64,000 nt of DNA from Raillietiella orientalis (Eukaryota): assembly GCA_036172245.1 (NCBI GenBank), contig JAYWIR010000016.1:3658001-3722000 (forward strand). Reading direction: 5' to 3'. Positions within the stretch are counted from its first letter, which is position 1. Each line of letters opens with the position of its first letter. Shown one piece after another: positions 1-64,000 of this stretch. The notes beneath the pieces were generated by a model, which searched no databases, was not told the origin of the DNA, and saw only the letters and a program-made list of their open reading frames with translations. The position numbers were made by a program, and so were the translations under genes.

Positions 1-2222
1 TTTCCCGAGGACCCGCTCATGGAGCGCCACCTGGTCCGCCTCCACTGCTCGCCCCGTGGACTCGCAGGTCCTCCGACAGATGGCAGTCATGCGGCGCGGG
101 CTCCGCGCTCGCTCCGGTCGAACGCCGCTCGGAGCATCCCGGCGCAATCGCGCGAAACAGAGGACAGCAGGGAGGCGAAGAAAAGTCGTCTCTGCTGCCC
201 GGCCTGAAGGGGGGGGGAAGCAGGCGTGGACGATCTTTTCGCCTCTGTAGCCCTCCCCCCCCCTCCGAGTTCGGGGGCCTTCCGTGCCTTCGGCGCGCAG
301 TATCCTACGGATGGATCGTTCGACTGCGCCCAAGGGTGTCCTTCCGCAAGAAGGGAGGACTCCCCCACCGCCAGAGACACCTCGGCCTGCAGGCTTCGAG
401 GTCGACGTCGCCTCAAACCGGCCTCCGGAAGCTCCCACATCTCAGCAGCCTCCGCAACACGAATCGGGACAGTCGGTCGTTCCCGTCCGAGAGCTTCGCG
501 GAAAAGGGCGGTCCCGAACACCCTTTTCTTCCCAAGGGCCGCGATACCCTTCGGAGGGTTGTGTGAGGGCTGCAGACCGGGAGCGCATCCGGAAAATTCC
601 TGCTTTCTTCTTATTCTTATTCTTTTGGAGGGTGGGACTCGAACTTCCCCGGGTCTTCTCTGGAGCAGCCAAAAAGGAGAAGAAGCGATGGCACAGGTGG
701 CGAAAGCGCAGGTTCCTCCCAGGAGCGGCACACCGGCTGCAAGGACCGCGCCCGTCCGAGCCCCGTCCGGCTTTGACCTGCGCAGCCCCGGAGAGCGGTG
801 GAAGCTGGCACTTCCGATGTCGCAAGCGCACCGCCTGCAAGCCCCGCGGCGGAAGCGAGGGACCTCCTGTCGGGAGGAGGCCAGGGCCGCCGCTCCGAAG
901 GACGACTGCTTGCGACGACTCCCCCGCGCCGCGGGCGCAAACGCAGGTCGTGCTACGGGACGCCCCCTGCACGAAGGGGGCCGGCAGACGCGTCTCGGAG
1001 ACGAAGTAAGGCTCAGCGTCTTCCTGCGCATCCTCTTCGCTCTCTCCGGGGATTCTCGCGTGGACGCAGGCTGCCCGAAAGGCGAAAAGGTGGTTTGTGG
1101 ACGCTGGGGGCTCTCCCGCAAAGTTTCCCCTCCGAGGAGACCAAGGAAGGCCAGCGAAGATGTCTCCCGACCACACTGGCAGTGGGCCCCTCGTTCCGAA
1201 ACCGGAACCGTCCACGGAGGTCGCAGGTGGCAGCCACCGAGTGTCCCGCTGCGTGGAGGTCGGCCGGCAGCTCATCTGCGTCCACCAGCTTGCCTCTTCC
1301 ACGCCGTACCGCTTGGCCACACTCTCCAGGTTCGAGCGCGTGACGCAAAAAGAAATGCGCTCGAAAAAAAAAAAAAAAAAGGAAAGCGGCGACGCTTTCC
1401 TTACGTCCAGCATTTTCGCTGCTCCAAAGGAGAGCCTGACGGCGCCTGGCCACCCTGCTTTTTCTCGGGATCGAGTTCCTCCTGTTTTCGTGCCGCAGCC
1501 CCTCGAATTTACCCCCATCACCTGTTTCCAAGAAGAGTTGTCCCAAACGAGACGAAAGCAGCTCAAGTCCCCTTTCCCACGGAGCCAGAGGACGATCCTC
1601 AAGAGCCATGTGGCGAAGACGAGGGCGTCGAAGCCGTTTGCCTGTCGTCAGGAAGGGAAGGGAAGGGAAGAAGACCAAGGCGGGCGGACGGGGGAATCGC
1701 TTCACCTGCAGAGCTCGGGCGCCGGCCAGTGTCCCTGCCGCTTCCCTCCCCTGGACTTCACACGTTCCTCCTCTTTTCACCTTCGACGGCTGCTCCCCTC
1801 GGCTCAGGATTCGCATGGAACCTTCGAGCGCGCCGGAAAGGGATTCGGTGGGTACGCAACAATGCCACGGCAACAATGGCGGCGGGAGCTTCCAGGGCTG
1901 CCAGGAGACTGCCGCGCTTTCAGGACGCGTTGCTCACCTGGAAAATGTCTCCCTAATGTGGCACGGGAGAAGCGACCTATTCCAGCAGGATCGTCCGTGG
2001 GCGCGCCGAAAGTAGGAGGGCAGTAAATTTCACGGCAGTCAGCAAGTGTACAGTGCAACCCGTTTCCTGCAGTTTTGCCAGGGAGCCCCTGAAAGACAGA
2101 ATGCATTTGCGCGGCTTTCGCTTCCCCTGGTCGGATGCGTAGTTTTGTGCTCACCATCAATTTTTGCTTTCGTTTTCTCTGCTTTCAAAGAATCGTGTCC
2201 ACATAACAACGAAACATAGTTC

Positions 2223-2274
<52 letters not shown>
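2223..2274. repeat. (AT)n(GT)n microsatellite
   Basis: Read directly from the sequence. Confidence 0.95.
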
Positions 2275-2277
<3 letters not shown>

Positions 2278-5200
2278 CAATAAATATAATAATAAAAACT
2301 AGAGAAGGCGCTCTAAAGCAGTTCATTGGTATAGTTGAATGCATTTGTAGAGTTTAGAGTTTACGAGCAATCTACTGGCACATGTACATGTGTATTGCTC
2401 GGGAGATATGCAACATTTATCAAACGGTCCTAAAACATTTTTTGCATCTTGCATCAAACGGAAAGCGCTTTTCCTGAAAGTTTCTCCTTGAAAGTGAAGC
2501 CACTCATCCAGAAACCACCTTTTCCAGAGTTCGCGTGATGTGCAAATGCGTTTCGCAGGCACGGATGACCGGAATTTATGATGGGACCGAACGCATTTGC
2601 ATGACGAACGTGCGTGTGCACACGCATACACCTGGGAGTGCATGCTTTTCGTGCTTCGGTCTCACGGGCACAAGCGCACGTAGGGGAAGCGAGCGTGTGC
2701 GGGGCAGGCGGATACCCCTTTCTGCCTTATCAGATGCCGTCTGGCCGCATGGGTCCGCTGTCCCTTGGCACCCGCCTCCCGGGATTGCCCTTTGGCAAGA
2801 AGAGGAGTCTTGGAGAAAGGAAGGGGCGTTTCTCCCAGAGCAGCAGAAGACTGGGAGAGGGAGAAGGGAGGCATGGACGCTACGACACTCTCGTCCCATG
2901 GGTGAGCAGGACGAGGAGAGCGCTGCGAGGGAAGAGGGTGGGTGGCGTGTGAGGAGGTGAGCTCAACTCCTGGGGAGGAGATTGGCTCCTGAATGCTGGC
3001 TTCCTTCGCGTATCACAGAGCGTAGGTCCAGCCGAGTCTTCTTGGCAGTGGAAAGAGGATAGGGAGAGAGGGGAGAGCTCAAAGTTCCCGGACGCGACTA
3101 TCGTCCGTTGACCGGTATGATCCTTTCTTCTCTTTACTCCTCCCCTGTCTCCCGAAAGGTCTCCGTTCGGCTGTCCCCTCCCTCGAGTCCACTTCCCCCC
3201 GAAAAAGAAGCCTCTCTCAGAAAGCAGGGTGTGCATGCGGAGTCAAGCGAGCGTAGGTCCGTGCTTGAGACCAGCGCAGGGCACGTCTCGGCGTTATGGA
3301 GATCTCGACGCATGACACACCTGGAAGAAACCAAGACGACGACAGAGCACATCGAGCCCGTGTGACCACTAGGTATACGTTGCGGACATATGCAGCGTGT
3401 ACCAAGTCGCCTCGCGCGCACAGACGTTAGCATCCCTTGCATGATTTGCTGGCGACAAGCAGGGGCGCCAATGGAGACGCCGCTGGTGCCGTGGAGCAGC
3501 ACAGAACGCGTTGTGCAACCATGTGGTTCACCATCGCTTCATCGCTTGGGCTGCGCTTCTCCCTACTCCTATAAGCGAACACATCAATCTGGTGCCGCCA
3601 CCCGGATACATGACTGTTGCTGCCATCTCGCACTTGACTCTCGAACTCTTCTGACTTCCTCCTCTACCTAAGCTCTCTTGGCTTCTACCCTTTGGCAACC
3701 TCCCTGTCTCTGCGATTGCCCGTAGAGCCCTCATGAAGAGAGGAGATAGACCCTGCTCTGGCTTTTTGCTTCTTAGGGGAGGAAGAGGGAGAGCATTTTT
3801 TGCTCCATCGCTCCCATGGGAATGGGGAGGTCAGCTGACACACGACCTGACTTGGAGCTTCTCGAATTCTCCCGGGAAATCCGAGAACAACTTGGCAGCT
3901 CGTAGTGCTGACTTGGCGAATACGAGAGCAGAGCTCACTGTAGAAATGCAACATCCTCGGGTTGGAGCAGGATGGAGGAAGATGAGCGAGTGGCACCTTC
4001 TCACCCCCTCCCATACACTCTTCCTTCATTACGCGTCGTCCTCGTCCATGCCTCGTCACCTCCCTTCTAGCGGCATCTTTCTCCTTCGTCCTTCACGGCC
4101 TTGAGTACCTTCCTCCCTCGAGATCATCCTTGGAAGCCATTTCTTCATCGCTTTCGCAGCAAACCGGAAGTGGGCTCAACCAGCTCTTGTTCCCGGTGGA
4201 AGGATCCTCCCATGCTTTCCCTGACGCAAAGAAAGGAGGAAGAGTTAGCTACCGGGAACGCTCGGAAGTAGGGGCGGTCAGCGAACCGAGAAGGCAGATG
4301 CTGGAGGAACGGTCAGTCACTGTCCTCACTCCATTTCACGGCGAAGCCAAGGATCGGTGAAGATGGAAAGGGAAGGGGACAAGGAATCCATCAAGGAAGG
4401 AAAGGGATGGAACCGTAGCCATGACTCCTGCGCAACGAAAGACAAGCGTCCGGTGGTCGCCCAGGTGGAGGTGATGTTTTCTGTGGATTCAAGACTGCCA
4501 CGTTCCCACCGGAGAACCCCGAAATGCACACGGCACGAAGAGATCTCCGCACACGGGGAGTGGAGGAGAGAGAGAAAGGGGTAGAGGAGAGAGCGCACCG
4601 TCCAGTTGTTAGCTGGCAGGCCCAGGGCAGCGTCTCGAAAAAGCGCGAACGAGTGTGCTCGTTCAGCATTTGGCACTGTCTGGAGCGCCAGCTCGGTGGT
4701 GGAAGCGAAGGTTTACCTGGTTACCCTTTTGCCTTCCGGGATTTAGGTGCCCTTTGATAATTGAGCCAGACATGCCTTCCAGAATGGAACTGAAGTGACG
4801 GCGTCTTTCTTGCTGGCTCTCTGAGTGACCTCTAGCTCTGTCCCTTCTCCATTTTCCTGTGCCTCTCTCCTCCATCCGGGAAAGTGTGCAACCACCTTTT
4901 TCGGCAAGGGTCCACGTTCCCAGTCTGAGTTCTTGGGTCCTCAGTTACCGACCATTTCCAGAGAACCCCACTTGGTTCGCTTCGCATCCTGGTTGGGCGT
5001 ACAACTCTGAGTGGCAAGAATCTTCTTAGAGCAAACAGAAGGAACTGAATGCAAACCTCTGCTAATTTGAATGTTAGACGCTGCTGCCACGGCGGAGGGA
5101 ACGCCATGGTGCTCTCAGGTTGTGAGAATAGCGGGAGGGTGAACGGGTCGCGAAGTAACGTGCTGAAGGATCGGAAGGAAACGGGCAGCTTGGCACGGGT

Positions 5201-8200
5201 TCATCGAAGCCATCTGGCGTCGTAGATCGCAGGCGCCTTCTCGAAGAGCTGCTGTCTTCATCACCCCTTGTGCTTAGACTGAATACGCGAAACTTTGCGT
5301 TGGAAGCTGGTTCGTCTGTCCCACTCTTCTTCCAGAAGCAAAAATGGCTTGTGCTCACTGAGCAAATGTTGAATGGTCCGTTCTACAGCTACTTAGTATA
5401 TTTTTTCAATGAATGTGGCTGCCACTTCTCCGAAAAGGCTCCCTGAAAACAGACTTCACTATAACATATATCATGCCAATGGACAGTGTCCAGTCGCTCG
5501 CGCTGGCTTCCATTTTCATATTCTTGGTCTTTCTCTCCAGCTTCTCAGCGTCCAGAGAGGTGAAACTGCGGAGTGCGATCGTGGCTGAGGGGAAGAACCT
5601 CTTCTCCCAAAGAAACCTTTCGTGGATGAAAGATGCGTCTTCTGATTCCAAAAGTTCTTTCACAAGTACCAGTCGTCCAGGGGGGTCCAAGTACCGTTAG
5701 TCAGCCGGTTCATCCTTAAGAGATCAAGACTTTCCAGAGGAAAATCGGACCGTCCCTCCAGTCTCCAGTCTACTATTCCCCGAAGATTCCCATAGCTTAA
5801 CGAATCAGTTGACCATTCCTCACTCGAGGCTTCTTTCCCAGTGGTCCCATGAATCGTTAAGAGAAATCTCAATTGGCGACCGCACCGAATCTCGACTCAA
5901 CAGCACCAAAGCTCTATTTCCTTCTCCCTTGGCTTCTCGGGGATTTTCCCTTTGACAGAGCACTTCAGAACGAAGCAGTCTCCCTCTTAATCTGATTTAT
6001 CCTGAAAGTTTCTCTGGATGAAAGAAGAAATGCAAGCAGCAAAGAGCTTCCTATAGAATAACTGTGCTTTCTGCATGCCAATGAAGGTTTTCCACCTATT
6101 GACGGCTTCCATGAATAGTCTATTCAAGAACTTATGCTAACCATGGTTTTGCAGGAGGCCACAAATTAGAATCAACCATATTACTATTGGTAGACGAGCC
6201 GGCTGCTGTAACTCAAATGAGATGTCCCTCTGCGTTTAAGAAGTCCCACAATTCCTGAAACATTCTGGAGGTTCCGTTGTGAGATCTTGGTATCAGCCCC
6301 AACCAATCATTCAGCACAAATCACAGATCTTTAGTTCTCGTGCATTTTGGCTTCTTTGGGACGAAATTTATCCCACGCATAATCTCCAGGAGATTTAAAA
6401 AAAAAAAAAAAAAAAAAGATACATCCCTACCGGAGGGGAGTAATTAACTTCAAAATTTCTAGCGTCGTAGTAAGTGCTTTTTCTGAGAAAGAAAATCATC
6501 TAGAAAGAAAAGGCCTCTCGCTCTGGCTGCCAGTAATTTTCAAGCTTAAACTTCAGATAACTTTCTGGAATGCAGTTATCACAGAAAAAGCATTTTAAGA
6601 CAAGTAAAAGCATTTTCACTAAAGACATTTTAGTGAATTTATCCTATGTTGTGATCCCAATTTATGCTGAAAGAAAAGTTTTCAGAAAGCAGCACCAATA
6701 ACGTATAATAGGGTCTGCTGTCCCAAAATGGCAAAATAAGAATCACAAATGTGACAGATGCCGCCTGATGACTATGTCTTCCAAATACCAAGGAGGTTCC
6801 TTTAAACCTGGTGATGACTCGGCAATCAGTTTTTAATCTGATCCGGCAGTTCGGGATTTGACAGTTTATCAAAAGTCAAAGGTAGCAAGCCAGACTGCAT
6901 AGTTTCCCTTTGGGAAAACAGAAAAACATTTGACTCCTCATCCAATGCAGTATTCCGTATACGTTCCGTTTCCGCTTTGACTGTTTTCGATATCCTGCAA
7001 TCCTCCACAAGGTGCACTTTCTCCCGTTGATTTGCACCTCGGTTGAGTTTGCCCTCACCAATGCCAAGGTCGTGTTTTTGTTGGTAATTCTGTTTCCTCG
7101 ATCTAAGTTTCTCTCTATACAGAGTTGGAAACCATAATTCTTCTCAAAGTTCAGAAAAAGTAAAGAATGTAATTCGCAAACGAAATCATAGACAGAAAAT
7201 ATATTTTACCAAGTGCTGGAAATGGCTCGATGTCACATGATGGAAGCAGCAAAAGTCGTGCATAATGGAAAATTTTTAACAATGTTTTTGGAAAAATCTA
7301 GGAAAAATTCCTGGGTGTATAACAAGCTTATCAGTCGAAAGGCCCAGGAGTCTGTTCGATTTCATGAACTGGTTGGCAAGCTGAAACTCACCGAGCTACT
7401 CATTGGAGAGTTTGATAACTGTAAAACTTCTTATTAAGCTCTTTCATAACTTTTGGTAGAGAAATTCCATTCCACAAAGAGGACCAGTTTTTCGTTTCCC
7501 CCTTTCTACAGATTCCACAGCAGAAATTTTCTGAAATTGAAATTTCTTAAAAAACGTTAGCTCAAGCATAATAATTTCAGTAATGTGATCAATGCAGGAT
7601 CTCCTGAAACGATCGATCCGAAAGTTGGAAATGAATGCAAATTTTATTATGCTTTATTATGAAGTACTAAAGTACTTCCTTCAGATTGCATCTCATCCTT
7701 TTTCAGATCAATATTATCCGAGAATACTTCAATCAAGCCCTCTCTTTTTCTTCAAACTCTAAAGGAGGAAGGGTTTCAATTCTCTTGAGGATTATTAGAA
7801 CTCTTCTAATAATAAACTCTTGCAGTATTTTGATGAGCTGAATTGCAATTCCGTGATCACTCAGAGAACTTTTGAGGAGAGATGAACAGAAATATCTAAA
7901 ACTTGATTTCATGAGCTACACGGATTTCATGTTAAGAAACATATGTTAAGGTATGTCCACTTAAGAACTCTTAATACAACAAAATTCTTTTTTCACATTA
8001 GGAACCTATTTCAAGAAACATGCTTCAAGTTGAGGAAATCACACAGACACTCTTGGAACCTATCATGATGATACTAAATTATGTATAATAGAAACTAATA
8101 AAATAAACACCTATCGCACTCTAGTCATTTCTCTGTGCAATTTATGGATTTTATTGAATGGCTACAGATGGTGAAATTAGCAAAGTAGTCTATTTACCCC

Positions 8201-8534
8201 TCATTATTCGAATTCATAGCTTAAATTTTTCTAGATTATCAAATCGGCTCATAAAAAATGTTAACACACAGAAACACATTGAAATAAAAAAAAATATTTT
8301 TGACATTTGAGTCGTTTCAGTTCACTTGCATCGCGCAAATTTTAAGGTTTTTAAAAATAATCATCCTCATTCACTTTTCTGCTGAACTTTTACGAATTAC
8401 AAGTTATTTCTTTTAATTGGTTTAGAGGCGTTTTCTCGGAAACTTGGTATGCGTGTATCCTTGGGGATTTGGATGTCTCACATGTTAAGTAATGTAAAAG
8501 GAGGAAGTCTGGTGTTAAGGTTTTTCACCTGGTG

Positions 8535-11500
8535 ATGGAGGAATACGCTAGGGAACCATGGTAGGATATGCTAGAAATCCATATTTTTCCATTGCAATCA
8601 CATTGAAGTTTTCATTTTTAAATGTGAGGAGGTGCTGGCGCAGAATGAGTTAATTGTGTGGACTATCAAGTATTGTGATTATTTTGTTTCCTGTTTTCGA
8701 TTATCATTTAGTATTCGTGGCCTGATTGCTCGTGGTGCGCAGGATCTCCAGAGTTATCTGTGAATCTATTAACGTTGATTAAGAACTATTCCAAACTCCA
8801 GATTTTGTCAGGTTTCGCAGAGCATTTGAGGGATAAATTCGAATGAAAAAGGGATAGTGAATCATTCCCTTATGAGTTTGCAGATTGCATACTTTTCGTT
8901 TGAGAAGTGGATCTGGATTATGCCTAGAGTAATGTTCTTAATCGATGCCTAACATGCATTAATTTTTTTACCTTTTGAAAGCAGTTTACAATCTTGCAAT
9001 TGTTAATTTTATGGCCTGACAACAGCTACTCATTCCTGGAAAAGTTCATTGCACTTTTGCAAGGAAGAAGGAAACAAATTATGCCCCTGGACTTTTGGGA
9101 ATATCTTTGTTATATGTTTTGATGCCTATTGTGGTTTTTTAGAATGTTGTTAGGAATTGTGGAAACGAATAAAAGGGAATATCCATTAGAGAATGCTCCT
9201 TTAAACAGTTACATTTTTGCATAGGAATATTTTTAATTGCAAATGATAGAGTATTATTATTGAAGACTGATGCCAAAAAGTTTGATAACAAATATTGCAA
9301 TAAAAACTAATTTTCCTTATTAATCTTCTAAAAGGGAGTGATGCTCAGTAGATCTCCCCTTATGAATAACACTTGTATAGCTCCGCGAAGTTGATTTTCA
9401 AAATTTCGGTCATTACTATTACAATTGCACTTAGAGTTTGTGTAAAACTGATTCTCGTGATTTACAGTAATATGGGTATAGTTATTAATATGATGTTTCC
9501 TTTCCATCTTATTCGATGTGTAATCCATCTAGGTACATATCCCATCAGTTTTTCCCAGTTTATACTTTAATTTTGGGATGGCAAATTTTCAGATGATTAT
9601 GACATGTTATTGACAGTGGTTTATTGCATCAAATTTTCAAACCAAAATGTAGTACCTGTAATTTTCTAACACAGAATTAATCAAATGTTTTCAGCTCTAT
9701 AATTGGGTATGTAAATTGTATAATTCTAATTTATTTAATACTCTGATAGGTTTCCTATAGGAAACCTATGGATATGATATGGATAAAACAATTGCATGAT
9801 TTTGTTTCCTGATTATTTTGACTTTGGAAGATTGAACTGATTTTGATGAACATAAAGTAGGCAACCTTGAAAAATGATTTTTATTTCCTTTCCTCTAAGA
9901 CTTTCAATCAGATTGGTTAAGATGTTTTGCTAATATTTGATGATCTAACAAAATTTTACTTCATCTTTTGCACTTTCCTTTTTTCAGAAGCAATATGCCA
10001 TGTGGTTGTACAGTCTTTTTTGCATTATCATTTGTGATTTTTTTAGGACCTGAAAATCCCTTCATGTTGTTTAAAAAAATACCCATATGTGCAAACCAGA
10101 GTATTTTTTTATGTGCTTGAAAGTGTTTTTCTTATTTGAATGCTTTAGTTCTTGAAAGCACAGGGCTTTGTAATTGAATCATTTGTAATCAAGTCATTTG
10201 TTGATGTAGCCTCTGAAAAATTCAGGAGGTTTTTATCTGTCTTATCCCATAATGCAGGAGATTCCAGACTCTTTATTTCATATTATATGTGTTTCTGTTC
10301 TCACCTCCCTTTTAACATCTCTCATCTTTAACCATTAGTCCCTGAAGATCTGTGCTTCCAGAATTATAACCTATTCCAGAATTATGTGCATTACTTAAAG
10401 AACAACCTGACTGATAAATTCAAATACAAAGATGCATCACCTGGTCAGCATATCATGTTTTATTTCCTCTTTTTTAGTTTTCACCACCAGTGCTACTTGT
10501 TGAATACTTATTAGGTCATATGAATAAATGAATTTGTCTCCACTCTATTATCAGAAATTTTCAGAATGATCCATACATGCCCATTATCTTTTTTTTTTTT
10601 AGTAGTCATTTATAACTGAAGACTTGATCCATTTGTTTGTTTTCCTTGGATACTAAAATTACCATCTTTCTTTTAATTATCCTTGAGTGTGTACAAGCTT
10701 CTCCTTGGATTGTTTACTCATGTTGCTGATTCAGGAGAATTTTTCAGTGTTTCAAGCCAACTAAGTAGTTCAATTGAATAAGTTATTCTAGATGGTTAAT
10801 TTTCAAAGGTAAGCTCCTGTTAACACAGGAAAAACATGCACCTATAGATTAGGTGATTTAGATTTTCCATAGTCAAATTCAGCAAGACTGCATAGCGTAC
10901 CATGTAGATTCCATCTGCTTATTTATTTATATTGTTTGTGGGAACTGTACTTCCAAAGAACTTCTTTTTGAATTTGTGCATGAAAGATTGGTTTCATCGT
11001 ATTAATTCAAAGTTTTGCTTTTCCTTATTCAAATCCTGTTTTTCAATTGTGTAACAGCTAACTCTTTTTATATCAAAGTGAAGCTACATTGATTTCTCAC
11101 ATTTCTAGAGGGGTTATTCTGATCATTAAATATGTGGAATTATTGGTTTGTATGTTCTAACTGTTAGCTAAAAGTAATTTAAAATATGAATTCGAGAAAA
11201 TTCCATTTTATTAAGAAAAACTCAGTTGCACATGAGACAGGCCCCCAATGAAGGCCGGAACAATGGGAAATTGACCTTCCGGTCTTCCCAGGAATAAAGG
11301 AGTGGGGAGTTCCCCCTCCGAGTTTCAAGATGGAGCAGGAGCCCTCACAGGCACCTCTCCAGTTGTTCAAAGGAGCGGACCCTCCCCGTTGCGGAGGGGA
11401 CCCTCCGAGTCTCCGCCTTTCCAGAAGAGTGCAAGGAAGCAAGCGAGAGTGATCCCCCTGTTGGAAGCTGCAGCGCCCCTTCTGAGTTTCCGAAGCGTTC

Positions 11501-13337
11501 CTTTGGGGCTCTCTTCAGAGGAGTGAACAGGAGCGGTTCCCTTGCGGGCTCCCTCCGGAGAAGAAATTCCTACAAGAGGATCCTTTCCGGGTTCCCTTCG
11601 GAGAAGTTGAAATGGAGAGGACAGTCCCTCCCCATTAGAGGGGGTTGTCCCTCCGGAGAGAATGAGGAAGGAGATTCCCTTCGGGGTTCCCCTTCGGAGA
11701 CAACCAGGGTGGGAGGTGCGATCCCCACCGTCCGGGGGGGATCCCTTCCCAAGCGTGAGAGGAACGGACTCCGAGTCCTTCCTGGATTCAATAGGGCGGA
11801 CCCCCATCCCGGGGTGCCCCCTGTCCTGAAGAATTACACGCCCCCCTGCGGGTTGCCGCAGGCGGAGAGGTGTGGAAACAAAACCGTGTGTTTAATGTTT
11901 AAAAAGAGCCACGTGCGGCGCGAGGCACGCGACCGGCTCTTGAGGTTACGTAGGGAACCAAAAAAAATGGACAACACCTCAGTCGGCATTTCATTTTCGT
12001 AAGACTTAAGGAAACTTGGAAAGATCATATGTTGATCAAAATCCCTTTTTGCTGTCATTCCAAAATGAGTATTTAAGAGAAAATATTCAGAGTAGACTTT
12101 GATGGTTTCCTGGGCTGCATCTCTAATGCTTGCAATCACTTTAAAATCATTCTTCAATAGTGGAAGGTGCATATAGGTTTATCAACACTTGTGTTTTTCC
12201 TGCTGGCAGATTTGCTAGCATTAGAAGTAGAGTATTCATCAGATTATAGACAGTCTTCTCAGGTGCATTCTTATCCAAGCAGCTAGGTGGTTACCATGAA
12301 GGGAAAAAGTATTGCATGTCTAGATAGTTACTATCCTAATAGGATTGTGTTAATTTGTAAACGATGCTATGTGATGTGTTATACTTTGATTACATTCTCT
12401 TTTTTTTTGTTGTTGTTGTGGTTGTGTTATTCACAATGTGGTACATTGGTGAGTTGTGGATTCTGTATCCGACTTGGCATCTGCGGAATTCGTGTTAAAT
12501 TGAACATTGCATGCCAAATCGCTATTGTGCCCCATACCCTGGAAATGGAAACTCTTGTTTGTACTTTTCTTTTTGCAAAATTTCAAATTTTTCATGTATG
12601 CGGTTGACGTGTTTTGGTGGACACTAATGATATGGCAGTTAAAGAAGAAATGATTCTATTCATTTTTCAATCTGCGCCTTTTCATAGACTGTAGTTAATT
12701 GAAAACTGTTTTCCACAGTCCTTGGAGAATTGTGGACGACTGCGGAGGTGCCTTTACAATGGGTGCTATTGGTGGCGCAGTCTTCCAGAGCATTAAAGGA
12801 TTTAGGAATGCACCCAGCGTAAGCATTACTGTGTGAATTAAAATGTCATGTGTAGATGTTAGGGTGTAAACAGAAGATTACTGGGAAGCTTATCGGCAAT
12901 CCAGCATCGCTCACCAAGTATCGGAGGGAGTTTTGCCATGTGGGGAGGCATGTTTTCAACGATAGATTGCTCGCTGGTGTATTTCCGCAAAAAAGAAGAT
13001 CCCTGGAATTCCATTATTAGTGGAGCAGCGACAGGTGGCATATTAGCTGCTAGAAGTATGTTAATTTCCTAATCCTTTCTAATTACAAAATAACTCAACG
13101 GTGACTACTTTGTATTTAAATAGTTTAAAAACACAATTCTCATCGATGCTGCATTCTTTAGATGGACCTGCTGCAATTGCAGGCAGTGCTCTCATTGGAG
13201 GCGTCCTTCTTGCCCTAATTGAAGGAGTGGGAATTTTATTTACACGTCTTTCAGCAGAACAGTTCAGGCCTATGACACCACAGCTGGATGATACATCTTC
13301 AGGCCTTCCCCATCTTACTGGACAGCATTATCAGTAG
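8535..13337 (+). CDS. TIMM17: Mitochondrial import inner membrane translocase subunit Tim17 (4 coding exons, 164 aa)
   Basis: Exons 8535-8560, 12719-12818, 12863-13055, 13162-13337 join via GT-AG introns (4158, 44, 106 nt) into a 495-nt frame: [43 protein letters not shown]...[43 protein letters not shown]..., the canonical Tim17 sequence. Confidence 0.97.
11235..11967 (+). mobile_element. Retroposon (SINE-like) family copy 1, in Tim17 intron 1
   Basis: GC-rich insert in an AT-rich intron. 11563-11967 is nearly identical to 32009-32398 and ends at an A run. The 5' boundary is approximate. Confidence 0.8.
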
Positions 13338-13340
13338 CTA

Positions 13341-13346
13341 TTTATT
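13341..13346 (-). promoter_or_regulatory. Candidate poly(A) signal of RPUSD2
   Basis: AATAAA on the minus strand ~60 nt after the RPUSD2 stop and 3 bp from the Tim17 stop. Confidence 0.65.
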
Positions 13347-13405
13347 GATATAATCACACTGTTAGTGACCACAATATATGGAATTCAAGATGACCGTGTG
13401 CTTTT

Positions 13406-14904
13406 TTAATTCTCATTCCAAGATTCATCAGCCCACTTGGGAAATTGTGTTTCAAAATACCAGTCGGGTCCCTGAAGATATGAATAATTTACGTGTCTCC
13501 TGGGTGGTTTTCCTTACCTTATAATTCAGAGCGTGAAGATACATAATAAGATCTTCGGGCTTGGGATCACTGTAGGAAACTCTGCATTCATAACAGTTGG
13601 GGTCTATCAAAGGATTGTTTGTTTCTCCGGTCTGTGTTGCTCGAGTGACTTTTCCAACAGCACTCTGACCAATGATTTCGTTTGGCAGAGAGATGCTCTG
13701 AGCAAGGAAGATGTCAGAAGATTCGTTCTCTCTATCCATCCAGTTTTCTATGTTGTGTATGTGTATTAAGTCCTCTATGAGTTTTTCATCAGATTTGCCG
13801 AAAATGCCATCTTTTCCCTTGTTAGGGCCGAAGACATCATGATTGTACAACGGATCATTGATGATGGGGAAACCTATAAAACTCAGTGCATCCGGGATCG
13901 AATGATTTGATCGTTTCCGCTACCTAAATATTGCAGATGCACTCTGATCTGGTGCATCCTGCCTGTGGCGGGTTTGCATAGCACCACGCTGCTTTTGCCG
14001 TTGAAACTTAACCTTTCGAAGGTTGTCCTGCATTCTTTGCCCCTTTTCGATACTTTGCATACTCCGATCTTGTAGCTTATGACTTCAATGGGCTCGCAGC
14101 ATTCAACAGGATCCCTACCCCCTTGACCCCTAGCATGCTCCTTATTTTGATTCTCATACTTGGGAAATTCCCCTTCCACTCTGCATACGTATTCTTTGGA
14201 AACTTGCCGATCTCGGATTTGCTTTTCTAATGCGCGTGCCTTTTCCACAGTCCTGCCGAATAACAGTATTCCACTGGTCAGGCGATCGAGCCGATGAATG
14301 GTGCGCAGATTTTTCAAACCATGTTCCTTTGCCAAAATGAACACCACTGTGTTGTGCCTGTATCTTCCGCACGGGTGCACCTGGATCGTTTTGAGAAATG
14401 CATTCAGTGCGTCATGAAGTTTTCGAGAGAAAAAAAAAAAAATTCCGCAACTTTCACACAGTGGTGGGCTGTCGCACAGTCCGAACACTTCAAAGAGTTT
14501 GGCGTGACCCTTCTCTCGTGCCTGCGAGCAGAGAGAATCACGCGGGTCGCCAAGCGGTGTTCAGGAGGTCACCCTGCTGACAGACGCGACCTCGCGCTCG
14601 ACCCCCGATGTCACTCGAAAACCACAATCGGGAAACCCGAGACCCCTTCAAAGTCATGCGTGAAGGTGTGTTCCCTTTCGTTTCCCTCGCGGTCCCACCT
14701 CCCGTGATTCGGTTGCTTTCGAGACACGACTCCAAGACTCTTTTGAGAGCGGGGAGCAATTAGAAGAAGCTGCGAAGGCCTTCCGATCGCCCAGCAGCGT
14801 CGGCACTCTGCCGTTTTAGAGGAGCAAAGTGGCCGGCAAGCACTCGAATCAGGGAACAGTCCTCGTGGAAGAACGATACTCGCGCAGATGTGTTTGGGAT
14901 CGTG

Positions 14905-14945
<41 letters not shown>

Positions 14946-17900
14946 ACTCGCTGGTTATGAAAGGAAACCGCGCGAGACACGAAGCTGCTGCTGACGTTGT
15001 TCGGTCAGATTCCGAAGAATGCGGCCGATTTGGTGTCACAGCGCAAGCCCTATACCCCCCTCCCCCCTTCCCTCCCCCTTTTTTTCCCTTCTTTTCGATT
15101 TCGGTTCGCTGCATTTGGTGCCGCACTCGATCGACCTCCGTGTACCGAAGCGCGCAGTCCGTTCGCTTCCCCTCGCGCCAAGAACGGAAGCGCGCTTTGA
15201 AAACGTTCCCCTTACGGTGTCGGATGCCTCCCGTGCAACCTTTGGTGCCATTTGATTAGGGTGCGAAGAGAAGTTGGCGCACCTTCCCATTCCTCCGAGT
15301 TCCCTGCGTTGCTGGGATCGGCAATCCTCGTTCGAATTCGCTGAAAGTTTCGCTCTGCCGCTGAGTTCAAGGGTGTTTCCGAGCAGCCGCGACGCTGTGT
15401 TTTTCCTGAGCAAAATAAAATGTTGTCCAGAATGGTACGCGCACCTTGAATCCATTAAACAGTGTACGCACCGGCTCTGAGTACGTACTGGCTCAAAACG
15501 GCAGCTCGAACACGCAGAAACCACATGGGCATATGTGCTGGCACAGAAGGAATGTTCGGGGCCCTGCGAGCGGAGCGTCACATCTCAAAAGCAATATCGC
15601 AAGTTAGTGGAACGGAATCCCGGAAGCGAGAAAATCGTTTCCATGGGAACCCGGAATCTCAGCGGGCTGGCTGTCCACGGCGCGGAGCGCGCACAACTGG
15701 GAACCGTGGCGGTGGAGAGGACTCCTTGCCTCTTGACGTCGAGAAACGCCTGGGAACCGAGGAGCCTCACGAGCATCCCTCCTTTGTGAACGTCCAGACA
15801 AAAATCAGGTGCAGCTGAGGTGACCAGCTTCGAGGAGGACCGTGGGGAGTGCTTGACCGTCCTGTCACCCACGCGCTTTCTTGAAAATCCAGAAAATGCA
15901 GCCGCACGGGGGGAGGGGGCGGATCGGTCACTACTTGCTTGCTGGTTTTCTCGAACCGTGCGAGCCTGACCCAGTCGCGGACGTGTGCCTCTGGTTCGGG
16001 AACTGGAACTGGATCCGGGCTGCGAGAGGATTCTGCAACATGAAGCAGGTCACACCAACGTCGTAACCAGAGACCCGTTTCCCTCCTCTGCCGAGCCCGA
16101 GGTGTTCTTTGGGTGCTGCATTTTTGCTTTCTGAACATCCGGACGCGAAGTCAGTCGCGGAAGCGCCAACCGGAAACCAACTCAAAGAACGGCATGGCGA
16201 AAAGTTTCCGGGAATCGGCGTGAGCCGGACGGTTTCCGGATGAGCAGATGCAGGCATCTCCATGAAATCGAAACGCATTCGGGACGCGACACACTTTCAG
16301 CGCAATCGTAAGAACCGACCCACACGCGTGTTTCATGAATGTGGCACCTAAACTGTAGGAAGCCATTTTTATTTCCTTTTTCGATGCAGAAGGATCCTGC
16401 GCAAACGGATCCGCTTCGCGACGTGTCGTTTAGAAAGCCACCCGGGGAGCAAAACCGGCCGTGCGCGCCAGCCAACGGCTTGGAACTGGTCCGGAACGTT
16501 CCGTTTGGGAGAGTCTCGTGGTGCCTTCTCATCTTGACGGTTGGGCACTGCCGCGAGCTCACGAATTGTCCGCAGCACCTGCCTCGTCTTTCCTATTTGG
16601 GGCGAGTCCTCCCTCGAGTCCTGAGACCCACTGCCGCGAATGGTGTTGGCTACGCCGCCCGGACGTAAAAGACCGACTCATAGCAAAGTGCAAGGAGAGG
16701 ACGCACCGGAATCAGCTTCTTGGAAGGGGACCTCAAACAGCAGACCACGTCCACGCTGCGCTATAGAGTGTTTCGACAGACGAACAAAAGCGCGCTAAAG
16801 AAAAAAAAGAAAAAGAACATGAAGATGGCTCTCGTGCCACCAAAGCCGCGCGCCGCGTCTTCCAAAAGCGGTTTCGGGACGCAGCGCGTCCCGAAACCGC
16901 ACGTTTCCCTTTCCGAAGATAAACAACACGGAGACAGCGCCATATGCTCGAGTGACCGCTTACGGAATCCAATGAAATGGGGGGCGGCACCCTGGGAACG
17001 ATCGTTCCTTCCACGGCATTCGTTACGGAGGCACGGAAAGAAAGGGGGAGGGGATGGCCACTCACCGGTATGGACGCAGGCTTATCAACCACGACCAGGT
17101 CCTCATCGGCGTGGACGATCTCGATGGGAGTGCCGGTAACAGGGACTTCATGCCTGAGGATTAAAACAGACAAGTAGGCGGAATCAAAATGGCGAATTTT
17201 ACCGCAAGACTAGCACAGTGTCCCATCCCATTTCAACGAGCGGGATAGACGTTCGTCGCCTCCTCCTCCTCCCCCCTTGCCAAGGACGGCAAACCAAGCC
17301 CAGCCAACGTTCGAATGACAACTCTTGACGGGCGGCACCGAGCCGTGAAACAGGGCGACAGAGGAAGAGGCAACCCGCATCGGCCCGATGGTGCCCGTCC
17401 ACGCTCCAGGCTGCGCGCGCGTCAGAAAAGCGATCCGCGGGGAAACAAAACGTCGCCCACCTCCATCCCCTCGCTCCGGACCACCCGGGAACCCGGAGCA
17501 CTGCGACCTGCCAATCTCATCTGAACGACCTCGCGCGAACGAGCAGCCGTGCGCCTGGAAGGGGAGGGGAAGGCCACTGAGGAGGGACCACACGAAAACC
17601 CGGGCGCGAACTCCCGCACGCAGGTGAAGCCACGGGCTCGTGGACGGCAGCGCCTCCTCGTCTTTTCGCAGCAGGCAGCACCTTGGTCCAGAGGGCGCGG
17701 AGCCAAGAGATGCGCTCCCGCCGACTCGGACTGGACCGTGTCGCCGCAGGCATCTCTGTGTTCACGAGGAAGACGAGAGGACGGGAGGAAGGAGAGCGCA
17801 TCCGCAGCTTCCCGGCGCGCCCCGAGTGCGAGGCAACTCAGCCCTCCGAGGGCGTGGCATCTATACCCTTGCCCTCTCGCCGTGAGGAGGGGACCCACGG

Positions 17901-20900
17901 GCCGCGGGCTCGCCCAGTCGCTCGACACAAGTCGGCGTCCCACGCAAGCTGCCGCTCTTTCCCGCTTCCCGGCTTTCCTCGCCGATTCCGCAGTGGTCCC
18001 CGCAGGAAAGGAGGCTGCCAAAGGAATCCGTTACTCCCAGGCACGGGAGAAGATTCACACGGGCCCTGTTTTCGCATCCCCTTCCCCCACGTTCAGAACC
18101 CCTCCCACGCCCACAAACTAACTGCCCGAGGCCGTCCCACGGCGAATCGGGTTCACTTCGACCGGGACACAAGGAGCGGGGCAGGCCCGCCTGCGAGAGT
18201 GCACTGCGGCAAGCGGCATCGCATTGACCGAGGGACGACGGCCCGCAACGACCTCGTTTTGCCGGGCTCGTCTGACCCCACAGGGTGCGTCGATCGGCAA
18301 TCCGATCACAACGCGGGTCAAACAGCAGGTCGCCGGTCACTCAGTCGTCTGTAGTGGTCGACGCCGGCGACGCAGCCAGTTCGAATCGAAGGGACTTCCG
18401 GCTGGCAGCTTCCGAAGCAACGTCGAGAAACTTCGAAACACCCGCGACCGTCGAAGATTCAGACGCGGGTCACGGTCCCTAGGATTCACGAGGAACAAAG
18501 GAAGGAATGGCAAAGGACGAGGGGCAACGGAAAACGAAGAAACCAAACGACAAACGGGAGCAGAGAAAACGCCGGGAATGTCGGATGATCGGCATGGAAG
18601 AAAAAAAAGGCGTTCGGCCGAGAAGACGGCGGTCACCGTGATGGAGGGAGCAACGGAGGTCGTCCGAGGTGAAGGCAACCGGAGAGGTTCTGGGAGCGAA
18701 GTGTCCGGAGTGCCCCCAAATTTTCGCGATGAGGTACTCGCGGAGAACGCAAGGAAGGCGGAAGACGTAGGAGGACGGGACGTTCCTTCATCCCGGGGAA
18801 CCCGAGCGCCGGGGCTTTTCCCACAAGCGGCGCAGCCTTCCGAACGAGCTGTGTCCGCCTGGGACGGTGCACGCGGGCCGCCTCTCGCACGCACGCCGAA
18901 TCGCTGTGTCTGGAGGCAGCCTCGCTGACGCGCGACGAGATGGCAGCACGTGTCCGAAAGGCTACTCTTGAGGACGGGGGCGCATGCGGCTTGCGATCAG
19001 TCCGTACCCAGCGTCCATCCCGACTTGCTGCTGCTGGGAGGGAAACGGGGTGCCGCTTGGGAGAGGCCCCCCGGAAACTTTGGAGGAGGCAGGCGAGGGG
19101 GGAAAAGCGGATGCGGGCAACGAGCACTCGAAAAGTTCTCTGCATCGACAGGGAGGAGAATCCGGGGAACGATGGGTGAGGAGGGAGAGCTCGAAATCTT
19201 GGAGGAACGCACCGGGAATCCAGCATACAGTTGTCCCGTCACATCCTTAGGATGCATCACACTGGACGTGAAGCAAAAAAACCCACGTGGATAGTGCCCT
19301 CGACTGGGCAGGGGCGGTGAAGATCCATCCCCCGCTCCCCTCCCCTATAATCCAAAAACTCAAAGACCAGCGGAAAATCCCTTATTGCAGTTAACACAGA
19401 GGGACGCGGGAGAAAGCCGGGCATCCCCTCCTAACACTTCTGGTGCCAAGAGACGAATGAGCGACGCCTGTGGCAGGACCACAGGTGCCTCGGAGGCTGC
19501 CTCTCCTCACGAGTCCCGACCACGCCGCGGTCTCCGAAGGCTCGAAGCGTCCGCGTTCCCTCCTCGCCCATCGGGTGTTCGGCGACGCACTCGGAGAGGA
19601 CGCGACCGGATGCTCATGTGGTCCTCGGGGTTCCCCTCCATACCCCTCGGGGGCGACCCTCCATCGCCTACCACGGAGCTGGTTTACCCCCTTCGAGGAG
19701 CGCCTCTGTCAGTAGCGGGCTGCTCCTTCGGGAGGCGACGTCCAGAGAGAGCTCGAGAGAGAAAAGGGATCCACATAAGGACGTGTGAAGACGCGTGCTT
19801 TTCTTGAAGGGCGAAGGGCAGAAGGTGAACTCAAATCACTCTGCGCTCCCCTGACCGAGCGATTCGGCCCTGCCGAGGCGAGCCTGGTCCAGCCCTCCGC
19901 AGAGAATGCCCACCGCCCACCCCCCTTTCAGGCGCCGATGCACAGGTCGAGCGGTCCTCCGAGTTCGGACTGGCCGTGGACCCCTCAAGCACCCCTCAAG
20001 TGTGCTCCCGGGGAAGAGGACGCAACCGGGCAAAGGTCACGCTTGGGCAGGACAAACGGAAAGAAGAGAAGCAGGAACGCCACTTCCAGGACCCATCAAG
20101 GGATGAGCCGGTGAAGAGTCCTCGAGACGACGTCCGGATCTCGAAGAGACGGCTGCTGAGGAGCATCCTGGTCGGCACGACAGCGTTCGTTAGGACGGTG
20201 ACCTGTTCCTCCGGAGGCAGGCAGGCAGGGGATCGCCCAAAGCCAGGACGGAAAAGACTGCCGGCAGGAAGCGGAGGCTCAGCGCAATTTCTCGAAGACA
20301 GCTCTTGAGCTGCGGCTCTTTCTCTCCAGGTGGCACCCAAGTCGACGCGCGCATCCTCGAAGAACGTGACCGGAGCGCGTACTGTCGTTTCCCTCCCCCA
20401 CTCTCTCTTCCTGACGTCCGTCGGCTTCCGGACGGCGATTCTTCCGAGCGGAGCCGAGACCGCTCCTTGCGCAGCAGACGACGACCAAGAAGAAGAAGAA
20501 GAAGAAGAAGATCCAATCCTCCTCGAAGAACCTGCCGGCAAAGGCACTGATCACAGATTGTGTTTTTTTTTTTTTTTTTTTTTCGAACAAGGTCGGCTGA
20601 CGCGCGCCGTCCTGGAGTTCCTGCGTTCCCAATTCCTGCAGTCATAATGAAGAATAAAGGAAATAAACCAAACCAAAAGGAACGCGCGCGCGCGCGCGCG
20701 CACCACGAAAACCCTGCGGAAAGAAACACCATTAATCAATGGAGCGCTCCGCAGCGCACGGCTGCGCGCACCGCGGTTACCAGAAAGACATGAAAAATGC
20801 CTCCTCAACATGAAACAACGGCGAAGGCCCCATGGGAACCGTGTGACATCCGTTAACAAATCATCCCCGTCATGAACCACTAGACGACGTTGCACGCCGG

Positions 20901-23900
20901 CAGAAGAGCGCGCGGGCTTTGAGGAACGTTCCGTTCGAATGCCCCGCGTTGGAACGCTTCGTGCGTCCATGCCGGGCGTGGACAGCACCGGCCTACTCGC
21001 AACGCCCCCGGCGTCCGCGGCGGGCAGCCGGCGCTTCTGTGTCACCTCATCCCGCTCGTATTTTTTGTCCCAATTCATCCACGCCAAACGCTGAGGTCTC
21101 GAAAATAACTTTACAGAAACGCGGACGTAAGAAAAAACAGGAGATCCGTTGCCGCCGCTGGCGGAGGCGTCATGCCCCGATCTGCGAACGGCATGGCCGC
21201 TGTCCTCTTCACCTCGATCGGTGGTCACCCTGACCGATTCATTCATGCGGATCCGATCGCTCGACTACTCGCGGCTGTCGAAGAGTCTTTGAGATGGATA
21301 GCGTCATTCCCGCGGTGCAACCCGATGCTGTGTTTATCAACGAAACACTTGACATGTACGTGTCCGTGAATCCGCATTTCCTATTGGTTGACACCACGCA
21401 GTCGGCATCCCTGTCCAGCTTTGGCAGCTGAAGACATCCTCAGAGACATCGACTCATCTCAATTACCACGTCGATCCCGTCTGACGAGACTCGCGAAGAA
21501 ATCCTACTGGTGGTCTGCAACGCACCTCTGGAGAGGACCAGAATCTTCTTGCGAGATGGTTCGTCGTTCGTTCGTTCCTACCGTGCACCTAGGGCGAATC
21601 CCAAGGTAGCCGCGCACCCCAAACAAACCCACTCTTCCTGTCGAGTCACGCGAGTCCCGGATTACGTGTCGTCACGTGCCGCCATCTGTTCCGCGTGACC
21701 GTCGCCAATAGGTCAGAACTGACCGCATGGGCACGTCGCACCACACGACCCCGTCACGGCGGTGCGCGGGGGGTTACCCCGCAAAGGTCACTCCTGACGT
21801 TGTCTCCTTCCGATGTCTCCGGGAATGTTTCACGAGCATTCAGCCCTGGGTGACCAATCTTTTCTCCAGCTGCCGCCATTTCCGGCGAACAACCGGAAGA
21901 TTCCCTCCTCATGAAGCCCATACGCAACCATCCAACACTATGCAACACTATTTCAAGATTCCTACATTTTTCTCAGAAAGCCTCTGTAGTACATATACAT
22001 ATATACATATGTATATATATACGTATTACAGGAGAAAATAGATCTTTCTGTTTCCTCTGAATTTATGCAAACATACATATACGTACATTAGTAGTATATA
22101 CACATATATTTATCCATTGTAGTATATATTCAGATAGATATAGATGCAGATAGATATAGGTGTATTTTCCTCGGAGCCTCTGTGTGCACGTGTATGTACG
22201 TATGTATATATATAGATACAGATACAGATATAAATGCAAATAGATACTTAGATAAATGGAGACAGAGATAGATAGAAATGCATAAATAAATAGATACAGA
22301 TAGAAGAGATATAGAAATAAATAGATAGATATAGATGGATGCAGATAGATGTGGATGTAGACGATAGATGCAGGTAGATCAATATAGATAGATATGGATG
22401 CAGATGGATGTAGATAGATATCGATGTAGATATTGATAGATATAGACACAGATGGATGGATGAACGGAGAAGGACAACAAACGGACAAATGATAGACAGC
22501 ACGGCCACTGTGCCCTCTTAGCGGTGAACGCCTCGCCGAGCAACGCAAGAGCACGAACCGATGGTACAGCAGCTGTGGCACGTCAACTGATCACCACGAG
22601 AAGGGAAGCAGAGGAGAGCAGATTTACCTGTGCACCACGTTGGCCAGCAGATCATTGTGACGTAAAATGTAATCACAGGAAACTTTTTCGTAATTGACAG
22701 TCAGGGTACCCGCTTCTAGGCATCGCTCCTGTGGGAACAGCGATGAAGACGCAATTTTTTTTTTTTCTTTTTTTGCATTTCTTTGTTTGTTTCGAAAGAA
22801 CAAACGAAAAACAATCGTGAAGACATACGTATTCTTCCTTTGAATGAGCACGGAACTCTTTCGCGAAGACATCAATAATCCGCTGACCGATCCACCTTCC
22901 TTTTGTGAAAGTTGAAAACGTGAAATAGTAGGGCTGCACTTTTCTAAGTCCTGCAATCCAAAACACACATGAGGATCTACTCACGTCATCTCCATGCCTG
23001 CCACTAAGCTAACATGGGGCAGGAAACCAAGCAACGGAGTCATACGCGGCGAGCGTCGTCTCCATCGAGGCGACCACGAACGGCACGGCTGTCCACGGTC
23101 CACGCGATGGCCAGGAGCGCGGCCGAGCTGCTTGCCCAAAGTAGCTGCGCCGGCGTTGCCTACGCAGTGGTGCCCGGGATGGTGAACGCGGAGGGCCCAG
23201 CCCGCGGGCGATGACGCGCCTCGCGTCCAGCGAGGTTTGGGACTTGGCCGTCCCGCGACCACGCCTTCCGCACGGCACAACCGCTCCGGGTCTCGAGGTG
23301 GCAGCGGCGAAGCCGAGCCAGCCGCCGCCACCAGTCCGCCGGAAAGCGTGGACGGGAGGCAGCAGATTTGCTGGAGGCGGATCGGACAGGTCTCGCAAGA
23401 AAGACCTTTCGAGGGAGACGCGATCGACGCTGCTTGGGGCATCTTTTTCTGTCTTTTTCTGCTCCTGAAGAGTTCGGAAACCCCGGCGGGAGATCGTCTG
23501 CGGAGGGAAGGAAGATACAGAGGAATGGATTCTTGGAAAATAAACAAGCACGGGAGAAAATAGATCTTCCCGACTCCAAGTTTACAAAACAACGAGGATT
23601 CGAAACAAACGCACTGCTCCTGAGATGCCTGTCAGAGGAGTAAAGAAGGAAGGAAGGGCAAACGTATTTTCCGGTAAACAGGGGTGCCGCCGCATCAACT
23701 ACAAGAGATTACTTCATCCGCGATGATCGCTTTTTCCGAAGAGCGTCAGGAAGACGGGATGCTCATGAAAAAGTAAAACCTCATTCACTTCGTTAGAGAG
23801 AGAAGCGACTCGGGGAAGCTGCAGACACGGGGAAAAAAAGGAGTGGCGGCGGCCAGTGGGACCTCGGCGCTACCGGGGGACAACGACCGAACGAATAAGA

Positions 23901-26900
23901 CTCGAGGAGAACCCAGTCCCCATTAAGACGTCTTCTGCTTCTAGATTTACGTGGGGGGATTACCCCAAGGGACAACGATACCTTCACACCGTCGCACTTC
24001 GTTCCCCCCTTCCCTGGCCTCCCAGCTGGATGCCCCGTACCCAAATTCAGGGACCCCAAGAAGCGTTCTTTTGGCTGTTCTTGTGCGCGAGGATCCTTCA
24101 GCGTCTCGGTAAGTCTCCCGATCGCTCTGAACCCCGCTGCCTCTCTTCGCGTGTCGCAAGCCACGGGCGTGGCGGGAAGAAAACAAAAACAGGAAAAAGA
24201 CAACTGCTGGAGAGAGAAGGCGGCCGCCGTTCTCGGGAGTGAGACGCACCTCGTCTTCCGCGGCTTCGGAGAGCGCTCGGAGGGAGGCCCGGCACGAAGC
24301 ACCGGAAGACCCCAGACGTTCCAGAAAAAGTCTGTCCTGCGTTCCCGATGCGGAGCCGCGGCAGATCCTCGTCGCGACCGACGAGGTCCTGTCGGGGTGC
24401 CATCCCCGCTTGCCGGAGCCTGAGGGCGCGGCTCAGCCCGGCCGCGCGCGCACCTTCGCGAAGCACGCAAGAGCCACCAACCAGGTCTTCCCTTCTGGCG
24501 AGAGAGAGAGAGAGAGAGGTCCTCGAACCTGCTTCGAGCAGCAGACGGGCGGTCTCTCAGAAGTCTCGGGACTAATTTTAGGACCAATGGGTTTTCCTTT
24601 GTGGCCTGTTGATGCCCCCTCGCCCTTTCCAGTTTTTTTTTTTTTTTTTTTTTTCTCCCTCGCAGAAGGAAGAAGAAGAAGAAGAAGAAGAAGAAAAGGA
24701 ATCCCTCGGAGGAGCCTGAAGCCGTTCCGCTTCACCCTTTCACCCGCGCACCGTGCATCCCTGTGCCGGTTTTCAAAGGACGAGTCTGGATTTAGGGATA
24801 GACTATACAATGTTTCTCGGGACGCTGGGAAAGGGGGAAAGAGCTGGCGGAGCCAGACAGGATGCGTAAAAACGCCCGCGAACGCAAAAATATGGGAACG
24901 TCACGGCGATGCACCGTCCGGAAAGGAAAGTGGCAGCGAACGTTGCCTACGATTTGCCCCGTCGGCCCGATCGTAGACGGGGATCCATTTTCGTGTGTGC
25001 GCGCTCTTCCAGGATCCGGGAGAGGTGGCGCGCGCGGTGAAAAAGGTATTTCAGGAGCGGCATCTCGTCGGTCCAACGTTGAAAGAGGCAGGGGCTTGAC
25101 GGGCGCATCCTCGCGTGCGCAAGAAGCGCGAGACCTTGAACAAAAAAGCTGATACTCTGTACCAGGAAGGGCTCATCCATTTCCGATGCGAGGATCCCGT
25201 ACCGGGCGGCGGGAGAGGCGGCACTCGAAGGCGCCCATCCGTTTCCGCTCACCTACATAATTAGTGAACTGCAACGGTTCCCCGTGGCGGTCGGTCCCAC
25301 GCCGGGGACGGCGGAGCCGGGAGCGGGGCGGCAGGACTCCTCTCTGTAACCGAAGAAGCCCCTCCACGGGGAACCGCGCGCGGACCGCTCGCGGGCGCCA
25401 ACGGATCGGGTCGTCCGCTGGCTTTCCGTCGGGCCGCGGAGAGCCCATCCGGGGAGGAGGGGGGGGCCTCCGCCTGCCAACGACGGGAGTGCCGCTCTTC
25501 CGTACGGCTGAACGGCAGGATGTGCTCGTAAAATCCCCGCAACGCATTCCGGACGCATTCTCCGGTTTCCAAACGAAGGGGAAGAGGAACGGAAGGAAAA
25601 ACAATGATGACTCCGGGAAAAGCAGGCTCACTCCCGGACTCGGCGCTCCCTACAGAAAGCCACGCACATATTCACGGATGATACAACGAGATACAGAGGT
25701 TCTATTCTTAGCCGCATCCGCGCTCTTTGCGACTAATGGAGTTCTGATCGAAAGAAACGGCCGGCATCCTGGAGGGGGGAGGCCCCCCCCTCCTATAACG
25801 CGGGAGCACAGGTCCCGCGTTATACGAGCCCTGTGTAGGGCTAGACCCGCATGGTGCCACAAAAGACAGGAGGAGGATGTTGATCATTTGACTTTAATGA
25901 ACGAAAAGAGTGTTTATGATTTAAATTGAAGTGAAAAGAAAGAAAAAAGGAAGAAAGCGCCTTTTAGAGTGATTCAACCAACTCAAACGCTTCCACCTTT
26001 CAAAGCGCCATCTTTCTCGTTGCCGAAAGACTGCGTCCCGTCTTCCCGCGTTTTCTGCTTCTCCACACACGGAAACATGAATGTAACGGGAGCCGAACTA
26101 CTTAAAACCGCGTTTTCGCGCTCTTTCCCTGCCCTCCCTAAAAAAACAGGGGGGGGGGGGGAAGGGGGGAAGACAGCTGAACTGACAGTTTACTGCAGAA
26201 TTGAACTCTGCCCAAAGCGTCGCACGGAGGCGACGCACGCACCGCGTTCTACGAGGACTCGTTCCACTCTGCCATCCGGCGGGGTTCCATAAACTTGCGT
26301 TGGCAACCCTGGCCAGCATTTTCCGTCGCGTTATACGAGGCCCCGACGTGCTTATCGCCATGGGCGTTCATCTCCCGAACCGGCCGGAAGACATCCGACG
26401 GCACGAAATGCGCCAACGCGTGCGCCGCGCCATGGCCGGCCATTACGCTGCAAAGGGAAGGGGCGCAGGGTTGCCAACACAAGTTAATGGAAGCTCTCAG
26501 GATGGCATTCGAAAACCCGCGATTTTGCAAAAAAAAAAAAAATCCAGGAATTTTAATACCCAGGAATTCATTCTTATTATTAGTAGCAATGGTGCCCATA
26601 GCTAAAAGAAAACATTACAGCACTTGTAATTAAATACTCAAAATAGCTGCTGCTGCTGCTGCACTACTACAATCAGAATTTAAACATCAAAATGTTTTAG
26701 CAATAAGGAGGTCGTTTTCCTCGACATCCTTTATTAACAACGCAATAATTTATTAACGTGACTCCACCTCTGCCAAGATTGAAGCAGGGGTGGATCCATT
26801 CAGCGCTGGCGACAGCCTCCACAATTGAAAATTTTCTGTGCAACCATGGAAACCCCGCAAACCCCAGCGGCCAGAGATTTAAATATTCCCCCCGGGATCC

Positions 26901-29900
26901 CCGAGTGAAATCTTCTTAGCCGCTGGATGGCCTTTCCCAGCAAGGCTGGATCCAGCAGGAAAGCCGCTAAACCGGTTGACGCCCGGTGACGCCGGGCCGT
27001 TTATTTGTAAAAGGAAAAAGAAAAGAAACATTCGTGTCTGCGGCAGGTCGTTTGATGCTGCCACGACGTTACTTGTAACTACGGGAATCTCAGCAGAGCT
27101 AAGCAGCACAGGAGTGCCAGGAAGCATCAGCTCAGGCACAGACAGGAGTAAGAGGACGCAGAAACCTTCAGTGCAACTACTGGCAGCAGTGACCGGTAAA
27201 TGATTGGAATCCTCCTGTGAATCGACAACCTCCTTCATCAATAATTCCTGGTTTGAAACAACCTGCCTCCGTACCTGAGAATGCATCAACTCCCCCCCCC
27301 CCCCGTTTCGAACACCGAGGACACACTGAGGGCACCTCGGAGTTTTTGGACGCCATCGTGGGAACAATGCCGCAACCTGATTTGACCCCGTGTCCTTTTG
27401 CTCGACTGACAGAACAACTTCCCCTGAGATGCCGGAGAGATAAAAAAAAAGTCTTTCCGTGTGAGAAATTTGACGATCCTGAGGAAGTCATAATATGGGT
27501 GCTACCAAACCGAGACATCTTCCAGCCTGGATTAGGGAGGGTTTGGACAGAGAAAAGTGCAACGCAAAAGCGGAGAAAGAAAGATCCGTTCAGAACATGG
27601 AGAAACGAAAGAAACTTCGACTTCGAGCTCATATCTTTCTAACCGAAATCTGTGCAGGCTGGCGATGGATCTGATCCTGAACCTCTGGCAATCGTGGAAG
27701 GGCGATTCCGGTAATTCCCGAGTTTCACAGAACCCCTGGACCCTTGCCCCCCCCCCCCCCAACCCCACCTCACCCCGCTCGCGCGTGCACGCTCCATGGC
27801 TTTGGGCTTGGCTCGCGGCAAACAAGACCGCAGGACGGAGGCGACGCGCACGCTGCCCCCACAATCCACCCCATACAAGGTGGCCGGCTCCCCTCCCTCT
27901 CCCTTTTCCGAACGGGGAACCTGAGCGTGAACCAGATGGGTGGAACCTTTGCGTGGATGGACTTCGCTTCGGGGGGTGGTGGGGGGTGGGGAACCCTTCC
28001 CGCAAACCCGTCTTTACGAACTGCGCACGCGCTGACCCCTGGAAGGGGACATTCGATCGTCTTTCGTTGCTCCCGCCGCGCAACCCGCGTGTCTCGTCCG
28101 TGCATTCCGCAAAGGGGGGCAGCAGCAGACGCGCTTCCGGAAGCGTTGGACATCATGGCTTCCGCCTCAGCGTCCTGCGCTGGGGACGAAATACTTCGGG
28201 CCAAATGCCGAACGAGGAATCCTCTGCAGCCTTGCCCTTTTACTTTTCTCCTCGTCCTTTTATCGTCATTAGTCAAGATGCCAAAGCTTTTGGCAGGCGG
28301 CAGTCTTCACTTTCTCCGAACGCACGGACGCTCGCGGCCTCCGTTCTCCAGCTGCTGTAACTCATTTCTGATAAGCCCTCCGGTGCAACCCCTCTTTCCG
28401 GCCCATTTTCCACATGGACGACAACGCGAAGCGCTTCGCCGATCTCGTCTTCACCCTTTCGAGCGCCGTCGGCTCCATGGCAACGACTCAAGGACGGCAC
28501 GGCGGACTCGGTCTTTTCCGTCGACCGTCGGAATGGAAACTGCAATCCGCGAGGTGGGGAATGTGGTTCGGCACCCATGGCCACTTCCCGTTTGACGCGT
28601 TGACGTGCTGACGGCTCCATCCGGTTGCCCGGCTTTCCGGGGCGGCGCGGTTGACGCGGGGAGGCACAGTTCGGGGGGTGCGCGCGCTAGCAACGACGCG
28701 CGGCCCGACGGCGCAAGAGCTGCCACTGCGCGACCGGAAACGACGAAGGTGGCACACGTGGACGAAAACTCCAGAAGGGGCACAACCCTGCCTCGCACAG
28801 GAGAGAAGCGTCGCTCGAGGGCGTTTTTTGGGGATGTTTCATCTTTTTTCGTTCAGGCTTTTTTTTTTCCTTCCCCTTCCTCTTCTTTTTTCGTTTTCGA
28901 AGGCCGGTGGAGACCTCGTGGGAGAGATCGCTGCCGCTGGCCCAGGATGACGAAAGACCCTTTGGGTTCGTCTCGGTCCGCTGCTTTCCTTCCGCCCGTT
29001 CTTTCAGGTTTCCTTTTGGGGGGGAAGGGTCACTGCGTGCTGAAGAACCGTTCGCCTCCTTCGGGGGAGGGGGAGGAGGACTCACGAAGCTCTTCGGCAC
29101 TGTCCACGCCTCCCGAGGGAGCGGGTGACTCTTCAAGTCCTGGAGGGACCACCCCATGAATAAACCAAGGCTCCAAAGGAGGGAGTCCGTTCCGCCTACG
29201 CTTGGTAGGGAATCCCGAGGGGAATCTCGCTCTGGTTGCCTCCGGAGAGACCCCCAGAAAGGATCCGCTCCATTTTCACAACCGGAGGAGATCCCCGAGG
29301 CGAGCCGATTCCGTGATGTCCTGGTAGGACCCCTAAGAGTCGAAGACCAGTCGACGGGGACTTCCGCCAGTGCCGCCGCCGCACCCGAAGCCAACGGAGG
29401 CCCGTGACCATCAACCTGTTGGAGGTGAGGGGTACTCAAAACCCACGAAGCACCCCCCCCTCCCCCATTTCTCTGGCGCCAACCCCCCTTCCCCGGGCGG
29501 GATTCGAACCCGTCACGCCTGATGCGGCGCACGCGGGGAGGCGGCCGCCGACGCGACCGCGTGGCTGCGGCCTGGAATGTGGGCATTCAGGTTTTCCGAA
29601 GGTTCCCGAAAGCGAGTTTTCCGCAAGCCGGGAACACAAGCGGATTTGAGGGTTGGGGTTTCCTGGATGCGCGCATTCCGCTTCTGGAATTTTCGGCCGC
29701 TGACCGAGCAGCGGCCGGAAGTTCCAGAACGTCGACGCGGAAATCAGCCGGCTTCTCCGCTAGCCAGGCATCCGGTCACGGAGATTATGGAGCGAGGCCG
29801 CTGCTTAGCAAGCAATGGTCGCCTCTGAACCGAATGGACCCGTCCCCGGGAGAACCATGCAGCTTCGAGAGGCGGCGAGATGCAGCTGCTACGACTTGTC

Positions 29901-32900
29901 CCAAGGCGAGCTGGAGCAGCTTCGACAAACCGGGACATTCGAGCCATCCCGGTCCTCCGGGCGCGCCGTAGGTTCCCGAGTGAGGGGGGTCCGTTTCGGG
30001 ATTCTGGGTCTGCACGGCCACATTCCTTGTCCCTCCCCCCCGTGCAAACTCTGCAGAGTTCTGCCTCGCCGCGATTTCGTCCATGGCGGTCACCCACGAC
30101 CCCCAGACCCAAGGCCGTGCGATAGAAGAACGGCTTGCTCGCAAGCGCTCCGCCATCATTCTATTACGCGCTCGGAAAGAAGTTTCCGGGCGGAGGCGCG
30201 TCCCCTCCGGAACGCTGCAAAAGGTGCTCCACGGAGAGTGAGCAAAGGGGTGGCGGGAGGATGGGATTCTACGATTCCATAGAGCACGAAAACAGAATGG
30301 ACGACGACCAGGGATGTACATACTCTGTTTCGTGTTCCGTAGAAGCGTAGTTGACAATACATAGAATAGTTATTAGGAAAGCTATTACTGGTCATAGTCA
30401 GTGTTAATCATATATATATATATATATATACACATGACTAACAGTGACTATAACTAATCATATCTATCTATCTATCTGTGTGTGTGATCATATATTAAAG
30501 CCTAGGGCGCCATTTAAAATGCCACACATTGCTGCTGCTCGCTACTCCTTGCTATTATGAACACGGAAGAACCATGGAGGAACCAAGGAGCGACTCGCAA
30601 TGCTTGGGAGAGCGAAATCCTCCAGGCATTCTCGGAAAGAATGCCTTGGGTTGCTACTATGTATGAATCTGGCAGCGCACCGGAAGCTGCTACACCGAAG
30701 CAGGAGGAAGAAAAGCGGGAAGAGCTGCTGTCACTGTTTTTTTCTTCTTCTTTTATCGACTTTCGAGCAGCGGTGCTTGGAGAGAGGTGTCGGCGACGGC
30801 GGTGGAACAGAGGACCGCAAGAGACGCTCCGGAGTCCAAATCCTTCAGCGACCAACGATATAGATAGAACCCGAGGCAACCCTTCCCCGTTGAGGACGGC
30901 GGCAAAAAGCCGCGATGAAATCCGCTAATGCCGTGCATTAATGCCTTGCATTGGATACGAACGGAACGTACGAGACCGAACGACAGGCAACTGGCTTGGA
31001 TCCCACGATTTCAGGGTCCCCTCTGAGCATCCAAAAGTTCTCTTTCAGGAGTGAGGATGCGCGTTCCGACCGATACACAGACACGCCCGCTCGGGGGGGG
31101 AGGGGAGGGGAAGAAGGCAGCTGCAAAAATTTACCGTTTTCGAAATAATAAGACGTCTCGTTGTATCTTTCGTCGCTGAAACCTGGTCTCTTCAGCTTCA
31201 CTGATTTGGCATTGTATTTGACCTGGAAGGAAGAGCAAAGAGATACACTGGTTGGCCACAGTTGCGTGGAGGCTGTTCCGGAGCGCAACAGCGTACATTG
31301 CAAGTCTCGCATACTGTACGGTGCTACTGTACGTAGCTAATCGCCGAGTACAAGCGAATCGGATTTCCGCGACCGCTGTGCTTTCCCGGAGACGTGGCGC
31401 GGATGCTTTCCGCTTAGCTTTCGTTGTTCTTCCGGCAGCTCCAATGCGCGCTTCCCAGCGTTTTCCCTCCAGTCCTGGATGCCGCTCCGAGCTGCACTTC
31501 CGGACGGGAACCAGCAGCGGGAGGGGAAGCCCCGCAGAAATGGAAAAGGCCTCTCTCTGGATGGAGGTGAAGATCACAGGAGAGTGGTACCGGACCTGCG
31601 CGCGCGCACACACACACAAAGAGAGCCTACAAAGACAAAATTCTTTTCCCGGGAGATTTTTCTTCTCGCCACCATTTGTTTCACCTGCCGGCGCACCTTC
31701 TCCACCGTTCGGAAATGAACTTTATTTACTACGCAGCAGTTCCTCTTCACGCTCCTACCGATGTGGCATCCTTTCGTGTGTGCAAATGCTTCATCTGCAA
31801 TTTGCTTCGGGGAGCAGTTCCAGGAAGTTTGACCTCGGATGGAGCAAGCGCGAAGACCGTCGTAGGGGGGAGCCCCGACGCGTCGAGATTCCTCATCACC
31901 CCTTTGGCTGGATGCTCTCCTTGCAGAGGGTATCCGACCGGAAACGGTTGCGGTTGCGAAAACGCCATGGGAGTGGCGCGGCAGCATCTGCATCCGAAAA
32001 GACAAGACGAAATTCCTACAAGCGGATCCTTTCCGGGTTCCCTTCGGAGAAGTTGAAATGGAGAGGACAGCCCTCCCCCATTACGGGGGGTGTCCCTCCG
32101 GAGAGAATGAGGAAGGAGATTCCCTTCGGAGACAACCAGGGTGGGAGGTGCGATCCCCACCGTCCGGTGGGGATCCCTCCCCAAGCGTGAGAGGAACGGA
32201 CTCCGAGCCCTTCCTGGATTCATAGGGCGGACCCCCATCCCGGGGTGCCCCCTATCCTGAAGAATTGCACGCCCCCTGCGGGTTGCCGCGGGCAGAGAGG
32301 CGTGGAAACAAAACCGTGTGTTTAATGTTTAAAAAGAGCCACGTGCGCCGCGAGGCACGCGACCGGCTGTTGAGGTTACGTAGCGAACCAAAAAAAAACT
32401 CTTGAAAAAAAAAAAAGCTGAAAGGAAAACAGCGAAGACAGAAGAAAAAAGAAAGAACCCAAGGATTTCCATCGTCCTAGGCCAATAGCAACGATCTCCT
32501 CGTGGGGGTCGCCACTGGCCTTATAAAAAAAAAAAAAAAAAGACAAGACGAGGTCAGTTCGTTGTTCTCGAAGACTCAAAGCTTTCCTGCACCAAAGCCG
32601 CCGCGCGTCAACTCCGACACTACCCCCGTACACGCCCTCGCAACTCTGGTCTCCTGCGTAGGTCACCTGAATCCCTCCCCTCCCCCCGGAGCAGTGGGTT
32701 GATCAGACAGCCGAGTGCGAACAGGAGGATACAACAACGTGCCTTCTTGCGGGGAACGCGCGCAGGCAGAGCGGCCTTCCGGCACGGGGCGAGACCGGAA
32801 GACCACGCGCACGGGTAGGCGCGTCGCCAGCGGCAACGCCGCGGACGAAAGAAGCAGAGACCGGATGAGGAAGGCGCGGAGAGGGGATCCAAGGAGACCC

Positions 32901-34763
32901 AGCCTGAAAAATGGAGAAGCGATACGTGCAAATCGCTCCTAACCTATCAATTAAAGCTCGTCACGTGCCCACGAGGCTGACAATGAGTTATTCATAGAAC
33001 ATTCAAAATAGATCGCTTCACTAATGAGGAAGGAACCTTCCATCAGGCATTATTTCCACGAAACAGACTGCCAAGATCGTCGAGCTACAAGACGGGAAAT
33101 GTGCAATCATCAGGGAGAGAGGGACTCCGCCTTGTCATTTCTTCGACACAGTGCAAACACACGCACAAATACTGTACTGACCTTTTTCGCTTCTCGTTCC
33201 GCTTCGATTCCATTCTTCCGTTTCCCCAGCAACGGGGATATCTGCTGGTTCTCGGCAGCCAGAAGCGAATTGAAAGAATTCGACAGTATGGGGAGTGGCA
33301 CCTGAAAGCAGCAGAGATGGAGACAGGTGATTCCCCGCGAGGAGGAGGAAAAGACATTCGGACGTGGGTGCGATCTTCCGCCCAGCACCCTCGAGGAAGG
33401 AAAAGCAAGGAGCAAGGCGCGTCTCGGTTCGCCGACAAGAGGTGGGAACGCCGCCTCGGAGCAGAAGGTCGAAGGTCGTTCTCGTGGCGTGCACGGAACA
33501 AGGCGACGCTGCAAACAGGCGCGTTGCGTAGGGGAGCGGAAGACGAGCAGCGGGGCTTCGGTCGGCTCTCTTCGTGCTTCCAGCACGGGGAAAGAATTGA
33601 GGCTAATTAGAATTTCTGGAGCGCAGCCAGAGATGTAATCACGCGCGCTCTTGCGTTTCCGTCTGCGCGGCCCATCTTCGGGGCTTCCCCCCTTTTCTTT
33701 TTTTTTTTTCTTCTTTCCGTGGAAGGCATAATAGCGCCATTGGAAATAGTAAACACAAGGTAATTCATGTGAGTCGAGGGACGGTGCCGAAGAAGGCAGC
33801 CGGTGCGGAAGCTGCTCCCGGAAGCGTGCCTGTTGGTGGCGTGCGTGTGCACCGCCCCATGGCGCAGACTACCGCCTCTCGTCCAGGAAGCCAGACGGAA
33901 GGAGCACTTCTGTGTAACGACGCGCCCGCGTCTCGGGCGCTGCCGAGAAGCTGACGGCGCCCAGATTTGCCGAGCGCAGGACGCGGATCCGCTGCCATGG
34001 AAACTTCTGCACTCTGGAAGGGTTCGGCTCTTTGCCCGGGAGGCTCCCCCCCCCCCTCCCTCCCTCCTTCCAGGCAAAGAGCGGGCGGGGAGAAGACTTC
34101 AAGCGTGGCAGCATCCACCTCCGGCGGCAGGACGGGAGGGCGGGTGACGGATTCGCGTGACAAGAGTTCGACCCGAGATTCTCGTCCCTGCTCGTGGCTC
34201 GGCAACCATGGCTTCCGGTGGCAACGCGGAGCTGCTCCTTGGGTGGCTGCACACGACTCCCCGATGCCCCCAGCTGCCGCGCGCCCTTGGTCCTTCCCAG
34301 GAGCCTCTCCGGACGGACGGCGAGCGAAGATTCGCCCTCGCACCTCTTCGCGCCAGAAGGAGGACGCGTTGTCGCGCGCCACCTTGCGAAGTCCCGCGAT
34401 CCCGGGTCCTGCGACGAGTTCCCACCTCGACCTTCCGCGTGACCCGCGGGGAACCGGGACGTGCAGGGAAGGAATCGCGAGCGTCCCAACCCTTCCCGCT
34501 CGTCCGCGTGCTCTTCGCGTAAACGTCAGGGGGAAGGGAGGGACCGAAAGAGCTCTCGATGACAGCCAGCCGGCGGCGAAAGAGAGGCGAGGGGGGGTTG
34601 CGTAGCCGCCGTCCGAGTCCACGGAACCGCGATTGACACTCGTGTATACACACACACGTGCGTGCAGGGCGTGCGCGCGCGCGTCCTGCTCGCACTTCGA
34701 CGAGACCGCACTTACCTGCCACTCATAAGAAGGAAGGAGATAGTGATAAAGGGAGTTGATCAT
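13406..34763 (-). CDS. RPUSD2: RluA-family RNA pseudouridine synthase, RPUSD2 / Drosophila RluA-like (9 coding exons, ~426 aa)
   Basis: Exons 5'->3': 34763-34716 (tentative first exon, MINSLYHYLLPSYEWQ|gtaagt), 31222-31135, 22950-22829, 22728-22628, 17153-17066, 14380-14160, 14114-13924, 13873-13518, 13471-13406; total 1281 nt in frame. Motifs: ETSYYFENGLRKVQPYYFTF, VVVDKPASIPVHPCGRY, catalytic [34 protein letters not shown], YLHA. The first exon is less certain than the rest. Confidence 0.93.
14907..14944. repeat. (TG)n microsatellite
   Basis: Read directly from the sequence. Confidence 0.95.
21988..22462. repeat. Degenerate (TAGA/TATA/TACA)n low-complexity tract
   Basis: Read directly; it generates the Y/I/L-rich spurious ORFs at 22063-22581. 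Confidence 0.9.
28870..29575 (-). mobile_element. Diverged copy 3 of the same family, with a tRNA-like head (putative full-length SINE)
   Basis: Minus strand: A-box-like CAGCCACGCGG (29567-29557) and B box GGTTCGAATCC (29510-29500) in a T-arm stem. The body shares GAGCGGATCCTTTC and CCAAGCGT..GGAACGGACTCC with copies 1/2. The 3' end GAACCCAA..TCCTGGGCCA..CGATCTC..GGTCTCCACCGGCCTT aligns with 32455-32522 and is followed by an A-rich tail. Confidence 0.65.
32011..32537 (+). mobile_element. Retroposon (SINE-like) family copy 2, 5'-truncated, with poly(A) tail and target-site duplication
   Basis: AAAAGACAAGACGA occurs at 31997-32010 and 32538-32551, the second directly after an A run starting at 32525. 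The body matches copy 1. Confidence 0.88.
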
Positions 34764-36224
34764 TTCTGGAACACTCGGGCAGCAGAGGAGGCGGACTTTA
34801 GCGAGGCGAGCGGGGCGTACACGAGGCGAACCTCAGCCGTACGCTTCATCCTTGGCAATTCGAACCGTCCTTCGAGTTGTACACGCCTCGGGTACTCAGC
34901 CGGCTGCGGGCTTCCGCCCCGGTGGCTCTGCCACGTTCGTCGTCTTCGGGATCCCCGAAGAGGCGCTCTCGGCTGCACTGATTTCTATGAATGACTGAAC
35001 GTTCAGAGGGGAGATCAAGGAGGAACGCCGGGAAAGGCAGGGAGACCCCACGTCTGAAGCTCGATCCCGTCTCGGGAACGCTCGCGGACTCGACACACAC
35101 GCGCTCGCTCGGCGGTGGATCGAAAGCGTGCTCGCCCACGTTCTCCGGGAGGCGGAAGGGGAGGCACGCGAAGGGCTGGGGGGCGCCGGTGCCGCCTGCC
35201 TTGTTCGACCGGTCGCAACCGTCCGCAGGCCGGGGGGGGGGGGGAACGGAGGGCGGGATTTTTTTCCTGGACGTCTGTCGCATCCTGCCGTGCCGGACGA
35301 GGATGGGGAAAATGGAAAAAGGAAACGAAGGAGAAAACACGGAAGTTTTCATCCCTCCCACTCCCCATTTTTTTACCACCGGTCAACGCGCCGGACGCGC
35401 GGGGAAGGCAACCGAACGTGATGGAACGAAATTGGAAAGCTTCTAAAAAAATAGATCCGCAACCGGGCAGTCGGCCGAAATGGAGAATTCCTCGGTGGAT
35501 TTTGCGGTCGAATGGCAACCTGTGGAGAATGAAAACGAAAAAGAGAGAGAGGGACCACGACCGGCATGCTGGCCAGCTAGGGACGGGCCGAGCGTCCCTG
35601 TCGCTCTTCAGCGTTTTCTGCTTTCCTTTTGTCGTCCGGGGAGCAGATCAAGAGATCAACTCGAGTACTCAGTCTAAGGACGGGAACTTCGCCGAATCTC
35701 TCTCCATCTTCCTCCCAAGCAGTCGTTCCTCACCTCTCCCGGGAGAGCTACCGCGCGGAACGCTCCCGGAAGAGCGGACGGCCACACCTTCCTCTCCCGT
35801 GGTTCGCGCGGCACGCAGACGAATCGCCGCAGAGGTCGCGAGCGAGCGTCGAGCTGGCAGGTGAAGGAGACAAGGCCCGGGCGCCGCGAAACGCTCGTAA
35901 ACACGAAGAGGAGGGGTAGAAGGGGGTCCCTCCCCTCCCAACCCTTCCGCGTGCTCGGGGGGAGACCGCGCTAAGTGACCAGAAGCGCCCGTCTCGCTCG
36001 GCGGCCCTGCGGCTCTCGCGCGCCACGGGACGGACTCTCGGGAAGGGACTGGTCCGTGCCCCATCAATCGGGGACACATATATATATGCATGTATCCGTC
36101 CCCTCCCCCCCCCCCATGAAATGGACCGCTAAAACCGACTACCGAACGGGGAAGGTCGGTTCCTCGCTACTGGCAGCCCTGCACCGCTGCCGGTCAAAAC
36201 CCCGAGAGATCATCAAAAATGAAC

Positions 36225-36569
36225 GTATAAACGTATGCATCGATATTTACAGATAACATAGATATGTGTGTATGAATATAAATATGTACTTTCATATATT
36301 TATATACACGATAGATTATACGCTCATTACATATGCCAACATATGTATATGCACACACACACATATACATATTAATATTACCGTGAATATATATATATTC
36401 CTATATACATGTACACACATATATACCTTTATACATATGTGCGTGTGTAAATACATATATACACACATATATGATGAGCATGTACATTTGTTGCATATAT
36501 ATGTATATATAATACATTTTTATATCCACACACACGCACACACATGTATATAAGTAGATATTTAACATA

Positions 36570-36600
<31 letters not shown>

Positions 36601-36670
36601 ATAAATATATATATATGTCTCAATTTACATAATAAGCATATACAAATCTCCATATAAGTACGTATATCAA
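36225..36670. repeat. Degenerate (TA/CA/TG)n low-complexity tract
   Basis: Read directly from the sequence. Confidence 0.9.
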
Positions 36671-39600
36671 TGCAGACAATAAGCATAGTGTATTCATTTT
36701 TTATAATCTTTATTATGCGTATCAACAAGATAATGAACAACTTATTACTTATATCAATGGAATGTATGTCGGCGAATCCTAATGAACACATCCAATGCTA
36801 CTACTGTTAATAATAATCCGTATGCTAATAAACACGAATAACTGCGCGTGCCAACGCAGAAGAAGACGCGCGTCCATCTTTCGCGATTGTTGTGGACTTG
36901 GGGCGGCAGCGGAGCAGGGCTGCCAGCACCAGTCAGCGACTCGAACCGGCCCCCCCGTCCGGTAGTCGCTTGCAGAGGCCCTTTTCACGGGGAAAAGGAG
37001 CGGATACGTATGTGTGTGTATATATTAATGTACTCAGTAAGCACAAATGTGCGTGTTGATTTTTCGCGATCGTTCGGGAGTGTGAGCGTCCCCAGGCCCC
37101 TGGAGGGCAACACGCAGTTCGCTCTCCGCGTGCGCAAGTGGTGAGCCTTCGTGAAGAAGGGTGCGGCCGAGACCCATCGGCATGGGGTCGTTTCCAGGAC
37201 GGACACACCCATCCTCCCCTCGGCCCAGTAGCGGGACTCCGTCCGTCCGTCCGCGCGCGCGCGCGATCCACTTGGAAGGGCTGCGGCGCGGGTGACTCCG
37301 CGACCCTCGCCAAACGCCGGCGTCCCGTCGGCACGGCTCCTTCCGGCCGCTTTCCTTTCAGATCCCGGAAGCGGCAGGCGGGAACGAAACCGAGGCCGCC
37401 CGGGCCCCGGGGGACTCATCATCGCTCCCGGGACTCGGCCCCCTCCCTCACGCCGCCGGCGTCCCATCCGGCCCTCAACGGAGCAACGTTGCTCCGTGCG
37501 GGAGCCGTCGGAGGCGAGAAGAAGCGAAGCCTCCGGCCCGAGATGATTGCCCCGTCGTTCCTGCAGGCACCCTGGGACCACTCTGTCCCGATCTCGCATT
37601 CCAGGGGAGCCGTCGGCGAAGAGCCGCTCCAAGGTGACGGAGGTTGCGCGCGCCGCTTGGGCCCCACGAAGACCTCGCTTGGTCTCCCTTCGGCTGGCGC
37701 GCGTGAAGCGAAGGGTCGAGAGCGAGACTACCCGACATCCCCCGTGGTCCGTCCCGCGCAGAGCGACAGAGGCCTGCAGGCTCCTGGCGTGACCTCCCTC
37801 CACCCTTTCCCCCCCGGCAAGACGCCGCTCGTGCTACCGGACACGCGGCGGGCCCGGGGTCCTCGTCGCCAGGCTCGCCGGCCGATTGCGTTACAGCCTG
37901 CTCGCATGACCTCAGCAGCCCGTCGACGGAGGAGGCTGCTTTCGGCAAATGCATCAGGCCGAAAAGAAGGGGCCACCACCTTCCGTACCGTGCGAGGAAT
38001 TGCCTGCGGAGTCCATTCCAAAGCTACCCCGCGCAAAAGAAGTCGACCGAAGCTCCGCAAGAAGCAGAGAGTGCTGTTGCGTCCCCCAGGATGAACAGGG
38101 GAGGCGGGAGGCCAAGCCCGGTGACCGTCTGCGGAGGAGCGAGGGCGGGCGACGGGAAGCGAAGGGGCGACACCACAGTCCGGGCGGGGGAGGGAGGGGG
38201 GAGCGAAACGCGGCGGAACCAACGACGGATGGCACACGCTGACCCGGCGCCACCGCGGAAGGACGGGAACACAGGATCCGCGCTGACCTGGCGCGCGCGG
38301 GCCCGAAGGCGGGAGATGAAGCCGCGTAATCGTTGGGCGGCTGATCGCAAGTCTGTCCGCCTGGAAACCCGAAAGCGACCGGATCAGAAGTGCGCGCGCG
38401 GGGGGAGAGAAGGGGGGGGGGAGAGAACAAAATAGCGTGTTCCCATCCTGTTCGCAGGAGGGGAGGGGGAGGCGCGACCTGTCTGGCGCATCAGCTCCGG
38501 CACGTGCACGCGAGGAAGGTACCAAAGGCACAGCAGCGGTCTGACTCGAGAAGAGTCCTGCGCGCACCGCGAGGTCGCGGAGTGGTTCTCCCGACCTGCC
38601 CTCTGTATCCCGTTGGATCCCACCTGAGCGAAACCGGTCGACCCGTCGTCCGCAGCGCCGGGAACGACTGCTCTGCGATACCGCAGGCAAAGAGCAGGTC
38701 GCGCGCAAGAGGCAAGCGTAAATCACGCGTCTCGGGAACTCGTCTCCTGGCCGCTGAGGCGAAGGAGAGGAGCCTAAAAATAGAAACGGCAACATGGACG
38801 CCCGTCTACCATCACCTGGGGAACGAGCAGAAAACTCGCCGCGAGGCGAAGGACGCGTGCGGGGAGACGGGAGGCTCCCGGGATCCGCCTTCCCTCCCTG
38901 CACGCCCAAACCACCGCCGGGGCCGCCCCCCTCCTTCGCGCTCAGAGGACGGACGGTGGCGGTGCCACCATTTGCGCGCGAAAGACGAGACGGCGCCCTT
39001 GGAGGAAGAACCCCTGGGAGAGGTCTGCTTTCCCGAGAAAGCAGGCAGCGACCACTTGCGGAAAATTCCCGTTCGACTCTCCTATTCCCCACGAAGGAGC
39101 GGCGAACCGTTCGCGAGGGTTACCCGCGGATACAGCGCGTCGCCAGGGAAACGGACGTCGTTCGCCTCTCCCAGCACAGTTCCAGGAAGGCCGGATCCCC
39201 TTGGTCCGCCTGTGCATCTAGCGCACCAACCACCCGCTACCGAATCATGGGTGACTTTTCTGGGCCAAGGCTCCTCCTGCCATCCAACCGCACTCCCCTT
39301 CAGGTCACCTGTAAACTGTGTGTATAAGCAGGAATGGAAAGGTCACAGCAAACGGACGTCTCCTGACACCTTCCGGGAAACAGGACGAATTCGTGGGATC
39401 CGTGAATCAGTTTTGAATAGATCGTCTCCGCTCCGTAGAGAAAAAAAAGTGGCATTCTCTTTTTTTCCTGCATTCAAAAAAAAAAAAAGCCAAGCTAAAG
39501 CAAACTTTGGAAAGTCCTTCAAAGGACCAAGAAAAGCGTTTCAGGAATATTTACGACTAGTTTTTGGCATCTGCTGTCATAACTCTGATTGAAACGTTCG

Positions 39601-39955
39601 CTGTTTACCGATCAGAGAGAAGAGTGGATGCTGCAGAGACGGCCAACTTCTGCTCGCAAATCGCACAAACGCTGCAAACGGAGCGCTCGCCTACCGCGAA
39701 ACCGTGTTTTCCGAAAAAACAGGTTGCCAGGGAACGGCAAACATCCCTCAATTGCCTAGAGCAACCACGCGGCAGGAGAATTTTGAAGGGCACAAATGGT
39801 ACTTGCGTCCAGCAAAAAAGAAAGGAGAAAGAAGAAGAAAAAAAAAAACATTTGCGGTCAACTGCAGTGGACGAGAACTGAATTCTTTCAGCGACTTTTT
39901 TAAGGCATCGAGATCCCTGTGCCGCGTGCATCGACAGAAGGCGAGCGTTCTTGAG

Positions 39956-40143
39956 TGTCCATGGAGACGCGAGGGAGGCCTACGCGGTGGTAGAACCTCC
40001 CACTGCATCGACAATGCTTCCATGTCCATGGAGACGCGAGGGAGGCCTACGCGGTGGCAGAACCTCCCACTGCATCGACAATGCTTCCATGTCCATGGAG
40101 ACGCGAGGGAGGCCTACGCGGTGGCAGAACCTCCCACTGCATC
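39956..40143. repeat. Minisatellite, 67-bp unit x ~2.8
   Basis: Unit TGTCCATGGAGACGCGAGGGAGGCCTACGCGGTGG(T/C)AGAACCTCCCACTGCATCGACAATGCTTCCA starts at 39956, 40023 and 40090; one substitution seen. Confidence 0.95.
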
Positions 40144-40683
40144 ACCAAGCGGTTTCGATATGCTTTCGCCCTGCGTTTTCGTACCGCAAAAACGCTTGCA
40201 GATGCGTTTTCCGGAAACGCTGTAGCCAGCGTGCGAAGAGACTCGCAGTGAGATTATAAATAAACCGGTTCGCAGTCCCGTGACCGAATGGCAGCACCTG
40301 CCTACGAGCAGCTCATTAAATAGCACTTGTCGTCTCCCGGCAACCGGGCGAAAGTAAATTACGGACTGGGTATTGTTTCCGCTTCCCTTTGTTGGGATCC
40401 CTGATCCGAAATAAAACAAAAATGGTGCGGCTCCTGCTGTTACCCGAGAACGCCGTTTCCTCTGGCACTGTTATCTTTGGCAGCCACCGGGAGAGGCGAA
40501 CGGCGTGATTGCGCTACGAGATAAGGGTGTTTTCTTTTGTTTTCCACTTTTCCCTTTTTACGCCGAATATAAATAGATATCGCACCACCCGTAGAATAAT
40601 TCTGATGTTTTCCGAGCCGAATTCCAGCAAACTTCACCTGCGAACATTTGCTCATCGTCTCGTTCTTGTTTTTCTAAAAAACC

Positions 40684-40722
40684 ACACACACACACACACA
40701 CACACAGACACACACACACACA
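40684..40722. repeat. (CA)n microsatellite
   Basis: Read directly from the sequence. Confidence 0.95.
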
Positions 40723-40804
40723 AATTAAAAATAAAATAAAATAAGAATTCTTTTTTTTTGTGTGTGTTTTTTTTGGCGCCTGTTTTTTCCTTACTCGAAA
40801 GGTC

Positions 40805-41020
40805 CCTTTTTTTTTTCCTTCGTTCTTTTTTGCAAAACCAGGAATCCTGGAGAATGTGGGAGTTGCACACCCTGAAACCGCTTCGCGCGGGAGGTTCCAA
40901 CAACACGGTTTGAACCGTTCCCAGTTGCTTCGCACGTTTCGCGGACACGTCCGGGATCGAACTCACGTGCGTGGAGGGGTCGTCGCTTTGGTGGAGCCAT
41001 TTTTCCACTTTATCAGTGCA
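40805..41020 (-). mobile_element. Possible degenerate tRNA-derived SINE
   Basis: B-box-like AGTTCGATCCC (40963-40953), a weak A-box-like TGATAAAGTGG upstream and an A-rich tail downstream. No second copy seen. Confidence 0.3.
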
Positions 41021-44000
41021 AGAGGGAGGGGGTAGCTGTGGGCATTTCTCCCGTTTCGTCCCGCCAGTAGCCAACAGTAACGGATCGACTTCCTTCCTCC
41101 CCTCGGAGGGTCGACGAGCGATGTCCAGCAGCCGTGCCAGAACTCTTCGCAGCATCACGGCGGCGGCAGCGGCGGCACCAGGAGAAACGGGGAGACTTGG
41201 GAAACAGACTCGCCACCTGGCTCTCTGCCCAGGGCAAGGGGCAGCGGGGGAGGGGTGCTCGCGAGGTGCCGCTCCCGCGTCTGGGTGAGGTCTGGCAACC
41301 GCGAGAAGACAAGGCGCCGCCCTTGGGAGGCGTTCGCTCGTTCCGAAGAAGGGGGCCGCCCGTTAGATTTTCAGCACGGAGGGAAAGAGAGATCCCCCGC
41401 TCGGGTACCGGAGCAGTAGCGGGCGGAAGCGCTCCCGGTGCGGCTGGCTGGAGCAGCCCGAAAAAGGAAGGGTGCAAGGAGAATCACAAAAACCGCATCT
41501 CAAACAGATGCCACTGCCTCTACGAAGAGCGACTTCTTGGCAGAAATTCCAGCGCAGTTCGGAGATCCTCAGGCAGACACCTCCGGGTGGCACGGTCGAA
41601 GAGATGCAAATCGCACTCGAAAGAGTCAGGCCGCGACGTTCAGGAGGAAGCGGATGGACTGCCGGTTGCGGTCGCCTGCCAACTCCGCGTCGGGCCCTGA
41701 GCGGTTCGGACCTCCCGCCCCCGGCTCGCGAAAATCTTCCGAGAGGAGGCCCTTCGCGACCATCCTGTTGCGGAATCGCCTCTGGAAGCAACGCGGAGGG
41801 TTGCCCAAAGAAACGGGGCTCGCGATCGATGTGGGGCTAAAAGATTCTCCGCACCGATTCCGGGAGCATCGCGCAGCTCCCGGCACGACTCTGTAAGTCC
41901 GGCCTGGAACGCAAATCCTGACGCGGAAGGAGACTCTCTGCTGCCGACCTCGGACCGCCGGCCGCCCATCCTCTTCCTCCCTTCCCGACGGGAAACGCGG
42001 CTTCCCAGAGCACCTCCTCGCCTTCTCTTCGCATCTCGCCTCTTCCCTTTCGTCACGGCCATTGCTGAGCGCGCGCACTCCCCTTCGGGAAGCACCTGAA
42101 GCGACAACGCTTTGGTCCTTGACAAGGATGTTCCCGTCATCACCAAGCGGGTGGACCCTCTTCAAGGAGAAGGTGAAGGAGGGATGCTCGAGGGGAAAAC
42201 TGAGTTGTTCTGCGGGTGGATGGATGCGAAACGCAATGAACCTGCTGGAGGCTACTCTCGGTGGTACCTTCGAGCGAGCAGCTTGAAACCATCCGCGAAG
42301 AAATAGTTGCGTCCTCCCGATGTCCACACTGAGGCCAAACGAGGAATGCCTCCACGATGTTCCTCTCTCCTTCATCCGCATCTTCGCGGAGCACTTGGAG
42401 CCGTTGCCACATTACCAGTGCAGCACGCGAGTGCTACAGATGCCTTGGATTCCTGCTGCATAGGCATGTGCGTGCGACAAAGGCTGCTCGCCTGCTCCGT
42501 CCATGCCTCCAATTGCCCGCATCTGTGCTGCCGCCGCCCTCGCTTCGTTTCACAACTCGAAGGACCGCGCGCTCACAAGAGCGACGGAATCCACGTCCTG
42601 CGAAATTCGCGAGTACAAGTTAGGGACTGGGAAGGATGCAAGAGAAGTGGACTTCCAGCCAAGGAATCCCTTCCCCACCTTTCACGTGGCTGGATCTGAT
42701 TCCTGTGGCCTCCAGATGGACGTGCTCCCTTTTGCCTGCGGCAGCGCGAGAGGATCCACATGGAGAGCGGACGAATTCAGCCGAGGCAGCAGGGAGGAAC
42801 AGCAACTTCATCGCGGAAGCACGCGACTTCTTCGGATCGTGGTACGCGCGCCCGAGTGCATCAAGACATGGGAGGAAAGTCCGAACCGGGTTCGAAAGAA
42901 ATGGGGAACAAGCATCCCAGGAGGCCTCGGATGCTGCGAACAGATCGCTCTCGCACCGCGAATCAAAAATTGGAAAAATACCAAACATCACGCTACACTG
43001 TTTGCAGTTCGCACGTTTGCAACACCTTGCTACTGGCAAAAAATTCGAGCTCTGGTAAAAGATGACGACGAAGATCCGAAACATGCAAACTCGACTGAAA
43101 ACGAAAGGAACGCTGAGAAGGCTTTGGAGAAGCGCTTGCTTTCCCCGAAAGCTCACCACCTCGTGATGATGAACCTCGGAGAGAAGAAAGAATGTTCCTG
43201 CATTCCGCGACGGAATACAAGCGGAGATCCGCAGCACCAAAGTCGGTCCCTTCTCGTACCCGGGGGATTCATTTGGCAAACCAGGAATTCCGGGAGAATA
43301 ACAATTCTCACTCAAGAAACAATGTCACTAAAAAATCCGGATTCCGGGAATCGTGCTGCAGCTTTCCTCTTGAAAAATCCCCCTTTCCAAACAGACGAGA
43401 ATTGCGAGCAAAAATCAGCACTTCATCTTTTTCTTTCATAAATAGCCAGAGATGCTCAAAGGAAAAAAAAGTTGCCGACGGTGTACGCGATCACATAGGT
43501 CACTGAAATGGAAGCCGCAAACTTCGCACCAGCAAATGACAGCCGCAAACTCTCCCTCCCCCCCCCGTGTACGCCCATGTGTATAATGTGCCGACGCATC
43601 GTATAAGGTTGACGCCACAGGCGGTATAAGTAGTACGGTGCTAAACTAATCATGCTCATCCCTGGTAGCGTGCTCTCAAAGAGAGGAACAAGAGCAATGC
43701 ATTGGCTTTCAGTTGATTCACCGATGCAAAAACACCAGGAAAACAGGATGAAAAAACGAAAGGGGGGAGGGGTGAGGAGGCTCGTTATTTGGAGGAATGT
43801 TATTACCAAACCAGCTCTGCGTAAAACTATGCCAAAGAAAAGAAGCTCATTAAAACAGTACGTGGGTTATAGGTTCCCTTGCATACATGCTGGTTGCCTT
43901 GTTTCCTGTTAAATGAGCTCGCAAGATTGCTTGCTCCTGAAACCCCACATCACTTCGTCTTCTTATGCCTCATTCGTGATGAACAATTTCATTACTCTAC

Positions 44001-47000
44001 CTGCTGGTCGGGAAGAATCGAAAACCGAATCGTGCCTTAATGGCTGCTTTCGATCGCACGCAAAAGCGGAGCCAAAGACTTCGTCAAAAGGAAGTGTTCT
44101 CGAAAGTGGAAGATTCAAGCACCACCACATGGTAGTAACACAATGTACAATACAAAAAGCACAAACAAAACGTGGATTCATCAGCTGTCCTAGTGTACGC
44201 TTGAATGCTAAGAAGGCATTCTGTGCATCCATGGATTTCCTAAATTTCATCATGAGAAAGTGTTGCACATGAAGTAAATGTCTGTCTTGTCTTCATGTAA
44301 TGCCTGCACTGCATGAAGACTAAGTTTCGTTTTGTTTAAACCGTTGCAAAGGAGTAACACATCTCACAGCATTCTGCCCATACCGTTTGACACAGAGGGA
44401 GAAAAGAATTCCAAGAAACCATGATCGTCAAGTCTACAGGAAGTATTTGAAACTGTGATGTGACAGCAGAACCAGGGAAGCTATCAAGAATCAATCGAAT
44501 TACAAGCATTTTTTTTTTAAAAAAAAAAAAGAAACGAGCACTAGTACATAAACAACAACAAGCAACAGAAACCACAAGAGCTAATCTGAAACACAAAGAG
44601 CTGAAAGTAAACACATCAAAGGAACCAGGAAGTGGGACGTGATAATTCCGATTCTGGGACTGTTATCCAAAACGGAATGTGCAAATTCACCAAGCTCCTG
44701 CTTGGTTTGCATGTACAGAACTGACTGGAGAAAATTTCCCGATTCCTGTCTTCGCACAACCACATTCAACAGGAAAGCAGGTAGCACTAGGAAAACATTA
44801 GAACCTCCTCCGCTCGTTCCAGTAAATCACAGAATCGGGCCGGTTCGGACCATTTAGTAATTAACGTGGGCAATGAAGCTGCTTTAAAAAAAAAACAAGT
44901 AATAAGAGTAAGCGCTCTTTAAAAAGAAATCACAACAACCTGCTGGATGCTGAGTCACGAATTACGACGACGACCTTGTATTTAAGTTCTTTGGGCACTT
45001 GCCCAGCTACTCCAAGAATACTTATTACATGCGTAGGCTTTGTAGATGTACATACACGTATGTATGCGATATGAAAAACCCAGCGTGAAGGCCTCAAAGT
45101 TCAAAATATCAATACAACATTAGAATGTTACTCCAAACCCAATTTTGAATGCAAATTTGAAACATAGCATACAAATAAATGCAATAAACAACACGTTTGA
45201 TCAACTAAAACCACACAATGAATCAAAGAAATACAAACAGAGAAAAAGAAACAACAAAATGCTATTTTCCAATATTTCTTTATTTCACCAAAATCACACA
45301 GTCTCTCCCTTCCTCAATAAGCTGTGGAAAGCATACAAACACACTCCACTGATACATGGAAACCTTTTAAATTTCATATCAAAGCTGAATAGAAGGTGTG
45401 CTTGAATTAGAAAACCCCTGCAAAGCCAATGCTTCACAGAGGTGAGAAGAAACAAACACTCACGATGAAGATTCTAAAGAAATTAGTCATACTTTATTTA
45501 CAAACCTTTACATCATTTTGTTTAAAAATGACACTGCCAAACACCATTTGTTTTCCTTTGTTTTTGACATATGGGAAGAATGCATACGCAACTACTTTGA
45601 AGCAAAGCTAAGATTTTCCAACCATCTTCAGCAATTCACCAAAAGTCCTGTTTAAATACAGTATTTTTGAAAACGCCAGAATTCGCATGACCAACAAAAG
45701 ACAAAGAAATAATGAAAACCAATAAGTTTCTCTTTTGCAAACACAAAAGTATTATGTACTGATGAAAGCAAAGAACAAAGAAACCTGTTGCATGGCCAAT
45801 CAATTCCAGTCACAACAACATTGGCAACAAAATGTTTTTACTTCAACAAAATGTTTGTGTAACTTGCTTTCATTCACATCCATACCCACAAAAAGGAATT
45901 GTTCACATCTTTGAAAAAAAATCATTGATTTTTAGCCCCAAGACAATATCTGAAAACAGAAATGAATACAGTCCTTTAAAAATCCCAGAAAGAGTTATCA
46001 CATTAAATAAAAAGTCCAATGATATGACAATAAATTGATTACAAAATAAAAATGAACCCTTGAATGCGGTTTCCAGCAGAACCATAATCTCAAACAGGTT
46101 TTTACATATTTAGTATTCATACTAATAATATTATTTAGTATTTATATTAATGATGCAAATCTTGATTGGGTTTGTGAAAAGTAAGATCTCATTTTTTTCC
46201 TTTAATTACATTTAAAACGGTATTAAATGATAACTTGAACTTCTAACATACGAATGCTAAAATTTACAGGAAAAACAACACTGATAATCATCCATGTACT
46301 CCACAATTCCCTTTCTAACTGGTGGGGCTGCAAGAGCTGAAATTAGTAAACTATCTCAATAGCACTTGAATAAAAATGAAAAATTAATTGAAAGAAAAGT
46401 AGCATCACTCATTCTAAAACGAAAATTATAGGAAGCTTAAAAACATAAGAGCGTATTTACAAGGCTGGGTTACTGCCACAGATCTGAGAAACAATGACAG
46501 AAAACAAACAACTGAGCTTCCTTTTTTATTCCCAGAAAATCTACCATACAAAACACAAGTATGCAGAGACCCAAAATGGACATCACTAATTATTATGGAG
46601 GAATTTGGCTTATCATGTTTCCCCAACAAAATATCGGAAAGTGTGAATGATAAAAATCTGAATATTTGAGAGGGAGGGGGAATACATAAAAACAAACAAA
46701 CGAATTTTTTTTTGGATTATATCAGGTCAACATTAAAAAAAAACAAAAGGCAAACTAATGCTTTTCCATCATGTGCAAAGCAATTTCTTAGAAGTTATCA
46801 AAAGAGATTTTTAAATAGCACACCTTTTCTTGCATGAATTCCAAAGACCTAAGCATTATCAAAAACAAAATAAGATACAAAACAAGAGTTGGAACAGAAA
46901 CATGGTGCATTATCATTAACATATATAAAACAGAGGCAACCACATTATTATGTCAGAAGTATGTGAATCAAAAAAAATTAAAGATGATTATAAAAACCAA

Positions 47001-50000
47001 TCCAGATCTTCTGCAACTAACTTATAGGACAATGAATCATGCATAATGGTCAGTAATTAACATCATTAACACCATTTAACAATGAGCATTTCGATGACAT
47101 TTGAAACAACCTTGAAGAATAACAGGGATGCTAGAGACTTACATCAGAGAATTTCAAAAGCACATTAATTAATTGTATTCTCTAATCCAATTTCCGAACT
47201 CCACTTCATGTATTTTGAAGCAACTTTACTAGAATTCAAAATTTATTCTTCTGAAATAACTCTCTACATGAATATTTTTTGAATGAATGAATGAAAGGCA
47301 AAAAGGACTGCATCTATAAAACTCCCCTACACAAAAAATATGTACTGGCTTAGTGACATAATTATTTACACATAACCTACAATTAAGTACATTCACTATC
47401 AATCAGTGCAACTTCATAACCATAGCAGACAGTTTGCTTGCATCATGCATTCCAGCTTAAAAAAGTGGCTTAATTCAACAAAGTTGAAAAAATTTGGTTA
47501 CTTCAATTGGCACACTAATTTAAAAAACAATATCTTCAGCAAGAAGAACTTATTTCATAGCAAAACATTTCAATTATTAACACAGCATGCACACCTGATC
47601 TTGAATTAATACCTGCTATTCATTTCAAATTTTTCATACATGAAGCCACAACTTCAATGCTCATAACCATATCAATACGCTATAGTGCATGCAGTGCATT
47701 TAACTGTGCAATGCAGCAAATGAATGCCTGCATTTTTTCTACGAAAATCAATTTCAAAATCTCATTTTAAATACCTCATTTACACATAATACAGTTTACA
47801 CATAATGAAAATACTGTAGTTCACAAAACATGTAGTCCATTTAGTTAAACCTAAGTGATCAAAAAGGCACATGTATCTACAAATAACTACAGTCTGAATT
47901 CTTTGAAAAGTAAAAAGGTACAGAAAACTTCAGTCGAAAACTCATTTTCTCAGCAGTAAACAAAAACAAAAAAACCAAAGGAATATCATAAACGGAAAGT
48001 AACATAAAAATTATTGTCATTTTAACGAAAAACTCTCTTAAAAAATTGAAAACATGGCACCAAACTTGAAACTAGCACTTCTTCAAAACCTAATATTAGA
48101 ACTTAATTTGAAAAAATGCAAGGCTAAGCGATTCTACCACCACTACACATATAAAATTATGAGAACAATGTTTTTTTTTTATGCCTACACCTATCGAACT
48201 CCATTTGCAAAAAGTTCTATGATTACGAAAACGTACTAAATTTACAGATCTTTTTTCAGACACAGTTTTTATTTGAATGAGTCCTTTCCGATTACACAAC
48301 TTCAAACGGGGAAAAGTTTCAAATTTTGAATTACATACTTTTGAGTTGCAGACCTAACTTTACTTATTGATGTCTATTAATTCTTGAATCTTACGCTGTC
48401 TGGCTTACTTACACTTGTCTCTGTGTCAACATAAGTTAAGAGTGTGTCGTGTTTGAATTCATCTAGTGCAACATTTATCCCAACATTAGTCATATGGAAG
48501 CAATATTTGTATTCATCTAATTTAATCTGCAATAGAATCAATAAAATGCAACGAAAATTCTCTGAGTGCTTTCATACTTTTTGTAACAGAGAAATCTTAG
48601 CTTTTAATATTCTTAAAAACGTTTTCAAAGGATGTTTACATATTTGAAACACACTGATAAATGACATCAAACTACAGCTTCGAGTTCTAATAAATTCCTG
48701 AGAAGCAACATCAATACAGTATGGGTAACGTTACTCATTTAAAACATAAGTTTAAAACCGTTCCTCAGCACTGCGTGATAAAATTTACAAGAAGTACCAA
48801 CTTCGAGCTATATTTCGTATTTTGATAAAATTCATATTGTGCAAATATATAACAAATGATACAGCTTTTTCCCTAGGAAAACAAATCATTAGCACGTTGA
48901 ATTCATTTTCTGCGGGAATTCGTAGAACACATTTGAATTCCTTCACAAGGCTTCAAAAGAGCCTCAGCCATCGATACTTTCAGCTATAAACGACGAAATT
49001 AAAAATCAATGGAAACAGCGTAATTTTTTCAGTAGCGTCATTCACAAAAGTGATTTATGTAATCCTCTGTTGCGTAATTCTGTTTCAAATTCATGTCCTC
49101 GTCACATCAACTGCAAGTTCAATTACAAGTAGGTGACGTTTCCAGATTAAATGGCAATGATTACAGATGCAATTAGTTGTACTGATTTGCTGTTACATGT
49201 ATTCAACAAATCGCATGAGTTCCTAGACTTATTGGTTTTATCAGTGACTTCAAAAGATGATTTTTCTAGTCAGTTCCCTTTTTGGAAGCATTAGACTGCA
49301 AAACGAGCCCAACTTAGAGAATCAGTTTTACACACGAAAACACTTAGTCGAAAACACAGATAAAAGATATTTTGAAAGAATTATCAGTGCATTATTTAGT
49401 TCCCAACAGTGATTCCTGAAAAACTAAACAAGGTTATACATATCTGGCAATGACAGAAACTTCTTACTTTGAATAATCGGCTTATTGTTTAAGCGCAGAA
49501 AGTGTATGCGAGAACTTGCTTCCTTCTACCTCACCAATGATTGTCCATTCGTTATTATAGTTCATAATGATTCCATGAGCTCATTTTCCTGATTTTATTA
49601 ATTTTAAGAAGAATAGAAACAGTAGAGAAGCGGAAAAGTCATTCCAAATAAGATTGCTTCGAATTTTGATTCATTGGTGTGCTCGGGTAAACAAGTATTT
49701 CTCCCAAAATGATCAACTGAAGTAATTAATTTAATCGTGATTTGTCTTATAAGAAAAGAAATGGTAAAATCAGAAAGTGGATTCCCAGAGCACATCACAT
49801 TCATATTGAACTACTACTTTTGTTTCTCGGACGTTATAATGCAGAGCATATTCAATAACAATTTTCTTTTCATTCCCACATGAATAATGTGAGAATTTAT
49901 ATACACAAAAATCATTGCATCCTCTTAATTCCAGGCACAAAAGTGTCATTCTTCTGATTACTTCTGCTTATTTTTCTACTGCTATTTCAAAGATTTTCTT

Positions 50001-50861
50001 TAAATGAAATAACTTTGTTTAGTACTTTTCTCGCACTAGTTTTGCTGTTATTCAACCCAACACTTTTTCCCACCCTTCGAAGAGTTCTGATTTTGATATA
50101 CGATTATATTTATCATAATATAAATACAATAATTTATTGAATCACTACCACGATTCAATATATGAGCACTTATTGCAATCAAATATTTTTTCACTCTATT
50201 ATTTATTGAAGAATGGAATTTATTTTTTTTACTCTTCATTTATAAAAAATTTTTTTTTTTTTCAGTTCTGATTTTAGTTAAGAATTTACGAATTTTGATT
50301 GTGAAAAGCTGCCACGAATTTTGATTTCATTACAATCACAATATAAGTAATAACCGAATAATCTATCCCATTTGGATGTTGTACATTTTAATTTCCAAAG
50401 GAAAAAAATAACCTGAAATCCAATTCATAGATCAAGAGACATTTGTTTCTCTAAACCGGATTTATCTTGATATTCTTAAAATGACATCTTTGAGTCTACA
50501 TAGTTACTTAGGTTTTTTATTTCTCCAGATACATGAGTTTTAGCAGAAATTCTTGCATTCACAGTTTAAACTATCAGATGCAATATTGTAATACATAATG
50601 CCAGACTGGAGTCGGTACCTACTGCTTGTTCGCGATTTTCGAAAACTCGTCCGTGTATGTGCAGAAATTTGAAGTTCAGCTTCATTATGGTTTGAATTTA
50701 ATGTTCATCTTTTATATTTTAATAAGTTTTGGTATTGTGGACATAATAACTATATGCAATTTAGTGATATGTAATGTGAATGGAGACTGTTTTATAGTCT
50801 GAATACCACCATATTAGTTTATGTAATCATTTGCATACAAGAGGGTGCAAATTCTTGAAAA

Positions 50862-53800
50862 ATGAAAACCAATAAGAGTTCTGGAGAATTTGTTGAATTA
50901 CTACAAGCTGCCGAACAGCTTACTGCCGAAATGGACCAAAGTGGAGACTTACCCAGGGTGGAAAGAAACCTGAAGCAAATTCTTGATGCTGGGCAGCAGT
51001 TGTGGTCTAGAACAGCACAGACCGGAACTCAGGATGTGAAGGCGTACGAATTTATTGTTAACGCATAACTCAATTATGAATTTTTTTGTTGCTAGGAAGC
51101 AATGTTTTACGCAAATTTAATCATTAGAATGCAATCCATTATATCTTTATCACCAGTGTGCCCCTTCAGTTGCTTTCAGTATTAAAAATCATATACTAAT
51201 TGTTTGTTTCTGCTAGGTCGATCTTGTTGGGTTCAAAAGGATTCGATCTCCCATCAATTTCACAGAAGCTCGAATCTTTAAGCAGTGCAAAGTCATTTGA
51301 ACCTATTAAACCTGTGCGTGATTGGGATATACAAGGATTTTTAAAAAATGAAAGAGAAAATGCCATTCTTTCTATAATTGAAGAGATCAAGACATCTGTG
51401 AGGACCTTTGGTTATTTATTGTTGTTGCTTATTGTGTGTACTTCAGACTTATGAATATGTGGAACGAAAATTTTCCGAAAGCATGAGAACTCAGTGGGAG
51501 CAAGAAAAGCAGAAAATATTGTCATCATTAGGAGCATTAAGTAAAGATGGATTTGATCTGGGTAACACCATTGTAAGTATGTGCAGCTAGCTTTCAACAG
51601 TTTCAATTCTTTTAGGAGCAAACTGTTGATACTAGTTCTTTAATAGTAAGTAGTTCAACAGTATTGAATAGTTTGGAGTTGGCATTCATGAAAGAAGTTT
51701 GTCATTATAATCAGCAAACTCTTCATGGGGGTATTCGTCCAAAACTTACTCAGCGCTTTGCCGAAGTAGCCAAAGAATCTGGTGACCAGGTAACAAGTCA
51801 GCAAACAGAATTACTCCATTAAGGATTCTTAGAATATTGCAGAGTTGTGGGAATTGGTACGGTGTCTGGGTGATGTAGTTTTTCTTGGAATGGGAGATGC
51901 AGCAACAGCTCGACAGAGTACAGCAGGAATATCCTCTTTGCTTGATCATACTAGAAAGTATTTGGAACAATGGTGAGTTCAACTAGGAAATGAATTCTGT
52001 AGCCTTCTTGATAGTTTCATGAGACATATGCAAAATACAGTGGCCAACAGGTTACAGCACACATCTCTTGGAGGTGTTCCCGGAACCTTTCATTTAGTTA
52101 GAGCCTACTTGCAGCTAAAACTAAATGCTAGTTCAATGTATGAAGATGGATGTGTGCAAGGACAACCAGTGTGGCCCATGATTTATTGTTGTTTGCGTTG
52201 TGGAGATATTGCTGCAGCATCACAAGTAGTGGAGGCAGCAGGGTAATGAGTCATCATTTCTTCAGATTCAGCATTCCTTTTCATAGGCCAGCATTGGCGC
52301 AGTTTCAACCTTTCATTCAAGAGTTGGCTCATAATGCCAGTAGGAAACTGAGCCCTACTTCTGAAGCTTTCGTACAGTTACAGTATCGGCGTTCCATTCG
52401 CCGTTGTAGTGATCTTTATAAAAGGTCTGAAGCATGAAATTCCATAAGAGTTGGAAATTTGAACTAGGACATATCCAGATTAGTTTATTGTGTTTTGGGG
52501 TCCTGTGATCCTTCAGATGACCATTCAGAAATTGCTACTCGCACTGAGGACTATTTATGGCTTAAGCTCTGCCAGCTGCATGCTGACATTCCAACAGATT
52601 CTTGCCCATCGGATAAATTAACATATACAGGTTTCCAGACGTTAATTTTAGAAGAATATGGTGAGAGCACTATCCACTAGTTGGAGAATAACAGTTTCAC
52701 TTATTTTCGTATGTAGGAGAAACCCACTTTCAAGCTTACCAGCACCCTTTAGTATATGCTAGTGTCTTGTTATTGACAGGCCAGTTTGAAGCTGCATTGG
52801 AATTCATGTCAAGAATTTCACACTTGCGTGTCCATGCAGTACACATAGCTTTGGCCTTTAATGAGCAAGGCCTTTTAGCAGTAACTGATAATGTGCAGCA
52901 GCCTCTTTGTAAGTAATAAGAGATCTCATGAATCATTTGCCCTGTATAGTATCAAAATACTCATCTGGTCAGCCACCATTTCGTCGACTAAATTTAGTAC
53001 GGTTATTGCTACTGTATACTCGCCAGTTTGAGGCTGCTGAGCCCCAGAGGGCTTTGCAGTATTTCTGGTTCTTAAAGGATCTCTCAGATGGACAAGGAAA
53101 TTCTCTCTTTGAGAACTGTGCAGTAGAATTGGTTCTAGAATCACGTGAATTCCAGATTTTGTTGGGACACTTAGAACCTGATGGTTGTCGCATACCTGGC
53201 TGCATTGATCAGTTTCAAGTGAGCACTCCACTAAGTTTGAAGATCAGAAATGTTGTTTTGCAGCTGGATGTTCCCAAAATTATTGGCATGGTGGCTCAAA
53301 AATCAGAAAACCAAGGATTGCTAGAGGATGCTGCAAAGCTGTATGACTTGGCAAAGGTATGGTGAAAGCATTCAACATATTTATTGTGTGCTTCACACAT
53401 AGAACCATGATAAAGTATTCGAGCTACTTATTAAGTTGCTCAGTCAAGTTGCTGCTCAGCTTCCAGCATCTGAATCAACCAGAGATCGGCTGCATAAGTA
53501 TGCATGTGAAGTAGGAGAAAGATACAAAAACTTTGGTCATTCCGGAACAGCCAAAATAGCAGCTACATTTTACTTGCTGCTGGATGTGATGACATTTTTC
53601 GAGTTGTATCACTTGAAAAAACTGGATGAAGCCTTAAATGTAAGTCTCTCAGTTATGCAGAATATACATTTCTTAAAGGTTATGTCACAATTGAAATTGG
53701 TTCCTTTACACCAACAAGATTTGGAACAGTATGTGGAGGAATTCAAGGATTTCTCTGAGGACATACGCTGCCTCATTCCATATTTGCTTTTGTCTGTGAT

Positions 53801-54108
53801 GAACATTATATATTCAAAATACCAAGCTACCAAGTAAGTGTGCTGCTCTCCATTCTAGTTTCCATTAAAGTGTTGCAGGAGCAATGTGCTACCCACCAGC
53901 ACTGCAAGAGGTAGAAGAATTCAGGATGGAGGCCAAGAAAAAGTAAGCACGCTCAGAAAAAATAATTTATATTTAATGAGAACTTTAGTATAGAGAAGAT
54001 TTGCGTGCCCAAGCTTCCTGCTTGATTACTTATGCTGGCATGATTCCATATCGATTACCAGGGGACACTACCGCACAACTTATACAAACTGAAGTTCTAA
54101 TGCGCTAA
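50862..54108 (+). CDS. NUP93: Nuclear pore complex protein Nup93 (15 exons, 826 aa)
   Basis: Exons 50862-51043, 51217-51397, 51447-51572, 51616-51789, 51833-51972, 52015-52242, 52287-52424, 52479-52660, 52717-52908, 52950-53218, 53264-53356, 53403-53639, 53679-53833, 53879-53942, 53989-54108 (2481 nt). Motifs: [82 protein letters not shown]. Confidence 0.97.
53972..53977 (-). promoter_or_regulatory. Candidate poly(A) signal of ARL2BP
   Basis: ATTAAA on the minus strand ~130 nt past the ARL2BP stop, inside the last Nup93 intron. Confidence 0.45.
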
Positions 54109-54109
54109 T

Positions 54110-54963
54110 TCATTGTTGTGGTTGCAGTGATGTTATATGAAGTTGACTCAGGAGACTATCATATTGCCCATTCTGAACCTATGAAAAGAGAAGTATATGA
54201 TGATGTAAATACTTCTCTACCGCTTTTTGCTCCAGCATAAGTTCCTTAAATTTGAGAAAATCCGTAAGAGTATCTAACATCTCGAAAATATCCCCTTCCA
54301 AATGGGATCCCCGTTTGCTAAAATAAATATTTGTGAAATACAAACACCATTCCATCTTAAATATATTCTTACATTAATTGCTGCATAAATTCCTCAATTT
54401 GGAAACCTGGTATTCGTTTGCACAATTCATCTGTCAGATATTGTTCTAGCATGTTAGTCTACAAAGATATGAGAAAATCGTAAATGTATGTACTCACGTA
54501 TTGTGCAAACAATTCCATGTATTCTTGTTTGTTTTCTTCGGCATGATCGAACTTTTGGCAGTGTTCTATCAAGAACTGCTGTTGAAGATTCCAGAAACTC
54601 GATTCTGGTAAATGTCAGAATATATCACTCCACATGATTTCTCACCTATTACGATGTCTTCGATGCGACCAATAACAGTATCAAATTCATCGGCTTCGGC
54701 TTCAACATCGATTGAGCTGTCACTGTCACTGTGGGAAAGGTCACACCCTGGAAATATAAAATTACGATAGCATCGACATAAGAAACTTCAAGTTTGCAAG
54801 CACACCAAGGCCTTTTAATATTTATCTGTAAGACGGTTTTATTATCACTTATATTTCGAACACAGATTGCACGCTGCATAAGCTTTTCGTTGAATATTGT
54901 TGTAACACATTGCAATTACAATATGAAATTAAGAAATACAAACTAACTATCATTTCCCGTCAT
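54110..54963 (-). CDS. ARL2BP: ADP-ribosylation factor-like 2 binding protein (BART), ~158 aa, 6 coding exons
   Basis: Exons 5'->3': 54963-54948 (tentative start, MTGND), 54747-54646, 54604-54498, 54458-54373, 54317-54221, 54178-54110; 477 nt. The product EFDTVIGRIEDIVIESSFWNLQQQF..FDHAEENKQEYMELFAQY..LEQYL..RIPGF..EGDIFEMLDTLTDFLKFKELML matches the BART domain pattern. Missed by the ORF track because all exons are short. Confidence 0.93.
54322..54327 (+). promoter_or_regulatory. Candidate poly(A) signal of Nup93
   Basis: First AATAAA after the Nup93 stop; it lies antisense within the 3' end of ARL2BP intron 54318-54372. Confidence 0.55.
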
Positions 54964-56773
54964 ATCAATTTCCTATTTTTAAAAGTTTGGGATGGACAGC
55001 ACTTTTGAAAACCAGAAAAGTAAAAATCAATAACAGTGGTACCAACAGATGACAATAATGAAACCTACTTAATAGAACGGATTTTGGAATTCCTCCTTAC
55101 CTACTATATCCTATAATTGCACAGCAAGATATAGTAGGCAAGGCCATATCTTATTATGCAGTTATTGACTAGTAGCAGAAATAAATCCAAAGAATTCAGT
55201 CAATCCATTGCTCAATTAATAATAATAATTCATATGAATACAGGTTATAATTGGCTACATGTTTTTGATATATGGATTCGGAAAAACGCATGTTGCTGAG
55301 AATCAAAATTAGTGGATCCAAACCACATATGTCAATGTAAGAAGGTAGATACTGTGTTAGAAAAAAGATTCAAAATACAAGTTGCGTTGAAAAAATTAAG
55401 GAAAAAATTCATAATTCAGGAAAAGTTCGAATTACTATTTCTTGCTGGGTTCACGCAAATAATAGTCTATGGATTAAATTATTTCACAAATTTTAACACA
55501 TAAAGGTTTAATTTTTCAAACAAATGAAAGTGACAATTAGAACTTGAAATTAATGAAGGTCTGGATTCAGAGTCAAAACACAATGGAACATGATGAAATC
55601 AGGAAAGGAAAGAAGCTTCAAACTGTATTGGTGTTCAAAACTGAACACTGGAAAGTCATCTATAATGCACGCAATAATTAAAAGAACCGTTACCCATTCG
55701 AGTAGATCAACATGAGTTTTCTGGATTAATGAACGACGAAGAGCAACCATGCATGATTATGCTAAAATGGAAAGAGAAATTGTCCCGAGATTGGAGGAGT
55801 CTCTTGATAATCATACTATACCAAAGATCCTGATGAAATATGATTTCCCTAATGAGTCTCTGAAAGATTAATATAACTTTCATACTTCTGGATGAAATCG
55901 AACTTTTTTTAATCTTAGAAGATGAAGGTTTTCGATAGCAAATTCATGAAAATGATCTGTTACCATTAATTAATTGATTACCAAACAAGAACAGCTTTTC
56001 TTTATAATTATCCCGAAGCATATAGAAAATTTGGAAACTATGTAAGAATAAATCTAGGCATTAATACATAAGCAGAGTTGAACGTAGCATTTAGGTGGTA
56101 TTGTATATAGGCTCTTAGACACAACTAACAAAAAATCGAAGTCAGTCGACGTTGCTGAAAATTCGAGATCAAGGTTGAACTAACTTTCTATATTCTATAT
56201 CAGAAAACAGCCTTATATGAAATATTTGCAGAGATTTTCAACTATCTTTCATGTTTTTTTTTTTCTCTTTTAAATCCACATTCGCAAAGACAGTTGAGCA
56301 CATTGCACGCAATCTTTGGTTGTTATTTCAAATTGTAGGTCAATGTCTCGATTAGGTTGTCGCCGGTTAACTTTATTATGTGTCGTTGAGTTTTGTTGCG
56401 AGCTTTCAGAGATTCTGGTGATGACTACAATTTTAAAATTTGAAAATGTACCCATCCATCGAAATTTTTTAAGGGAAAACTTGATCATGCTCTGAGAACT
56501 ATCATTTCATAGAGGTGTAGTTGAAAATGTTAAAGGAAGCGGAAATTTACATAGCTGAATTTTAAGGTAAAAAATGTAATTAACAGCATTTTTGAGCATT
56601 ACATTCATTGGTGTTAAGCGCATGTAGTACGACTACAAGAGTTTTGTAATGTCATGAAGTATGCCTCTGTAACAGTTAGGTTTAAGTGGATTGATCTCTT
56701 ATAAACATCTGATTGTTTCATGTGCACAGTACAAATTTCCAGGAATTTTTTGGACCCACTACTTGACAGGCAA

Positions 56774-58754
56774 ATGGAGAATGAACATCGTCCATATAAG
56801 GCAACAGAAATGGTTTGTAATTTTGATTCATTGTCTGGGAATTCTTTTATCAAACATAATAAATAGAGAATCATTCATAAATGTAGCAACAATAATAATC
56901 AGAATTTTCTTCTTAAAATAAAAAAAAATATCACACTTCAATGTTTTCAGTGGATGTCAATGATCAAAGCTTTCAGAACAGGAATTCCCCAGAGAACTCA
57001 CAGATTTCATATGCGACACTATGAGAATTGCTTTTCTGGAAAAGAAGCTGTTCAGTGGCTCCATACATGGTTAAAACATAATTCAGCTTTTGGAAAGGAT
57101 ATAACAAGGAATCAAACAGTTTTATTACTTAGAAAACTGCTTAAAGCTGGTGTGCTGGAAGAAGTAACTAGGAAAAAAGGAAAAGCCATGAGGGAATTCA
57201 GAGAAAATGGGATGTTGTACAGGTAGAAGGCTTTTCCATGTTCTGTTTCACTACTGGCAAACATATTTTGATTTCTAAAATGGACCTTGAAATGAAGCTT
57301 TTCAGGATTTCAAAAAATATCCCCCAAAATGTGATTCCAACCTCCAGATATAATCCTCCTTCTGTGAAATCTGATTATTCGTCTGTCAAGGCTGATGATA
57401 ATAGAGTGGACTACAATGCAAGTGATGAATCAAAACCAAAAAATTTCAGTTTTTTCAAGTCTGATTCAGAAAACTTTTTAAAAGAAAGAATTCTGGAAAG
57501 GTAGATCAGGACTGCACATCTGAATGCAGTGACAATTACAGTCTACTCCAGACTTAAGAAGCTACTCCCATGTGATAGAGAATTTGCTCAATGGAACTTG
57601 GAATGCATAAGTAATGAACAAATCACGTCCAACATGACATCCCAACATTTTGATTCATGTCAGGAAGTTCCCAGCTGGCTGCGAGCAGCCATGCAATGTT
57701 TGATTTTGTGTAAGATCGCTAATGAGCAATAAATGTAAAGCTTGCATCAGGGCCTGCTGCAGGAGAGGGGCTTCCAGCCTATTCTGGTTTTGAAATGGAC
57801 GTGCTTAAGACAGTACTTCAGTTTTTCCAAAGTCTCCCAAGCCCAATACTTCCTGAAAATATGATGCCAGCCTTCGTAACTGCCATCTCACAACTGGAAG
57901 CATGTGACTGTCTAGATTCCAGGTTGTACCTTGCAAGATTGGATCAAGGAAGTTGGGATTTTCTCTTAGAAAAGAAATTATGAAGCAGACCACAGGCAAA
58001 GCAATTAACCATTTGTCAGAACAAACAGGCTTACTATCACCAAGCAAAGATATAAAGCAGCAAGATTTTTCCACCAATCCCATAGTTTGGGGAAGGTAGT
58101 CTAGCAAGAATCTTATAATGAATGACTTGGAAACAATGCTCTTTACAAAGTGCCTGCCAGAAGTGCAAGCCTGTGTGTCATGTCAGTGATGTTGTGGAAA
58201 GTTTACAGCTGTTATGCTTGCTTCTTCCCCTTCAGAATCGTCTGTTGCTTAGAATGTTGTTGCGGATGATGGTTGCTGTGAGCACCAATTTACAGTTAAG
58301 ACTGAGCAGCAATGTGACAAATAAGTCAAAGGTAACTTGTAGAGTGCAGTTTCATTTGAAAACATTGAGTTTAGTTGATTGAAGATCTCCAAGATTGTAT
58401 TTTGCCATCTCAATCAGTGGAACCACTGATGGCAAGTAAAATCATCTCATCACTCATGGCCCAGAATGAATTAATATTTCTTGCACCCTCATGGTTATTG
58501 AACATGATGGAATGCCCTCCACAATTTGCTCAACAGATCTCTGTCCAGCAGTATGAGAAACAGAAAAAAAAATATAGCCATGGAGCTCTCCTACATTTGC
58601 TGGATGCAATACTTGCAGATAAGAATATCTCTGGTGCCAAAAAGCAGAGTCAACTTCGATTGGTTCGTACCAGTTTTGCTGTTTTGTCAGTATCTGTTCT
58701 TAGTTTCAGAAAGCTCATCCTGCTGTCTATAATCTGAAATTCAGTCAGTCATAA
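56774..58754 (+). CDS. DEPDC1: DEP domain-containing protein 1-like (DEP + RhoGAP-like), 9 exons, 493 aa
   Basis: Exons 56774-56812, 56951-57222, 57306-57500, 57552-57709, 57751-57922, 57970-58095, 58151-58331, 58375-58662, 58704-58754 (1482 nt). Motifs: PYKATEMW, YENCFSGKEAVQWL..FGKDITRNQTVLLL (DEP), PSWLRAAMQCL..WP..YSGFEMDV, LQLLCLLLPLQNR, FQKAHPAVY. The specific paralog (DEPDC1/1B) cannot be assigned. Confidence 0.9.
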
Positions 58755-58909
58755 AGTTCATTGTGCACCTGCTCTACAGAAGCTGTTATGATTGTGTCCA
58801 ACTACTACACTGGAAGTTTCCATTTTGAAAAGTCTATACCCACAACATGACTGACAAATACTTGCTGTAATTATATTATGACCAGGTGTGTAAAGTTAAG
58901 TGGTATTTA

Positions 58910-58915
58910 AATAAA
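58910..58915 (+). promoter_or_regulatory. Candidate poly(A) signal of the DEPDC1-like gene
   Basis: AATAAA 155 nt after the stop, followed by a GT-rich tract. Confidence 0.65.
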
Positions 58916-61409
58916 GTGTGTGTAAATATATGTGTATGACCTCACTGCAAATGTAATGGGATGTGCATTTGTTTCAAGCAAAATAGTCTGTCAGTTAAAA
59001 AAGGCAGAAAGTGCTCCATTCCATCATGAGCTATTTGTTGGTTCTGCATACACCAAACCCTTGATGTGTAAGGGTGTGAAGTTGTGTGATGTATTGTAAA
59101 CCCAGCTGTTATGCAAAAAGAGACATACACCAAGATACTGAAGTTCCCTTGCCATGCTAGAACCTCCAGAACATTTTAGAGCTTCTGGCAATAACTGATT
59201 TCCGAGCATGCCCACCCTAGAATGGCAGAGCCATTCTCATCTTCCTTGCTAACGGATATTCCATCAAATCAAAGATAGGAATAACAGTTTTTCAAGAAAT
59301 CCGCCTTGTGAAACCTAACAGACGCACGACTTTCACTGCACTTCTAAGCACTGATTTGGGATTTTATTACCTATCGTCACAGGGGTTAAAGAAAAATGGA
59401 GTTTAGAAATCAAAGCAGAGTACTACGAATAAAACGCAAGGACAAAAATTTCTCTCACCATCCATAAGAAAAGCCATTGAATTGATCGAAGGATCTTTCA
59501 CAACAATATTCTTAAAGTAAAGCCACTTTATGCCAAAGACTGCTAAGCAAAACCATGGGAGAGGCGTCTCGTCTTCGGATAGAACGCTTGCCGTGGTTAC
59601 TCGTCGCTTCTGCAATTTGTAATCTTTATGCCCCTCGCATGTAATATCACAAAAAGCGGCCTAAGAATAGTCTTATCAGTACTACCGGGCAAAAACTGTA
59701 CCAATAGCACAGTACAGTAAAATGAGGGCGGTTGAAAACCGGAGCCGATCCTTTTTTCTTCCAGGAGAAATGATTTGAGATTTGCAGATTGAGGGCATCC
59801 ACTCCTTCACTTTCAGTTCGAACGTTCACCTCGTAAAGGAAACGAAATCTTTGCCCGGTACATTTCGGTTGTAAAGCTTATTACAGCAACATTACTCTTC
59901 CTTAAAATCCAGGCATTTATGGAAAATAGCGCGTGTGCTCTGCCACGCTAACTTTAACTTAACGAAACAGAAGGCGTTGTGCCGATTTATGCGAGCTCAG
60001 TCCACATCCTTCTTCCTGGAGCACAGAAAAGAAGTAAACATACAGATTATTTTCAGGAACAAAGTGGACTGGTCCACGGACGAATCAGTGCATGCATACT
60101 TCTGCTCCACAGACCAAACAAAACTATCGTTTTAGCTGCTATTGAAGAAAACTTTCGAAAAGTGTTGGAAAATTTTCACCAGCCCCAACGGCTTGTCGTT
60201 GGGCGAAAGTGAGGTTTTGGTAGAGTTCACCTCCTGAAACTTTTAAAAGTCCCGAAAATCGAGCACCTTGAAGCAAGTTTGTTGCTAAAGATCATTGAGG
60301 TAAGGTTTTGAAAAGTCAGATTTTAGCTGAAAGCAGCAATAGGATTCAGAGTTATCAGACATTGCAAACATTCCGTTCTTTTTTTTTTTTTCTCTCCAGG
60401 GGCTGGCCACTGAATCTTTGCTAAACCGGGGAATTTTTTATTTCTCCCTTTGTCTGTCATTTCTTTCTTCGCTTCCTTGAGATTCAAATACATATCTTAG
60501 TAAAAATAACAAGTGACCGTCACTCAGTGGAAGAAATGATTTTTTTCTGGAATTCACCCCGAGAATTCACCATCCTCTTGAAAAATTTCATGGATTTTTT
60601 TTTTTTTTCTTTCTCTCAAAGGCATCGATGATTCTCAGTTGAGTACACGCTGAAGCTCCAGAAAGCAAATGCAGTGTCGAATTCACCTTTCTGATGATGA
60701 GCTCCACCTTATTCTGGAAAATTTTCAGGTGCATGCTCACATGTGACTCGTCAGTCTATCTAACTTCCAAAAAAGCAGAAAAGTTTGCAATGCCCGTTAA
60801 CAAGCGCTTCGGAAGAATTCGGACACTGATCCCATTTCTGAATATTTGGGGGAGACATTGATCCTGATTTCCGTTTCAGCATAAAAGTCCCTCCAAACAT
60901 TTTCATGAGCACGGAGGAGACATTCTGAAGTCCGCAGCCTCATAAATAGTGTTGTTTCAAAGAAAAGTGTGTATCTTGAGAAAAAAATGCAATATCCTTA
61001 CACATATCTTGGGAAAATTATTTCAAAGACCTGAGACAACGGAGCAGCAATAGACAATGGAGCTCTCTAAACGGGACTGTGACCGTATCGAAGACTATCC
61101 ACAATGAACAGCAAAGAATATCCGTCTCTAAAGAAAAAGGATCAGTGGACTCCATCAGCACAGCACGACAAAAAACATGACGCCGTTTCAGACAACAAAT
61201 GAAGTCTGTGCTCCCAAGTCTGTGCTGGAGTCAGAAAGTGACCCATAATATCGTGAGAAGAAAGGACTGCCTCCGGGTACCTTTCCTTCCTCCTCCCCTC
61301 CCATCAAAATCGTCCGGACTCGGGAAGCTTTCACATTCTCTCCGCTGCGGCTTCTCGGACCGAAATGATCAGCAAGAGAGCACGAATGCTAGGTGGGTGA
61401 GACGTTTTT

Positions 61410-61936
61410 GGAGAATGAGTGCGAAGTACTTCGAGAACGAGGAGGCGATGCCCGCGAGGTCTCGCGACTCCTCGCCGGAAGCGGCCCTGCCAAAGCCCGA
61501 TAACCCCTCGTGCATCGACGGATCGCTTCCATGCGAGTCACAACCCGTCGGGATGGATACACTACAGCCGCCTCCTGAACAGGAGGCGGAAATCACAACG
61601 CCATCAACATAAATACATCCATGCGTGGACTCTCCTCTCGCCGGCGGTTTGCGCATAATCTGTTGGAACGTCGTCGGGTTGCGCGACGTCGGCAAGAGGA
61701 GAGAAGTGGCCGCCAGCTTGCGGGACTTCGATCTGGCTCTTCTGCAAGAGGCAGACACACGTGCTCAACGCAGAAGAGGCCCAGGAAATCGAAAGGATCA
61801 CAGGTGGGCGGCTAACATACGAAATCGGGGAAGACCGCACCCGCGATGTGGCTTTCTTGCTGAAGCCAGCCGTCGCTACTGCGCTGCGCGACGTGCACTT
61901 CGACCCTCGACGTTGTCACCCGGTCACGCCGGGGCG
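61410..61936 (+). mobile_element. Non-LTR retrotransposon remnant: probable ORF1 end plus the N-terminus of the APE endonuclease
   Basis: LRIICWNVVGLRDVGKRREV..DFDLALLQE (from 61625) is the WNVxGL..LQE signature of LINE endonucleases. A frameshift follows the QE motif. A Pro/Ser-rich ORF stops at 61612, just upstream. Confidence 0.8.
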
Positions 61937-62850
61937 TTTATTATAAACTGACAACCATTGCAGTATAAGGCCCCGCCGCGGACAACACAGCAAGGGGCCT
62001 GCCGGGTCGTCGGTGCGCAGACCCACCTGACTCTCCACGGCAGTGAAGGGGAATGGGGAGAAAACAAAAAGAAAAATAATGCAAAATTAGAAAAACAATA
62101 GTTCTCTGGAGGGTCGGGAAGGGCTCACTGTCCGCTTGGTGGAGGTTCCATCCTTTGCAGGATGCCAACGAGGTCCTTCTGCCTGTTTCCCAGGTGGGGC
62201 CATCGGGTTGCTATTCGCAAGAAGCAAGCTGCATACTCGATGACGTCCCTATCGTTTGCATCTTCTACTGCGTCGGATCCACTCCAGGCCCCCCACAATA
62301 CCGCAGATGCAGCTGAGCGCTGCCAAGGCTGCGGCTGGCTGCAGGACGTCCCTCACGAAGAGGAGCCGAAAAACGTCTCTGGGAGGGCTGCCCACCGGGA
62401 TCCCGAGGGTCGTCCCGAAACATTCCCAAAGGGGCCGAAGGGCAGGACAGTCAACTATCAGGTGGGGAGGGACTTACTGCCCACTGGGAGGAGGGCCCAT
62501 CCTTCGCAGGATGCCCTCGAGGTCCGTCTGCATCTGCCCCAGTTGGGGCCATCCGGCAGCTCTCCGCATGAACAGCATACTGGATGACGTCCGTCACGTT
62601 GCAATCTTCATCTTCGGCATCACTCCAGGCCGCCACAATACCAAGGATGCAGCAAAGTGCTGCCAAGGCTGCGGCTGGGCTGAGGGCGTCGCGCACGAAG
62701 AGAAGACTGTGAACGTCTCTGGGGTTGCCACCAGCCGGTATACCGAGGGCCGTTCCAAGCCGATCCCAAAGAATCCGGAGGGCTGGGAGGTGGGGGAGGG
62801 ACTCCCCCTCCCCACACCTGGCACACTCAGGGTTTACTCTTACTCAGGGT
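61937..62850 (-). mobile_element. Two tandem antisense LINE ORF2 C-terminal fragments plus 3' UTR
   Basis: The minus strand reads NPECARCGEGESLPHLPALRILWDRLG.., then PHLIVDCPALRPLWECFG.. (split CCHC zinc-finger pattern). These are followed by a T-rich UTR, a GGCC hairpin and AATAAA (61942-61937). The two fragments are diverged direct repeats about 344 bp apart. Confidence 0.72.
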
Positions 62851-64000
62851 CCAGTGGAAGTGGCGCGCGTTGCAGGGTAGACCTCAATGCAGCCACAGAA
62901 GCCAGACAGCCTGAGACCCCTGCTCTTCAGCAGCTACTTTCAGTTGGTGCTGAGAGCATACAGGGACACTCTGGCAATTCTGCTGAGCTCGTGTCCCGGC
63001 ACACATGCCGTGTCGGTTTACGCCGACGACCTTTTACTCCTGCTCCCCGGCTCTACCCCGGCATTGGCACTCGAAGAATTCTTTGAGCTGCTGCTCCGCG
63101 GAACGGACCTCGAGGAGAACAGAGAAAAATCAACGATTGTTCCGACATCACCATTACTATCTTCAAATACGGCGTGGGCCGGACTGGATCCGCTTGGGGA
63201 TCCTCACGGGCAGGTGCTCCAAGTATCTTGGCGTTCCGTTGGGGACTTCTGCGTTGTAGAAGCCTGGTCTGACCGTCTTCAAAAGGTGGAGTTGGCGATC
63301 GGTCCGTTCCGGAACAGGAAGTTTTACTTTCAGGAACGGGCCGCGGTGTGGAACGTGTTTTCGCGGCCCTCCTCCTTCTCCCCTTACTTTTTGTTTGCTT
63401 CGCCCCACCTTTCATAAAGAGATGGACCGAAGCCCTCTTAAGGACTGTCCTTTGGGGCACAGCGAGGTCCCGAGTCCGCTTAAAAGACTTGTGCGCTCCA
63501 CGCAGGGACGGTGGTTTGGGCCTCCTGACGATAAAGCGCATGGAACGACAACTCGACTTCAGGAAGTGCTTATGGATGACGGCTTGGTGAGAACCTTCAC
63601 GTCTTCTCTCCAGCAGAGCGACCGGCTGCCAAGGCTTGGCATCGCTAATGGAGGAGTCCGTCTTCTGCCCACACTGCTGCGCGCTGTCGCTCAAGGACCC
63701 GCCGACGTTCCCGGAGGGATGAGCGAGAGTACCGAAGGTACCCACTTAACACGCTCGCAGCTCGCGAACGCAGCATCAACAACTGTGGCCGTGACCTACT
63801 CCAGATGGTTGCCCTGGTGAGGAAGCATACCTGGATCTCCTGACTTCCCGCGAACTGCACTTCCTGGCTTCAGAAATCAGTTTTCGCGTGGGTCAAGATC
63901 AACGACTCGAGCGATGCAGAGTGCAGCTGCCTCCGTCGAGGTCCCAACGCTCGACAGCCCCTGCAGGAGATAATCAACAACCTGCGGAAGTTTCTGTGGG
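62851..64000 (+). mobile_element. Decayed L1/Tx1-like reverse transcriptase region (frameshifted, runs off the window)
   Basis: PLRPLLF, VSVYADDLLL, NREKS, KYLGVPL, LWG and LCAPRRDGGLGL occur in order across shifting frames. Confidence 0.88.

Follow-up and report, generated by a model that had tools for sequence, protein, structure and literature searches.

The window analysed here, i.e., the whole stretch of 64,000 nucleotides from Raillietiella orientalis, embeds two intact protein-coding genes, Nup93 and ARL2BP, which lie on opposite strands and face each other with their stop codons 1 bp apart (Table 1). The Pfam Nic96 domain matches three segments of the predicted Nup93 protein (E 1e-30, 2e-20, and 3e-5), which is 46-48% identical to five animal Nup93 proteins that are themselves 56-84% identical to each other; it thus represents a long branch. 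Its last exon aligns without gaps up to the final residue in all five full-length homologues (a sixth is a fragment), the stop falls at the identical residue in 80 of the 80 Nup93 loci found in metagenome contigs, and, when related loci are clustered by lineage, 29 of 47 clusters have an AG immediately before this exon. An acceptor-like word is also present at 54114-54128 on the plus strand, about 20 nt past the Nup93 stop; a transcript spliced from the last donor to this word would lack the conserved C-terminus, and there is no support for such splicing.

Table 1. Features of the Nup93-ARL2BP locus, of other genes in the window and of the related loci with convergent Nup93 and ARL2BP genes.
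Feature	Position	Strand	Details
TIM17	8535-13337	+	stop 13335-13337
RPUSD-type pseudouridine synthase	~14400-13406	-	stop 13408-13406
Nup93 coding region	50862..54108	+	open model, 15 exons, 826 aa, no internal stop
Nup93 last intron	53943..53988	+	46 nt, 74% A+T; minus strand carries candidate ARL2BP 3'-end signals
Candidate distal ARL2BP signals	53966..53989	-	ACTAAA 53989, ATTAAA 53977-53972, AATATA 53973, TATAAA 53971, then U-runs
Nup93 last exon	53989..54108	+	TAA 54106-54108; ends at conserved C-terminal residue
GU-rich stretch	54065..54089	-	possible proximal downstream element, post hoc; opposite strand is Nup93 coding
Single base between stops	54109 (T)	.	on the minus strand, last A of AATGAA
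Candidate proximal ARL2BP signal AATGAA	54114..54109	-	spans own stop; CA at 54091-54090, 19 nt later
ARL2BP coding region	54963..54110	-	6 exons, 160 aa; first exon 54963-54948 tentative
ARL2BP last exon	54178..54110	-	22 codons + TGA 54112-54110
ARL2BP last intron	54179..54220	-	42 nt, 71% A+T; position and phase as in L044, L052, L061
ARL2BP penultimate exon	54221..54317	-	BART domain end; PF11527 E 2e-6; PDB human ARL2BP E 2.5e-4
ARL2BP penultimate intron	54318..54372	-	55 nt, 78% A+T, the maximum among the 29 introns
Candidate Nup93 poly(A) signal AATAAA	54322..54327	+	214 nt past stop; predicted cleavage ~54340-54355
DEPDC1/7-like gene	56774-58754	+	DEP domain E 2e-17, weak RhoGAP; predicted stop 58752-58754, AATAAA 58910
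Convergent Nup93-ARL2BP	L044:4381-6949		gap 616 bp; ARL2BP last exon 55 aa
Convergent Nup93-ARL2BP	L052:1681-5987		gap 2906 bp; ARL2BP last exon 105 aa
Convergent Nup93-ARL2BP	L061:1582-2623		gap 171 bp; ARL2BP last exon 49 aa

As regards the opposite strand, the Pfam BART domain matches two segments of the ARL2BP model, and the PDB matches of the BART segment are human ARL2BP chains only; the match to PF11527 together with a tail motif of the ARL2BP type assigns the gene to ARL2BP as opposed to other BART-domain proteins. The last exon is less conserved than that of Nup93, sharing 18-27% identity with the last exons of three relatives; nevertheless, it ranks second among the 4514 open frames of the window that start after an AG (z 3.8), according to a score built from the three relatives alone. 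Moreover, a profile made from the four last exons, in which the relatives outweigh the exon of the window itself, matches only human ARL2BP residues 133-150 among 177,635 PDB sequences (E 0.0025). The exon retains the conserved tail motif, without the long low-complexity extension found in the relatives. Other candidate last exons scored far lower (two short frames, with acceptors at 54155 and 54146, were too short to be scored), and a transcript that retained the last intron would meet a stop codon near 54179 and would lack the conserved motif. Concerning database searches, the representative protein search returned three matches, none of which includes the last exon: two were fragments of ARL2BP exons, and the third was an unrelated repeat protein; a protein search with the frame of the ARL2BP penultimate exon gave no match among 10 candidates, an exact search of metagenome contigs with a 31-base junction pattern gave none, and neither did Rfam over positions 50000-57000.

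The possibility that the arrangement is an artefact, due to an incorrect last exon, to a defunct ARL2BP gene, or to an assembly join at which the spacer disappeared, might be raised by the use of a single assembly and by the fact that no protein of the species itself was found in the protein searches. We consider it very unlikely. Indeed, neither frame is interrupted, the introns have GT-AG boundaries and conserved positions, and no other local acceptor scored gives as good a last exon for ARL2BP; a mis-join is an unlikely source of the pair because the same neighbours occur in three other lineages. The 1-bp gap between the two stops is therefore supported at both ends by homology, as far as the sequence can tell, and the coordinates given to both stops by the first-pass annotation were right. 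Since both stops are supported in this way, the further claim of that annotation, namely that any 3' UTR of either gene must be antisense to the coding sequence of its partner, holds for every 3' UTR longer than 1 nt.

The same annotation had placed the candidate poly(A) signal of each gene in an intron of the other one. Its positions for the first plus-strand AATAAA (54322-54327) and the first minus-strand ATTAAA (53977-53972) are correct, and for Nup93 the location of the signal in the ARL2BP penultimate intron is well supported by the sequence: no second hexamer that differs from AATAAA by one base or less is present in the interval 54085-54330 of the plus strand. This AATAAA occupies positions -10 to -5 of the acceptor of the ARL2BP penultimate intron, and the plus strand of the intron offers room for the hexamer, the cleavage zone, and a U-rich sequence. 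It is hardly conceivable that both mRNAs end near their own stops by means of non-canonical signals (Nup93 at the CA at 54111-54112), with hardly any overlap. Although a GU-rich run follows the Nup93 stop immediately on the plus strand, upstream of it just words with two mismatches occur (54081-54107), none lying within one mismatch of AATAAA, and a perfect AATAAA is available at 54322.

The ARL2BP side is less clear. The 3'-end signal of this gene is ambiguous because AATGAA spans its stop, and the ATTAAA, which is indeed the first canonical hexamer of the minus strand, is preceded by other candidates, i.e., AATGAA at 54114-54109, AATCAA at 54027, and ACTAAA at 53989. Four candidate hexamers are clustered inside or at the edge of the Nup93 last intron, where the ATTAAA occupies positions -17 to -12 of the acceptor. 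The positions of the two hexamers relative to the acceptors fit the suggestion of the first-pass annotation that the same bases might serve splicing on one strand and 3'-end formation on the other. Such a dual use is at most putative, given that pyrimidine tracts are weak in many short introns of this genome, and the branch motif YTRAY was found in just 4 of 24 short introns, a scarcity that leaves TTTAAT unsupported as a general branch point.

The composition of the introns was compared within a set of 29, taken from five genes of the window. Of these, 24 measure 60 nt or less; the first intron of TIM17 (4 kb) and a DEPDC intron whose model is unresolved were left out. The three introns lying inside the predicted overlap are the three richest in A+T of the 24 short ones (0.78, 0.74, and 0.71, against a mean of 0.63 and a maximum of 0.69 for the comparison introns), and they rank first, third, and fifth among all 29. 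The exact p of 4.9e-4 for the ranking among short introns is post hoc, the grouping having been drawn after the ranks were known, and the test is partly circular, as the limits of the overlap were set by hexamers which themselves favour AT-rich introns. The nearest Nup93 intron beyond the overlap has one of the lowest A+T contents (0.58), Nup93 introns 2-13 exhibit no 5'-3' gradient in A+T (rho -0.05), and the last introns of DEPDC and RPUSD have values of 0.62 and 0.61; the 106-nt last intron of TIM17 is AT-rich too (0.72). No enrichment in A+T at third codon positions was detected inside the overlap (p 0.73 and 0.61).

As for the hexamers, 2 of the 22 remaining short introns also contain A[AT]TAAA in antisense, whereas within the last 20 nt it is carried by none of the 24 except the two candidate introns. 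When the letters of each candidate intron were shuffled, a hexamer appeared in 10% and 45% of the shuffles; thus, the hexamer signal mostly reflects the AT-richness of the introns. The density of hexamers over the whole locus gives a chance of 0.32 of meeting one within 214 nt and of 0.22 within 133 nt. An antisense hexamer is also present at the homologous acceptor in one of the three relatives (L052), though there it lies 4.3 kb from the Nup93 stop. Overall, the high A+T content of the overlap introns fits the idea that they might double as 3'-end sequence.

The ambiguity of the ARL2BP signal leaves room for an asymmetric arrangement, in which Nup93 would end in the ARL2BP intron while ARL2BP would be cut about 20 nt past its own stop, near 54090, by means of AATGAA and a GU-rich element. 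In this case, only 88 + 97 bp would be left for pairing, and the Nup93 intron would contribute, with its ATTAAA, at most a distal site. We regard this arrangement as possible, albeit rather improbable. AATGAA is followed by a CA 19 nt on and, right behind it, by a GU-rich run, and the last base of AATGAA is provided by the 1-bp spacer. On the plus strand, the C+A content of the 33 nt at 54061-54093 (0.67) exceeds that of all 47 related lineages (maximum 0.64) and that of 97.5% of Nup93 coding windows, with the limits of this interval being chosen post hoc. In C. elegans, no variant signal is more frequent than AAUGAA, which is attributed to 11% of genes (PMC6886508), and the RPUSD gene of the same window has ATTAAA across its stop as well. 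However, the asymmetric arrangement would leave unexplained both the AT-richness of the Nup93 last intron and the clustering of four minus-strand hexamers in it. In addition, the changes near the end of Nup93, which affect three of eight invariant columns, are not clearly above the rate of this lineage (84 of 310 invariant columns altered over the whole protein); the idea that the C-terminal residues of Nup93 were altered to serve an antisense signal was rejected on the same counts.

A comparison of the stop-to-stop distance in related genomes, which the first-pass annotation had proposed, proved informative. ARL2BP is convergent with Nup93 in 3 of the 80 Nup93 loci, most of which are too short or are transcripts, and in these three lineages (L044, L052, and L061) the two genes are adjacent and have the same orientation as in the window, with much wider gaps (Table 1). 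The last two ARL2BP introns lie at matching positions in all four lineages, the spacers of the three relatives contain candidate hexamers, and the four lineages are not close kin, since their Nup93 last exons are 59-72% identical in DNA. According to these sequence comparisons, the pair is inherited as convergent neighbours, separated by larger spacers in the three other lineages. Of the lineage clusters that bear introns and extend at least 1.5 kb downstream, 3 of 17 display the convergence, as do 2 of the 10 that extend at least 3 kb; in these counts, short contigs may hide ARL2BP. The linkage of the two genes is not evident in the titles and abstract openings of the literature naming both of them. 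In human, NUP93 and ARL2BP presumably share one chromosome band without being adjacent.

The persistence of the linkage might suggest a selected regulatory device, in which the pairing of the two co-expressed mRNAs would lead to endo-siRNAs or masking, or polymerase collision would damp ARL2BP wherever Nup93 is active, and for the sake of which the two genes would have been kept together. In agreement with this, convergence is maintained in four lineages with 28-41% divergence between their Nup93 last exons, the complementarity could reach 287 bp, and in L061 only about 30 nt separate the Nup93 stop from the first ATTAAA of the minus strand, so that the 3' ends may already overlap there. Convergent 3' overlaps are also the dominant class of fly cis-NAT siRNA loci, according to the sections of PMC4079977 relevant to this point. 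Nevertheless, we deem such a device unlikely: the gaps of 616 and 2906 bp in L044 and L052 require no overlap, the pair was found in few of the lineage clusters with sufficient downstream sequence (a proportion that short contigs may lower), and no functional link between the Nup93 and ARL2BP proteins was found in the literature, as judged by titles and abstract openings. Moreover, the same sections of the fly study indicate that co-expressed cis-NATs often yield no siRNA and that, at every expression level, 3' cis-NAT pairs without siRNAs are at least as numerous as those with them.

Based on the whole of these data, we suggest that Nup93 and ARL2BP are inherited neighbours whose spacer was lost, that their mRNAs end at signals located in the AT-rich introns of the partner, and that the overlap is a tolerated by-product; we consider this explanation, taken as a whole, somewhat more probable than not to be correct. 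In the ancestral state, the two genes would have been convergent, with a spacer holding both 3' UTRs. The spacer and most of the variable C-terminal tail of ARL2BP would then have been lost, possibly by deletion, until the coding ends met. The end state is what is seen today in the gene structures, the stops, the linkage, and the composition, with a gap of 1 bp and an ARL2BP last exon of 22 aa. The sole non-coding room remaining for 3'-end signals would have been represented by the short introns of the partner, which, to judge from their composition, became AT-rich. The Nup93 mRNA is expected to run 230-245 nt past its stop and to be cut inside the ARL2BP penultimate intron, whereas that of ARL2BP would run about 150-165 nt past its own stop and be cut in or at the Nup93 last intron. 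A UTR of similar length can be predicted for the DEPDC-like gene, which has an AATAAA 156 nt past its predicted stop. On geometrical grounds, the mature mRNAs could pair over 190 + 97 bp, and their signal-bearing ends should be unpaired because each of them lies in an intron that is spliced out of the partner. The overlap would represent a by-product of tight gene packing and presumably not a selected switch. This does not mean that it is free of cost: overlaps touching coding sequence are under-represented in five metazoans, according to the part of PMC2330155 on which we draw, which argues against calling the overlap cost-free.

Most likely, then, Nup93/ARL2BP represents an extreme case, as far as spacing is concerned, of the known convergent 3' cis-antisense pairs, generated as a by-product of spacer loss. 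The comparison with known systems is based on selected parts of the papers cited. The geometry is that of the 3'-cis-NAT loci of Drosophila (PMC4079977, PMC7144943), such as AGO2/CG7739 and r2d2/cdc14 (PMC4079977), which share with our pair the convergence of protein-coding genes and the 3' overlap of transcripts that is predicted here for any UTR longer than 1 nt. However, the fly loci involve mostly UTR/UTR overlaps and are defined by the observed 21-nt reads (PMC4079977), whereas the pair described here has no room for a UTR/UTR overlap and would set each UTR against coding exons and introns. The convergent CDS/UTR clusters of Metazoa surveyed by Solda et al. 2008 (PMC2330155) are similar to the arrangement predicted here in their antiparallel partial overlap, which includes the coding sequence of the partner; in that survey, the overlaps are mostly species-specific and often derive from new terminal non-coding exons, unlike Nup93/ARL2BP, where the neighbourhood is old and the overlap probably arose via the loss of the spacer. 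As in the conserved pairs termed CAMPs (Irimia et al. 2012, PMC3514665), unrelated neighbours are kept adjacent and in equal orientation across lineages, although most CAMPs are head-to-head, in contrast to the convergent pair studied here.

The THRA/NR1D1 locus (PMC4569393) is also an ancient convergent pair in which an antisense overlap was gained in one lineage, with the involvement of splice and poly(A) elements. In that case, a novel exon subject to alternative splicing gave rise to the overlap, which was examined with minigenes and 3' RACE (PMC4569393); the source suggested for Nup93/ARL2BP is the loss of the spacer, and the pair has been described at the DNA level. Finally, in microsporidia (PMC4654818, citing Williams et al. 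2005) transcripts end inside neighbouring genes at many loci. These are unicellular parasites with few introns (PMC4654818), whereas Nup93 and ARL2BP belong to an intron-rich gene island of an animal, in a window that is largely GC-rich and non-genic-looking. Taken together, convergent 3' overlap is known as a class, and what is new is the inheritance of the Nup93-ARL2BP pair. Neither this pair nor poly(A) signals in the intron of a convergent partner, as a named class, emerged from the literature searches, as judged mostly by titles and abstract openings.

Other parts of the window provide some context for tight packing. At positions 1-48000 and 61000-64000, long GC-rich stretches (50-64% GC) alternate with small AT-rich islands (30-42% GC) in which the genes lie, and the end of the window resembles, by eye, the remains of retroelements. 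TIM17 and the RPUSD-type pseudouridine synthase gene form a second tight convergent pair, with 68 bp between their stops. The ATTAAA across the RPUSD stop lies at 13410-13405 and is followed by an AATAAA at 13346-13341, while no canonical hexamer was found for TIM17 in the 420 nt past its stop. In the model of TIM17, the first intron (8561-12718) spans 4.2 kb, about 100 times the typical intron length here; it contains AT-rich stretches, which might represent a nested gene, and a GC-rich insert at about 11250-11950 that resembles sequence near 31750-32300. The DEPDC1/7-like gene, whose model has one unresolved intron, is head-to-head with ARL2BP across about 1.8 kb; a minus-strand gene facing it was searched for and not found.

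One might speculate that, throughout this animal, the terminator space between housekeeping genes has been removed, that convergent gaps have approached zero, and that 3'-end signals have moved into the tiny introns of the partner, which would bear a recognizable signature of AT-richness and antisense hexamers; this idea is based here on a single locus, whose composition signal is post hoc, plus one pair with a 68-bp gap, and we hold it to be a doubtful generalization. A single locus as such matters little, given how frequent convergent overlaps are in animals: in the fly, about 26% of the genes are involved in an overlap of some kind (PMC2330155, Table 1), and close convergent poly(A) sites have been reported in zebrafish (PMC3460199), to cite the portions of these works that bear on the issue. 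The value of the Nup93-ARL2BP pair lies in the natural before/after comparison that it offers, with a spacer of 171-2906 bp in three lineages and of 1 bp here. The pair shows what is given up, i.e., the spacer and a variable tail of the protein, and suggests a destination for the 3'-end signals, i.e., the introns of the partner. The intron-composition signature provides a cheap genome-wide test, given the genome and 3'-end reads. If the idea proved to be true, an intron-rich animal genome would use its introns as a standard container for the poly(A) sites of neighbouring genes, and inherited pairs such as Nup93-ARL2BP, which are spaced in other animals, would allow the order of the steps to be traced.
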